Both the position numbers and the translations under genes were made by a program. From contig NC_010628.1 of assembly GCF_000020025.1 (NCBI RefSeq), positions 2,580,001 through 2,612,000 of the forward strand: a stretch of 32,000 nt of DNA. Reading direction: 5' to 3'. The notes under the pieces are model-generated. The model saw only the letters and a list, made by a program, of their open reading frames with translations, was not told the origin of the DNA and did not search any database. This DNA comes from Nostoc punctiforme PCC 73102 (GTDB lineage: Bacteria; Cyanobacteriota; Cyanobacteriia; Cyanobacteriales; Nostocaceae). This document shows, one piece after another, positions 1 to 32,000 of this stretch (within the stretch, counting starts at the first letter, position 1; each line of letters starts with the position of its first letter).

Positions 1-26
1 CCAATTTCTCATTGTACGGTATCTAA

Positions 27-770
27 ATGAACCACATACTCAAGAATAAACGCGCACTCATTACTGGAGGCAGTCGTGGCATTGGGGCAGCGATCGTCAA
101 GCGTTTAGCTAGTGTTGGCGCTGATGTCGCCTTCACCTATGCTAGCTCACCCGATCGCGCGAACGAAATCGTCCAGGCAGCACAAGCATTAAATGTCCAG
201 GCTCTTGCTATCCAAGCTGACAGTGCCGAAGCTAGTGCAGTGGTTGCCGCTGTTGAGGACACTGTAAATAAATTGGGCGGCATTGATATTCTCGTCAACA
301 ATGCAGGCGTGCTAGCAATCGGCCCAATCGACGATTTCACGCTGGCGGACTTCGATCGAACCTTTGCCATTAACGTGCGTGCCGTGTTTGTGGCGACGCA
401 AGCCGCAGTCAAGCACATGAAAGAGGGCGGACGCATCATCAACATCGGCAGCACCAACGCCGAACGTATGCCATTTCCTGGTGGCAGCGTATATGCCATG
501 AGTAAATCTGCTCTGCAAGGGCTTGTGCAAGGACTGTCGCGTGACCTTGGCCCACGCGGAATTACGATCAACAACGTGCAGCCCGGGCCAATCGCTACAG
601 AGATGAATCCCTCGGAGGGTGAGTTTGCCGAGATGCTCAAAAAGCACATTGCGGTAGCCCGCTACGGCACGGTTGATGAGGTGGCGGGGCTGGTTGCTTA
701 TCTGGCCGGCCCTGAGTCTGGTTACATCACCGGCGCAAACCTGATGATTGACGGAGGGTTCAGCGCATAA
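27..770 (+). CDS. SDR family oxidoreductase (3-oxoacyl-ACP reductase-like)
   Basis: 247 aa ORF with the classical SDR motifs: TGGSRGIG cofactor loop, NNAG, and the catalytic YAMSK (YxxxK). C-terminal GANLMIDGG is typical of the family. Confidence 0.9.
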   Translation: MNHILKNKRALITGGSRGIGAAIVKRLASVGADVAFTYASSPDRANEIVQAAQALNVQALAIQADSAEASAVVAAVEDTVNKLGGIDILVNNAGVLAIGPIDDFTLADFDRTFAINVRAVFVATQAAVKHMKEGGRIINIGSTNAERMPFPGGSVYAMSKSALQGLVQGLSRDLGPRGITINNVQPGPIATEMNPSEGEFAEMLKKHIAVARYGTVDEVAGLVAYLAGPESGYITGANLMIDGGFSA

Positions 771-846
771 CTGCTGTCCGATTGAGCGATGGCACAAAGC
801 GCCCCCTGGAAGCGATCGCATTTATTTCTCATAGGGTTGATAAGAT

Positions 847-1494
847 ATGTTTGATCTTGACCAAACTATTAAAGACCGACACTCAACACGCAAATTCTTA
901 TCTCAACCAGTACCACGGGCTTTGCTCGATGAAGCCCTGGCTCTAGCGCAGCTAGCACCGTCGAATTCAAACATTCAGCCGTGGCGGTTGGTGTTTGCCC
1001 AAGGCGATCGCCGCGATCGCTTGCAAGAGGCTTTGCTAAACCAAGCCAAGCAGCAGCCCAACGTCTCTCCTCTGCCTTCCGCCTTCCAGTATTACCGCCA
1101 GGAACTGGGAGCGCAAGTCTACGGGGCGATGGGGATTACTCGTGACGATAAAGCGAACAGACAGTTGGCGGTTCTGCGTAATTACGAATTTTTTGGCGCA
1201 CCAATGGTTGCTATTGTCTGTATGCACCAAGATTTGGGCGTTGCTGATGCTTTAAGTGTGGGGATGTATTTACAAACGCTGGTGTTAAGTCTAACCGCTC
1301 GTGGCATTGGCACCTGCGTAGAAGTTTCGCTAGCGACTTATCCCGAAATCATCCGCAACGAATTGAACATCTCACCGGAATTATTAATCATTTGTGGTTT
1401 AGCCGTTGGCTATCCCGATCCTGATTTTCCCGCTAATCATCTGCATATAAGCCGTGAGTCCGTTGAGAAAAACGTCTCGTTTCAGGGCGATTGA
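847..1494 (+). CDS. nitroreductase family protein
   Basis: 215 aa. N-terminal RHSTRKF and APSNSNIQPWRLVF motifs are typical of FMN-dependent nitroreductases. Lies 76 nt downstream of the SDR gene on the same strand. Confidence 0.85.
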   Translation: MFDLDQTIKDRHSTRKFLSQPVPRALLDEALALAQLAPSNSNIQPWRLVFAQGDRRDRLQEALLNQAKQQPNVSPLPSAFQYYRQELGAQVYGAMGITRDDKANRQLAVLRNYEFFGAPMVAIVCMHQDLGVADALSVGMYLQTLVLSLTARGIGTCVEVSLATYPEIIRNELNISPELLIICGLAVGYPDPDFPANHLHISRESVEKNVSFQGD

Positions 1495-1669
1495 CAAAAG
1501 GCTGGATTTTTTTCTACTAGACGCTAAACACAAGTCCAAAAGAGTATCTGCGTTCCTACTGCCATTAATGAACGATCTTTGTTGAAGTTTTTTATTTACA
1601 AGAAATTAAAGATGAAGATTGCTCAATATGGTTTAAAAATTCTTTGATTTGTTTGATTCAGGAGATTTT

Positions 1670-2196
1670 ATGTTTAGCAAGATTCTAGCTGCAATTGACC
1701 GTTCCGCAAATGGTAATGCTGTTTTTGATGAAGCGCTTACTCTAGCAAAGGCAACTAAAGCAAGCCTGATGCTGTTGCATATCCTATCTAGTGAAGAAAA
1801 GGATAGCCCCCAAACACCTACACTGCTTACTCTCGAATACCACCCATTGAATGGAGAACTTCTAGAGAATTATTGGAAGCAGTGGCAAACTTACGAAGAA
1901 GAGGGTTTCAAATTATTGCGATCGTACACAGAGTTAGCAACCAATGCCGGGGTGAGTACTGAATTCACCCAAAATTCTGGCAATCCCAGCCGGAATATCT
2001 GTGAACTTGCTCGAACTTGGGGCGCTGACTTAATCGCGATCGGTGTCGAGGACATTCTGGTTTGAATGAATTGATTTTAGGCAGCGTGAGTAATTATGTG
2101 TTTCACCATGCTCCTTGTTCCGTGCATGTTGTTTATGCTCCAGTTCCTCTTAAATCTGAAATACTCGTAGTCAATAAAGCTCAAGTAGTTCATTAA
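1670..2196 (+). pseudogene. universal stress protein (UspA family), frameshifted
   Basis: ATG at 1670 is preceded by AGGAG. The N-terminal part (FSKILAAIDRS...GADLIAIG) stops at 2063-2065. The conserved Usp C-terminus LNELILGSVSNYVFHHAPCSVHVV continues in another frame from 2062 to a TAA at 2194-2196. The usual G-x-RG-xxG segment is replaced by VEDILV. Confidence 0.75.
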
Positions 2197-2325
2197 GAAT
2201 GGGCTGTGAATATCTTTGTTGATGGTAATGCAAAAGTTAGATTTATAAACTTTAAGCTTTTGCCTTAGTTGTTGCCGTGGAATCGAAATTGTTCTCAAGT
2301 AAACATTAATTCAGGAAATTTTGAC

Positions 2326-2607
2326 ATGGATAATGTAATAGCCCCGACCAATTCACCTGTTGTAAGACCACCCGAAGTTACATTGGTTCCCAATAACTCA
2401 CTATTGACTGAAACACCAGAAGCAGGACGACAACTGGCAGTCAAAATGGCACGGCTAATTATTAAACTGACTCAGCCTGATGAAGAAAAACGCAACCAAC
2501 TGCGAGACGTATATGGCAATGATGCCATGATGCTGATTGCAGTTGGACAGACAGTTGCAACAGAGTTTGCCACGATCGCAGCTGCTAATAACTACTGGCA
2601 GAAGTAA
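2326..2607 (+). CDS. hypothetical protein
   Basis: Open frame with an internal ATG at 2326 (MDNVIAPTNS...). No recognisable motif. The stop codon lies inside the target-site duplication of the adjacent MITE. Confidence 0.4.
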   Translation: MDNVIAPTNSPVVRPPEVTLVPNNSLLTETPEAGRQLAVKMARLIIKLTQPDEEKRNQLRDVYGNDAMMLIAVGQTVATEFATIAAANNYWQK

Positions 2608-2610
2608 TAT

Positions 2611-2721
2611 CAATACGGTTCGGTTAAAGGGCAAAGGGGAAAGGGAAAAGGTTTTGAATACATCCTTTCCCCTTTACCCAGACCACAAGGAAAGTGAAAA
2701 ATGCTTATCCGAACCGTATTG
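2611..2721. mobile_element. MITE-like element with 13-bp terminal inverted repeats and a GGGAAAGG/CCTTTCCC hairpin core
   Basis: CAATACGGTTCGG at 2611-2623 is the reverse complement of CCGAACCGTATTG at 2709-2721. The element is flanked by the direct repeat GAAGTAATAT (2601-2610 and 2722-2731). A related copy in opposite orientation lies at 12677-12738. Confidence 0.6.
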
Positions 2722-2974
2722 GAAGTAATATCTCGAAAGTTTCAAATCAGTAATTTGCTCAAATGTGATTTCAATGGCATCCAAAGTAGAGGTAGCGGAT
2801 GCTGACTTTAGCCTTGAAGGAGAAATCACTGCTTACTGCACACTTGCAAATCGAGTCCTCAGTTTAGAGATTCAAAAAATTCTCTACTCCGAAATTGTGT
2901 TGAAATTGTCTGCTCATATTTACTTCGGTCATTCACCTCTATCTAAACTTGTGTTTCCCTAAACGTTTACTCAC

Positions 2975-3083
2975 AGGACTTACGCAAAATACGTCTCAAA
3001 TTCTTATTCCTCCATGTTCTCTGTGGTAGCTTGCGGCAAGCCGCTCCGCATCTACGTTTTTTAGTTATCTGTGCGTAAGTCCT
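2975..3083. repeat. inverted-repeat (MITE-like) element
   Basis: Perfect 12-bp inverted repeat AGGACTTACGCA (2975-2986) / TGCGTAAGTCCT (3072-3083), separated by 85 bp that contain an internal GCTTGCGGCAAGC hairpin. Confidence 0.5.
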
Positions 3084-3227
3084 AACTGATTACAAAACAA
3101 CATATTGGGAGTAAAACTTATGGCTGCAACAACTAAGAAAAATGATACTAAGTAAGACGTGGTGAAAAAACCAAACTATGTAAAGATAAGTAAATACGTA
3201 TGATATGTCTACCAAGGTGACAAGGAT

Positions 3228-3980
3228 ATGGGCAGTCGTTTAAGGGTATTTCTGACTCCTGAGCAAGATAAAACTCTGTTAAACCTGAGAACAGCAGACG
3301 TACCCCAAAAGGTCAAAGACCGAGCAGAAGTAATTAGATTGAGCGCACATGGTTTGTATGTGGAGAAGATAGCGGCTCACTTTAACTGGACTGCCCAAAC
3401 AGTAAGAGAAGTTTTGCATAGATGGGAGCATCTTGGTTTAGAAGGGCTTTGGGAGAAACCAGGGCGGGGAGGAAAATCAAGGTGGACGGAAGCTGATCTG
3501 GTGTTCTTAGAAGAATGTTTAGAAAAAGAACCACGCACATACAATAGTGTTCAATTAGCTCAAAAATTAGAAAAAGAACGCTCTATCAAATTAAGTCCTG
3601 ACAGGTTTTGACAGGTACTTAAAAAAAGGGGGTGATTTGGAAAATAACTTTGGATTTGTCACAGAGGAAAACAAGACCCAGTAATACAGCAAATCAAACA
3701 AGCAGACTTAGAAATGCTGGAATTGTCTGCTGCTGCTGGAGAAATCGATTTAAAGTATATGGATGAATCAGGGTTTTGTGCTTGGAGCGAACCGAGTTAC
3801 AGTTATTACTTCCGAGGTCAACAAAAACGCTTAGAGCAGAGCAAACGCAGAGGACGAAGGTTAAGTATTATTGGATTTTTCCAACCCAAAATTTGTTTTG
3901 TTTATGGTTTGGTGATTGGCGGCGTTTCACGCAAATCTTATATACAGATGATGGAACAAGAAGCCGCAGAAGCCCAAAAA
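3228..3980 (+). pseudogene. IS630-family transposase remnant (frameshifted and 3'-truncated)
   Basis: ORF 3228-3611 encodes the HTH/winged-helix N-terminus. After stops and frameshifts at 3609-3713, the first ~89 aa of ORF 3714-5045 (LKYMDESGFCAWSEPSYSYYFRGQQKRL...RRLSIIGF) resume as the start of an IS630 DDE domain. That similarity ends near 3980. Confidence 0.75.
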
Positions 3981-5045
3981 ATTAATGCTTCCAATTCGGT
4001 GCAACTGATTGGCACCTCACCCGATAGCAGGTCTTCTAGCGGCTTGTCTGCTTCCACTGGAGGAACGGGAAAAGGAGGAGATTTGATGATTAATACGCCT
4101 ATATTATTTGTTAAAGATGGGGCAGTTGTCTTTGCTATTACTAAAAGTTCTGGGAATGCTGGGACTTTAACAATCAATGTTCCCCAATTAATACAAGTGA
4201 TAGGACGCTCTGCTGATGGTAAATTCTCCAGTAGTTTGTCTGCTGAAACTTCTGGCATTGGCAAGGCAGGAAACTTAACAATCACTACACAACATTTGCT
4301 TATATCTGATCGTTCACAAGTCACAGTGAGCAGCACGGGAGTTGGAGCATCTGGTGATCTCAATATCACGGCTAACTTTATACAGCTTAACAACGGTCAG
4401 ATTACGGCACAAACTCTCTCTGGTAATGGAGGCAACCTGAACTTTAACATTGCTGACTTATTATTGATGCGTCATGGCAGTGAAATTTCCACTAGTGCAG
4501 GCACAGCACAACAGGGTGGAGACGGTGGTAGTATCAATATTAACTCTAAATTTATTGTTGGTATCCCCAAAGAAAACAGCGATATCACAGCCAACGCCTT
4601 CACAGGAATCGGTGGAAACGTCGAAATTAATTCGCAAGGTATCTTCGGTATTGAGTCACGCCCAAAACCAACCGAGAAAAGTGATATGACTGCAAGTTCT
4701 GAACAAGGTGTTGCAGGTGCGATCAAAATTAACGCACCCGATACTAGTTCTATCCAAAACAGCTTCACCGAATTACCCCCAGTCATCGACACCAACGCAC
4801 TCATCGCCAATAGTTGCATTTCACGCGGCACAAAGCGACAAGAAAACTCTTTTACCATTACAGGGTCTGGTGCTTTGACCACTAATCGTCCTGGTGTTTC
4901 GGTTTCGACTTACACAACTGGTAAGGTGAGAGGTGTAGAAACCATATCCCATCCCTGGAAAAAAGGCGATCCGATTATCGAACCAACTGGTCTATATCGG
5001 CTGAATAATGGGCAGTTACTATTGAGTCGGGAATGTTCTAATTAA
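3981..5045 (+). pseudogene. C-terminal fragment of a filamentous-haemagglutinin-type (two-partner secretion) beta-helical exoprotein
   Basis: Imperfect beta-helix repeats (GNAGTLTINV, GKAGNLTITT, ASGDLNITAN, GNGGNLNFNI, GGDGGSININ, GIGGNVEINSQGIFG). The tail (SDITASS..GVAG.I.IN.PD...NSC...SFTITGSG) is typical of cyanobacterial FHA-like proteins. It has no N-terminal TPS domain and is fused in frame to a transposase fragment. Confidence 0.7.
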
Positions 5046-5250
5046 CCTGAGTTCAAGTCTGTTCCTCTCTATCAATGAGAGGTTAAGGCTATGGTATGTG
5101 TGAAAAAATGGTTTACCGACACCTATGCCGATTGCATCACCAATCCTTGAGGTGCAGCAAGATAGGGCACTGGACTTTGGATTGAGAAAAGTAGTCAGCA
5201 GTAAAACTGACTGCCGTAAAGTCAATGAAAGTAATCGATAAATCATTGAC

Positions 5251-6050
5251 GTGATGATCCTGACACAACTAGAAAAATTCCCCCAAGCTATCTATGATTG
5301 TTTGGGGAAGGCCAAAGATGCAGTATTTGAATTGATGGATGCAGTATTGACAAGTCCGAGTATTCCATCATTTGTAAGCTTGTCACAAAGCCCAGTATTT
5401 CGACGGCAATGGTCGAGCATTTATGTAGCACTGCATGATAGTCGTCCACCGAAAATGTTGCTGATGAAGTTGCTGGTACAGGAGGTAGCGACGGATGAAC
5501 AACCATTTCTAGCAGGAGATCATAGCTTTTGGGCAAGACCAGAAGCGAAGACACTAAAAGAAAGAACTTTTCATGGGGACTCCAGGAGAAGCATAGGCAT
5601 CGGACAAAGCTACAGTACTTTAGCCTGGATACCAAAGGCGGATGGGAGTTGGGCAAAGACAATTGAAACATGAATGGCTCACCAGCTTTGAGACGGCAAC
5701 AAGTAAAGCCGCATTCCAACTTAAACAAGTGACCCGTGAGTTAGGCAAAAGACCACTTGCCGCTTATGACCGAGGCTACGGCAACGCCAAATTTGTCCAA
5801 GCTACGGAGAAGATTGACGCAGACCTGTTGTTGCGTTTAGCATCTAACCGATGTGTATGGGGTACACCCGGTACTTACAAAGGACGAGGCGCACCTTGTA
5901 AGCATGGTCATAAGTTTAAGCTTAATGACCCCCAAACTTGGCCCGTGGCAACTGAAACTCTAGAAGTTGAAGACCCGAAAGTTGGTCGAGTTAAAGTAAT
6001 GCGTTGGAGTGGGTTTCATTTCCTTGTTGCTAAATGCCAATTAGTCCAAA
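5251..6050 (+). pseudogene. DDE transposase remnant (IS701/IS4-like), frameshifted and truncated
   Basis: Two overlapping ORFs (5251-5673 and 5642-6190) together read like one cyanobacterial DDE transposase (..FLAGDHSFWARPEAKTLKERTF..LAAYDRGYGNAKFV..LLLRLASNRCVWG..). Similarity fades after RWSGFHF near 6030. Confidence 0.6.
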
Positions 6051-6153
6051 CTCAAGAGGGCAGGCATAGCACGGGAAAACGAAGGAGCATTTTCTACACC
6101 CAAAGAGTAAATTGGTTTATTGCGATCGCAACTTTCTCACGCCATCTATCCAT

Positions 6154-6372
6154 TCATTCAGTCCACTGCGGGGCATCTGTCACCAGTTGAGCAAACTTCT
6201 CTGGGCTTGCATCCTCAAACTCCAGCATCACACCCAACCGTTCATCATTTGTTAGGTTACAGAGTAATTCTTTTACCGCATCAACCCCATCCTCCACCCG
6301 CTCAATCGCCAGCCGAGCATAATATTTAACGCGCTTCCACCAAGAACCGCTGATTTCTGCCTCTGTGTCCAT
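6154..6372 (-). CDS. hypothetical small protein (possibly a truncated gene)
   Basis: 72 aa ORF with a G-rich stretch just upstream of the ATG. An in-frame TGA is followed by 19 more open codons running into the IS remnant. No recognisable motif. Confidence 0.3.
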   Translation of the reverse strand: MDTEAEISGSWWKRVKYYARLAIERVEDGVDAVKELLCNLTNDERLGVMLEFEDASPEKFAQLVTDAPQWTE

Positions 6373-6633
6373 AGCCCCCCGATTATTACTTGCATTTTCA
6401 TTATTGAGGGGTATGGAGGGTGGGTTAATTCCATACTGAGTCTGTATTTTATCCGCGTAAGCCGCATTTGGTTGAAGTGACTCTTAGGGATGTACTTCTA
6501 GCTTCAGAATTGCCCTCTTTTTACTACAATTTACAACAGATGAATATTATTAGAAACAGGAACGTTACATTATCTAAAGAATAGGGAATCCTAGATTTAA
6601 GTACCAAGCAAATCTATTAGTCAGTTAGACAGG

Positions 6634-8778
6634 ATGAACTTTCAACAGCAAGGCATTCAATCCGGTAACAATTTTTCTGTAAACCAAGTGCTAAAAGTTG
6701 ATGAAATCAGTAGAAATGGTCAGGAAATTGAAAATCAATTAGCAGAGCCAGATTTGAAACAGTTGCAAGATAAACTTTTATTACTTATAGAACGAAATCC
6801 TTTGCCTTTAATTGAGTGGAATACAGCGTTTCAAGTAATAGAATGGAATCTGGCTGCTGAACAACTATTTGGATACAGCAAAAGCGAAGTACTTGGTTGT
6901 CAGGTATCAGAAATAATTGTGCCAGAAGTTGAGAGAGTACAAGCCATTAAAATAATGGAGTTATTAATTGAAGAGAAAGTGGGAGGTAATAATCTCAGTA
7001 AGAATCTGACAAAACATGGAAGAGTGATTATTTGTGATTGGTGTCACACTCCGATAACTAACGTGGATGGCAAGTTAATTAGTATTGTCTCAACAGTGCA
7101 GGATATTACAAAAGTAAAGTCTTTTGAAAACGCTCTGCGCGAAAACGAAAATACCTATCAGCAAATTCTTGATGCAATTACAGATATGGTACTGGTTAAA
7201 GGTGCTAAATCTCGAATAATTTGGGCAAATAAGGCATTTCGTGATTATTACGGGATGAGTGAGTCACAGCTTCAAAATATGATTGATGCACCCTTCAACG
7301 AAGCAGATCATACCTTGCAATACATCAAAGATGATACTTACGTATTTGAAAGTGGACAGACACTAGAAATTCCCCAAGAGCCAGTAACTCGGTACAATGG
7401 CGAAGTACGCCTATTCCATACAATCAAATCTGCGATCCGCAACGAACTAGGTCAAGTGATAATGACTGTTGGTGTAGCTCGTGATATTAGTGAGCATAAA
7501 CAAGCCCAGAAAGAACAGGCGAAGTTGTTAGCAATTCTAGAAGCAGCACCAGACTTTATCAGCACTGCTGACTTAAATGGGCAGGTTCTTTACTTTAATA
7601 AAGCAGCTCGTAGAATGTTAGAGCTAGGGGAAGAAGAATCGCTTCAGGGGAGAAATTTGTCCCAAAATCATCCGAAATGGGCAAATGAGATTATCCAGAA
7701 TCAAGGATTACCAGAATCAGTTAGAGTCGGTGATTGGGTTGGAGAAACGGCTGTTTTAAAAGCAGATGGACGAGAAATTCCCATATCCCAGCTGATTATT
7801 GCTCACAAATCACCTGACGGAGAAGTTGAATATTTCTCGACGATCGCAAGGGATATCAGCGAACTCAAAGCTGCGGAAGAAACTTTGGTGCAAAAAGCGG
7901 AAGATTTAGAGCGCACTCTTAAAGAACTTCAAAGCACCCAAGCTCATTTGCTTCAAAGCGAAAAAATGTCCTCTATTGGTCAATTGGTTGCTGGAGTAGC
8001 TCACGAAATGAATAATCCTTTGGGCTTTATTGCTGCCAGTGTAAAACAAGCTAAACCTACCTTTGCTGATATTGTTGACCACTTAAAGCTTTATCAGAAG
8101 AAGTTCCCCGCTCCGGGAGATGAAATTCTCATCCATGCCGAAGAAATTGACTTGGAATATAGCTTATCAGATTTACCAGAAATGATTGATTCAATGACGA
8201 TAGCCTGTGACAGACTGAAAGATATCAGTACCAGTCTCCGCACTTTCACCCGTGCCGATCGAGACTACAAAATACCTTTCAATATCCACCAAGGCATTGA
8301 TAGTACCATTCTAATTCTCAAACATCGTCTGAAAGCAAATGAACAACGTCCGAAGATTGAAGTTATCACAAACTACGGTAATTTGCCTGAAGTAGAATGT
8401 TTTCCAGGTCAATTAAATCAGGTATTTATGAACATACTAGCGAATGCTATTGATGCCTTGGATGAATCAAATATAGACCGGGGTTTTAAGGAGATTAAAG
8501 CCAATCCTAATCAGATTATGATTACCACCTCATTGAAAAACAAACAGGTTGAGGTGAAGATTGCTGATAATGGTCAAGGGATGAGTGAATCAATTAAACA
8601 AAAAATATTTGACGACTTGTTTACTACCAAAGGTGTTGGTAAAGGAACAGGATTAGGATTAGCGATCACTCAATCCATTGTTATAGAAAAACATGGCGGA
8701 ACTTTGGATGTGAATTCTACCTTGGGTGTTGGAACAGAATTTGTGATTACCTTACCGATAACATCTGCCCCTTGTTAA
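6634..8778 (+). CDS. PAS-domain sensor histidine kinase (soluble, multi-PAS)
   Basis: 714 aa with no obvious TM segment and about three PAS-like modules. Has an H-box (GVAHEMNNPL), an N-box (NQVFMNILANAID), and G1/G2 boxes (DNGQGM, GTGLGL). No receiver domain and no adjacent response regulator. Confidence 0.9.
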   Translation: MNFQQQGIQSGNNFSVNQVLKVDEISRNGQEIENQLAEPDLKQLQDKLLLLIERNPLPLIEWNTAFQVIEWNLAAEQLFGYSKSEVLGCQVSEIIVPEVERVQAIKIMELLIEEKVGGNNLSKNLTKHGRVIICDWCHTPITNVDGKLISIVSTVQDITKVKSFENALRENENTYQQILDAITDMVLVKGAKSRIIWANKAFRDYYGMSESQLQNMIDAPFNEADHTLQYIKDDTYVFESGQTLEIPQEPVTRYNGEVRLFHTIKSAIRNELGQVIMTVGVARDISEHKQAQKEQAKLLAILEAAPDFISTADLNGQVLYFNKAARRMLELGEEESLQGRNLSQNHPKWANEIIQNQGLPESVRVGDWVGETAVLKADGREIPISQLIIAHKSPDGEVEYFSTIARDISELKAAEETLVQKAEDLERTLKELQSTQAHLLQSEKMSSIGQLVAGVAHEMNNPLGFIAASVKQAKPTFADIVDHLKLYQKKFPAPGDEILIHAEEIDLEYSLSDLPEMIDSMTIACDRLKDISTSLRTFTRADRDYKIPFNIHQGIDSTILILKHRLKANEQRPKIEVITNYGNLPEVECFPGQLNQVFMNILANAIDALDESNIDRGFKEIKANPNQIMITTSLKNKQVEVKIADNGQGMSESIKQKIFDDLFTTKGVGKGTGLGLAITQSIVIEKHGGTLDVNSTLGVGTEFVITLPITSAPC

Positions 8779-8824
8779 AGCAGGGTAAGCGCATCTCAAT
8801 TTGAGTTGACAAGTATAAAGTAGT

Positions 8825-9266
8825 GTGCTGGGACAAGTAAAAGTAACCGATAAATCTAACGAAATCACGGCAATTCCGGCACTATTAGAACTGCTTGACT
8901 TGGCAGGATGCATTATTACCATTGATGCAATGGGTACACAAACAGCGCTCGCTACTCAAATATATAATGCCAAAGCTGATTACGTCTTAGCACTTAAAGC
9001 CAACCATCCAACACTTCATGGACAGATCAAAACTTGGTTTGAGGAAGCGATGGCGGATCAATTTGAAGGCATAACCGTAAGCTACGATGAACGGGTAGAA
9101 AAAGGGCATCATCGTACTCAAAAGCGACAAGTTTGGAGTGTTCCGGTTTCTCAACTGCCACCTCTACATCATCAAGACGATTGGGTGGGACTTCAAACCG
9201 TTGTCATGGTGGTGCGAGTCAGACATCTGTGGAACAAAACTACCCGCGAAGTTCAGTTTTATTTAA
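8825..9266 (+). pseudogene. ISAs1-family transposase fragment (5'-truncated, interrupted by IS630)
   Basis: LGQVKVTDKSNEITAIPALLELLDLAGCIITIDAMGTQ...YVLALKANHPTL...FYLTS matches the central DDE region of ISAs1/H-repeat transposases. About 150 N-terminal residues are missing. The reading frame runs into the IS630 left end at 9267. Confidence 0.7.
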
Positions 9267-9338
9267 CTAGTAGTGTACCAAGGTAACTTTGCTAAGTAAA
9301 ACCTCTAATTGGTAAAATAGCCAAAAACGGGGTGTAAC

Positions 9339-10506
9339 ATGGCAAAAAAGTACATTGTTGACTTGAATGAAGATGAAGTTTCCCAACTGCAATCGATAAT
9401 TAAGAAAGGTAAGCATAAGGCAAGAACCATAAGCCGTGCAAACATTCTTTTGATGGCTTCCGAAGGAGAAACGGATCAAGCGATCGCTAGCATAGTTAGA
9501 GCGCATGTTGCAACAGTGCAACGAATACGAGAAAAATTTGTCATTGGAGGGTTAGATTTTGCTTTAAAGGATGAAGTTCATCCACCAAAACATAAAAAAT
9601 TAGATGAAAAGCAAGAAGCATTTTTGATTGCAACAGCTTGTTCTAATCCGCCAGAAGGAAGAGTGCGTTGGACAATGCAATTATTAGCAGATCATTTAGT
9701 GAACGTTGGTATCATAGATTCAATCTCAGATGAAACAGTACGTCAAACTTTAAAAAAAATGAAATTAAGCCTTGGTTGAAAGAACAATGGTGTATTCCTG
9801 AAGTTAACGCAGAATATGTTTTCCGAATGGAAGATGTGCTGGATTTATACAATGAGCCTTATGATCCTAAACGCCCTGTAGTCTGCTTTGATGAACGTCC
9901 ATACCAATTAGTAGAAGAAGTAAGACTTCCTTTGCCACCACAGCCAGAGCAACCTGAACGTTATGATTTTGAGTATAAACGTAACGGGACAGTAAATTTA
10001 TTCGCATGTTTTCAACCCTTGGCTGGATGGCGGCATATCGAAGTTACAGAACGTCGAACTAAAGCCGATTTTGCTAAACAAATGAAAAATTTAGTAGATG
10101 TTTCCTACCGAGATGCCGATGTTATTCGTTTAGTAGTTGATAACTTGAATATTCATACACCCAATGCATTATATGAAGTTTTTCCACCAGAAGAAGCACG
10201 TCGAATTATTCAAAAGTTAGAGTTTCACTATACTCCTAAACACGCTTCTTGGTGAGCCAGTGCGTTGGGCGGGTTCCCCGACTTGAAGCAACTGGCGAAC
10301 CCGAAGGGCTGAATCAGGTAGAAATCGAATTATCTGTTTTATCTCGCCAATGTTTAGAACGGCGTATTCCTAATGCAGAAACATTAACTTCTGAGATTGC
10401 CGCTTGGGAGAAAAAACGTAATCAGCAAAAAGCTAGTGTTTATTGGGGTTTTCAAACCAAAGATGCTCGCCGAAAAATGGAGCGTTTATATCCAAATTTA
10501 ACATAG
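9339..10506 (+). pseudogene. IS630-family transposase, split into three ORFs
   Basis: ORF1 (9339-9779) holds the HTH domains. ORF2 (9776-10255, frame -1) starts KEQWCIPE and carries the DDE core ([19 protein letters not shown]). ORF3 (10249-10506) carries LNQVEIELSVLSRQCLERRIP. Break 1 is at an A8 run. Break 2 is a 56-nt insertion between ...HYTPKHASW and LNQVEIE. Confidence 0.8.
10253..10308. repeat. 56-nt GC-rich insertion inside the IS630 transposase gene
   Basis: Removing 10253-10308 joins HYTPKHASW directly to LNQVEIELS, the conserved contiguous IS630 motif. The 56-nt length accounts for the observed +2 frame change. The insert contains the stems CGGGTTC/GAACCCG and GCCAGT/ACTGGC. Confidence 0.6.
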
Positions 10507-10531
10507 CAAAGTTAGCTTGGCAGACTACTAG

Positions 10532-10850
10532 TTAGTAGCATCGACATTGCTTTTGGCCAGGTAAATTACCTTTGTAGTATTAAAACTTTGGTTGCGCTAC
10601 CTGGAGCTACTAATGCTAGAGTCACCAGGGTAAAGGTTTGTGGGGAACGCCGCTACTAGAGCTGGGTGAGAATGGATGACTTGATTCATCCAGCATGAAG
10701 CGAACAAAGCGGCGAACAAACAGTTCCATTAATACTTTAAGAACATCAAAATTTGCCAAGGATAGCAGCATTCTTGAGAAACTTAACGGCAAAAGTCACA
10801 TTCCTATTAGTTACTGTTCTTACTTCAGAGATACGCATCTAAGTTAAAGT
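10532..10850 (+). pseudogene. probable decayed 3' remainder of the ISAs1-family transposase
   Basis: Short peptide stretches after the IS630 right end weakly resemble ISAs1 C-termini (LVASTLLLAR; SSINTLRTSKFAKDSSILEKL). Many stops; very degraded. Confidence 0.35.
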
Positions 10851-10887
10851 TTTCATACCCTAAAGGGGTAAAATTTTGGCTAAGACA

Positions 10888-12564
10888 ATGGCAACGTTTA
10901 CTGTTGGCGACTATTTATTGCTTCGTCTGGAGCAAATTGGCATCAAGCATATCTTTGGCGTTGCTGGAGACTACAATATGGAATTTCTCGACTATATTGT
11001 TAACCATAATGGCATCGAGTTAATTCCTACTTGCAACGAACTTAACGCATCCTATGCTGCCGATGGTTATGGTCGGCTCAATGGTATTGCGGCATTAATA
11101 ACTACCTTTGGTGTTGGTGAACTCAGTGCTATTAATGGTGTCGCTGGCGCTTATGCTGAACACGTTCCGGTTGTAGCGATTACTGGTGCTCCTGCAACTA
11201 AAATTCAAGCTCTTGGTTCACTTGTCCATCATACGCTTGGTACTGGTGATTTCTCAATGTTTGCCCGAATGTATGAACAGGTAACGGTGGCTCAAGCATA
11301 TTTAACAAACGAAAATGCAACAACGGAAATTGACGGAGTTTTAGGTATCTGTTTGCTGAAGAAGTTACCTGTTTATATTTCCATACCTATGGATGTTGCT
11401 CTCACAGAGGTGTCTGCACCGTCTGATTCCTTTATACCCCCAGTATTCCAGAGTGATGGCGCTACTTTAGCCGAAATAGTTGATGTCTGTGTAAACATAC
11501 TGGAAAAAGCTTCCCAACCTGTGATTCTTGCTGATATTGGTGTAGCTCGTTATCACTTGCATGAACAATTGCGAAAACTGCTAACAGCTACCGGATACCC
11601 TTATGCCACGATGAATATGGGAAAAGGATTGCTAGAAGAAACTCACCCCCAATTCATCGGTATATATAATGGTGCTGCCAGTGAGGAATCTGTCAGAAAA
11701 CGTATTGAGCAGGCTGATTGTGTTTTAACTATCGGTGCTTTGATGACTGATTTCAACACAGGCAAGTTTTCTGCCAAACTTGACCCCAGCCAAACTATTG
11801 AAGTGCATGGGCAGTATGTAAAAGTTAAACATGCTTTATACAACAATGTAGCTATGGCAGATGTGCTTTCTGCTTTAAGTCAACGGTTGCAGCGCCGCGA
11901 TCCTCAAACGCTAAACTTCAAATCAGCAACAGAGAATTTAGATGCTGGTTTTATAACGCCAATCGAAGGCGGCTCTTCGGCACCAATTACGCAGCAGTAT
12001 TTTTGGCATAGATTTGCTCATTTTCTCCAAGAAGATGACATTATCGTTGCTGAGACTGGAACTTGTTTGTTTGGTGCCTCTATCGTTCCTTTACCAAAAG
12101 GAGCTACTTTCGTTGGGCAAGTACTTTGGGGAGCGATTGGCTACTCTGTTGCTTCATTACTTGGTTGTGCGTTGGCGAAGCCCACCGCAGGTATCGCTGC
12201 ATCACAACGTCGCTCTATCCTACTGGTTGGTGACGGGTCTTTCCAAATGACTGCACAAGAACTTTCAACTATCTTACGGTATAACTTAAAACCGATTATT
12301 TTTTTGATCAACAATGATGGATATACTATAGAGCGTGATATTCATGGTGAACGTATGCCGTATAACGACATTCAACCTTGGAATTATCATCAGCTCCCTA
12401 AGGTTTTCGGTGGCAATGGCTGGGGAATTAAAGTTAGTACCGAATCCCAGTTAGATAAAGCATTACAAACAGCTCAACAAAACCATGACCAACTTGCTTT
12501 TATTGAGGTTGTGATGGATAAAATGGACAGTCCAGAGGTTCTGTTGAAGATGTTGCAGCAATAA
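10888..12564 (+). CDS. thiamine-diphosphate-dependent 2-keto-acid decarboxylase (indolepyruvate/phenylpyruvate/pyruvate decarboxylase family)
   Basis: N-terminus TVGDYLLLRLEQIGIKHIFGVAGDYNMEFLD, then NELNASYAADGYGR, and the ThDP-binding motif GDGSFQMT...NNDGYTIER. The ORF track opens at a TTG at 10876; I prefer the ATG at 10888. Confidence 0.85.
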   Translation: MATFTVGDYLLLRLEQIGIKHIFGVAGDYNMEFLDYIVNHNGIELIPTCNELNASYAADGYGRLNGIAALITTFGVGELSAINGVAGAYAEHVPVVAITGAPATKIQALGSLVHHTLGTGDFSMFARMYEQVTVAQAYLTNENATTEIDGVLGICLLKKLPVYISIPMDVALTEVSAPSDSFIPPVFQSDGATLAEIVDVCVNILEKASQPVILADIGVARYHLHEQLRKLLTATGYPYATMNMGKGLLEETHPQFIGIYNGAASEESVRKRIEQADCVLTIGALMTDFNTGKFSAKLDPSQTIEVHGQYVKVKHALYNNVAMADVLSALSQRLQRRDPQTLNFKSATENLDAGFITPIEGGSSAPITQQYFWHRFAHFLQEDDIIVAETGTCLFGASIVPLPKGATFVGQVLWGAIGYSVASLLGCALAKPTAGIAASQRRSILLVGDGSFQMTAQELSTILRYNLKPIIFLINNDGYTIERDIHGERMPYNDIQPWNYHQLPKVFGGNGWGIKVSTESQLDKALQTAQQNHDQLAFIEVVMDKMDSPEVLLKMLQQ

Positions 12565-12676
12565 AGCAACGTACTGCCTCGTCAACTCATCAGAGATTTG
12601 GGTATAAAGCAAGTATAAAGGTGTTGTTAATCTTGGAGTGACTGGTTTTGGAAACTCGCGCACGACCTGGGGAATG

Positions 12677-12738
12677 GGGTTGCGGGAAAAGGGGAAAGGA
12701 TGTATTTAAAACCTTTCCCCTTTTCCCGAACCGTATTG
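12677..12738. repeat. partial copy (inverted orientation) of the 2611-2721 MITE family
   Basis: The reverse complement, CAATACGGTTCGGGAAAAGGGGAAAGGTTTTAAATACATCCTTTCCCCTTTTCCC, aligns with the left half of the 2611 element. No second TIR was found. Confidence 0.55.
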
Positions 12739-12929
12739 GGCACACAGCCAACTAACTACTTAAATGCAATTGCTGCTCTGCATTCAACTAGTAATTCTTC
12801 CAAGGATGCTAGTGTGTTTGAGGAGGAGCAATGGCTACGCCAACACTACTAAGCGAATACGTTGGTGGTTCTTATAAGAAGATAACCAAAAGAATGTAAG
12901 CCGCAGCTATTCCGGTGTCGGGCGCATTT

Positions 12930-13337
12930 CTAACCAAGGTTTATTGCGCTTGGCTCCATGTATATAATTTCCCAAATGTGGCCATCTAAGTCAGCAAATC
13001 CATGCCCATACATAAAACCGTGATCTTGTGGTTCATTGTAGGTTGTTCCACCAGCGGTGACTGCCAAGCGAACCATTTCATCAACTTGTTCTCGGCTATC
13101 AAAAGATAAACATACGAGCACTTCTGTGCTTTTTGTAGCATCACAAATTTCCTTGGGAGTAAACATCTTAAACTTCTCATGCGTTAAGAGCATGACAAAG
13201 ATGCTTTCGGACACAATCATGCAGGTGGCAGTTTCATCAGTGAATTGAGAATTAAACTGGAAACCGAGTTGAGTAAAGAACTCTATCGATTGATTGAGGT
13301 TTTTGACTGGTAGATTGACGAAAATTTGAGTACTCAT
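12930..13337 (-). CDS. VOC (glyoxalase/bleomycin-resistance/dioxygenase) family protein
   Basis: Start chosen at the ATG at 13337, preceded by AAGGAG. MSTQIFVNLPVKNLNQSIEFFTQLGF...HGFADLDGHIWEI is typical of small VOC proteins. The longer tracked ORF overlaps the upstream gene. Confidence 0.8.
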   Translation of the reverse strand: MSTQIFVNLPVKNLNQSIEFFTQLGFQFNSQFTDETATCMIVSESIFVMLLTHEKFKMFTPKEICDATKSTEVLVCLSFDSREQVDEMVRLAVTAGGTTYNEPQDHGFMYGHGFADLDGHIWEIIYMEPSAINLG

Positions 13338-13414
13338 GGGTTCTCCTTTTGGATTGAAAGATCGGCGAAAAGGTTGAGAAGAAGATACCCGTAGGCGCTT
13401 CCCAAAATGACGGA

Positions 13415-13825
13415 TCAAGCAGTCTTTTGGCAGTTGATCATCCACGGAATGCCGAATTGATCGACCAACATTCCAAAGCGGACAGACCAGAAAGTTTGCT
13501 CGATCGGCATCTTCACCTTTCCATTTTCTGCTAATGCATGAAAGATGCGTTCTGCCTCCGCTGGCTCGTCAATGCCTAACTGCACGTAAAAGCCTTGAGG
13601 TGTTTCAAAGTGTTCCGGCGGACTGTCAGACCCCATCAATAATTGATCGCCCAGATCGAGGCAGACATGCATGATTTTGTCATGCCATTGAACTGGTACA
13701 TGTTCTGCTGTGGGGGCATCTCCATGAGTAAGCATCATGATGATTTTGCCGCCTAAATATTGTTCATAGAATTTGAATGCTGCTTTACAGTTGCCGTTGA
13801 AATTAAGATAAGAATTGATTTTCAT
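13415..13825 (-). CDS. VOC family protein (PhnB/YjdN-like)
   Basis: The internal ATG at 13825 gives MKINSYLNFNGNCKAAFKFYEQYLGG...FWSVRFGMLVDQFGIPWMIN, the conserved PhnB-like pattern. Confidence 0.8.
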   Translation of the reverse strand: MKINSYLNFNGNCKAAFKFYEQYLGGKIIMMLTHGDAPTAEHVPVQWHDKIMHVCLDLGDQLLMGSDSPPEHFETPQGFYVQLGIDEPAEAERIFHALAENGKVKMPIEQTFWSVRFGMLVDQFGIPWMINCQKTA

Positions 13826-13966
13826 GATGTGCTGTTTTGATTGGTTTATGATTGAGTTACAGGGCTTCCGGCTATTATGCAATACAGTTTTTCTCCTTGC
13901 CCTCTCCTATCAAAGCTTTCAGATTTGAGGATGTACCTCATAGCTGCCGGAAGTGGTGTAATTGAA

Positions 13967-14410
13967 CTATGGGTTGAGCGTAAATACGGCTTGAGAGGTA
14001 TGTGGATCAAATGGAACAGAGATATGTTCATGTAGGATCTGCCATTCATCTTGATGGCGCTGGCAGACAGCAGTGATCCGCATCCATGTCTGCATTGCTG
14101 GATGATCTACTTCTATTGATGTAAAGTGCGAGAGCCAGTGGGCAACCGCCAAGTCATCGTTGACTGTAATGTTGAGGTCTCGTGTTTCTATCTCAAAGGA
14201 GTCCGGGAAATAAGGCAAACACTCTGACCAAACTTGACGTAAAGCCTCTTTCCCATGTGTTTGGAATGGGGGTTTTATATCAAAGATGATGACCTCGGTA
14301 GCATAGTTCGACACGATCCGAGCGACATCCTTAGCGCAAATTGCCTCTTGTTGATCGGCAATGAGTTGGCGAATCTGAGCTTGGTTGGTTTTTATCGCGC
14401 TTTTTGTCAT
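13967..14410 (-). CDS. SnoaL-like / NTF2-fold (DUF4440-type) protein
   Basis: 147 aa with an AAGGAG-like RBS. The pattern IRQLIADQQEAICAKDVARIVSNYA...ITVNDDLAVAHW...RITAVCQRHQDEWQILHEH is typical of ketosteroid-isomerase-like NTF2 proteins. Confidence 0.75.
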   Translation of the reverse strand: MTKSAIKTNQAQIRQLIADQQEAICAKDVARIVSNYATEVIIFDIKPPFQTHGKEALRQVWSECLPYFPDSFEIETRDLNITVNDDLAVAHWLSHFTSIEVDHPAMQTWMRITAVCQRHQDEWQILHEHISVPFDPHTSQAVFTLNP

Positions 14411-14452
14411 TTAAGTATCTCCTTTTGATTTCAGGTTGAGCGCAGGCCCTAA

Positions 14453-15363
14453 GAGGGTGTTTGAAAAGTGAAAAGGGGTAAAAATTTATGCCAAACGCCG
14501 CACCATGATCCGAATCATGGCAAGGTAAATAAAATTCTCCGCAGTTTCCGGTAAAAGCTCATAGTCTTTATTCAACCGCCGACATCCAGTTAGCCAACCG
14601 AAAGTACGTTCGACAACCCAACGTTTAGGCAACAAAACAAAGCCTTTGCGTTCACGAGGTCGCAGCACGACTTGTACAACCCATCGGTAAAAATCCATCA
14701 CCCACTGCATAAAAGGGTTGCCATCGTAACCACCATCAACCCAGATAAGATTCAGGCGTGATACCTTGTCTCCCATCTGTTTGACCTTCTGGAGTAAAAG
14801 TTTCCCACCAGAGCGTTCATCGACACTAGCCGCACTCACCAACACCGGCAGTACTAGACCCAAAGTATCAACTGTCAAAAATCGCTTGCGTCCTTTGACC
14901 TTTTTGCCTGCATCGTATCCCACTTGTTGAGTGACCATCGCCGCAGTTTTCACACTTTGACTATCAATGATTGCTTCTGTTGGGCTGACTGCTCGCTCAT
15001 TGTTTACTCTCTCCCAGTCTCTGAGTTGATCATGGATACTTACCCATGTTCCATCTTTTCGCCAATTTCGGAAGTATGTGTATACCGTTTGCCAATTTGG
15101 CAAGTCTCCCGGTAAGTTTCGCCAAGTACATCCTTGCGTCAATACATAGAAAATAGCGTTGATTACTTGCCACATCTCTACCACTCTTGGACGACCACCT
15201 GTTTTGCCTACTGGAATTAACGGTTCTAATAATTCCCATTGGTCTTGGGTCAGGTTACTGGAGTATGCTTTACTCATCGCTCTCAATGGTGCTGTATCTA
15301 CTTATTTACAGCTTATGCCCTGAGAGCTTTTTTTACTCAACTTCCAACTTTTCAAACATCCTC
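14453..15363 (-). mobile_element. IS5-family insertion sequence, apparently intact
   Basis: The terminal inverted repeats are GAGGGTGTTTGAAAAGT (14453-14469) and ACTTTTCAAACATCCTC (15347-15363), matching at 16 of 17 positions. They are flanked by a direct TAA (14450-14452 and 15364-15366). There is a single uninterrupted transposase ORF. Confidence 0.85.
14486..15286 (-). CDS. IS5-family transposase
   Basis: 266 aa. LTQDQWELLEPLIP...GGRPR, DSQSVKT, IWVDGGYDG and VVERTFGWL..RRL.KDYE are hallmark IS5/IS1031-group motifs. The true start may be the second ATG (MSKAYSS, 15277). Confidence 0.9.
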   Translation of the reverse strand: MRAMSKAYSSNLTQDQWELLEPLIPVGKTGGRPRVVEMWQVINAIFYVLTQGCTWRNLPGDLPNWQTVYTYFRNWRKDGTWVSIHDQLRDWERVNNERAVSPTEAIIDSQSVKTAAMVTQQVGYDAGKKVKGRKRFLTVDTLGLVLPVLVSAASVDERSGGKLLLQKVKQMGDKVSRLNLIWVDGGYDGNPFMQWVMDFYRWVVQVVLRPRERKGFVLLPKRWVVERTFGWLTGCRRLNKDYELLPETAENFIYLAMIRIMVRRLA

Positions 15364-15719
15364 TAATGCTCTGGCAAACCTGCGACTTCAATTACGGGGC
15401 GAATTTCGACGGTGCCAACTTCTACTGCTGGAATCTGGGCAGCGATCGCGATCGCTGCATCGATATCTTGGGCATCGATCAGGAAGAACCCGCCCAATTG
15501 TTCGCGCGTTTCTGCAAACGGCCCGTCGGTTACAAGCGGTTTGCCATCACGCACCCGGACGCTAGTTGCCGTTGTGACAGGGTGAAGCGGGGCAGTAGCT
15601 AAATACTGCCCATTTGAGTTGAGTTGCTGTGCGAGCTGCGCGGATTTCACATAACAGTCTTCCCGTTCGGTTTCGCTCAGGGCATTTTCTTCCAAGTAAA
15701 TCAGCAGCACATATTTCAT
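15363..15719 (-). CDS. YciI-family (DGPF-domain) protein
   Basis: ATG at 15719 preceded by GGAGG. MKYVLLIYLEE...VTDGPFAETREQLGGFFLIDA contains the DGPF signature. The TAG stop (15363-15365) overlaps the last base of the IS5 element. Confidence 0.85.
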   Translation of the reverse strand: MKYVLLIYLEENALSETEREDCYVKSAQLAQQLNSNGQYLATAPLHPVTTATSVRVRDGKPLVTDGPFAETREQLGGFFLIDAQDIDAAIAIAAQIPAVEVGTVEIRPVIEVAGLPEH

Positions 15720-15734
15720 TGGCTTGCCTCCGTT

Positions 15735-15797
15735 GTTTTCCTTTGTGAGTAAGTCGAACCGCAATTGCTCAAATCGACACCTCGCCAAAAATTTTTT
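15735..15797. promoter_or_regulatory. copy A of a duplicated ~62-75 bp intergenic repeat carrying a candidate ECF-type promoter (minus strand TGTCGA-N16-TCGAC)
   Basis: Minus strand: TGTCGA (15779-15774), a 16-nt spacer, then TCGAC (15757-15753), ending 33 nt upstream of the yciI ATG. Copy B at 15829-15890 is near-identical. Confidence 0.45.
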
Positions 15798-15828
15798 TCA
15801 TTAGATACAATCGAGCTTTACCTGTTTT

Positions 15829-15890
15829 GTTTCCCTTTGTGAGTAAGTCGAATGGCAATTGCTCAAATCGACACCTCGCCAAAAATTTTT
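15829..15890. promoter_or_regulatory. copy B of the duplicated candidate ECF-type promoter repeat
   Basis: Carries the same TGTCGA-N16-TCGAC on the minus strand (15873-15847). On the plus strand, AGTCGA (15846-15851), N16, then TCGAC (15868-15872) ends 30 nt before the sigma-factor ATG at 15903. Confidence 0.45.
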
Positions 15891-15902
15891 TCAAAGTCAG
15901 CT

Positions 15903-17156
15903 ATGACCTCAAACGCACAATCAGATGTAACCCAAGCGATCGCCTCTCTTTATCGTGCTGAGTGGGGTAGGATTGTCGCCACACTCATCCGGCTGATTGG
16001 GGATTTCGATGTGGCTGAAGAGGCGGCGCAAGAAGCCTTTAGTGTGGCTGTTAATCAGTGGCAGTCCACGGGCATTCCCGATCTCCCCCGTGCGTGGATT
16101 ATCAAAACAGCTCGGTACAAAGCCATCGATCGCCTCCGCCGCCGGACGCGGCTGAAGGAAAAACTAGAATGGTATGCTATGTCTGGGTTAATCCCAACGA
16201 CCGAGGAGCCAACCTACGACACTGATGAAATTCCAGACGATCGGCTACGACTGATCTTCACCTGCTGCCACCCAGCACTGGCGATCGAGGCTCAGGTTGC
16301 TCTGACGCTGCGGATGCTGGGCGGACTTGAGACGGATGAAATTGCACGGGCATTTCTCGTACCCACGGCAACGATGGCGCAACGCCTAGTGCGTGCCAAG
16401 CGCAAGATTCGAGATGCAGGTATTCCCTATAAAGTGCCGGACACAAGCGATCTGTCTGCGCGGGTAGACGCAGTGCTGACAGCGATCTATCTGATTTTCA
16501 ACGAGGGCTACGCGGCGACTAGAGGCGAGACGATGGTGAAAGCTGACCTCTGCACAGAAGCGATTCGGCTGGGTCGTCTCGTGAGGATGTTGATGGCACC
16601 GCAACTGCCCTCAGAAGTGACTGCACTGGTTGCACTGATGTTGCTGCACGACTCCCGGCGCGATGCCCGTTTAGATGAAGCGGGCGATCTGGTGTTGCTC
16701 GAAGATCAGGATCGTCGTCGTTGGAACCAACAGCAGATTGCTGAGGCGTTGCCGCTCGTTGAAGAGGCACTGCGGGGCGGAACTGGCCCGTTTGGAGTGC
16801 AAGCTGCGATCGCGGCACTACATTGTCAGGCGGCACGGGCACAAGAAACGGACTGGTTACAAATTGTCCGCCTCTACGATTTGCTCGAACGCTTGCAGCC
16901 CTCGCCCATTGTGTCGCTAAACCGGGCGGTGGCAATCTCAATGGTAGACAGTCCTCAGACGGCGCTTGGACTTATCGATGAACTTGCCCCTCAGCTTGAT
17001 GGCTACCATCTATTTCACGCCGCCCGTGCCGATTTGCTGCGCCGCATCGGAGCCTCAGCGTCAGCCGCACAGAGCTACGGACTTGCGCTCGTGCTGGTAA
17101 AAAATGACAGCGAACGCCGCTTTCTGGAGCGTCGGCTGCGCGAAGTTCAACCCTAA
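15903..17156 (+). CDS. ECF sigma factor with long C-terminal TPR-like extension (ECF42-type / DUF6596-containing)
   Basis: YRAEWGRIVATLIRLIGDFDVAEEAAQEAF (region 2), LTLRMLGGLETDEIARAFLVPTATMAQRLVRAKRKI (region 4), then IFNEGY and a ~200-aa helical extension. I chose the ATG at 15903 because the tracked start at 15852 lies inside the promoter repeat. Confidence 0.85.
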   Translation: MTSNAQSDVTQAIASLYRAEWGRIVATLIRLIGDFDVAEEAAQEAFSVAVNQWQSTGIPDLPRAWIIKTARYKAIDRLRRRTRLKEKLEWYAMSGLIPTTEEPTYDTDEIPDDRLRLIFTCCHPALAIEAQVALTLRMLGGLETDEIARAFLVPTATMAQRLVRAKRKIRDAGIPYKVPDTSDLSARVDAVLTAIYLIFNEGYAATRGETMVKADLCTEAIRLGRLVRMLMAPQLPSEVTALVALMLLHDSRRDARLDEAGDLVLLEDQDRRRWNQQQIAEALPLVEEALRGGTGPFGVQAAIAALHCQAARAQETDWLQIVRLYDLLERLQPSPIVSLNRAVAISMVDSPQTALGLIDELAPQLDGYHLFHAARADLLRRIGASASAAQSYGLALVLVKNDSERRFLERRLREVQP

Positions 17157-17159
17157 TAT

Positions 17160-17318
17160 CTAGCAGTTCGCCAAGTGAACTTGGCGGAGTAAAGGGGAAG
17201 GGGAAGGGGGAAGGTGGGACCCCCACGAAGTGGGGATAAGGTGCAGGTGGAAAGGGTTTAAATCCCTTACCCTTTCCCCAGCCCTCACAAGCGCATTTTT
17301 GGGTTAGCAGACTACTAG
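17160..17318. mobile_element. IS630-derived MITE (~159 bp)
   Basis: The left end CTAGCAGTTCGCCAAGTGAACTTGGCGGAGTAAA resembles the IS630 left end CTAGTAGTGTACCAAGGTAACTTTGCTAAGTAAA. The right end TTAGCAGACTACTAG resembles the IS630 right end TTGGCAGACTACTAG. The interior is non-coding GGGGAA repeats plus a GGAAAGGG/CCCTTTCC hairpin. Confidence 0.7.
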
Positions 17319-17446
17319 CATCGCGGGATGTGCAAAGAATTATTGATTATAGAATACGGCATTAAAAAGCGCAGTAATTCCCGAATTACATGCTTTACAT
17401 AAGGTTGCGATCGCCGGTTGTAGCTTAAAAATGTTCAACTTATGAT

Positions 17447-18793
17447 TTAGACGGCGAAAGGAAATGTCTCTGGTGGTTCAGTTGTTTCCCAAGAGGGAGT
17501 ACGATCGAGTGGTTGCACTCCCGTAGTGTCATCAATGTGGATTACAGCATCAAACTGGTCAGGTAGTCGAGCGTAGAAATAGTGGCTTTGACGCTCGGTT
17601 TCAGGCAGGTAAATTACACCGATAGCTCGCTCTAATCGCGGTTTTTCTAGTCCTGTAACTGCTTGATTTTCTTGTCGTAAATTCAGTAAAAACTGAGGTA
17701 AACCTACCTCATGAAATAAAGCTTCGTAACTGTCAGATAATGCTGGACGAACTTGTTTCAGTTCAGGTACACCACCCCAATCAGAAGCAGCCGTAACTGT
17801 ACCCGTATAAGTTGTAAAGCCTACAAGTACGGTATCATCACCATATTTATCTCGTACCAATTGCCCGACATTGAGTTCACCTGCAATTCCCATATCGGTT
17901 GCTCGTACATAGCCAAGGTGCGAGTTATGCGCCCAAACCACAATCTTTGAACGGTTTCCTTGCTTATCTAAATGGGCGGCGAGGCGATCTAGAGTTTCTG
18001 CCATGTGGCGATCGCGTATGTTCCAAGACAACACCTGTCCAAGAAACATTGAGCGGTAGTATTCCTCGGCGTTCTTCACCAGTCGGGCGTTCTCTTGGGC
18101 ATAGAAAAACTCGTCTTCTGCAACCTGACCATCACGCCCTGCATACTCCGCAATCCGGCGTTGCAATTCCATCAATTGATTAATAACTTCTTGCTCACAA
18201 GACTCGCTCAGACCAAAAGCAGCCGCATATCCATAAGCTTTGGTATCTTCTTCAAAGTGTTCCAAGCAAGAATATCGGTAGCGTGCCCGTTGTGCAGCTT
18301 CTGGGTCCACTTTGTCCAGGTAAGCAAGAACCTCGCTTATTGAAGTATACATACTGTAAAGGTCAAGCCCGTAAAAACCAACTTTGTTTCTATCCTGCGG
18401 TAAAGCATCATTATACTGACGTAGCTAACCGATGAAGTTCACCACATCTGTGTTGCGCCACATCCAAGTTGGAAAACCCTTGAAGCCTGCGATCGCTTCA
18501 GCCGGTGTAGGGTCGTTATTAATTCCCCGTACATATCGATTAATACGGTAGGCATCCGGCCAGTCTGCCTCCACTGCTATAGCCGTAAAGCCTTTTTCTT
18601 GAATCAGACGCTTAGTAATAAGAGCCCGTTGTTCATAAAATTCATGGGTGCCGTGAGACGCTTCACCAATCAATACAAAGCGGGCATTACCAATTAAATC
18701 CATGAGTGGGTCGTAGTCTTGGGCAGTACCTATCAGTGGATGTGCTACTTCATGTAATGCATCGGTTAGCTGTGTTGCTGTTGCTTCTGACAT
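17447..18793 (-). pseudogene. erythromycin esterase family protein interrupted by one in-frame TAG
   Basis: ORFs 18425-18793 and 17447-18352 are in the same frame. Codons 18353-18424 are open (LRQYNDALPQDRNKVGFYGLDLYS). The only interruption is the TAG at 18425-18427. Family motifs: FVLIGEASHGTHEFY, VVWAHNSHLG. Confidence 0.8.
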
Positions 18794-19014
18794 AATAGTT
18801 AGTTATCAAAAGTTTGTGTTCTTGATTATGATTTTAGATACTGTTAAAGGAGCGGTAGTTTTAACGCGATGAGCTACGCCCCACCCTAGGCGATCGTAGA
18901 TAATAAATCTAATGCTTCCAAATTGCTGTTATCATACTTTCATCTTAAAAGTGACTAAGCATATTATTCTCTTACTATAGTTAGAGAATTTAAACTATAA
19001 GCTTGCCAAAAAGT

Positions 19015-19245
19015 TTAATTTTTAAGTGTATTTTTTAATAAAACTGTTTTTTCACTCCAAGGTAAATCATGAATCGTTCGCCCATGATTTTGATGTATAC
19101 TTGGAGTGATTTTTCCACATGAAGGACAACTACAAGAGTTCACAAATTTTTCTATTGTTATAATTATTCCTATATCTTCTATCTCTTGACAATCTAATAC
19201 TTTCATATCGGGAAGATTCAGTATTTCCTCTACGAGAAATTTCAT
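19015..19245 (-). pseudogene. ISL3-family transposase N-terminal fragment
   Basis: EILNLPDMKVLDCQEIE...CPSCGKITPSIHQNHGRTIHDLPWSEK matches the zf-ISL3 N-terminus. The ORF ends after 76 aa with no DDE domain. Confidence 0.65.
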
Positions 19246-19670
19246 AGCGATGTCTACGACGGGCTACGCCTACGCCTAAAATTTTGGTAGATTACAATTT
19301 ATATTGTAGCATCAGCTCTATTTGATAATATTTGAAAGTTCGTAAACTACTGCAATATCTAAATTTTAACTATTTTTTATATTAAATTGTAGTTGTTAAA
19401 ATTTAATTGATTTTGATTTTTACCATAAAAATAGCGGAAAAAGCAAACTCTTGTGAGGATTGCTTTTCTCTTGAGCTTCAAACATGTCACAAATGTTCAA
19501 TAAGTTTTCTGTGCCAAGTCTATCGAGCTTTTCGTTTCCAGCTTTTCATCCGCACTAGTTGCACCTTTGACTGCCCGTTCGCTGATTTTGAAATGGTGAG
19601 AGGAATTAAAGCCTTGAGGAGTAATGCTTAAGACGATTTTTGAAGCAAAGGCATTAAGGATTAGTATTCA

Positions 19671-19742
19671 ATAATGGAATGTATCATTAGCTTCTGTCTT
19701 AGAAACTCCGAACAACATTCCTAATACTTGAAATGTCGGCAT
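19671..19742 (-). pseudogene. possible remnant of an IS5-like (HTH_Tnp_4 / DDE_Tnp_4 type) transposase
   Basis: The 24-aa peptide MPTFQVLGMLFGVSKTEANDTFHY resembles the HTH segment (..TF..LG..FGVS.S.AN..FH.) of plant-transposase-like IS5 transposases. It is a very short fragment. Confidence 0.3.
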
Positions 19743-19744
19743 CT

Positions 19745-19800
19745 GTAGTAAATAAAATAAAACATACTTCCCGCATTTCTTACAAGTGAGAAATGCGGGG
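19745..19800 (-). terminator. candidate rho-independent terminator (minus strand)
   Basis: An 11-bp perfect stem, CCCGCATTTCT (19770-19780) / AGAAATGCGGG (19789-19799), with an 8-nt loop. On the minus strand it is followed by a T-rich tract (GTTTTATTTTATTT). It lies 65 nt downstream of the 19865-20122 ORF. Confidence 0.5.
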
Positions 19801-19864
19801 GAGTCTATTCAAAAATCAAATAGGATTCCTATATACCTAAACAATAATAGCCTCAAGCCAATAT

Positions 19865-20122
19865 TTATCTACTGCGGCACGAAGTATTGAATACTAAAAC
19901 TAAAATTATTCCACCTATAAATGAGATGAAAAGTAGCATCCAAAGCATTCTAGCCTTATCGTTGACGATATCGTAAGAATCTTTCCTAAAGCTCAAAGAA
20001 AGCAAGCTAAAAGCAGCAAGACCATTTACTAAAAAAGAAATGCTTAATGCAAGAACTAGAACAGTACACATCACATCGCTTTGTAGATTCAGCATAATTT
20101 TTACTGGTAAAACTAAATACAA
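19865..20122 (-). CDS. hypothetical small membrane protein
   Basis: 85 aa with two strongly hydrophobic segments (CTVLVLALSISFLVNGLAAFSLLSL and LWMLLFISFIGGIILVLVF), followed by a terminator-like hairpin. No homology recognised. Confidence 0.4.
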   Translation of the reverse strand: MYLVLPVKIMLNLQSDVMCTVLVLALSISFLVNGLAAFSLLSLSFRKDSYDIVNDKARMLWMLLFISFIGGIILVLVFNTSCRSR

Positions 20123-20340
20123 TTAATCAGTATATTTAAACACAAAAAAATAGAAATCAAGGGCTAGGGCGATACCGATACTGTAAGGGAGGAATGGCAC
20201 TAAAAAAGCGCAAATCCTTAATATGATTAGCTTTTGGGTGTAGATGAACTTCAATATCATTAGGGGTTTCCAGAAAATAAAATGTCCAGCTGTCGATGAA
20301 AGCCGCTCAGTCCTTGGGTTTAGCCAAAATATATTTGATA

Positions 20341-20455
20341 CGGTGAAGCAGCGCGGTCTTCTCCCAAAGTGAGAGGCTAGCGCCTTTGCGGAGCGTCTAC
20401 GTAGAGAAGGGGGTTTCCCCCATGAGCGACTGCACCAAGCCCGGAGGGGCTGGGC
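20341..20455. repeat. GC-rich structured element embedded in AT-rich intergenic DNA
   Basis: About 115 bp of much higher GC than its flanks. Contains the GGGGGTTTCCCCC palindrome (20409-20421) and CTTCTC...GAGAAG pairing. Its 3' half loosely resembles the 56-nt insert at 10253-10308. Confidence 0.4.
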
Positions 20456-21006
20456 ATTTTATTATTACCTGTAGGTGCCTTAACAGCCGAGTCTGTTGAC
20501 TACTACGGGAACTCTATAACCATAGAGGTCGCCCTCCTCTGTTACCGTACAAAACTTATATGCACTAGTCTTTTGGTACATTCCATAACCTAATTGAGAA
20601 GTTATGCTTGCTCTGTAGACTGATTATTTAGAAATGCGATCGCACTTGGTAATTATTAATATCTTCAGTATTTTTTCGGATACTTTTAACAATAAATGTA
20701 ATATATAGTTAAAATGCTCAATAAATACGTAAGTGCCTCAGAGTACACTATTAATTTTGTTTTATTAATAAATCAACGAGTTATTGCCAGCATAATATGC
20801 AAATAAGTAGAAATAAATAATGAAAAGATGGCGTAAGTGGGTACAGAACGCAAAAATAGTGGATTACGGTTTCCATAACTCACCCTATAACAGTTTCCTC
20901 CTTACTTGAGTCAGTTAATTTTTAAGCGAAATCACCTTTAATTATGGTGAATTTTTAGCATAAACTAAAGTTTTTAATAATCCGATTTATAATTATCCAA
21001 ACATAT

Positions 21007-22926
21007 ATGAAACCTGTATTAATATCGCTTCTTGAACCATTAAATAAACTTTCGGCATCTGAACAAATGGTTTTAGAAAAAATAATGCAACCTGTTAGTT
21101 TTTCAGCCGGAACTTATATATTTAAAGAAGGTTCATTCGCGGATAGCTGTTATATCCTTGAAGAAGGTATAGTACGGATTGAAACAGCATCAGAAAGTAG
21201 TTCTAATTTTGTAGTTAATTATTTGGAAGCTGGGACAATTTTTGGAGAAATAAGCTTATTAGATAAAATGCCTCGTTCGGCTACTGCTTATGCCCAAACA
21301 AATATAATAGCTAAAAAAATACTAATTCAAGAGTTAGAAATATTACTAGAAACTTCGCCAAGAATATTGATTTGTCTCTGGGAAATGTTTAGAAAGGCTG
21401 CTCCACTTGGAGTTCGTTCTTTAAATGAACTTACAATTAAAAAAAATCACTTTGTGATAAACCCAGAAGTGGAAGTAATGTTAGATAAAGCTTTACTAGC
21501 TCAAAAAGAAATTCAAACTTGGTCTGAAGAACGTATAGATGCCTTATTACTGGTAATTGCTTCATCGATTGCACAACATGCCGAATCATTAGCAACAGCA
21601 ACAGTAAAGGCTACTCGTGTTGGGGATATTTTGGATAAAGTTACTAAGAATAAAATTGCTAGCTTAGGTATTTACCGCTCGCTGGTTGGCAAATCTGGAT
21701 GCGGGTTTATCTCGAATAATAAAATTAATAATGTTTGTGAAATAGCAAGTCCAATGGGAATTATTTTTGGAATGATTCCCATGACTAACCCAGTTGCAAC
21801 AGCGGTTTTTAAAGCTTTAATTTGTATAAAAAGTCGTAATGCACTGATTTTAAGTTTCCCACTTTCTACTAAGAATGTTGGCACGTTAGTTTGTGAAATT
21901 ATTCAGGAAGCTTTAATTCGGCAAGATGCACCTGTAGAGCTGATTCAGTGGTTAAAACATCGCAGTTCCCGCGAACAAACAGAAATATTAATGAAGCACA
22001 AAAACGTCTCTTTAATCTTAGCAACAGGAGGTGCGAGCATGGTGAAAGCTGCCTATAGTTCAGGAACTCCGGCAATTGGTGTAGGTCCTGCTAATACTCC
22101 TACCTTAATTTGTGCGGATGCAAATATTCAACATGCTGCCCGCACTATTATTGTAAGTAAATCATTTGATAATGGATTAATTTGTGGTTCTGAACATAAT
22201 TTGATAGTTGATGCACGCGTTAGGAAGAACTTTATTAAAGTATTAGAGCAAGAAGGCGCGGCAATACTTACGCATGAAGAAAAAAGCTACTTTAGCACAG
22301 TTGCTTTTGAAGATAAATCGAATCGATTGCAAGCAAAAATTATTGGTCAGTCAGCGGCTAAAATTGCCGTTATGGCAAATATTAAACGCGATTATCACAT
22401 TAAATTAATTATAGTCCCGAATGAATTTCTAAGTTTAGATAATCCCTATGCTTATGAAAAGATGGCACCGATATTGAGTTTATTTACAGTTCAAAATGAG
22501 ATTGAAGGTATAGACCTTTGTCGGTCGATACTACAGATAGAAGGGAAAGGACATACAGCAATTATACACACGAAAAATAAGGCAGTGGTGAGAAGATTTG
22601 GTTTAGAAATGCCAGCCAGTAGAATATTAGTAAATTCGCCGGGGGTACATGGAATCATAGGTCTTACAAGTGCTTTAGACCCATCCTTCACATTAGGGTG
22701 CGGCACATTTGGGGGAAATTCAACTACTGATAATGTTACTTATAGCAATCTTTTGAATTTAAAACGGGTTGCATATTATCAAGCACCAAAATTTTTAGAC
22801 CCAGAGATATTTAAAAATACATATCCCCAGTGGTTACTGCAATTGCTAAACTTATTAAACTTTTTAAAACTCAATGCTTTAGTGACATTTATATCGCAAC
22901 GAGTTTCGATTCAGTTGAGAAGATAA
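21007..22926 (+). CDS. cyclic-nucleotide-binding domain fused to an acylating (CoA/thioester-dependent) aldehyde dehydrogenase, AdhE-N-terminal/EutE-like
   Basis: The first ~125 residues form a CAP-type cNMP domain with an intact phosphate-binding cassette, FGEISLLDKMPRSATAYA (21241-21294). The rest aligns by eye with the AdhE ALDH domain: IFGMIPMTNPVATAVFKALICIKSRNALILS, LILATGGASMVKAAYSSGTPAIGVGPANTP, the catalytic-Cys motif FDNGLICGSEH (Cys codon 22183-22185), and GCGTFGGNSTTDNV. Confidence 0.85.
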   Translation: MKPVLISLLEPLNKLSASEQMVLEKIMQPVSFSAGTYIFKEGSFADSCYILEEGIVRIETASESSSNFVVNYLEAGTIFGEISLLDKMPRSATAYAQTNIIAKKILIQELEILLETSPRILICLWEMFRKAAPLGVRSLNELTIKKNHFVINPEVEVMLDKALLAQKEIQTWSEERIDALLLVIASSIAQHAESLATATVKATRVGDILDKVTKNKIASLGIYRSLVGKSGCGFISNNKINNVCEIASPMGIIFGMIPMTNPVATAVFKALICIKSRNALILSFPLSTKNVGTLVCEIIQEALIRQDAPVELIQWLKHRSSREQTEILMKHKNVSLILATGGASMVKAAYSSGTPAIGVGPANTPTLICADANIQHAARTIIVSKSFDNGLICGSEHNLIVDARVRKNFIKVLEQEGAAILTHEEKSYFSTVAFEDKSNRLQAKIIGQSAAKIAVMANIKRDYHIKLIIVPNEFLSLDNPYAYEKMAPILSLFTVQNEIEGIDLCRSILQIEGKGHTAIIHTKNKAVVRRFGLEMPASRILVNSPGVHGIIGLTSALDPSFTLGCGTFGGNSTTDNVTYSNLLNLKRVAYYQAPKFLDPEIFKNTYPQWLLQLLNLLNFLKLNALVTFISQRVSIQLRR

Positions 22927-22930
22927 AATT

Positions 22931-25873
22931 ATGAGTAATCCAATACGTGTTGTCTGTCTGGGTGGTGGCTATGTTGCCATGTGGTTAACGAAAGCACTGC
23001 GAAATGCCATTATATATAAAAAAGTTGAGATGATTGTTATCAGTCGGGATAATTATCATACTTATCACGGGTTTATTGCTGAGATGTTGACTGGGAAAAT
23101 TCAACCTAGTCAGGTTGCAAGTCCAGCTAGAAGAATATTTGAACCCGCATATTTTTATAATGCAGAAATTGAAAACATAGACGTTATCAAGCAAGTTATT
23201 ACTACTAGTCGTTCTCTAGATGGAAGGCAATATGAAGTATCTTATGACCATTTGGTGATTTCATTAGGTTCGGTGGATGACTTATCGAGGTATCCCGGTA
23301 TTGCTGAACATGCAATGAAATTAAAATCTTTTAATGACTGTTATAAAATCCGCAATCACATCATTCAAATGTTGGAATTAGCGGAAATTGAAACAGACAC
23401 AGAAGAGCGATCGCGTTTGCTAACTTTTGTAGTTGCTGGAGGGAATTATGGTGGTATTGAAGTTGCAACTGAGTTAGCTGACCATTTCCGTCTTTTAATT
23501 AAAAAGGAGTATCGGCAAATTGCACCTGATGAAATCAAGGTAATAGTTATTCATAGCGGAGAGCGTATTTTATCCGAATTAGTACGACGGTTTCCAGAGT
23601 TGGTAAGGTATGCTGAAAACTTTCTCCATGACGAATTCTCTAATTTAGAAATTATTACTAATACTCGTATTGTTGCCGCGACACCAGAAGAAGCAATACT
23701 TAGTAATGGAGAGCGAATTTCAACTCGGACAATTATTAGTTGTACGGGAACAGCACAATCACCTTTATTAGACAAACTACCGTTGGAACGGGATAAATAC
23801 GGCAAAATTGTTACAGATGAGTTTGTCCGAGTCAAAGGAACAAATAATGTTTGGGCAGGAGGAGATTGTGCTGCGGTTCCTTTACCAACAGGAGGTACTT
23901 GTCCACCCTTAGCTATTTATGCTTTGACTTGTGGCTATCAAATTGGTGGCAATATTCTACGTTCGATCGAAAGTAGAAAGCTAAAAGCTTATAAATTTAC
24001 TGGACTTGGGGATGCTGTTTCTCTGGGAAATCGTCACGCGATCGCACATTTAAAAGGTGTGCCATTATACGGGTTTAATGCTTGGGTTGCTTGGAGAATA
24101 GCTTTGTTTATTTTTGTTCCATCGTGGGAGCGAAAGCTTCGACTTCTAGTCGATTGGTCAATGTGGCCTTTTTTAGGTCGAGATATTATCAGCATGAAAG
24201 TGCAAGAAAAGCAAAGTTTAAAAAAAGCATATTTTCAGGCAGGACAAGTCATTGTTAAACAAGGAGATATTGGTCGTTGCTTGTATTTAATCCGCAATGG
24301 AGAGGTGGAAGTTTTACAAGAAATGTCGAATGGGGAAACAATTATTCAAACTATCGGTTCTGGCGAACACTTTGGTGAAACAAGTGTCATAGAAAATAGT
24401 CCTCACATTGCAACTGTCCGTGCTAAAACAAGCGTGCAATTAGTGGTGATTGATAGAGAAGAAGCATTATTATTGAGTAATTCTTTGTCTGTGTTTAACG
24501 ATACTAATCGCTTATTATCATCCGATACATTTGTCAAAGAAAATATTGATGAATATCATGCGATCGCATCAGACATCCCCAGAGGGAGTATCGCACCAGT
24601 TAACTCGGTCATGTCTGCGACTTTAGAAGCAGCTCCTTGGCAAGAGTTACCATCAAAAGCACCAGCAAGGATTGGTAGCAGCCGCATATTAACAAGATCG
24701 GAATCATCGCAGCCTAGTAAATTCGGTTTTTTGGGTCTAGCGTCAGTAGCTGCACTTATTGCCTTATCAAGTACTACTACCTACCTATTGACCTCTAAAA
24801 AAGTTACTACTCCCGAACCGAAGGACAATGCGATCGCATCCCAAAAGTTAGAAGTAATCGCACTAGGACGCTTGGAACCAGCTGGAGAAATTATATCTGT
24901 AGCTGGTCCTGTGGGGGAACGAATTGGACATTTGGAAGTTGCGGAAGGAGATAACGTTAAAAATGGACAAATTTTAGCTTATTTAGAGAGTTATAACGAA
25001 AGACTGCAAACCCGAAATTTAGCCGCAGCTAAAGTTCGTGAAATCCAAGAACAAATTAAAACTGATACATTACTGCGTCAAGTTGAAGCTGAAAAATCTC
25101 AGTCAGAAATTGAACAAGTTAATACACCCCAACTCCTACAAATTAAATCACAGCAAGCTTTGATTCGCAAAGCAGAAGTGGAATTAAGCGAGGTAGTTAA
25201 AACACGCGATCGCTTTCAATATTTGTCTCAAGAAGGTGCGATCGCCAAACAAGATTTTGATAATAAGCAATTAATTGTCCGTCAAGCTGAAGAAAATCTC
25301 AATCAAGCAAAAGCAACTTTAGAACAGTTAGCTCAAGCTCGCTCATCTAATATTCGCACTGCCCAAACAGCTTTTAAAGCTTCCCAAGTTAATTTAGCAA
25401 GAGTGGACAGTCATAGCGGACTAGAACCTGCCAAAAATAATCTTGCTTTAGGACAAGCTCAGTTGGAACGTTCAATTATTCGCGCTCCTCAAGATGGTAA
25501 AGTTCTCAAAGTTTTTGCCCACACTGGTGAAGCAATTTCTCAAAAAAGTATTTTACAGCTAGGTGATACACAGCAAATGTTTGCTGTTGCAGAAGTATAC
25601 GAAACCGATGTGAGTAAAGTCAAATTTGGTCAGGAGGCAGTTATTACTAGTCCAGCTTTTACTAAACCAATTAAAGGAACTGTTGATAAAGTTGGCAATC
25701 TCGTATTTAAAAATAACACGATCGGCGATGACCCAACAGCAGAAAAAGATGCCCGAATTGTCGAAGTCAAAATTCGTTTACAACAAAGCGAGCAGGTTGC
25801 TAATTTTAGTAATCTTCAAGTCGATGTCCGAATTCAGTTAAATAATACGGGGAAAATAGGTGCGAAACCGTAA
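22931..25873 (+). CDS. fusion protein: type-II NADH dehydrogenase (NDH-2)-like flavoenzyme + cNMP-binding-like domain + TM helix + DevB-family membrane fusion protein
   Basis: About aa 1-425 carry VVCLGGGYVA, VVAGGNYGGIEVATELAD, WAGGDCAAVP and an NDH-2 C-terminal membrane-association region (WRIALFIFVPSWERKLRLLVDW). About aa 430-545 form a CAP-type fold (VKQGDIGRCLYLIRNGEVEV...FGETSVIENSPHIATVRA). The TM helix FGFLGLASVAALIALSSTTTYLL lies at about 24722-24790. The remainder is HlyD/DevB-like (VIALGRLEPAGEIISVAG, coiled coil, IIRAPQDGKVLKV, ARIVEVKIRL). Confidence 0.85.
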   Translation: MSNPIRVVCLGGGYVAMWLTKALRNAIIYKKVEMIVISRDNYHTYHGFIAEMLTGKIQPSQVASPARRIFEPAYFYNAEIENIDVIKQVITTSRSLDGRQYEVSYDHLVISLGSVDDLSRYPGIAEHAMKLKSFNDCYKIRNHIIQMLELAEIETDTEERSRLLTFVVAGGNYGGIEVATELADHFRLLIKKEYRQIAPDEIKVIVIHSGERILSELVRRFPELVRYAENFLHDEFSNLEIITNTRIVAATPEEAILSNGERISTRTIISCTGTAQSPLLDKLPLERDKYGKIVTDEFVRVKGTNNVWAGGDCAAVPLPTGGTCPPLAIYALTCGYQIGGNILRSIESRKLKAYKFTGLGDAVSLGNRHAIAHLKGVPLYGFNAWVAWRIALFIFVPSWERKLRLLVDWSMWPFLGRDIISMKVQEKQSLKKAYFQAGQVIVKQGDIGRCLYLIRNGEVEVLQEMSNGETIIQTIGSGEHFGETSVIENSPHIATVRAKTSVQLVVIDREEALLLSNSLSVFNDTNRLLSSDTFVKENIDEYHAIASDIPRGSIAPVNSVMSATLEAAPWQELPSKAPARIGSSRILTRSESSQPSKFGFLGLASVAALIALSSTTTYLLTSKKVTTPEPKDNAIASQKLEVIALGRLEPAGEIISVAGPVGERIGHLEVAEGDNVKNGQILAYLESYNERLQTRNLAAAKVREIQEQIKTDTLLRQVEAEKSQSEIEQVNTPQLLQIKSQQALIRKAEVELSEVVKTRDRFQYLSQEGAIAKQDFDNKQLIVRQAEENLNQAKATLEQLAQARSSNIRTAQTAFKASQVNLARVDSHSGLEPAKNNLALGQAQLERSIIRAPQDGKVLKVFAHTGEAISQKSILQLGDTQQMFAVAEVYETDVSKVKFGQEAVITSPAFTKPIKGTVDKVGNLVFKNNTIGDDPTAEKDARIVEVKIRLQQSEQVANFSNLQVDVRIQLNNTGKIGAKP

Positions 25874-27020
25874 AAATGCTCAAACTTGGGATGGACCTGC
25901 ATTAGCATGGCTGAATTTAATTCACGCTAAAACTCGATTTTTTGTCGCACTCTCTGCAATTGGTTTCGCGGTTACTCTGATTTTTATGCAGTTGGGATTT
26001 TTAGGCGCTGTACTCAAAACAGCTACTTTCATTTACGATAATCTTAACTTTGACATTGTTTTAATTTCTCCAAAATCGCTCGAAGCTAGCTATACATTAC
26101 CATTTTCTCGGCAACGTTTATATCAAGCAGCAGCAATTCCTGGCGTTGCTTCGGTTGCACCTTTTTATATTTCATTTAAACAATGGCGCAATCCAGAAAC
26201 TAAGTTCACACGTTCAATATTGACAATGGGCTTTAATCCTAAAGATAAAGTATTTAAAGACCCAGAGATTAATAAATATAGACTAGAACTGCAAAGCCAG
26301 GATAAGTTATTAATCAACCGCTATTCACGACCTGAATTTGGTTCACGGCAAGTTGGTTTAAAGACTGAACTGGGAGGTCGTGATATTGAAGTAATTGGAT
26401 TTTTTTCGATGACAAATAGTTTGCGGGCAGATGGGACTGTCGTCATGAACGACCAAAACTTTATTCGTCTTTATACTGGTCGTTCATTTAATGATATTAG
26501 TTTAGGATTAATTAATGTAAACGATCGGGACAATATCAATAAAATTATCCAAAATCTAAAGCAAGTATTACCAAAAGATGTCGAAATTCTAAGCCGCGAA
26601 CAAGCTGGAGAAAGAGATAAAAACTATTGGCTAACATCAACTTCTATCGGCATAATTTTCGGTACAGGGGCAATCATGGCTTTTATTGTTGGAACTGTAA
26701 TAGTTTATCAAGTTCTTTATAGCGATATTACAGAGCATCTCAGCGAATATGCCACATTAAAAGCAATTGGTTACAGTAACTTTAGATTATCTAAAGTAGT
26801 TTTACAAGAAGCAGTTATTCTTGCTTTTCTTGGTTTTATACCTGGATTTTTTATTAGTTCAAGTTTATATATTATAACTCGTTTAGCTACAGGTTTACCA
26901 ATGGAAATGAGTTATGGACGCGCTAGTTTTGTTTTCATATTAGCTAATATTATGTGTTCTATATCTGCTTTATTGTCGTTACGCCAAGTTTTAACAACTG
27001 ACCCCGCTGATGTTTTATAA
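25860..27020 (+). CDS. DevC-family ABC exporter permease (FtsX/MacB-like), paralogue 1
   Basis: 386 aa. The N-terminal LAWLNLIHAKTRFFVALSAIGFAVTLIFMQLGF is DevC-like. It has a large periplasmic loop and a C-terminal FtsX-type 3-TM bundle (LKAIGYSN...). The GTG start overlaps the upstream stop by 14 nt. Confidence 0.85.
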   Translation: MRNRKNAQTWDGPALAWLNLIHAKTRFFVALSAIGFAVTLIFMQLGFLGAVLKTATFIYDNLNFDIVLISPKSLEASYTLPFSRQRLYQAAAIPGVASVAPFYISFKQWRNPETKFTRSILTMGFNPKDKVFKDPEINKYRLELQSQDKLLINRYSRPEFGSRQVGLKTELGGRDIEVIGFFSMTNSLRADGTVVMNDQNFIRLYTGRSFNDISLGLINVNDRDNINKIIQNLKQVLPKDVEILSREQAGERDKNYWLTSTSIGIIFGTGAIMAFIVGTVIVYQVLYSDITEHLSEYATLKAIGYSNFRLSKVVLQEAVILAFLGFIPGFFISSSLYIITRLATGLPMEMSYGRASFVFILANIMCSISALLSLRQVLTTDPADVL

Positions 27021-27022
27021 AT

Positions 27023-28207
27023 ATGCTCTTATTTAAGTTTTCTTTAGCTTGGATTAACTTAGTTCATAATAGACAACGCTTTATCACAGCATTAGGTGCA
27101 GTCGTTTTTGCCGTTGTACTAATGTTTATCCAATTAGGATTTCGGAATGCAATGCTTCAAAGTAGCGTCGAGTTTATCAATCGCTTGGATGCAGATTTAA
27201 TCCTAACTAGCCGTCATCGATACGTTAGCTTTTATGACTATACTTTTAAGAAAAATAGATTATATCAAGTCCAAGGATTTGATGGAGTGCAAGCAGTTTC
27301 ACCATTGTATTTAGCTATTGGGATTTGGAAAAATCAAGGGGGAGTACGTCAACGTCCCATCAGAATTTTTGGATATAACTTAAAATCTCAAACTTTTTCA
27401 ATTCCCGACATTCCTAATTATATTAATGCTTTACAGTTTCCAGATACTGTGATAGCAGATAAAAAATCTCGTCAAGATTTTGGCGATATTACACCAGGAG
27501 TAGAGGTAGAATTACTCGACAGAAAGGTGAAGATTATCGGAAACTTTCAGTTAGGGACTGATTTTGTTGCTGATGGAAACTTAATTACTAGCGACCAGAA
27601 TTTTCTAAGAATATTTCACGGACATCCTTACGGGGATTTTGGTAACATTCGTACTTCCTTAGATGATGTTGATTTTGGATTGATTAAGATTAAATCGCAC
27701 GATTTTAATGTCAAAAACTTGGTAGAAATCCTCAATAAATCTTTGCCTCCAGATGTTGTAGTCATGACTAAAAAAGAATTTATAGAGCAAGATATCAAGT
27801 ATTTTGATAAATCTACTCCCATTGGTTTTATGTTTGGTTTAGGAACAGTAATTGGCTTTTTTGTAGGCATAATTGTTGTTTACAATATTATTTATACAGA
27901 TATTAATAATAACTTACCTCAATACGGCACTCTCAGAGCCATCGGATATTCTAATTCATACTTGTTTGCCATTATTGTATTGCAGTCAGCAATCTTAGCA
28001 ATAATTGGTTTTTTTCCAGGCTTATTTGCAAGCATATTAATTTATCAGGTTATGGCAAAATCTACTGGCTTATTAGTGGAGATGAGTCTTGGTGTTGCCT
28101 CCTTGGTAGCAATTCTCACGATTTTTATGTGCATATTAGCAGGATTAATCGGTGCCAAAAAAATACAAGGACTAGACCCAGCAGAAGTATACGAGCAAAA
28201 AACATGA
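27023..28207 (+). CDS. DevC-family ABC exporter permease, paralogue 2
   Basis: 394 aa with the same architecture (LAWINLVHNRQRFITALGAVVFAVVLMFIQLGF ... LRAIGYSN). Starts 2 nt after the stop of paralogue 1. Confidence 0.85.
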   Translation: MLLFKFSLAWINLVHNRQRFITALGAVVFAVVLMFIQLGFRNAMLQSSVEFINRLDADLILTSRHRYVSFYDYTFKKNRLYQVQGFDGVQAVSPLYLAIGIWKNQGGVRQRPIRIFGYNLKSQTFSIPDIPNYINALQFPDTVIADKKSRQDFGDITPGVEVELLDRKVKIIGNFQLGTDFVADGNLITSDQNFLRIFHGHPYGDFGNIRTSLDDVDFGLIKIKSHDFNVKNLVEILNKSLPPDVVVMTKKEFIEQDIKYFDKSTPIGFMFGLGTVIGFFVGIIVVYNIIYTDINNNLPQYGTLRAIGYSNSYLFAIIVLQSAILAIIGFFPGLFASILIYQVMAKSTGLLVEMSLGVASLVAILTIFMCILAGLIGAKKIQGLDPAEVYEQKT

Positions 28208-29526
28208 GAATTGAACCAATAATTAAAGTTAGCAAAATTAATCATTATTACGGTACGGGACAACTGCGAAAGCAAATCTTGTTTGATATCAGTACAGAAA
28301 TTCAAGCCGGAGAAATTGTGATTGTAACTGGACCTTCGGGTTCGGGAAAAACTACCCTATTAAATTTAATTGGTGCGTTGAGTTCAGTTCAAGAAGGTAG
28401 CTTGACAGTTTTAGGACAAGAGTTAAATCGAGCTAATAATAAACTATTAGAAAATGTCAGAAAAAATATTGGTTTTATATTTCAAGCTCATAATTTACTA
28501 ACTTCTTTAACAGCTAGCCAGAACGTACAAATGTCATTAGCTTTGCATGGGGGTATTTCTAAACGAGAAGCTGAACGAAAAGCGCAAGCAATACTAGAAA
28601 TGGTAGGACTAGGCGAACGGGTTAATTATTATCCCAATCAAATGTCTGGAGGACAAAAACAAAGGGTAGCGATCGCACGCGCTCTTGTTACAAACCCTAG
28701 TGTCATTCTTGCGGACGAACCCACAGCTGCTTTGGATAAAAAAAGCGGGCGAGATGTTGTCGAAATGCTTCAATATCTAGCAAAACAGCAAGGTTGTGCA
28801 ATTTTATTAGTGACTCACGATAACCGCATCCTTGATGTTGCAGATAGAATTATTAGTTTGGAAGATGGATTTCTTACCTCATCAAAAAATACATCTTCAA
28901 ATAATTCTCATCGGTTGGCAAGTTTAAAAGGTGAGTTGATTAATCATGTTGAAGATTTGTCATTAAAAGATTTTTTAAGTTTACTTCAGCAAGTGACAGG
29001 AGAATTTCAAAGTTTTTTAAGCTTAATCGATAATGAAGCTACAGGAAAGTGTTTAGAAGAAATTATCGAGGCAATAACTTTGAAAATTACACATTTATTA
29101 CAAGCCGAGCGAAGCACTATTTTTATAGTAGATGATACTTCTGGAAACTTGTGGTCAGAAATTATTCAGAGTAATCGCAAAAAAATTTTAAAAGTTGGCA
29201 TAACTGCTCATTTTGGTGTTGCTGCTCATGTGGCAGCAACTAGAGAATGCTTGAATATTCCCATAGCTTTGCAAGATTACCGCTATAGCCCAGCAATTGA
29301 CGAACAAACTGGATATCAAACTCGAAATATTTTATGCTTACCAATTTTAAATAGTCAAAGTAAAGTCTTGGCAATTTCACAAGTTTTAAATAAGATTGGT
29401 AATAACTGTTTCGATCGTAAAGACGAGCAGCTATTAGGTGAATTCTCTCAACAGATTTCAGCTATTTTTGATATGTGGTGTCATTTACAAAAATTACATA
29501 AAACCTCAATAAGTGGTAAATATTAA
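28204..29526 (+). CDS. DevA-family ABC ATPase with C-terminal GAF domain (NKFDE-type)
   Basis: The ATG at 28204 overlaps the upstream TGA (ATGA). Walker A GPSGSGKTT, signature MSGGQKQR, Walker B ILADEPT, H-loop VTHD. After about aa 225 comes a GAF-like domain (AERSTIFIVDD..LWS...GVAAHVAATRECLNIP..YRYSPAIDEQTGYQTRNILCLPIL) with NKIGNNCFDRKDE at 29389-29427. The 5' extension in the ORF track (from 28129) lies inside the upstream gene. Confidence 0.85.
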   Translation: MRIEPIIKVSKINHYYGTGQLRKQILFDISTEIQAGEIVIVTGPSGSGKTTLLNLIGALSSVQEGSLTVLGQELNRANNKLLENVRKNIGFIFQAHNLLTSLTASQNVQMSLALHGGISKREAERKAQAILEMVGLGERVNYYPNQMSGGQKQRVAIARALVTNPSVILADEPTAALDKKSGRDVVEMLQYLAKQQGCAILLVTHDNRILDVADRIISLEDGFLTSSKNTSSNNSHRLASLKGELINHVEDLSLKDFLSLLQQVTGEFQSFLSLIDNEATGKCLEEIIEAITLKITHLLQAERSTIFIVDDTSGNLWSEIIQSNRKKILKVGITAHFGVAAHVAATRECLNIPIALQDYRYSPAIDEQTGYQTRNILCLPILNSQSKVLAISQVLNKIGNNCFDRKDEQLLGEFSQQISAIFDMWCHLQKLHKTSISGKY

Positions 29527-29527
29527 C

Positions 29528-31249
29528 ATGATTATTTGCCCGGATTTGGCTTCAGAAAAATTTGCAACATTAATTGAACTGCTCCGCTTTAGAGCATTTT
29601 CGCAACCCGACGAAATAGCTTATACATTTTTACTAGAGGGTGAAAAAGATACAGTTAACTTAACTTATGCACAATTAGATAAACAAGCTCAAACTATTGC
29701 CGCTTATTTGCAATTCAAAGAGCAAGTTCTGCTGTTGTATCCACCGGGCTTAGAGTATATTGCAGCTTTCTTCGGATGTCTGTATGCTGGTGCGATCGCA
29801 GTTCCAGCTTATCCACCTCGTCCAAATCGCTCTTTACAACGACTTCAGTCAATTGTTGCTGATGCAGAGGCTAGTATAGTACTGACGAATACGGCTGTTC
29901 TCTCAAATTTAGAGCGACAGTTAGCGGAATTACCTGATTTAAGAGCATTAAATTGGCTAACTACTGATAGTACTGATAATAATTTAGCCAACAAATGGCA
30001 GCAGCCAGAAATAGATAGCGATTCCCTAGCATTTTTGCAATACACATCAGGTTCTACGGGTACACCCAAGGGAGTAATGGTTAGTCATGGAAATTTACTC
30101 CACAATCAAAAGATGATTCAGGCAGGTTTTCAAAATACAGAGAAAACCATTATTGTTGGCTGGTTGCCCTTATATCATGATATGGGTTTAATTGGTAATG
30201 TACTGCAACCTTTGTACTTGGGTGTTCGCTGTATTCTCATGTCTCCAGTTGCTTTTCTGCAACGTCCAATTCGCTGGCTAGAAGCAATTTCCCGCTACCA
30301 GGGTACTACCAGTGGTGGCCCTAATTTTGCTTTTGACTTGTGTATGCGAAAAGTGACTCCTCAACAACTATCTGCTCTCGATTTAAGCAGTTGGAATGTA
30401 GCTTTTAATGGAGCAGAACCTGTACGTGTAGAAACGATTGAAAAGTTTTCATCCACCTTTGCATCCTGTGGTTTCCGAAAAGAAGCTTTTTATCCTTGTT
30501 ATGGGATGGCAGAAACAACTTTATTTGTTTCTGGTGGAATAAAAACAGATGCACCCGTTTACATCACAGTTCGAGAAGATGAATTAGCGCAAAACCGCAT
30601 CGTTTTAGCACAAGGAACCGAAGGAACTCGAACTTTGGTCGGTTGTGGGCAGACTTACATTAATCAAGAAATTGCGATCGCAAATCCTGAAACTTTAATT
30701 CGCTGTGCTGCTGATGAAGTTGGCGAAATCTGGGTTGCGGGTTCGAGTATTACTCAAGGTTACTGGAATCGTCTCGAACTAACCGAGCAAGTATTTCGGG
30801 CTAATCTTGCTGACTCGAAAAAACAGTTTTTCCGCACGGGAGACTTGGGGTTCCTGCATAATGGTGAATTATTTATTACTGGTCGTCTAAAGGATTTAAT
30901 TATTATTCACGGTCGCAACCATTATCCTCAAGACATTGAGATGACTGTAGCCGATAGTCACGAGGCATTAATACTCGGAGCCGGGGCAGCTTTTACAATT
31001 GATAGCAAAGGGGAAGAAAGATTAGCGATTGTACAAGAAATAGACCGTCATTACAGAAACTTAGATAATGATGCTGTTACCGAAGTGATTAGGACTGCGA
31101 TCGCACAGCAGCATGAATTACAAGTCCATGCGATCGCACTGATAAAAATGGGTAGTATTTGCAAAACGTCGAGTGGCAAAATTCAGCGTCATGCCTGCCG
31201 AAATGCTTTTATTAACGGAACCCTAGAGTTATGGGGTAAAAATAAATAA
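29528..31249 (+). CDS. fatty acyl-AMP ligase (FAAL)
   Basis: The ATG at 29528 lies 1 nt after the upstream stop. LQYTSGSTGTPKGVMVSHGNLLHN, WLPLYHDMGLIG, GGPNFAFDLC, YGMAETT, FRTGDLGF and SSGKIQR are typical of FadD32-like FAALs rather than acyl-CoA synthetases. Confidence 0.85.
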   Translation: MIICPDLASEKFATLIELLRFRAFSQPDEIAYTFLLEGEKDTVNLTYAQLDKQAQTIAAYLQFKEQVLLLYPPGLEYIAAFFGCLYAGAIAVPAYPPRPNRSLQRLQSIVADAEASIVLTNTAVLSNLERQLAELPDLRALNWLTTDSTDNNLANKWQQPEIDSDSLAFLQYTSGSTGTPKGVMVSHGNLLHNQKMIQAGFQNTEKTIIVGWLPLYHDMGLIGNVLQPLYLGVRCILMSPVAFLQRPIRWLEAISRYQGTTSGGPNFAFDLCMRKVTPQQLSALDLSSWNVAFNGAEPVRVETIEKFSSTFASCGFRKEAFYPCYGMAETTLFVSGGIKTDAPVYITVREDELAQNRIVLAQGTEGTRTLVGCGQTYINQEIAIANPETLIRCAADEVGEIWVAGSSITQGYWNRLELTEQVFRANLADSKKQFFRTGDLGFLHNGELFITGRLKDLIIIHGRNHYPQDIEMTVADSHEALILGAGAAFTIDSKGEERLAIVQEIDRHYRNLDNDAVTEVIRTAIAQQHELQVHAIALIKMGSICKTSSGKIQRHACRNAFINGTLELWGKNK

Positions 31250-31307
31250 TTTTGAGCGGTTTTACGTAGATAGACAAAAAACAAATTCAATACATTCTTG
31301 TAGAACA

Positions 31308-31568
31308 ATGAAAAACAAAAATTTAGAAGCAATTCAAGCTTGGTTCATTTCTTACATTGCTGATTTATTAGAAATAGAACCCGCACAGATAGACATCCAT
31401 AAATCCTTTGATAGCTATGGCTTAGATTCAGTTAGTGCTATTACTGTTGTAGGGGATTTAGAAGATTGGTTGGGGTTTAGTATTCCTTCTGAAATAGTTT
31501 ACAAATATCCCAGCATTGAGGCTTTGAGTCAACATTTAGCTCAAAATAACGGTTCTACCGATCCCTGA
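31308..31568 (+). CDS. acyl carrier protein (phosphopantetheine-binding)
   Basis: 86 aa with a GLDSVSAI motif providing the Ser attachment site within a typical ACP helix-II context. Starts 58 nt downstream of the FAAL gene. Confidence 0.8.
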   Translation: MKNKNLEAIQAWFISYIADLLEIEPAQIDIHKSFDSYGLDSVSAITVVGDLEDWLGFSIPSEIVYKYPSIEALSQHLAQNNGSTDP

Positions 31569-32000
31569 CTCGCTCTGCGTGACGCGGTAAACTGTCTATA
31601 CTTAACAGTAATTTCTGGATAGGTTTATACGGACAAAATTGGATAACTGCTTTTCATGAGTGTCAAATATGGGTTGAGGAACTCATGGGTTCTATTCGCA
31701 ATAAGCAGAGGTTTTATCGCCAGGGTTTGAAAGCTATGTCACTTATACAGCAAGCTCTTTAGCTCCTCTGTCGCCCCCTGAAAGCAGGAGCAGCAATTGG
31801 ACCGGGCGATCAAGGACTATGGTCGCCAATTGTGCCACCACGCCCAAGTATTGATGAAGTAGAACAACGCCAAAGACCTCAAGAAGAAGCAGGCAAACTA
31901 GAATTGCAGAAAACGGTGAAATATGAAATTACTTATGGTGTAGGTGAGTAACAGAAAATGCTACCTACTAACTATGATGTTTATCGACAGGTAGTGAATG

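Follow-up and report, generated by a model that had tools for sequence, protein, structure and literature searches.

A predicted operon of Nostoc punctiforme that appears to join a cNMP-domain dehydrogenase pair to a GAF-bearing DevBCA export cassette

Introduction

Within the window analysed here (the whole 32,000-nucleotide stretch of Nostoc punctiforme PCC 73102 DNA to which all coordinates refer), a run of genes encodes predicted products for fatty-acid activation, an acylating aldehyde dehydrogenase (ALDH), an NDH-2 flavoenzyme and a DevBCA-type exporter, with cyclic-nucleotide (cNMP) binding folds attached to several of them. Does such a combination represent one pathway, and how was it put together? 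A first-pass annotation had proposed a single purpose-built pathway, but our comparisons indicate that the block is a chimera of two independent, widespread and pre-existing modules that have been joined, the ALDH/NDH-2 pair being found elsewhere without the FAAL, ACP and DevBCA genes.

Results

Organization and boundaries of the gene block

The seven close-packed genes at 21007-31568 all lie on the plus strand, all of their predicted domains are present, and they are accompanied by two further features:

19865..20095, minus strand: 76-aa protein with two hydrophobic segments (MLNLQSDVMCTVLV...), the eighth gene accompanying the block
20618..20735, plus strand: conserved upstream block, candidate operon promoter, which aligns in three genomes
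21007..22926, plus strand: cNMP-binding domain and acylating ALDH (PF00027, PF00171)
22931..25873, plus strand: NDH-2, cNMP fold and DevB adaptor (Pfam, NCBIfam)
25860..27020, plus strand: DevC paralogue 1, MacB-type permease with FtsX domain (TIGR01185, 360 bits, cut-off 290)
27023..28207, plus strand: DevC paralogue 2, permease (TIGR01185, 315 bits, cut-off 290)
28204..29526, plus strand: DevA ABC ATPase with GAF domain (TIGR02982, 352 bits against 296; PF01590, 50.7 bits)
29528..31249, plus strand: predicted FAAL, fatty acyl-AMP ligase (PF00501, PF23024)
31308..31568, plus strand: stand-alone ACP with GLDS motif and Ser41 (PF00550, 62.7 bits; motif from the translation)

The spacings between the seven ORFs are 4, -14, 2, -4, 1 and 58 nt, exactly as in the first-pass annotation, whose coordinates are also reproduced; this operon-like packing suggests that the seven genes are co-transcribed. 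Independent gene calls on two public contigs (100%- and 99%-identical) gave the same ORF boundaries, and the accession given for the locus in N. punctiforme PCC 73102 is ACC80743.1.

All seven genes occur in identical order in Calothrix sp. PCC 7507, with 95% DNA identity across 20908-31566 of the window, and in a third Nostocales genome (a MAG) at 84% identity, and the flanks of the block are unrelated among the three genomes. Because the order is repeated in these two relatives between unrelated flanks, the arrangement is not due to chance. The gene-neighborhood comparison that the first-pass annotation had suggested therefore comes out gene for gene in both genomes, and the block, retained in three genomes with different flanks, behaves as a single inherited unit.

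The earlier set of seven genes stands, but it overlooked an eighth conserved gene and a promoter-like block. The product of this eighth gene, the 76-aa putative membrane protein, has 87-96% identity to its counterparts in Calothrix PCC 7507 and the 84% MAG, in the latter of which it is inverted; it was not found in the remaining fetched loci and has no Pfam match. Its gene appears to move together with the block, and the whole is best described from these comparisons as an 11.7 kb island of eight genes in N. punctiforme PCC 73102 that is common to a few Nostocales; the gene block is small and mobile. The upstream block at 20618..20735 can be aligned in all three genomes although the sequence around it has diverged, and it contains promoter-like hexamers (TTAACA-18-TAAAAT, 20686-20715), the top-scoring plus-strand promoter-like site and a candidate promoter. 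Site counts in the generic promoter/terminator scan equal those in shuffled sequence, and such sites are informative only when combined with conservation.

No RNA elements, tRNAs or terminal repeats were found to flank the island; the repeats that do occur are chance matches around GCGATCGC. Many IS elements are present in the neighborhood. We considered whether the block is the beginning of a larger PKS/NRPS cluster cut off by the window end, and rejected this because the genes 3′ of the ACP are unrelated, most being on the opposite strand, and DNA homology to Calothrix stops at the ACP stop codon. The island has no gene for a thioesterase, ketosynthase, condensation enzyme, PKS, NRPS or patatin, and no gene for a TolC-like outer-membrane partner is present in the window or within 10 kb downstream.

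Selection on the block

Comparison with the 84% relative gives dN/dS values of 0.13-0.28 for each of the seven genes, so that all of them are under purifying selection, and at least four genomes have uninterrupted reading frames. Constraint within the island is strongest on the NDH-2 domain (omega 0.09), which is therefore still performing something demanding; the cNMP domain of the same protein has an omega of 0.33, and the hydrophobic tail of the ALDH a dN/dS of 0.14. One 99%-identical strain has a nonsense codon in the FAAL (R130*) with the other genes intact, and the FAAL may therefore be dispensable.

The cNMP-ALDH protein

The first gene encodes a cNMP-binding domain (aa 30-115; PF00027, 65.8 bits), a thioester-forming ALDH domain (aa 153-590; PF00171, 73 bits) and a Leu-rich hydrophobic tail (aa 596-639). 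The ALDH domain matches the AdhE-N and EutE models (E=1e-134 and 1e-126) under their equivalog cut-offs (422 bits with a cut-off of 620 for TIGR02518, and 448 with a cut-off of 951 for NF010378), and the acetylating acetaldehyde dehydrogenase 5J78 with E=3.9e-95. These scores fall short of equivalog-level identity to acetaldehyde dehydrogenase (acetylating) and acetaldehyde should therefore not be assumed as the substrate. The predicted catalytic Cys393 lies in an FDNGxxC motif within SKSFDNGLICGSEH and is invariant in 12 diverse homologues, so that the domain is readily assigned to the CoA/thioester-acylating type (AdhE-N / EutE / PduP). The closest characterised relatives use C2-C4 CoA thioesters, which speaks against the predicted long-chain or ACP substrate; conversely, since the island lacks a thioesterase, ketosynthase or condensation enzyme, the ALDH is the sole candidate partner there for acyl-ACP. 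As to direction, the pairing of ALDH with NDH-2, including a natural fusion of both, argues for NADH production by an oxidative ALDH, the opposite of the reductive direction that an 'activate, then make aldehyde' route would require.

In the cNMP domain, the FGE...PRSAT cassette has Glu81 and Arg90 invariant across 12 aligned sequences, and the Glu...Arg-Ser pattern is present in 91 of 120 relatives; the domain looks competent as a CAP/PKA-type cyclic-nucleotide sensor. The Leu-rich tail is Nostocales-specific, and among the 12 aligned diverse homologues it occurs in the Nostoc clade only.

The NDH-2-cNMP-DevB triple fusion

The second protein begins with an NDH-2 flavoenzyme with a C-terminal hydrophobic region (aa 1-420) and a cNMP fold (aa 434-511), followed by a low-complexity linker (~aa 520-595), a hydrophobic anchor (~aa 594-621) and a DevB periplasmic adaptor (aa 642-968). 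The NDH-2 part scores 102 bits with PF07992 and 26.7 bits with NDH2_C, slightly below the cut-off of 27.7, and matches the solved NDH-2 structures 9MQY and 4NWZ (E=2e-29); similarity to FSP1 quinone reductases is weak (E about 1e-9). With a Pyr_redox_2 fold, both dinucleotide-binding motifs (GGGYVA and AGGNYGG) conserved and a predicted membrane-binding C-terminal domain, it has the features expected of an NDH-2.

The cNMP fold is recognized strongly (PF00027, 76.4 bits), but His492 replaces the phosphate-binding Arg in all five sequences of this clade, and two of the five also have Gln for the ribose-binding Glu, whereas Glu and Arg are kept in 111 of 120 relatives. A CAP/PKA-type cyclic-nucleotide sensor is therefore not predicted in this protein, and of the three sensors claimed for the locus in the first-pass annotation, those of the ALDH and of DevA hold up as candidates while the NDH-2 cNMP domain does not.

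The DevB part (TIGR02971, 294 bits with a cut-off of 129) shares 58% identity with a stand-alone DevB that starts with the hydrophobic anchor segment. An AlphaFold model, built from a 27-sequence alignment, is confident for the NDH-2 (pLDDT 75-94) and the cNMP fold (75-87) only, with values below 50 for residues 517-682 and DevB and linker poorly modelled. Sequence and model together describe a coherent topology, in which the NDH-2 would sit on the cytoplasmic N-terminus of DevB directly ahead of the membrane anchor. Fusions of receiver and FHA domains to DevB exist in the same adaptor family, indicating that the DevB N-terminus takes signalling domains elsewhere.

An assembly or frameshift artefact is rejected because at least eight assemblies or contigs encode the same 970-980-aa fusion protein, with identities of 84-100%. 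The triple fusion has one 50%-identity representative among 1.84 billion, and appears to be the only rare feature of the locus; a metagenome scan for unfused intermediate forms in cyanobacteria gave no confirmed match.

The exporter, FAAL and ACP

The two DevC proteins are only 37% identical to each other; DevC1 is the ortholog of the first DevC in other cassettes (53-64% identity) and DevC2 of the second (52-60%), and the pair would together form the permease. DevA consists of an ATPase (aa 6-224) and a GAF domain (aa 284-420) with an NKFDE motif (aa 396-408), present as NKx5Fx3DE in NKIGNNCFDRKDE at aa 396 and found in 111 of 121 family members. The best solved relative of this GAF is the CyaB2 GAF tandem 1YKD (E=2.5e-40), followed by the GAFs of PDE5, PDE2 and PDE10, and the domain looks to be of the cyclic-nucleotide-binding type (PDE/CyaB), competent as a predicted sensor. 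All exporter models score above their curated thresholds and the genes follow one another directly as B-C1-C2-A, placing the proteins in the DevBCA family.

The predicted FAAL has FAAL subfamily models as its best matches (E=5e-138 to 1e-113), all under curated cut-offs, and its closest match among solved proteins is PDB 7R7G (deposited as 'Polyketide synthase', E=7.7e-204), ahead of the FadD32, FadD23 and FadD28 FAALs. It is 58% identical to a FAAL-ACP-TE adjoining a DevBCCA-GAF cassette in another Nostoc, a relationship that upholds the lipid theme of the first-pass annotation. Every model that the annotation had named for checking finds its domain (PF00027, PF00171, PF07992, PF01590, PF00501, PF00550, TIGR02971, TIGR01185 and TIGR02982), and the sensors sit, as it had noted, in enzymes and an ATPase and not in a transcription factor.

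Two modules of different origin

The DevB, two DevC, DevA-GAF, FAAL and carrier protein genes (module B) correspond by sequence to a standard cyanobacterial cassette. More than 100 DevA-GAF clusters are present; one locus (L010) has the order KS-ACP, FAAL-ACP-TE, lipase, DevB, DevC, DevC, DevA-GAF, and another (L012) has an NRPS/PKS gene ahead of the same DevBCCA-GAF cassette. Part by part, module B is orthologous to other cassettes at 52-64%, and the DevA-GAF and duplicated DevC are ordinary in a large cyanobacterial family and not special to this locus. Cassettes of this type adjoin lipid natural-product genes and are likely to export fatty-acid-derived products.

The cNMP-ALDH and NDH-2-cNMP genes (module A) are widespread outside cyanobacteria, and the module looks to have been horizontally acquired. 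The genes are adjacent in Actinomycetota, Thermomicrobiales, Verrucomicrobiales, Albimonas and Pseudomonadales, and one protein (P0107) is a natural NDH-2-cNMP-cNMP-ALDH fusion. In Albimonas an acyl-adenylating enzyme gene lies between ALDH and NDH-2, and outside cyanobacteria a cNMP-patatin (NTE-type) lipase is usually beside the pair. The resulting triad of cNMP-ALDH, NDH-2-cNMP and cNMP-patatin occurs in Actinomycetota, Chloroflexota, Verrucomicrobiota and Proteobacteria, and a related pairing in Gemmatimonadota has two NDH-2-cNMP genes and a cNMP-patatin with no ALDH. A GTDB scan contributed to these non-cyanobacterial contexts only; the matches listed there do not include the Nostoc loci themselves. 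Overall, at least five phyla have the ALDH/NDH-2 pair without module B, and many cyanobacteria have module B without module A. The full-text literature searched, with most subscription journals outside its coverage, holds no description of the locus, the fusion proteins or the triad, in agreement with the first-pass annotation, which did not recognize the architecture as a characterised system.

Discussion

A working model and its alternatives

Starting from the observed anatomy, conservation, module ancestry and sensor residues, we tentatively favor, at somewhat less than even likelihood, a cyclic-nucleotide-gated membrane system that couples fatty-acid activation, thioester/aldehyde interconversion, quinone redox coupling and lipid export; its substrates, direction, ligand and coupling would be as follows. 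The NDH-2-DevB fusion and the hydrophobic ALDH tail would keep both enzymes at the pump. A free fatty acid would be adenylated by the FAAL and loaded on the ACP; the ALDH, as the only thioester-handling enzyme in the island, would interconvert acyl-thioester and fatty aldehyde at the membrane; NADH from this step would pass its electrons to the quinone pool via the tethered NDH-2; and an amphiphilic product would leave via DevB-C1-C2-A and an outer-membrane channel encoded elsewhere. Activity would be set post-translationally by cAMP or cGMP, acting on the ALDH through its cNMP domain and on DevA through its GAF domain, and the NDH-2 cNMP fold, having lost its canonical ligand contacts, is probably a structural or differently tuned regulatory element. 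The model has points of strain. Reductive aldehyde release by the ALDH would consume NADH, so that an NADH-oxidising partner would be illogical; with an oxidative ALDH, both it and the FAAL would make acyl-thioester, leaving the exported product unexplained.

The ALDH/NDH-2 pair works in other phyla without ACP or exporter and therefore need not touch the FAAL product at all, and we see some possibility, though an unlikely one, that the island combines two unrelated functions. The ALDH and NDH-2 would then oxidise aldehydes and feed the respiratory chain under a cyclic-nucleotide switch, as they would in other phyla, and the FAAL, ACP and pump would serve a lipid made with other biosynthetic genes elsewhere. 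The natural fusion of the two enzymes fits a hand-over of NADH from ALDH to NDH-2. The occurrence of each module without the other, in at least five phyla and in many cyanobacteria respectively, fits, as does the membrane-binding C-terminal region that the NDH-2 has of its own; the DevB fusion would do no more than anchor it at the membrane or be a tolerated insertion accident. Against this reading, several genomes retain the fusion together with precisely these seven genes at 84-97% identity and under purifying selection, which also acts on the DevB part and on the ALDH tail found in Nostoc only, and the acyl-adenylating enzyme between ALDH and NDH-2 in Albimonas provides an independent link to fatty-acid activation. 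The receiver-DevB and FHA-DevB fusions raise a different prospect, that NDH-2-cNMP on DevB is mainly a sensor that informs the pump of the redox state of NADH/NAD+ or of the quinone pool, so that export of the fatty-acid-derived product would be confined to a particular redox and cNMP state. Selection on a cNMP domain without canonical ligand residues (omega 0.33) would suit this, but we found no precedent for NDH-2 as a pure sensor, and its NDH-2 domain, the most constrained of all (omega 0.09), keeps dinucleotide motifs and membrane-binding region as a working enzyme would; we consider this reading improbable.

By analogy with the triad, the island might serve membrane-lipid damage control, which we rate a shade less probable again. 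The patatin, ALDH and NDH-2 of other phyla would clear away damaged acyl chains, render lipid aldehydes harmless and restore quinol antioxidants; the Nostoc FAAL and ACP would activate the released fatty acids anew, and the pump would expel the toxic remainder. The repeated presence of cNMP-patatin (NTE-type) beside the pair and the weak similarity of the NDH-2 domain to FSP1 quinone reductases (E about 1e-9) are compatible with such a role, as is the well-established recycling of lipase-released fatty acids in cyanobacteria (PMC10114076). The ALDH, however, is of the thioester-forming AdhE/EutE type and not the hydrolytic type usual for lipid aldehydes, and the Nostoc island has no patatin gene; the case is purely one of analogy. 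That the block is decaying or non-functional, or is an anti-phage system with a cyclic-nucleotide effector, strikes us as very improbable: the FAAL nonsense codon in one strain, the degenerate NDH-2 cNMP cassette and the IS-rich neighborhood could be read as decay, but all genes have dN/dS values of 0.13-0.28 with frames intact in at least four genomes. The PADLOC matches to Pycsar models are weak and domain-level only (E 1e-4 to 1e-6), reflecting the cNMP domain common to both; the island encodes neither a cyclase nor a known effector, and Pycsar-type defense was rejected.

Returning to the favored gated membrane system, a wider and distinctly speculative reading, which we think rather unlikely, is that the triad is an unrecognised phylum-spanning regulon switched by cAMP/cGMP, whose redox half a Nostocales lineage has wired to a GAF-gated lipid pump. 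If so, cAMP/cGMP would allosterically switch lipolysis, aldehyde/thioester metabolism and a respiratory NADH dehydrogenase, and in one membrane machine cNMP would gate the synthesis of a fatty-acid-derived signal or envelope lipid, its export and the balancing of redox. Recurrence of the triad in at least five phyla (Gemmatimonadota having the pairing without ALDH) may outweigh the Nostoc locus in importance, and its confirmation would mean that in bacteria a second messenger directly controls a respiratory dehydrogenase and lipolysis. To our knowledge, few direct cAMP/cGMP targets are known in filamentous cyanobacteria beyond CRP-type regulators; here a single predicted operon contains three candidates, enzymes or transporter components, in a model organism amenable to genetics. 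A complete metabolic enzyme on the cytoplasmic end of a periplasmic adaptor is also unusual among tripartite pumps and, in agreement with the receiver-DevB and FHA-DevB fusions, suggests that adaptors can bring catalytic or sensory input to a transporter.

Comparison with known systems

The documented role of the DevBCA family is lipid export via a TolC-like channel (see also PMC6161253). The Nostoc exporter resembles the DevBCA/HgdBC heterocyst-glycolipid exporter of Anabaena PCC 7120 and the MacAB-TolC type of tripartite ABC pump in matching the DevB, DevC and DevA models in contiguous B-C-A order and in its MacB-type permease with FtsX domain. It differs from them in having two DevC paralogues (37% identical) in place of one, a C-terminal GAF on DevA, and a whole NDH-2 and cNMP fold on the cytoplasmic N-terminus of DevB, and in the absence of the outer-membrane partner from the island.

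DevBCA-like exporters are also present in cyanobacterial lipid gene clusters, for example BrtGHI of the bartoloside cluster (PMC6836626). As in BrtGHI, and in loci L010 and L012, the exporter genes adjoin fatty-acid-derived biosynthesis genes, but there is no PKS, NRPS or condensing enzyme beside the Nostoc FAAL and ACP. Strong FAAL similarity and a dedicated carrier recall FAAL-ACP loading in cyanobacterial PKS loading domains and with mycobacterial FadD32/FadD28, although the Nostoc pair is stand-alone with no downstream synthase in the island. In carboxylic acid reductase and LuxC/LuxE, adenylation is followed by formation of a carrier thioester and NAD(P)H-linked aldehyde formation; the resemblance is in working logic only, as the Nostoc reductase candidate is an AdhE/EutE-type ALDH and not an SDR-type R domain or LuxC, and the NDH-2 pairing favors the oxidative direction.

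The DevA GAF is like the cNMP-binding GAFs of CyaB1/CyaB2 and PDE2/5/6/10 in its similarity to CyaB2 (E=2.5e-40) and its NKFDE motif, but its output is an ABC ATPase and not a cyclase or phosphodiesterase; Nostoc DevA has a single GAF where some relatives have two. Relative to the cNMP triad of other phyla, the Nostoc island is without the patatin, its NDH-2 forms one protein with DevB and no longer has the Arg of the cNMP domain, and its ALDH has an extra hydrophobic tail, but the ALDH and NDH-2 parts are 50-58% identical to their triad counterparts and have the same domain order.

Anatomy of the island

Seven genes on the + strand, with spacings of 4, -14, 2, -4, 1 and 58 nt, make up the island at window positions 21007-31568. 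Both these spacings and the predicted domains of all seven proteins had been proposed in the first-pass annotation; the ORF coordinates reproduce the former, and HMM searches recovered each one of the latter, with the DevB, DevC and DevA assignments scoring above curated model cut-offs. The gene boundaries also match independent gene calls on two public contigs (100%- and 99%-identical). The two upstream features listed here had been missed in that annotation.

Features of the island and its upstream flank (window coordinates)
19865-20095, - strand: gene for a 76-aa protein with two hydrophobic segments and no Pfam match
~20618-20735: conserved upstream block of ~110 nt, best promoter-like hexamers TTAACA-18-TAAAAT
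21007-22926, + strand: protein 1, cNMP-binding domain and aldehyde dehydrogenase (ALDH) domain (HMM)
22931-25873, + strand: protein 2, Pyr_redox_2 with NDH-2 C-terminal domain, then cNMP-binding domain, then DevB (HMM)
25860-27020, + strand: DevC1, DevC family model
27023-28207, + strand: DevC2, DevC family model
28204-29526, + strand: DevA-GAF, DevA model and GAF domain
29528-31249, + strand: FAAL-type AMP-binding enzyme (HMM)
31308-31568, + strand: carrier protein, ACP (HMM)

All parts of the island belong to known families. The ALDH falls into the thioester-forming AdhE-N/EutE type and has its catalytic Cys393 within the motif FDNGLIC; the structures closest to it are acetylating acetaldehyde dehydrogenases, AdhE and an acylating succinate-semialdehyde dehydrogenase, and it scores below the equivalog cut-offs of the family models. 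The NDH-2 part is similar to solved NDH-2s (E=2e-29) and, at omega 0.09, is under the strongest constraint anywhere in the island. The FAAL is very close to the solved structure 7R7G, deposited as 'Polyketide synthase' (E=7.7e-204), and to mycobacterial FAALs.

Conservation and surroundings of the block

Protein 2 matches ACC80743.1 / WP_012408744.1 of N. punctiforme PCC 73102 exactly; it has relatives of at least 90% identity in Calothrix sp. PCC 7507, Desmonostoc muscorum FACHB-395 and N. punctiforme UO1, with more distant ones (84-87% identity) in further assemblies. The identical seven-gene order is found in Calothrix PCC 7507 and in one metagenome-assembled genome, and the flanks differ among all three genomes. 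The Calothrix DNA homology (95%) extends over approximately window positions 19855-31566 and ends at the ACP stop codon, and dN/dS relative to the 84% relative is 0.13-0.28 across every island gene. Because of this shared order within different flanks, the abrupt end of homology and the low dN/dS values, the block is a discrete, inherited and selected unit. The gene for the 76-aa protein lies beside it in all three genomes (window 19865-20095, -; Calothrix locus 7361-7591, -; metagenomic locus 7497-7727, +), its orientation being inverted in one of them, and no such gene is present at the other fetched loci, including other DevBCCA-GAF loci.

A transposase gene adjoins the Calothrix copy, and the N. 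punctiforme block borders an IS-rich mosaic. This mosaic occupies the 19 kb upstream, as judged from transposase genes or fragments (DDE_3, DDE_5, DDE_Tnp_1 and HTH parts) at window 3228-5045, 5642-6190, 8825-10255 and 14486-15286. A G+C-rich stretch of ~218 bp at 20262-20480, with a terminator-like hairpin at 20439-20455, is missing from the homologous Calothrix PCC 7507 site and may be a small inserted element. Elsewhere in the window, the 1-kb stretches at an SDR gene (27-770) and at an ECF-type sigma factor gene with DUF6596 (15852-17156) have 53% and 57% G+C, compared with 33-48% in all other 1-kb stretches, which suggests that they are foreign DNA. An erythromycin-esterase-family gene is divided between two ORFs (17447-18352 and 18425-18793, -) and is probably a pseudogene, and a small ORF at 2269-2607 (+) matches the hexameric tyrosine-coordinated heme protein family (HTHP, E=4.5e-32).

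An NDH-2 fused to an export adaptor

We searched 1.84 billion representatives with residues 420-980 of protein 2, a span that takes in the cNMP domain, linker, anchor and DevB. A single representative matched across the cNMP and DevB parts alike, and this is the Nostocales clade itself; the remaining DevB relatives are stand-alone proteins of ~390 aa, save for a few longer ones with an N-terminal receiver (P0384, P0485, P0513) or FHA domain (P0439, P0506). These longer forms suggest that signals can enter at the cytoplasmic end of the adaptor, and since both kinds of fusion occur, the cytoplasmic N-terminus of DevB-type adaptors is a site at which signalling domains dock repeatedly. Stand-alone DevBs start with a hydrophobic anchor segment. 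The sole strongly hydrophobic segment of the fusion (~aa 594-621) joins the linker to the DevB part, and the NDH-2 and the cNMP fold are therefore predicted to stay cytoplasmic. An AlphaFold model is confident for the NDH-2 (pLDDT 75-94) and the cNMP fold (75-87), and falls below 50 for residues 517-682. A second feature confined to the Nostocales is the 44-aa Leu-rich, hydrophobic tail of the ALDH, which is strongly constrained (omega 0.14).

Two modules with separate relatives

The island joins two modules of different origin. The ALDH and NDH-2 parts (module A) have abundant relatives at 48-58% identity, as cNMP-ALDH proteins of ~595 aa and NDH-2-cNMP proteins of ~545 aa, whose named sources include Gemmatimonadota, Nocardioides, Pseudonocardia, Chloroflexota and Thermomicrobiales. 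Identity is 80-97% inside the Nostocales clade and then at most 58% to other module A proteins, and the native acylating ALDHs of other cyanobacteria, among the matches listed, are only 37-40% identical and have no cNMP domain; from this gap and these more distant native enzymes we infer that the Nostocales acquired module A horizontally.

In other phyla the ALDH and NDH-2 genes are adjacent, usually with a gene for a cNMP-patatin (NTE-type) lipase. Such pairs are found in Actinomycetota (L004 4428-10551, L014 10001-16143 and L023, with an adenylate/guanylate cyclase-FHA gene adjoining in L004 and L014), Thermomicrobiales (L015), Verrucomicrobiales (L017), Pseudomonadales (L025) and Albimonas (L018), where the two flank a gene for an AMP-binding enzyme that shares 31% identity with the window's FAAL. 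All three genes of this triad are present at 6 of the 13 cNMP-ALDH loci listed in a species scan, and a contig end interrupts most of the others. At a Gemmatimonadales locus (L008), a pair of NDH-2-cNMP genes accompanies a cNMP-patatin gene, with no ALDH gene within the fetched range. A 1143-aa metagenomic protein (L007) joins NDH-2, two cNMP domains and ALDH in a single chain, and a cNMP-patatin gene adjoins it. Some NDH-2-cNMP relatives of ~911 aa (P0006, P0007 and P0016; L008 5061-7796) carry an N-terminal ApbA/2-dehydropantoate-reductase-like domain, by domain content another enzyme fusion within this family.

The exporter genes with FAAL and ACP (module B) belong to a different set of relatives. 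DevA-GAF is a member of a very large family, in which 120/120 matches listed have both ABC and GAF domains; among these, identity outside the Nostoc clade is 48-60%, and the few named sources are all cyanobacterial. Nostoc sp. DedSLP04 carries these genes in the order KS-ACP, FAAL-ACP-TE, lipase, DevB, DevC, DevC, DevA-GAF, and on a second contig an NRPS/PKS gene lies upstream of the same four-gene exporter cassette. Comparison with other cassettes (DevB, 53-58% identity; DevC1 to the first DevC, 53-64%; DevC2 to the second, 52-60%; DevA-GAF, 54-60%; FAAL to FAAL-ACP-TE, 58%) shows the module B parts to be their orthologues. The two DevC proteins of the island share just 37% identity, and we infer that these old paralogues pair as the permease. 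Because the same cassettes and orthologous parts occur elsewhere, the DevC pair, the GAF domain on DevA and the link to FAAL are ordinary traits of this cassette type.

Putative cyclic-nucleotide sensor domains

In CAP and PKA the Glu and Arg of the phosphate-binding cassette contact ribose and phosphate. The first-pass annotation had proposed three cyclic-nucleotide sensors, and for two of them the motifs are kept. The ALDH cassette (FGE...PRSAT) retains both residues, which are invariant in the alignment and common family-wide; the DevA GAF has the NKFDE motif, as do 111/121 relatives, and among solved structures it is most similar to the cAMP-binding GAF tandem of Anabaena CyaB2 (E=2.5e-40) and then to the GAFs of PDE5, PDE2 and PDE10. 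The third departs from the expected pattern: GE...R(T/S/N/I)AT is present in 111/120 relatives of the NDH-2 cNMP domain, but all Nostocales fusion proteins have His492 at the Arg position, and in two of them the Glu is likewise replaced, by Gln. Purifying selection persists on this domain (omega 0.33), which is probably kept as a structural element or for regulation of an altered kind, and not for canonical cNMP binding. Outside the cyanobacteria the NDH-2-cNMP cassette is RRTATV (for example P0040 residues 487-501) and cGMP-dependent protein kinases are the top-ranking solved structures (E ~4e-24), hinting at cGMP rather than cAMP as ligand.

A proposed working and its alternatives

We favour a membrane-located assembly whose anatomy is established and whose chemistry is proposed as follows. 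FAAL and ACP would activate and tether a fatty acid; the acylating ALDH, the sole thioester-handling enzyme in the island, would interconvert thioester and aldehyde; the pump-tethered NDH-2 would link NADH of the ALDH step to the quinone pool; and DevB-C1-C2-A would expel an amphiphilic product, with post-translational cyclic-nucleotide gating through the ALDH cNMP and DevA GAF domains. Direction is the weak point of this proposal. The ALDH/NDH-2 pairing and the natural fusion would make sense with an oxidative, NADH-producing ALDH.

The main rival is that the two modules hold separate jobs and merely share the island. Their independent occurrence elsewhere weighs against the single pathway of activation, redox and export put forward in the first-pass annotation; its lipid theme still stands, and the block behaves as one inherited unit. 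Lesser rivals take the tethered NDH-2 as a redox sensor, or the island as a lipid-damage-control system, a decaying block or a phage defence. In the 99%-identical strain (L001, JGI 3300055348, 8.33-Mb contig) the FAAL gene (8221-9942, corresponding to window 29528-31249) has the nonsense codon R130*, and the six remaining island genes are open. Phage defence was rejected on the basis of PADLOC.

Comparison with known systems

In the full-text literature searched, with most subscription journals outside coverage, we found no account of the NDH-2-cNMP-DevB fusion, of the cNMP-ALDH/NDH-2/patatin triad or of GAF-bearing DevA as a class. Part of the interest of the locus is its enzyme-on-adaptor architecture; it also supplies candidates for direct cNMP targets in a tractable cyanobacterium, and it brings the wider triad to light. 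Neither the cassette type nor its association with lipid gene clusters is new: cyanobacterial lipid gene clusters have been reported to contain DevBCA-like exporters, BrtGHI being an example (PMC6836626). To go from fatty acid to aldehyde in the manner of CAR or LuxCE, the ALDH would have to work reductively, whereas the pairing in the island fits the oxidative direction. In contrast to the receiver- and FHA-DevBs, the island's DevB bears a whole enzyme, the NDH-2, at its N-terminus.

Follow-up and report, generated by a model that had tools for sequence, protein, structure and literature searches.

In Nostoc punctiforme PCC 73102, a cyclic-nucleotide-binding (cNMP) domain of the CAP/PKA type and an acylating aldehyde dehydrogenase (ALDH) lie on one polypeptide chain, and the nucleophile and cofactor motifs of the enzyme are intact. 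The fusion belongs to a widespread family, undescribed in the literature searched, whose core partner is an NDH-2-like flavoprotein and whose frequent third partner is a cNMP-patatin lipase; nothing was found there on the cNMP-ALDH fusion, on a cNMP-NDH-2 protein, or on the protein accessions. As a tentative best reading, we propose that the enzyme performs a cNMP-gated reductive off-loading, in which acyl-ACP made by a fatty acyl-AMP ligase (FAAL) would be released as aldehyde. The features of the gene and of its operon are collected in Table 1; "the window" designates the whole stretch of 32,000 nucleotides that was analysed.

Table 1. The cNMP-ALDH fusion gene, its parts, and the genes downstream, with positions in the window.
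Feature	Position	Strand	Remarks
cNMP-binding / acylating aldehyde dehydrogenase fusion	21007..22926	+	639 aa; ATG start, TAA stop 22924-22926
Cyclic-nucleotide-binding domain, aa 30-115	21094..21351	+	Pfam PF00027; AF2 beta-barrel and helices, aa 11-116
Phosphate-binding cassette GEISLLDKMPRSATA, aa 80-94	21244..21288	+	G80, E81, R90 invariant in family
Long linker helix, aa 118-147, joining sensor to enzyme	21358..21447	+	AF2
Acylating ALDH domain, aa 149-590	21451..22776	+	NCBIfam PRK13805, TIGR02518; PDB 5J78; Foldseek
TGT codon of predicted catalytic nucleophile Cys393, in FDNGLICGSEH	22183..22185	+	Alignment and conservation
His516 codon, GHT motif	22552..22554	+	Invariant in family
C-terminal extension, aa 596-639	22792..22923	+	Cyanobacteria-specific
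NDH-2-like flavoprotein + cNMP domain + DevB	22931..25873	+	980 aa; ACC80743.1 / B2J643
DevC permease 1 (MacB/FtsX type)	25860..27020	+	TIGR01185, 360 bits (cut-off 290)
DevC permease 2	27023..28207	+	TIGR01185, 315 bits (cut-off 290)
DevA ABC ATPase fused to GAF domain	28204..29526	+	NKx5Fx3DE motif in GAF; ATG overlaps DevC2 stop
Fatty acyl-AMP ligase (FAAL)	29528..31249	+	PF00501, PF23024; ATG 1 nt past DevA stop
Stand-alone acyl carrier protein (ACP), 86 aa	31308..31568	+	GLDS serine motif; last operon gene

The open reading frame is identical in sequence to N. punctiforme ACC80742.1 (WP_012408743.1, UniProt B2J642). The original prediction, of a cNMP domain placed ahead of an AdhE-type acylating ALDH, was borne out for the domain order: both Pfam domains scored above their cut-offs, cNMP_binding (PF00027) at aa 30-115 with 65.8 bits (E 3.5e-18, cut-off 27.5) and Aldedh (PF00171) at aa 153-545 with 73 bits (E 2.4e-20, cut-off 23). 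The label "AdhE-type" held at the level of the clade, but not at that of the equivalog. The top NCBIfam match was the N-terminal half of AdhE (PRK13805, aa 149-590), with 447.8 bits against a cut-off of 951 and spanning only positions 10-451 of the 872 in the model, and the EutH-type acetylating acetaldehyde dehydrogenase model TIGR02518 gave 422.1 bits, under its equivalog cut-off of 620. No Fe-ADH domain was detected in the fusion protein with Pfam or NCBIfam, and no match to the LuxC family was obtained, a Pfam scan at E up to 0.01 giving Aldedh and cNMP_binding only. By sequence, the ALDH part belongs to the AdhE-ALDH / acetylating-ALDH / SucD clade of the ALDH superfamily. In the sensor, the Gly-Glu and Arg-(Ser/Thr)-Ala elements of the cassette are both present (FGEISLLDKMPRSATAYA); PKA RI-alpha chains matched this domain at E about 1e-13 in a comparison with PDB sequences, and the NCBIfam model for Pat, NF058543, matched it with 36.6 bits.

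The catalytic and ligand-binding residues are conserved throughout the family. Cys393 had been singled out as the nucleophile from its context FDNGLICGSEH (aa 387-397), and the segments ATGG (aa 339-342) and GVGPANTP (aa 358-365) as cofactor sites; the alignment agreed on all three, the cysteine being invariant and the two segments invariant or nearly so. In 83 family members, C393, H516 (GHT), E484-K485, A339-G342, G358, V359, N363 and P365 did not vary, nor did G80, E81 and R90 of the sensor. In alignment with the solved acetylating ALDHs 5J78 (E 3.9e-95 over the ALDH domain) and 3K9D, Cys393 falls on their catalytic Cys motif. It is separated from His516 by 123 residues. The propionaldehyde dehydrogenase of C. 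phytofermentans, of which C269A and H387A mutant structures are among the listed matches, has a similar spacing of 118 from Cys269 to His387, and we infer that His516 is the counterpart of His387. The AF2 model of the fusion has a mean pLDDT of 89.8, with the linker helix modelled less confidently (block means of 94, 88 and 67). Foldseek ranked 5J7I/5J78 as its best structural match (TM 0.92, 40% identity), then SucD, then AdhE.

The last ~45 residues had been described as amphipathic and hydrophobic, and as a possible membrane anchor. They are hydrophobic indeed, forming a leucine-rich tail with a single predicted helix at aa 608-638 (pLDDT about 70), but hydropathy gave the anchor no support. 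The highest Kyte-Doolittle mean over 18 residues of the tail was 1.49, and no 18-residue segment anywhere in the fusion protein attained 1.6. The alpha-helical hydrophobic moment was just 0.06-0.23 over the leucine-rich stretch (segments starting at 605-620), the pattern having a period of 3 residues (LLx) and not 3.6. We therefore rejected a transmembrane or amphipathic anchor. The extension is conserved in the cyanobacterial subclade only, and relatives of about 595 aa do without it.

As predicted, the fusion gene shares an operon with genes for FAAL, ACP and a DevBCA-type exporter. Its genes are closely packed: 4 nt separate ALDH from NDH2-DevB and 1 nt separates DevA from FAAL, whereas DevB overlaps the first DevC, and DevC2 overlaps DevA at an ATGA. 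The exporter assignment rests on NCBIfam scores, which exceed the cut-offs for both DevC proteins (Table 1), for DevB (TIGR02971, 294 versus 129) and for DevA (TIGR02982, 352 versus 296). The FAAL gene matched best the generic NRPS/PKS model PRK05691 (616 bits, cut-off 4090); the FAAL models PRK05850 (461 bits, cut-off 775) and FadD32 (443 bits, cut-off 975) came next, and none of the three cut-offs was reached. On the exactly matching contig, the operon ends at the ACP, and neither a PKS or NRPS gene nor a thioesterase gene comes after it, so that the ALDH is the sole candidate enzyme for acyl-ACP. A cyanobacterial MAG (L012) preserves the entire operon in synteny, with 80% identity. A paralogous cluster of Nostoc sp. 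DedSLP04 combines a PKS, a FAAL-ACP-thioesterase fusion, a lipase and DevB-C-C-A(GAF); there, the thioesterase occupies the place of the ALDH.

The protein encoded immediately downstream, B2J643, consists of an NDH-2-like flavoprotein (aa 1-425), a cNMP domain (aa 434-511) and a DevB membrane-fusion protein (aa 642-968), with a hydrophobic stretch, FGFLGLASVAALIALSS, which judged by eye is a putative TM segment. This triple fusion was found only in four cyanobacterial protein clusters. Its N-terminal part matched Pyr_redox_2 with 102 bits and NDH2_C with 26.7 bits, slightly under the Pfam cut-off of 27.7, and was closer to the solved NDH-2 structures 9MQY and 4NWZ (E 2e-29) than to FSP1 (1e-9). 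In its cNMP domain, the cassette arginine is replaced by histidine, which makes a uniform cNMP control across the operon doubtful. Transcriptional control by cAMP-CRP was rejected: no TGTGA-N6-TCACA site is present upstream of the operon, and across the window 11 matches were observed where 15.4 were expected. The gene-poor leader of 2.2 kb contains no RNA element of Rfam, at the gathering score or at E up to 1, and its repeats are unremarkable.

The 120 best database matches all carry the cNMP-ALDH fusion, from at least eight phyla, and the family core is conserved at about 50% identity across phyla. GTDB contains roughly 556 loci of the family. In a representative library searched with aa 1-220 of the query, at least roughly 30 representatives were counted at 50% identity. 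Multi-cNMP-repeat proteins dominated the ranking of this search, and a representative was counted when a single match spanned the sensor, the linker and the start of the ALDH. A survey of domain architectures, suggested along with the original prediction, thus recovered the fusion, but as a widespread one, not special to the Nostoc locus.

Partners were counted by targeted searches with phmmer, together with a census of Pfam domains in the neighbours on the same strand. All-against-all clustering of neighbouring ORFs was discarded as a basis for these counts: long antisense ORFs confounded it in genomes of high GC content, and single linkage joined clusters via the cNMP domain that they had in common. 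Among 51 fully flanked loci, an NDH-2-like flavoprotein with its own cNMP domain was present in 28, adjoining the ALDH gene on the same strand in 26, and a cNMP-patatin lipase was found alongside in 21. The original prediction had overlooked this flavoprotein, which is the most conserved partner, rather than FAAL or ACP. A fatty-acid ligase was found at about 5 of 85 loci, an ACP was confirmed in Nostoc, L012, L005 and L044, and many family loci contain neither. The association also takes the form of single chains, with the architectures NDH2-cNMP-cNMP-ALDH (P0227), cNMP-ALDH-Pyr_redox_2 (P0381), cNMP-ALDH-Aminotran_3 (P0428) and cNMP-ALDH-SDR (P0407).

Two distant loci bear on the link with ACP. 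In a Chloroflexi genome (L005), the Pfam order is ALDH, PP-binding (ACP), AMP-binding (fatty-acid ligase), Pyr_redox_2 and ACPS (PPTase). In Albimonas (L044), homologues of the same five genes occur in the same order, together with homologues of the cNMP-patatin and of a divergent MMPL pump, all recognised by phmmer homology only. Chloroflexi and Albimonas independently tie the enzyme to ACP, fatty-acid ligase and PPTase, which supports its connection with a carrier-protein pathway. Other neighbours are evidence that an aldehyde is handed on to a next enzyme: a class-III aminotransferase lies directly downstream of the ALDH in three loci, with the aldehyde-aminating PigE as best NCBIfam match, and a wax-ester synthase and an Fe-ADH each adjoin in one locus, in addition to the aminotransferase and SDR fusions above. 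Adenylate or guanylate cyclase genes adjoin on the same strand in three loci (L048, L086 and L060), and a neighbour in L050 contains a cyclase domain. Together with the invariant cassette residues, these cyclases point to cNMP signalling, as the preferred reading would have it.

Since the family travels with a sensor-bearing NDH-2-like flavoprotein and with lipid-handling genes, a step from lipid to aldehyde may be under the direct control of a second messenger. Free fatty acid would be adenylated by the FAAL and loaded onto the ACP of the operon, then the acyl group would pass from the phosphopantetheine thioester to Cys393 of the ALDH. Reduction with NAD(P)H would release a fatty aldehyde; such reductive off-loading is otherwise performed by LuxC or, in carboxylic acid reductases, by the R domain. 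Binding of cAMP or cGMP to the N-terminal domain would shift the long linker helix and relieve autoinhibition; in the mycobacterial cNMP-acetyltransferase Pat, cAMP relieves autoinhibition. Finally, the aldehyde or a derivative could be removed by the DevB-DevC-DevC-DevA exporter, with its DevB fused to the flavoprotein and its ATPase to a GAF domain. An extended version, in which cAMP or cGMP directly switches on the patatin lipase, the ALDH-fold acyl-ACP reductase to which FAAL and ACP supply substrate, and the flavoprotein across phyla, and in Nostoc is wired to a GAF-gated DevBCA pump for the signal-triggered secretion of fatty aldehydes or derived amines or alcohols, we consider unlikely.

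The reaction might also run in the opposite direction, and this is a serious rival, albeit a somewhat less probable one. A lipid- or amine-derived aldehyde would be oxidised to an acyl-thioester of CoA or ACP with production of NADH, which the NDH-2-like partner would reoxidise, passing electrons to the quinone pool; the system would then serve a cNMP-gated detoxification or catabolism of aldehydes during lipid turnover. The commonest partner being a flavoprotein of the NADH-oxidising type, it fits an NADH-producing ALDH better, and its role in the reductive direction is unaccounted for. The frequency with which its gene adjoins the ALDH, the fusions P0227 and P0381, and its matches to bona fide NDH-2 structures and, just under the cut-off, to NDH2_C all argue the same way. 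Aminotransferases are also at home in the classic catabolic order, where an aminotransferase and an acylating ALDH convert amine to aldehyde to acyl-CoA, and one neighbour is an APH-aminotransferase fusion. EutE-type and SauS enzymes, relatives to which NCBIfam matches were obtained, operate oxidatively. Oxidation would, however, give no task to the FAAL, ACP and PPTase of Nostoc, L005 and L044, nor any reason for a dedicated exporter, and NDH2-cNMP occurred without ALDH in two of three sampled loci.

The rarity of the fatty-acid ligase also speaks against the reductive reading, as does the substrate range of the closest solved relatives, which use C2-C4 acyl-CoA (acetyl, succinyl) and not long chains or ACP. 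The protein could also be an ordinary short-chain, acetylating acetaldehyde dehydrogenase under cAMP control, acting for instance in phospholipid head-group, ethanolamine-type or fermentative metabolism, and the proximity of FAAL, ACP and exporter would reflect co-regulation and not a shared pathway. Its best solved and curated matches are acetylating enzymes (5J78 and TIGR02518), ligase and ACP are missing from many family loci, and patatin/NTE partners, which by Pfam deacylate phospholipids, could feed head-group catabolism. We find this quite unlikely, given the unreached equivalog cut-offs, the repeated origin of the ALDH-ACP-ligase-PPTase arrangement, the tight operon coupling in Nostoc and the family-specific conserved core. 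Very improbable is a nucleotide-triggered defence or suicide module of the Pycsar/CBASS kind, in which the membrane would be attacked by cNMP-binding effectors, the patatin lipase among them, and the ALDH would be accessory or non-catalytic. cNMP-patatin partners are common, and PADLOC gave weak matches to PycTIR and Pycsar effector models, but these were confined to the shared cNMP domain (E 1e-5 to 1e-13), and the effector part of no defence-system protein was matched, apart from a generic patatin. Moreover, the catalytic residues of the ALDH are invariant, the neighbours are metabolic, and no Pycsar-type cyclase gene was found in the window. Identification as a defence system was rejected, PADLOC yielding generic cNMP or patatin domains only.

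Bacterial cAMP and cGMP are mostly viewed as working via transcription factors. Here the sensor sits directly on a central redox enzyme, on its flavoprotein partner and on a lipase, and the entire set is found repeatedly, from Actinomycetota to Cyanobacteria. Should the nucleotide gate catalysis, lipid and aldehyde metabolism would be switched post-translationally, and N. punctiforme PCC 73102 is genetically tractable. The extended version above, if true, would be without precedent on two counts, as an acyl-ACP reductase with the ALDH fold and as an aldehyde dehydrogenase gated by cNMP. An ALDH fold that off-loads acyl-ACP as aldehyde would be a new type of fatty-acid reductase for biofuel or oleochemical engineering, and would provide a candidate function for many orphan cyanobacterial FAAL-ACP pairs and DevBCA paralogues.

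Among known systems, the acetylating ALDHs and the ALDH part of AdhE (G. thermoglucosidasius ADA 5J78/5J7I, Listeria 3K9D, E. coli AdhE 6AHC, C. kluyveri SucD 8CEI) have the fold in common with the Nostoc fusion (TM 0.92-0.93, 31-40% identity), and also the catalytic Cys, the GHT histidine and the ATGG and GVGPxN motifs. The fusion differs from them by an additional N-terminal cNMP domain, a linker helix and a C-terminal helix, by the lack of an Fe-ADH domain, and by genomic partners that are lipid-handling and cNMP-binding proteins instead of ethanolamine, propanediol or fermentation genes. In luminous bacteria, LuxD frees the fatty acid, LuxE activates it onto a protein thiol, and LuxC, of the ALDH superfamily, releases the aldehyde via an acyl-cysteine. 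The patatin of relatives would correspond to LuxD, FAAL and ACP to LuxE, and the cNMP-ALDH to LuxC. This resemblance to LuxC would be functional only, as the Nostoc set uses a separate ACP, a predicted cNMP gating and no luciferase.

The proposed logic of adenylation, phosphopantetheinyl carrier, reductive release of an aldehyde and optional transamination is that of carboxylic acid reductases (A-PCP-R with a PPTase) and PigE; PPTase genes are present in the L005 and L044 operons, and PigE-like aminotransferases are adjacent or fused. In contrast to carboxylic acid reductases, the releasing enzyme in Nostoc has an ALDH fold with a cysteine nucleophile and not an SDR-type R domain, and the functions reside on separate proteins. 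Aar, of the Aar/Ado alkane pathway, converts acyl-ACP to fatty aldehyde, the reaction proposed here. Aar is not known to be related to cNMP-ALDH; it has neither a sensor domain nor a linkage to an exporter. The fold of the fusion had been predicted to differ from that of this cyanobacterial acyl-ACP reductase of the Aar/Ado route (review PMC10114076), and the prediction is supported. N. punctiforme also has Aar (references in PMC10114076).

Mycobacterial Pat (Rv0998 / MSMEG_5458), in which a metabolic enzyme bears a cNMP domain on its own chain, offers a precedent for kinase-free allostery, and cNMP-patatins of the NTE type, homologous to proteins such as Rv2565, are frequent neighbours of the family; the output domain of the cNMP-ALDH is different from both. 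Lastly, the downstream genes, which pass the DevB, DevC and DevA cut-offs, resemble those of the DevBCA heterocyst-glycolipid exporter of Anabaena, except that the Nostoc DevB is preceded on its chain by an NDH-2-like flavoprotein and a degenerate cNMP domain, that there are two DevC proteins, and that DevA is extended by a GAF domain.

The cNMP-ALDH protein has a CAP-type cyclic-nucleotide-binding (cNMP) domain followed by an aldehyde dehydrogenase (ALDH) domain, both matched by Pfam in the predicted order. In the translated ORF, the motif FDNGLICGSEH, with Cys393 (TGT), and the segments ATGG (aa 339-342) and GVGPANTP (aa 358-365) lie where the original prediction had placed them. The highest-scoring NCBIfam model was the ALDH half of AdhE (447.8 bits, aa 149-590), with 422 bits for TIGR02518 (acetylating acetaldehyde dehydrogenase) and 312 bits for SauS. 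None of the three reached its equivalog cut-off, and the model of EutE/PduP type gave only 200 bits. "AdhE-type" holds for the clade, not as an equivalog assignment. By sequence, the closest solved structure was the Geobacillus acetylating ALDH 5J78 (E 3.9e-95), with other good matches to Listeria 3K9D, AdhE ALDH domains and C. kluyveri SucD, and far weaker ones to PduP enzymes; the catalytic cysteine motif of the solved relatives aligns with Cys393. With 83 relatives as its basis, AF2 gave a model of mean pLDDT 89.8, in which the sensor spans aa 11-116 and a long helix 118-147; after the ALDH body comes a single helix at the C terminus (608-638, pLDDT about 70). Foldseek matched this model to 5J7I/5J78 (TM 0.92, 40% identity), SucD (0.93, 32%), AdhE, and PduP (21-25% identity).

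The fusion is not special to the Nostoc locus: in a collection of 5.8 billion proteins, both Pfam domains were present in all of the best 120 matches, most of them near 595 aa long and about 50% identical. In GTDB species genomes, relatives were found in Chloroflexota, Gemmatimonadota, Actinomycetota (many Nocardioides), Planctomycetota, Verrucomicrobiota, Proteobacteria, Bacteroidota and Acidobacteriota, and in one further cyanobacterial MAG only (80% identity). Cys393, His516 (GHT), Glu484-Lys485 and the cofactor motifs are invariant in 83 aligned members, so that the alignment upholds the predicted nucleophile and cofactor residues; Gly80, Glu81 and Arg90 of the phosphate-binding cassette (FGEISLLDKMPRSATAYA) are invariant too. 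Because of this invariance, both halves look functional. Further architectures in the family (P0448, P0404) are FHA-cNMP-ALDH and, in a truncated protein, cNMP-ALDH with a fused lipid-binding domain of START/polyketide-cyclase-like type.

Partners were sought in 85 non-redundant loci, using the window proteins and proteins of relatives as queries, and counted in the 51 loci that had 4 kb or more of sequence to either side. The most conserved one was an NDH-2-like flavoprotein, not FAAL or ACP. It was present in 28 loci (in 26 on the same strand within 2.5 kb), a cNMP-patatin (NTE-type) lipase in 21, and both in 19. The flavoproteins match the Nostoc NDH-2 part with E values of 1e-120 to 1e-177 (about 50-58% identity); outside cyanobacteria they measure about 545 aa and end with their own canonical cNMP domain. 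Starts and stops overlap in the typical operons, such as that of cNMP-ALDH, cNMP-NTE_Ploop-patatin and NDH2-cNMP in the Nocardioides locus L025, and that of L094, reached from the NDH-2 side. Two conserved genes (L025 8757-9893 and 15052-16122), without Pfam or NCBIfam match, flank this trio in 10-11 actinobacterial loci (Nocardioides and relatives); CoA-transferase subunits come next in L025. Among 111 immediate same-strand neighbours of family ALDH genes, Pfam domains were cNMP_binding (27), Pyr_redox_2 (14), Patatin (12), Aminotran_3 and FAD_binding_4 (3 each), AMP-binding and Guanylate_cyc (2 each), Fe-ADH and wax-ester synthase (1 each). Large cyclase-AAA-TPR proteins adjoin the ALDH in three loci (L048, L086, L060).

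Gene fusions reinforce these links: NDH2-NDH2_C-cNMP-cNMP-ALDH with cNMP-patatin alongside (P0227), cNMP-ALDH-Pyr_redox_2 (P0381), cNMP-ALDH-SDR (P0407) and cNMP-ALDH-aminotransferase (P0428). The coupling is not obligatory: two of three sampled NDH2-cNMP genes lacked an ALDH and 17 of the 51 loci had none of these partners. In Gemmatimonadales (P0126, P0136 and relatives; cf. L016), proteins of about 911 aa carry NDH2-NDH2_C-cNMP together with a ketopantoate-reductase-like (ApbA) domain, which adds a third NAD(P)H-dependent oxidoreductase to the module.

In Nostoc, seven genes with tight or overlapping boundaries follow each other: cNMP-ALDH, a 980-aa fusion, DevC, DevC, DevA, FAAL and ACP (86 aa), the last two bearing out the predicted operon context. 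The 980-aa gene begins 4 nt after cNMP-ALDH, the DevA ATG overlaps the DevC2 stop, and the FAAL ATG lies 1 nt past the DevA stop. The 80%-identity MAG has all seven in synteny. In the 980-aa protein, an NDH-2-like flavoprotein (Pyr_redox_2 and an NDH2_C match just below its cut-off; NDH-2 enzymes best among solved structures, E 2e-29, FSP1 weaker) is fused to a cNMP domain and to DevB, a membrane-fusion protein, which follows a hydrophobic stretch taken by eye as transmembrane. Its cassette (FGETSVIENSPHIATVRA) is degenerate, with His for the relatives' invariant Arg of RRTATVRA; in a related cyanobacterial sequence the Glu is also replaced by Gln. The domain may have lost cyclic-nucleotide binding or may recognise another ligand. 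NKx5Fx3DE is a motif characteristic of GAF domains that bind cNMP, and the DevA GAF stretch NKIGNNCFDRKDE fits the NKxnFx3DE signature; DevA-GAF fusions are widespread (>120 clusters, about 50-57% identity). FAAL is one 573-aa gene in the window and in L011. At L010 8221-9942, in an otherwise near-identical JGI 8.33-Mb assembly, it is annotated as two (129 and 390 aa), through either an assembly frameshift or strain variation.

Features of the window
Feature	Position	Strand	Remarks
HTHP gene	2269-2607		hexameric tyrosine-coordinated heme protein
Transposase genes/fragments	3228-6190, 8825-10255, 14486-15286		IS630-like HTH + DDE_3 twice, split DDE_5, IS4/5 DDE_Tnp_1
ECF-type sigma factor	15852-17156		DUF6596; segment GC 57%
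Erythromycin-esterase-family gene	17447-18352, 18425-18793	-	two ORFs
Operon upstream region	18794-21006		2.2 kb, AT-rich
76-aa ORF	19015-19245	-	CxxC pair; may be transposase remnant
Two short hydrophobic ORFs	19865-20260	-	
GC-rich patch	about 20400-20560		
cNMP-ALDH ORF	21007-22926	+	639 aa; ATG start, TAA stop 22924-22926
cNMP domain	aa 30-115		Pfam E 3.5e-18
ALDH domain	aa 153-545		Pfam E 2.4e-20
Cys393 codon	22183-22185	+	
NDH2-DevB cNMP domain	24230-24463 (aa 434-511)		
DevA	28204-29526		C-terminal GAF, about aa 285-420; NKx5Fx3DE
FAAL	29528-31249		

The esterase-family gene is likely a frameshift or pseudogene, since one ORF matches Pfam profile positions 1-57 and the other 86-358. With its many transposases and uneven GC (33-37% over 19-23 kb, 57% at most at 16-17 kb), the region resembles a mosaic of acquired segments. 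The upstream region held no ORF above 85 aa, Rfam match or CRP-type site. The HTHP and sigma-factor genes are unconnected with cNMP-ALDH.

Links to carrier proteins recur elsewhere. A Chloroflexi operon encodes cNMP-ALDH, ACP, a fatty-acid-type adenylating ligase, Pyr_redox_2 and a phosphopantetheinyl transferase; by phmmer only, Albimonas (an alphaproteobacterium) has homologues of the same five in the same order, together with a cNMP-patatin homologue and, divergently oriented, homologues of an MMPL pump and a LolA-like protein. MMPL pumps occur in five family loci. In Nostoc sp. DedSLP04, a paralogous exporter cluster runs PKS, FAAL-ACP-thioesterase fusion, lipase, then DevB-C-C-A(GAF), and another DevA-GAF pump adjoins an NRPS; pumps of this type thus serve lipid products primed by FAAL/ACP. 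On the exact-match contig (8.3-Mb genome), no PKS, NRPS or thioesterase lies 3' of ACP, where the operon ends. In the N. punctiforme operon, it is the ALDH that occupies the off-loading enzyme's place. In three soil loci, the gene directly 3' of the ALDH encodes a class-III aminotransferase that resembles PigE, an aldehyde-aminating enzyme.

The last 44 or so residues (aa 596-639), proposed as an amphipathic, hydrophobic membrane anchor, are confined to the cyanobacterial subclade and well conserved there. They are hydrophobic as described, but no 18-residue window reached transmembrane-level hydropathy (Kyte-Doolittle maximum 1.49, threshold 1.6), and the alpha-helical moment of the leucine-rich stretch was 0.06-0.23. 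Polar residues recur at every third position (LLQLLNLLNFLK; moment 0.5 at 120 degrees). The tail arose along with the NDH-2-like/DevB fusion, which makes docking on that membrane protein no less plausible than binding to lipid.

The cNMP-ALDH sequence matches N. punctiforme PCC 73102 ACC80742.1/WP_012408743.1/UniProt B2J642 exactly, an entry named "aldehyde dehydrogenase family protein" or "Cyclic nucleotide-binding protein" depending on the source; its 90% cluster includes Calothrix sp. PCC 7507, Desmonostoc muscorum and N. punctiforme UO1. These generic entries, and acylating ALDHs and cNMP-regulated enzymes as kinds, were already known. A full-text literature search found no description of the cNMP-ALDH fusion, the cNMP-bearing NDH-2, this operon or the accessions, and a review from 2023 on what becomes of fatty acids in cyanobacteria gives Aar/Ado and non-acylating ALDHs as the only aldehyde enzymes (PMC10114076). 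As far as found, the conserved cNMP-ALDH/NDH2-cNMP/cNMP-patatin module is undescribed.

Composition, residues, operon and conservation are thus established, whereas substrate, direction, allostery and export are inferred; for the latter we tentatively favour a nucleotide-controlled ALDH that off-loads FAAL-made acyl-ACP reductively to aldehyde. FAAL would put a free fatty acid onto ACP, Cys393 would receive the acyl group, and NAD(P)H reduction would free the aldehyde; nucleotide bound at the N-terminal domain could govern access or domain closure via the long linker helix, and the pump would carry out the aldehyde or a derivative. The NDH-2-like partner is the weak point of this reductive reading. 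An NADH oxidiser is the natural mate of an ALDH that oxidises aldehyde and makes NADH, and the oxidative direction, though somewhat doubtful, therefore stays a strong rival. Less likely than either is a plain cAMP-controlled acetaldehyde dehydrogenase, which we consider improbable, and a defence module, for which PADLOC gave matches at domain level only, is very improbable. The reductive pathway proposed here would work like LuxCDE and carboxylic acid reductase, with an AdhE-clade ALDH as the reductase.

Follow-up and report, generated by a model that had tools for sequence, protein, structure and literature searches.

In tripartite pumps, the periplasmic adaptor is usually regarded as a passive link whose cytoplasmic tail is short, and pumps of the MacB type are thought to load their substrates from the periplasmic side. 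Type II NADH dehydrogenases (NDH-2) share a quinone-site motif, AQxAxQxG, with glutamines Q317 and Q321 in the Caldalkalibacillus thermarum enzyme. In the NDH-2-like reductase FSP1, the membrane tether is a myristoyl group. The locus described here, from the genetically tractable model strain Nostoc punctiforme PCC 73102, joins an NDH-2-like enzyme and an exporter adaptor in one protein. It lies in a window of 32,000 nucleotides (contig NC_010628.1, positions 2,580,001 to 2,612,000), and all features below are on its forward strand.

Architecture of the fusion protein

The open reading frame at 22931-25873 runs from an ATG start, as a single uninterrupted frame, through 980 codons, and its product exactly matches ACC80743.1 / WP_012408744.1 / UniProt B2J643. 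This product comprises an NDH-2-like flavoenzyme, a degenerate cyclic-nucleotide-binding (CNB) domain and the adaptor of a DevBCA-type exporter. The triple architecture proposed in an earlier note is borne out by profile matches to Pyr_redox_2, cNMP_binding and TIGR02971. Its topology is also coherent, as the note had it: enzyme and CNB domain precede the sole transmembrane (TM) helix and the adaptor follows it. The first two parts correspond to a family of unfused proteins termed NDH2L-CNB.

The flavoenzyme

Residues 1-420 (22931-24190) are NDH-2-like in fold and motifs and have a dN/dS of 0.06-0.09. In a profile search, Pyr_redox_2 matches residues 6-314 (E 4.5e-29), while Pfam NDH2_C matches residues 364-418 with 26.7 bits, slightly under its cut-off of 27.7. 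The AlphaFold prediction that the earlier note had called for was run and gives a confident NDH-2 fold (AF2 pLDDT about 85-97), in which both dinucleotide domains are confidently NDH-2-like. The best Foldseek matches are to genuine NDH-2s (E 1e-31 to 1e-28), with TM-scores of 0.76-0.90 and rmsd of 2.4-3.9 Å to Ndi1 and to the C. thermarum, mycobacterial and S. aureus enzymes. The structural alignment spans whole NDH-2 chains (TMt up to 0.90), and thereby the C-terminal membrane-binding domain. This amphipathic region is predicted at about residues 364-418, where helices 381-395 and 399-415 bear the family-invariant W385, W388, R389, R401, D408 and W409.

The motifs are less uniform. The first dinucleotide motif, G11-G-G-Y-V-A16, is an accepted GxGxxG variant, but the second, G170-G-N172-Y-G-G175-I-E177, has Asn in place of the central Gly. 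A GDCA motif is present at residues 311-314. The quinone-site motif is replaced, the aligned segment being A328-I-Y-A-L-T-C-G335; of 62 family members, 51 have Ile at position 329 and none has Gln. Nor is there an acidic residue, the basis of NADH preference, at the end of the second beta-strand of the NADH domain, where alignments with both 9mqy and 4nwz place His208. His208 is invariant across the NDH2L-CNB family and suggests a different nicotinamide preference, possibly for NADPH. Because the second motif, the quinone-site motif and the NADH-selecting position are all non-canonical, NADH:quinone activity is only putative, and the flavoenzyme may not act as a quinone reductase. The description of this part as a complete NDH-2 is thus upheld for the fold, C-terminal segment included, and not for all of the signature residues.

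These deviations could mark a degenerate, non-catalytic scaffold. However, they run through the whole unfused family, where 41 of 62 relatives have Asn at position 172 and the other 21 have Gly, and they are therefore not decay after fusion. The residues that bind FAD and NAD(P)H are not lost on alignment: all family-invariant ones are kept, and the invariants of the family as a whole include G11, G13, G170, G175, E177, D312, C313, W388 and R389. With the strong constraint and the confidently predicted fold added, a scaffold is very improbable.

The unfused family and the origin of the fusion

NDH2L-CNB is a widespread two-domain family found otherwise mostly in high-GC soil bacteria. Its unfused members are about 540-560 aa long and include P0040 of Nocardioides antri (recorded as "cyclic nucleotide-binding domain-containing protein") and P0032 and P0054 of Gemmatimonadota. 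The nearest are about 57% identical to the fusion and lie in loci of 62-73% GC. A search with the whole fusion returns 8,607 cluster representatives at E <= 1e-10, a count that mixes relatives of NDH-2 and of DevB. The fusion goes back to an ancestor of a small Nostocales clade, in which an NDH2L-CNB gene became continuous, in frame, with the devB of a DevB-DevC-DevC'-DevA-GAF cassette.

Patatin-like lipases with CNB domains flank NDH2L-CNB genes in 10 of 28 loci, compared to none of 56 loci of CNB-less NDH-2 (p = 5e-6). Among the fusion partners of the family are the NAD(P)H enzyme ApbA, an AhpC/TSA peroxiredoxin and an MIP channel, and its members often carry FHA, TPR or similar purely signalling modules.

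The CNB domain

Residues of about 425-515 (24203-24475) form a CNB-fold domain, placed by profile match and alignment. PF00027 (cNMP_binding) matches residues 434-511 with 76.4 bits against a cut-off of 27.5, and the AF2 model shows a beta-roll and C-helix at pLDDT 85-94. The domain is less constrained than the enzyme and adaptor halves (dN/dS 0.18-0.35), and its phosphate-binding cassette is degenerate, reading FGETSVIENSPHIATVRA where the family consensus is FGE..VF...RRTATVRA. The Glu...Arg-[Thr/Ser]-Ala contacts to cNMP are incomplete in the PCC 73102 protein, in which E483 is present but is followed by H492 and I493. The phosphate-binding Arg at position 492 is His in all five fused proteins, compared to Arg in 61 of 62 unfused ones; the Thr/Ser at position 493 is Ile in four of the five, and the Glu at position 483 is Gln in two. 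As judged from these alignments, the loss of cNMP contacts is specific to the fused clade. The "CAP-fold sensor" of the earlier note consequently has the fold but, in this clade, lacks the cNMP contacts. Any control by cyclic nucleotides would more likely act through two other domains of the operon, namely the intact CNB domain of the aldehyde dehydrogenase and the GAF domain of DevA.

The adaptor, transmembrane helix and linker

Residues 642-980 (24854-25870) are a periplasmic DevB-type adaptor, as family model, DevC and DevA neighbours, predicted fold and TM anchor all indicate. TIGR02971 matches residues 642-968 over its full length (profile 1-327 of 327) with 294.2 bits against a cut-off of 129, and the dN/dS of this half is 0.08-0.13. 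With a 65-sequence alignment, AF2 models residues 641-974 at pLDDT >90 as a barrel-sandwich (lipoyl-like) domain, a very long alpha-hairpin with helices of 80 residues, and a beta-barrel; a membrane-proximal domain is not evident in this half. Foldseek matches it to MacA and EmrA (E 1e-20 to 1e-19). The nearest unfused DevBs are 58-60% identical and lie in DevB-DevC-DevC'-DevA-GAF cassettes.

The single TM helix is predicted at residues 598-620 (FGFLGLASVAALIALSSTTTYLL), which correspond exactly to the nucleotides at which it had been placed before, 24722-24790. It has a Kyte-Doolittle peak of 1.69 (19-residue window), is the only strongly hydrophobic stretch of 19-23 residues outside the amphipathic region of the enzyme, and aligns with the TM segment of unfused DevBs, although AF2 models it with low confidence. 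In 59 of 64 of the nearest unfused DevBs, translation starts at the equivalent of residue 579, to which the ancestral DevB start also maps, and therefore only some 10-20 cytoplasmic residues precede their TM helix. The fusion has about 597. For this adaptor subfamily, then, the N-terminus is indeed unusually long. Long cytoplasmic sensor N-termini are not unique to it, however, as a DevB-like protein with a receiver domain (P0192) exists.

The fusion junction lies around residues 530-579, within a variable linker at residues 516-597 (24476-24721). The linker is probably disordered, with a modelled pLDDT of <50; its dN/dS is 0.32-0.51, and orthologues differ in it by indels that keep the frame and span at most 10 residues. 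Between residues 516 and 640 there is a single Met, M561 (nt 24611), from which internal initiation could yield free DevB as well.

Distribution and selection

The identical protein is found on 73 contigs, the 8.23-Mb PCC 73102 chromosome among them. The same domain order, which the earlier note had suggested looking for in other genomes, recurs in at least six other Nostocales assemblies at 84-97% identity, each time in the same operon. Full-length fused relatives are found in N. punctiforme UO1, Calothrix sp. PCC 7507, Desmonostoc muscorum FACHB-395, a Calothrix MAG, an uncultured-cyanobacterium MAG and several Logan assemblies. The fused architecture is nevertheless restricted to one small Nostocales group: it forms one cluster at 50% identity among 1.84 billion cluster representatives, an exhaustive search of which found no second protein covering both halves, and just 2 of the 185,579 genomes that serve as species representatives encode it.

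The fused orthologues are 970-980 aa long, and every length difference is a multiple of three. Synonymous divergence across the gene reaches dS 0.4-1.0, and both the enzyme half and the adaptor half are under strong purifying selection (dN/dS 0.06-0.13 over the two, at a dS of 0.4-0.7). The fusion is thus a genuine single polypeptide kept by selection. That an error of sequencing, assembly or frame had joined two or three genes is a negligible prospect and was rejected: the same reading frame appears in independent complete genomes, drafts, MAGs and read-level assemblies, the linker indels stay in frame, and no point was found in favour of an error in this observation, which was first made in one window. 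The constraint on both halves, together with the retained FAD/NAD(P)H-site residues, excludes artefact and decaying scaffold alike.

The surrounding operon

The fusion gene is the second of seven genes whose order is conserved in two other fused-gene loci (L001 and L002). Upstream, at 21007-22926, is a CNB domain joined to an acylating aldehyde dehydrogenase (ALDH) of the CoA/thioester type (cNMP_binding at residues 30-115, Aldedh at 153-545), which stops 4 nt before the fusion gene. Its CNB domain has a canonical PRSAT phosphate-binding cassette, and its ALDH part reaches 448 bits with the AdhE N-terminal model and 422 bits with the EutE-type ACDH model, each time short of the equivalog cut-off. 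Along its whole length the protein has 46% identity to the CNB-ALDH that adjoins NDH2L-CNB in N. antri, and it has 44% to the C-terminal part of P0107, an NDH2L-CNB-CNB-ALDH fusion. The two genes that adjoin in Nocardioides are thus one protein in P0107, an arrangement taken as functional coupling of neighbours where the enzyme is read as working at the exporter.

Downstream are two DevC permeases. The first, of the MacB-type FtsX kind (25860-27020; TIGR01185, 360 bits against a cut-off of 290), overlaps the 3′ end of the fusion gene by 14 nt, as it also does in L001; the second lies at 27023-28207 (315 bits against 290). They are followed by a DevA ABC ATPase with a C-terminal GAF domain (28204-29526; TIGR02982, 352 bits against 296; GAF, 50 bits), whose probable start codon, the ATG at 28204, shares nucleotides with the stop codon of devC2. 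The same DevA-GAF is present in L001, L002 and an unfused cassette (L012). A fatty acyl-AMP ligase (FAAL; 29528-31249; AMP-binding, 242 bits; FAAL subfamily models, 380-460 bits) and a stand-alone acyl carrier protein (ACP; 31308-31568; PP-binding, 62.7 bits; phosphopantetheine site GLDSVS) complete the operon. Both are kept in L001 and L002, and the ACP gene is the last conserved one. The window contains neither a gene for a TolC-like outer-membrane factor nor a link to heterocyst glycolipid genes.

Possible functions of the fusion

The reading that we favour, tentatively and at somewhat short of an even chance, is that an active NAD(P)H flavoenzyme is bound to a plasma-membrane lipid exporter and couples the redox chemistry of lipids to export. 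A covalent tether to the plasma membrane, made up of the TM helix and the periplasmic adaptor, would place a putatively active, membrane-peripheral NAD(P)H-dependent enzyme of the NDH-2 type at the cytoplasmic face of the pump, in several copies if the fused DevB oligomerises like MacA and DevB. FAAL would load a fatty acid onto ACP, the cNMP-regulated acylating ALDH would interconvert thioester and aldehyde with NAD(P)(H), and the NDH2L part would exchange reducing equivalents with NAD(P)H on one side and a membrane acceptor on the other, so that the lipid redox chemistry of the operon would be coupled to export by way of an outer-membrane duct of the TolC kind. Where thylakoid and plasma membranes coexist in a cell, the tether would likewise settle on which of them the flavoenzyme works. 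In favour of this reading are the conservation of fusion and operon under selection, the intact enzyme half, the fusion partners and patatin and ALDH neighbours of the family, and the role described for adaptor N-termini in PMC8277102. Several observations weigh against this. The quinone-site glutamines are absent and His208 stands at the NADH-selecting position; a linker of 80 disordered residues imposes little geometric constraint for true channelling; and periplasmic loading of MacB-type pumps gives no obvious need for a nearby cytoplasmic enzyme. Outside Nostocales, association with pumps is indistinguishable from background: 3 of 28 NDH2L-CNB loci have RND pump and adaptor genes no more than 10 kb away (in one case directly upstream on the same strand), compared to 1 of 56 CNB-less loci (p = 0.11). 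Free DevB may also arise from M561, and confinement to one narrow clade is also what a neutral accident would leave.

Such an accident, the loss of a stop codon between co-transcribed genes tolerated as a nearly neutral fusion, is unlikely but a serious contender. NDH-2-type enzymes are already membrane-peripheral, so fusion would add only co-expression and fixed stoichiometry; the architecture is rare in the extreme, the linker resembles a translated spacer in its variability, indels and disorder, and the closest DevB cassettes function without an enzyme. Yet the fused state has persisted to dS 0.4-1.0 in Nostoc-, Desmonostoc- and Calothrix-labelled genera with no re-splitting, the whole operon is conserved with it, and the CNB domain changed specifically after fusion, which suggests functional adjustment. 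Distinctly less likely is a gating role, in which NDH2L-CNB would mainly sense the NAD(P)H/NAD(P)+ or quinone redox state, with turnover incidental, and would switch DevCC'A assembly or ATPase activity through the cytoplasmic N-terminus of the adaptor. According to section 7.2 of PMC8277102, adaptors of the ABC/MFS type cannot recognise substrates or assemble their complexes without the N-terminal region in the cytoplasm. In P0192 a receiver domain takes the place that the enzyme has here, sensor domains abound in the operon (CNB on ALDH, GAF on DevA), and the NDH2L-CNB core is often joined to signalling modules. Against gating, the enzyme half is as constrained as any enzyme and keeps all its catalytic-site invariants, the one clearly sensory part is what decayed, and a long, fast-evolving, disordered linker is a poor conduit for conformational signals.

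A broader proposal concerns the family itself and is something of a long shot: by analogy, NDH2L-CNB may be the flavoenzyme of a new cyclic-nucleotide-regulated bacterial system for damaged membrane lipid. The patatin lipase would cut out acyl chains, the acylating ALDH would handle lipid aldehydes, and the NDH-2-like NAD(P)H enzyme would keep a membrane quinone or peroxiredoxin reduced, with a logic like that of eukaryotic anti-ferroptosis defence (FSP1, iPLA2-beta, ALDH). The proposal draws on gene neighbourhood, on fusion partners and on the ferroptosis-like death reported in cyanobacteria (PMC8624678).

Significance

The adaptor of the fusion bears on its cytoplasmic side a selectively maintained, predicted redox enzyme of 500 residues. 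It thereby offers a natural test case for physical coupling of metabolism and export through an adaptor, and a functional handle on the large unfused NDH2L-CNB family, whose conserved partners (cNMP-patatin, cNMP-ALDH, cyclase) point to a possible cyclic-nucleotide-controlled lipid chemistry. If the lipid-damage proposal is true, the Nostocales fusion would be a "Rosetta stone", with the lipid product extruded through a plasma-membrane tripartite pump. Since PCC 73102 is tractable, these predictions are open to direct testing.

Comparison with known systems

The fusion resembles NDH-2 in overall fold and C-terminal membrane-binding domain and keeps the first GxGxx[GA] motif, the GD(C)A motif and the Glu after the second motif. 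It differs from NDH-2 in its identity of only 21-26%, in having AIYALTCG for AQxAxQxG, His208 for Glu/Asp and GGNYGG as second motif, in its marginal NDH2_C match and in its appended CNB domain. FSP1, an NDH-2-like NAD(P)H:quinone reductase, shares the superfamily fold (Foldseek E about 1e-20, phmmer E 1e-9), a much weaker match than those to true NDH-2s, and is likewise tethered to the membrane by an added element, for which the fusion has its TM adaptor. The bacterial neighbourhoods (patatin lipase, ALDH, peroxiredoxin fusion) may echo eukaryotic lipid-peroxide defence, and a quinol-antioxidant likeness would be an idea only.

Over residues 1-530 the fusion is 48-58% identical to its unfused NDH2L-CNB relatives and agrees with them in the order of the two domains and in the motifs specific to the family. 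Those proteins end about 25-30 residues past the CNB domain, keep the cNMP-binding Arg and Thr, and usually neighbour CNB-patatin, CNB-ALDH, ApbA and cyclase genes, where the fusion neighbours an ABC exporter. In its C-terminal 340 residues, the fusion is a full-length DevB-family adaptor like DevB of Anabaena sp. PCC 7120 (alr3710; DevBCA/HgdD glycolipid exporter), with DevC permease and DevA ATPase genes directly 3′ as in DevBCA and an adaptor fold shared with EmrA and with MacA of MacAB-TolC. Unlike DevBCA, its operon has two DevC paralogues and a DevA with a GAF domain, and its adaptor has the long cytoplasmic region. Its closest counterpart in this last respect is P0192 (639 aa, metagenomic), which also places a globular cytoplasmic domain before the TM helix, in that case a phospho-receiver of about 110 residues and not an enzyme; sensory N-termini thus do occur on DevB-like adaptors.

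Architecture and conservation of the fusion

Positions 22931-25873 (+) of the window hold one uninterrupted ORF of 980 aa, in which four profile-matched elements follow one another in frame. These are Pyr_redox_2 (residues 6-314; E 4.5e-29), the NDH-2 C-terminal domain (residues 364-418; 26.7 bits, marginally below the Pfam cut-off of 27.7), a cNMP-binding domain (CNB; cNMP_binding, residues 434-511; 76 bits), and a complete DevB-family adaptor (residues 642-968; TIGR02971, profile positions 1-327 of 327), which scores 294 bits against a cut-off of 129. A hydropathy scan gives residues 598-620 (nucleotides 24722-24790) as the sole TM-like segment. This bears out both the triple architecture and the helix position that an earlier note had read from the sequence. 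Homology assigns the enzyme to the cytoplasm and the adaptor to the periplasm. The translation is identical to ACC80743.1 / WP_012408744.1 / UniProt B2J643 of N. punctiforme PCC 73102, and database entries carry no more specific name than "FAD-dependent oxidoreductase" or "NADH:ubiquinone reductase (non-electrogenic)".

The fusion recurs at full length (970-980 aa, 84-97% identity) in N. punctiforme UO1, Calothrix sp. PCC 7507, and Desmonostoc muscorum FACHB-395, as well as in a Calothrix MAG, an uncultured-cyanobacterium MAG, and several read-level assemblies. In the orthologue alignment, the linker (residues ~516-597) is variable, and its indels, none longer than 10 residues, are all in frame. 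Nei-Gojobori comparison of the window gene with two orthologues (synonymous divergence 0.4-1.0) gives dN/dS of 0.06-0.09 for the flavoenzyme region, 0.08-0.13 for the DevB region, 0.18-0.35 for the CNB domain, and 0.32-0.51 for the linker. The low values in the flavoenzyme and DevB regions mean that both halves have been under strong purifying selection while fused. The independent full-length relatives, in-frame indels, and low dN/dS rule out an assembly or frameshift artefact and a decaying relic. The earlier note had proposed looking for the same domain order in other genomes, and its recurrence in several Nostocales assemblies likewise excludes an artefact.

The architecture is rare. In an exhaustive phmmer search of 1.84 billion 50%-identity cluster representatives, one cluster (P0002) alone spans residues 1-980, and all remaining hits span either ~1-530 or ~600-980. 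Among 185,579 species-representative genomes, a pattern scan returned two loci only, both fused and both already known; it used a single protein and missed the source genome, and is thus a weak guide to unfused cyanobacterial relatives. The single full-span cluster and the two scan loci confine the architecture to one narrow Nostocales lineage. A literature search found no paper on the fusion protein or its architecture.

The sole Met within residues 516-640 is M561 (nt 24611), which precedes the TM helix by 37 residues; 5/5 fused orthologues have a Met at or near this column. No obvious Shine-Dalgarno sequence precedes it. Internal initiation at M561, which would yield a free DevB of ~420 aa, is possible. 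Two proteomics papers on N. punctiforme list neither B2J643 nor its neighbours in their supplements, which is uninformative either way on a 108-kDa product.

The flavoenzyme and cNMP-binding domains

Residues 1-530 share 48-58% identity with members of a large family of ~545-aa proteins in which an NDH-2-like flavoenzyme (NDH2L) is joined to a CNB. These NDH2L-CNB proteins occur in Gemmatimonadota, Actinobacteria (e.g. Nocardioides), and soil metagenomes, at loci of 62-73% GC, and no unfused cyanobacterial member was among the top hits. AF2 models residues 1-520 with pLDDT ~85-97. True NDH-2s top the Foldseek search of the PDB with NDH2L (Ndi1 and the C. thermarum, mycobacterial, S. aureus, and P. 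falciparum enzymes; E 1e-31 to 1e-28, TMt 0.76-0.90, rmsd 2.4-3.9 A), while NADH oxidases, sulfide:quinone reductases, and FSP1 lie about ten orders of magnitude behind in E. Motif 1 is GGGYVA and motif 2 is GGNYGG, with position 172 being Asn in 41/62 and Gly in 21/62 unfused relatives. Within the family, neither E177 (the Glu that follows motif 2) nor the GDCA motif varies.

The complete NDH-2 described in the earlier note holds for the whole fold, but not for two residue signatures: AIYALTCG is found where NDH-2s have the quinone-site motif AQxAxQxG, and an invariant His208 stands where the second beta-strand of the NADH domain normally closes with an acidic residue. Post-fusion decay of NDH2L was considered and rejected, since the motif deviations occur family-wide. 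Because of these family-wide deviations and the two failed signatures, the domain is labelled NDH-2-like and not certified as an NDH-2. The enzyme may prefer NADPH or use a different acceptor, and its NADH:quinone activity is putative.

The claim of a CAP-fold sensor likewise stands for the fold and not for the ligand contacts, which are changed in the fused proteins. In the phosphate-binding cassette, Glu (E483) is present in 61/62 unfused relatives, compared to Glu in 3/5 and Gln in 2/5 fused proteins. The Arg equivalent to R492 (61/62 unfused) is His in 5/5 fused proteins, and the Thr/Ser at 493 (57/62 unfused) is Ile in 4/5. Together with the 3- to 4-fold higher dN/dS of the CNB domain, these changes indicate that canonical cNMP binding was relaxed or lost after fusion. 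Small-molecule control is probably not exerted through the fused CNB. The upstream ALDH of the operon retains a canonical FGE...PRSAT cassette, and this intact cassette and the GAF domain of the ATPase DevA make small-molecule control still plausible.

The adaptor and its exporter family

The C-terminal part is a DevB family member in every feature that could be tested. The closest unfused DevBs (381-395 aa, 58-60% identity) lie within DevB-DevC-DevC'-DevA-GAF cassettes, one of which adjoins a PKS/NRPS cluster; DevC and DevC' are permease paralogues. In the alignment, 59/64 unfused DevBs start at the position of fusion residue 579, and therefore have just ~10-20 cytoplasmic residues ahead of the TM helix, a short N-terminus of the kind that had been called normal for such adaptors. 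The spans of both parent families place the junction at about residues 530-579, a segment resembling an old C-terminal tail joined to spacer.

When the fusion was aligned jointly with both parent families in MAFFT, DevB relatives were misplaced onto the N-terminal half; this alignment was discarded, and the two halves were modelled from separate alignments. With the 64-protein DevB alignment, AF2 models residues 641-974 at pLDDT >90 as a barrel-sandwich, a very long hairpin, and a beta-barrel, for which MacA and EmrA are the best structural matches. In the full-length model, residues 521-680 and most of DevB are uninformative, since coverage of that half is limited to five sequences. The TM helix lacks a confident model in both AF2 jobs.

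Long cytoplasmic N-termini are not unique to the fusion among adaptors of this type, since the metagenomic protein P0192 (639 aa; L009 359-2278) carries a response-regulator receiver domain, followed by ~130 residues and then a DevB-like adaptor. Its contig and that of P0128, the closest unfused DevB, are too short for gene context. Another adaptor relative, P0285, is annotated [quoted passage not shown], which suggests that earlier annotators had noticed the CNB-DevB combination; no follow-up was found.

The operon and its surroundings

The fusion belongs to an operon of seven tightly packed genes, with gaps or overlaps of a few nucleotides, and gene order is identical at two other Nostocales loci (L001 and L002). 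A CNB-acylating ALDH (21007-22926, +), whose catalytic Cys lies in SFDNGLICGSEHN, precedes the fusion, and DevC (25860-27020, +), DevC' (27023-28207, +), DevA-GAF (28204-29526, +), FAAL (29528-31249), and ACP (31308-31568) follow it. The C-terminal GAF domain of DevA spans ~140 residues. DevA-GAF is common to the fused operons (L001 15244-16560, L002 5519-6850) and the nearest unfused DevB-DevC-DevC'-DevA cassettes (e.g. L012 13782-15104), and a literature search found no paper joining DevBCA with GAF and none on DevA-GAF. The whole subfamily, with the unfused cassettes L012 and L014 among its members, retains two tandem DevC paralogues instead of one, which suggests a heterodimeric MacB-type permease.

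The DNA upstream of the operon includes remnants of transposases, an erythromycin-esterase gene that is split, and an AT-rich stretch of ~2 kb. The latter (18800-21006, ~2.2 kb, 33-37% GC) contains short ORFs only, one of which (19015-19245, -) has the appearance of a putative transposase N-terminal fragment. The erythromycin-esterase-family gene is divided between 17447-18352 (-; profile 86-358) and 18425-18793 (-; profile 1-57), and is probably a pseudogene. An ECF-type sigma factor gene with a DUF6596 C-terminal domain (15852-17156, +) lies in a 1-kb stretch of 57% GC amid DNA of 34-47% GC, is flanked by an IS4/5 transposase (14486-15286, -), and may have been horizontally acquired. Consensus scans for promoters and terminators gave counts no higher than in shuffled sequence, and an Rfam search of the window gave no match.

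Partners of the unfused family

The association of NDH2L-CNB with a CNB-acylating ALDH is conserved across phyla. The CNB-ALDH of the window is 46% identical to one that adjoins NDH2L-CNB in Nocardioides antri (L007 4428-6230), and the metagenomic P0107 (1143 aa; L003 2351-5782) is an NDH2L-CNB-CNB-ALDH fusion. Twenty-eight distinct NDH2L-CNB loci were surveyed, with 56 CNB-less NDH-2 loci as comparison; ALDH was present in 4/28. CNB-patatin/NTE-type lipases adjoin 10/28 (L003, L004, L007, L015, L017, L018, L019, L035, L036, and L038) compared to 0/56 (p = 5e-6). Class III cyclases occur at three of the 28, close to the patatin gene (L007, L019, L038). An RND pump with adaptor lies within 10 kb at 3/28 compared to 1/56, which is not significant (p = 0.11). 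Across Actinobacteria, Gemmatimonadota, and soil metagenomes, NDH2L-CNB and CNB-patatin look like parts of a lipid module under cyclic-nucleotide control that has yet to be described. Other fusion partners of NDH2L-CNB are an AhpC/TSA peroxiredoxin (P0156, 730 aa), a MIP (aquaporin-type) channel (P0137, 794 aa), an ApbA/ketopantoate-reductase-like domain (P0016/P0007, 911 aa), one to three FHA domains (P0139/P0151/P0134), and TPR arrays (P0154/P0165). A literature search found no paper on a family combining NDH-2 and CNB.

Possible role and comparison with known systems

The fusion is real, rare, uncharacterised, and experimentally tractable, and its function is one that we can only infer. The adaptor could act as a covalent tether that would hold an NAD(P)H-dependent membrane flavoenzyme at a plasma-membrane pump, beside the fatty-acid-activating FAAL/ACP and the thioester/aldehyde-interconverting acylating ALDH. 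Nicotinamide-cofactor turnover would then be co-localised with lipid export, and in a thylakoid-bearing cell the flavoenzyme would be confined to the plasma membrane. This model is offered tentatively, as a fair possibility short of a probable one.

According to a review, ABC/MFS-type adaptors cannot recognise substrates or assemble without their cytoplasmic regions (PMC8277102), so that the N-terminal position on the adaptor is functionally sensitive. A near-neutral fusion of neighbouring operon genes is a somewhat less likely rival to tethering. Redox-state gating of the pump, which the earlier note had raised, is less likely still.

Taken together, the unfused family's partners (patatin lipase, ALDH, peroxiredoxin, MIP channel, and pumps) recall the components of lipid-peroxide defence in eukaryotes, where quinol is regenerated by FSP1, an NDH-2-like enzyme. 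A form of cell death resembling ferroptosis has been reported from a cyanobacterium (PMC8624678). By analogy, the NDH2L-CNB family might be a bacterial counterpart of this defence, a speculation that we hold to be improbable. If it were so, the Nostocales fusion would link the family to active lipid extrusion.
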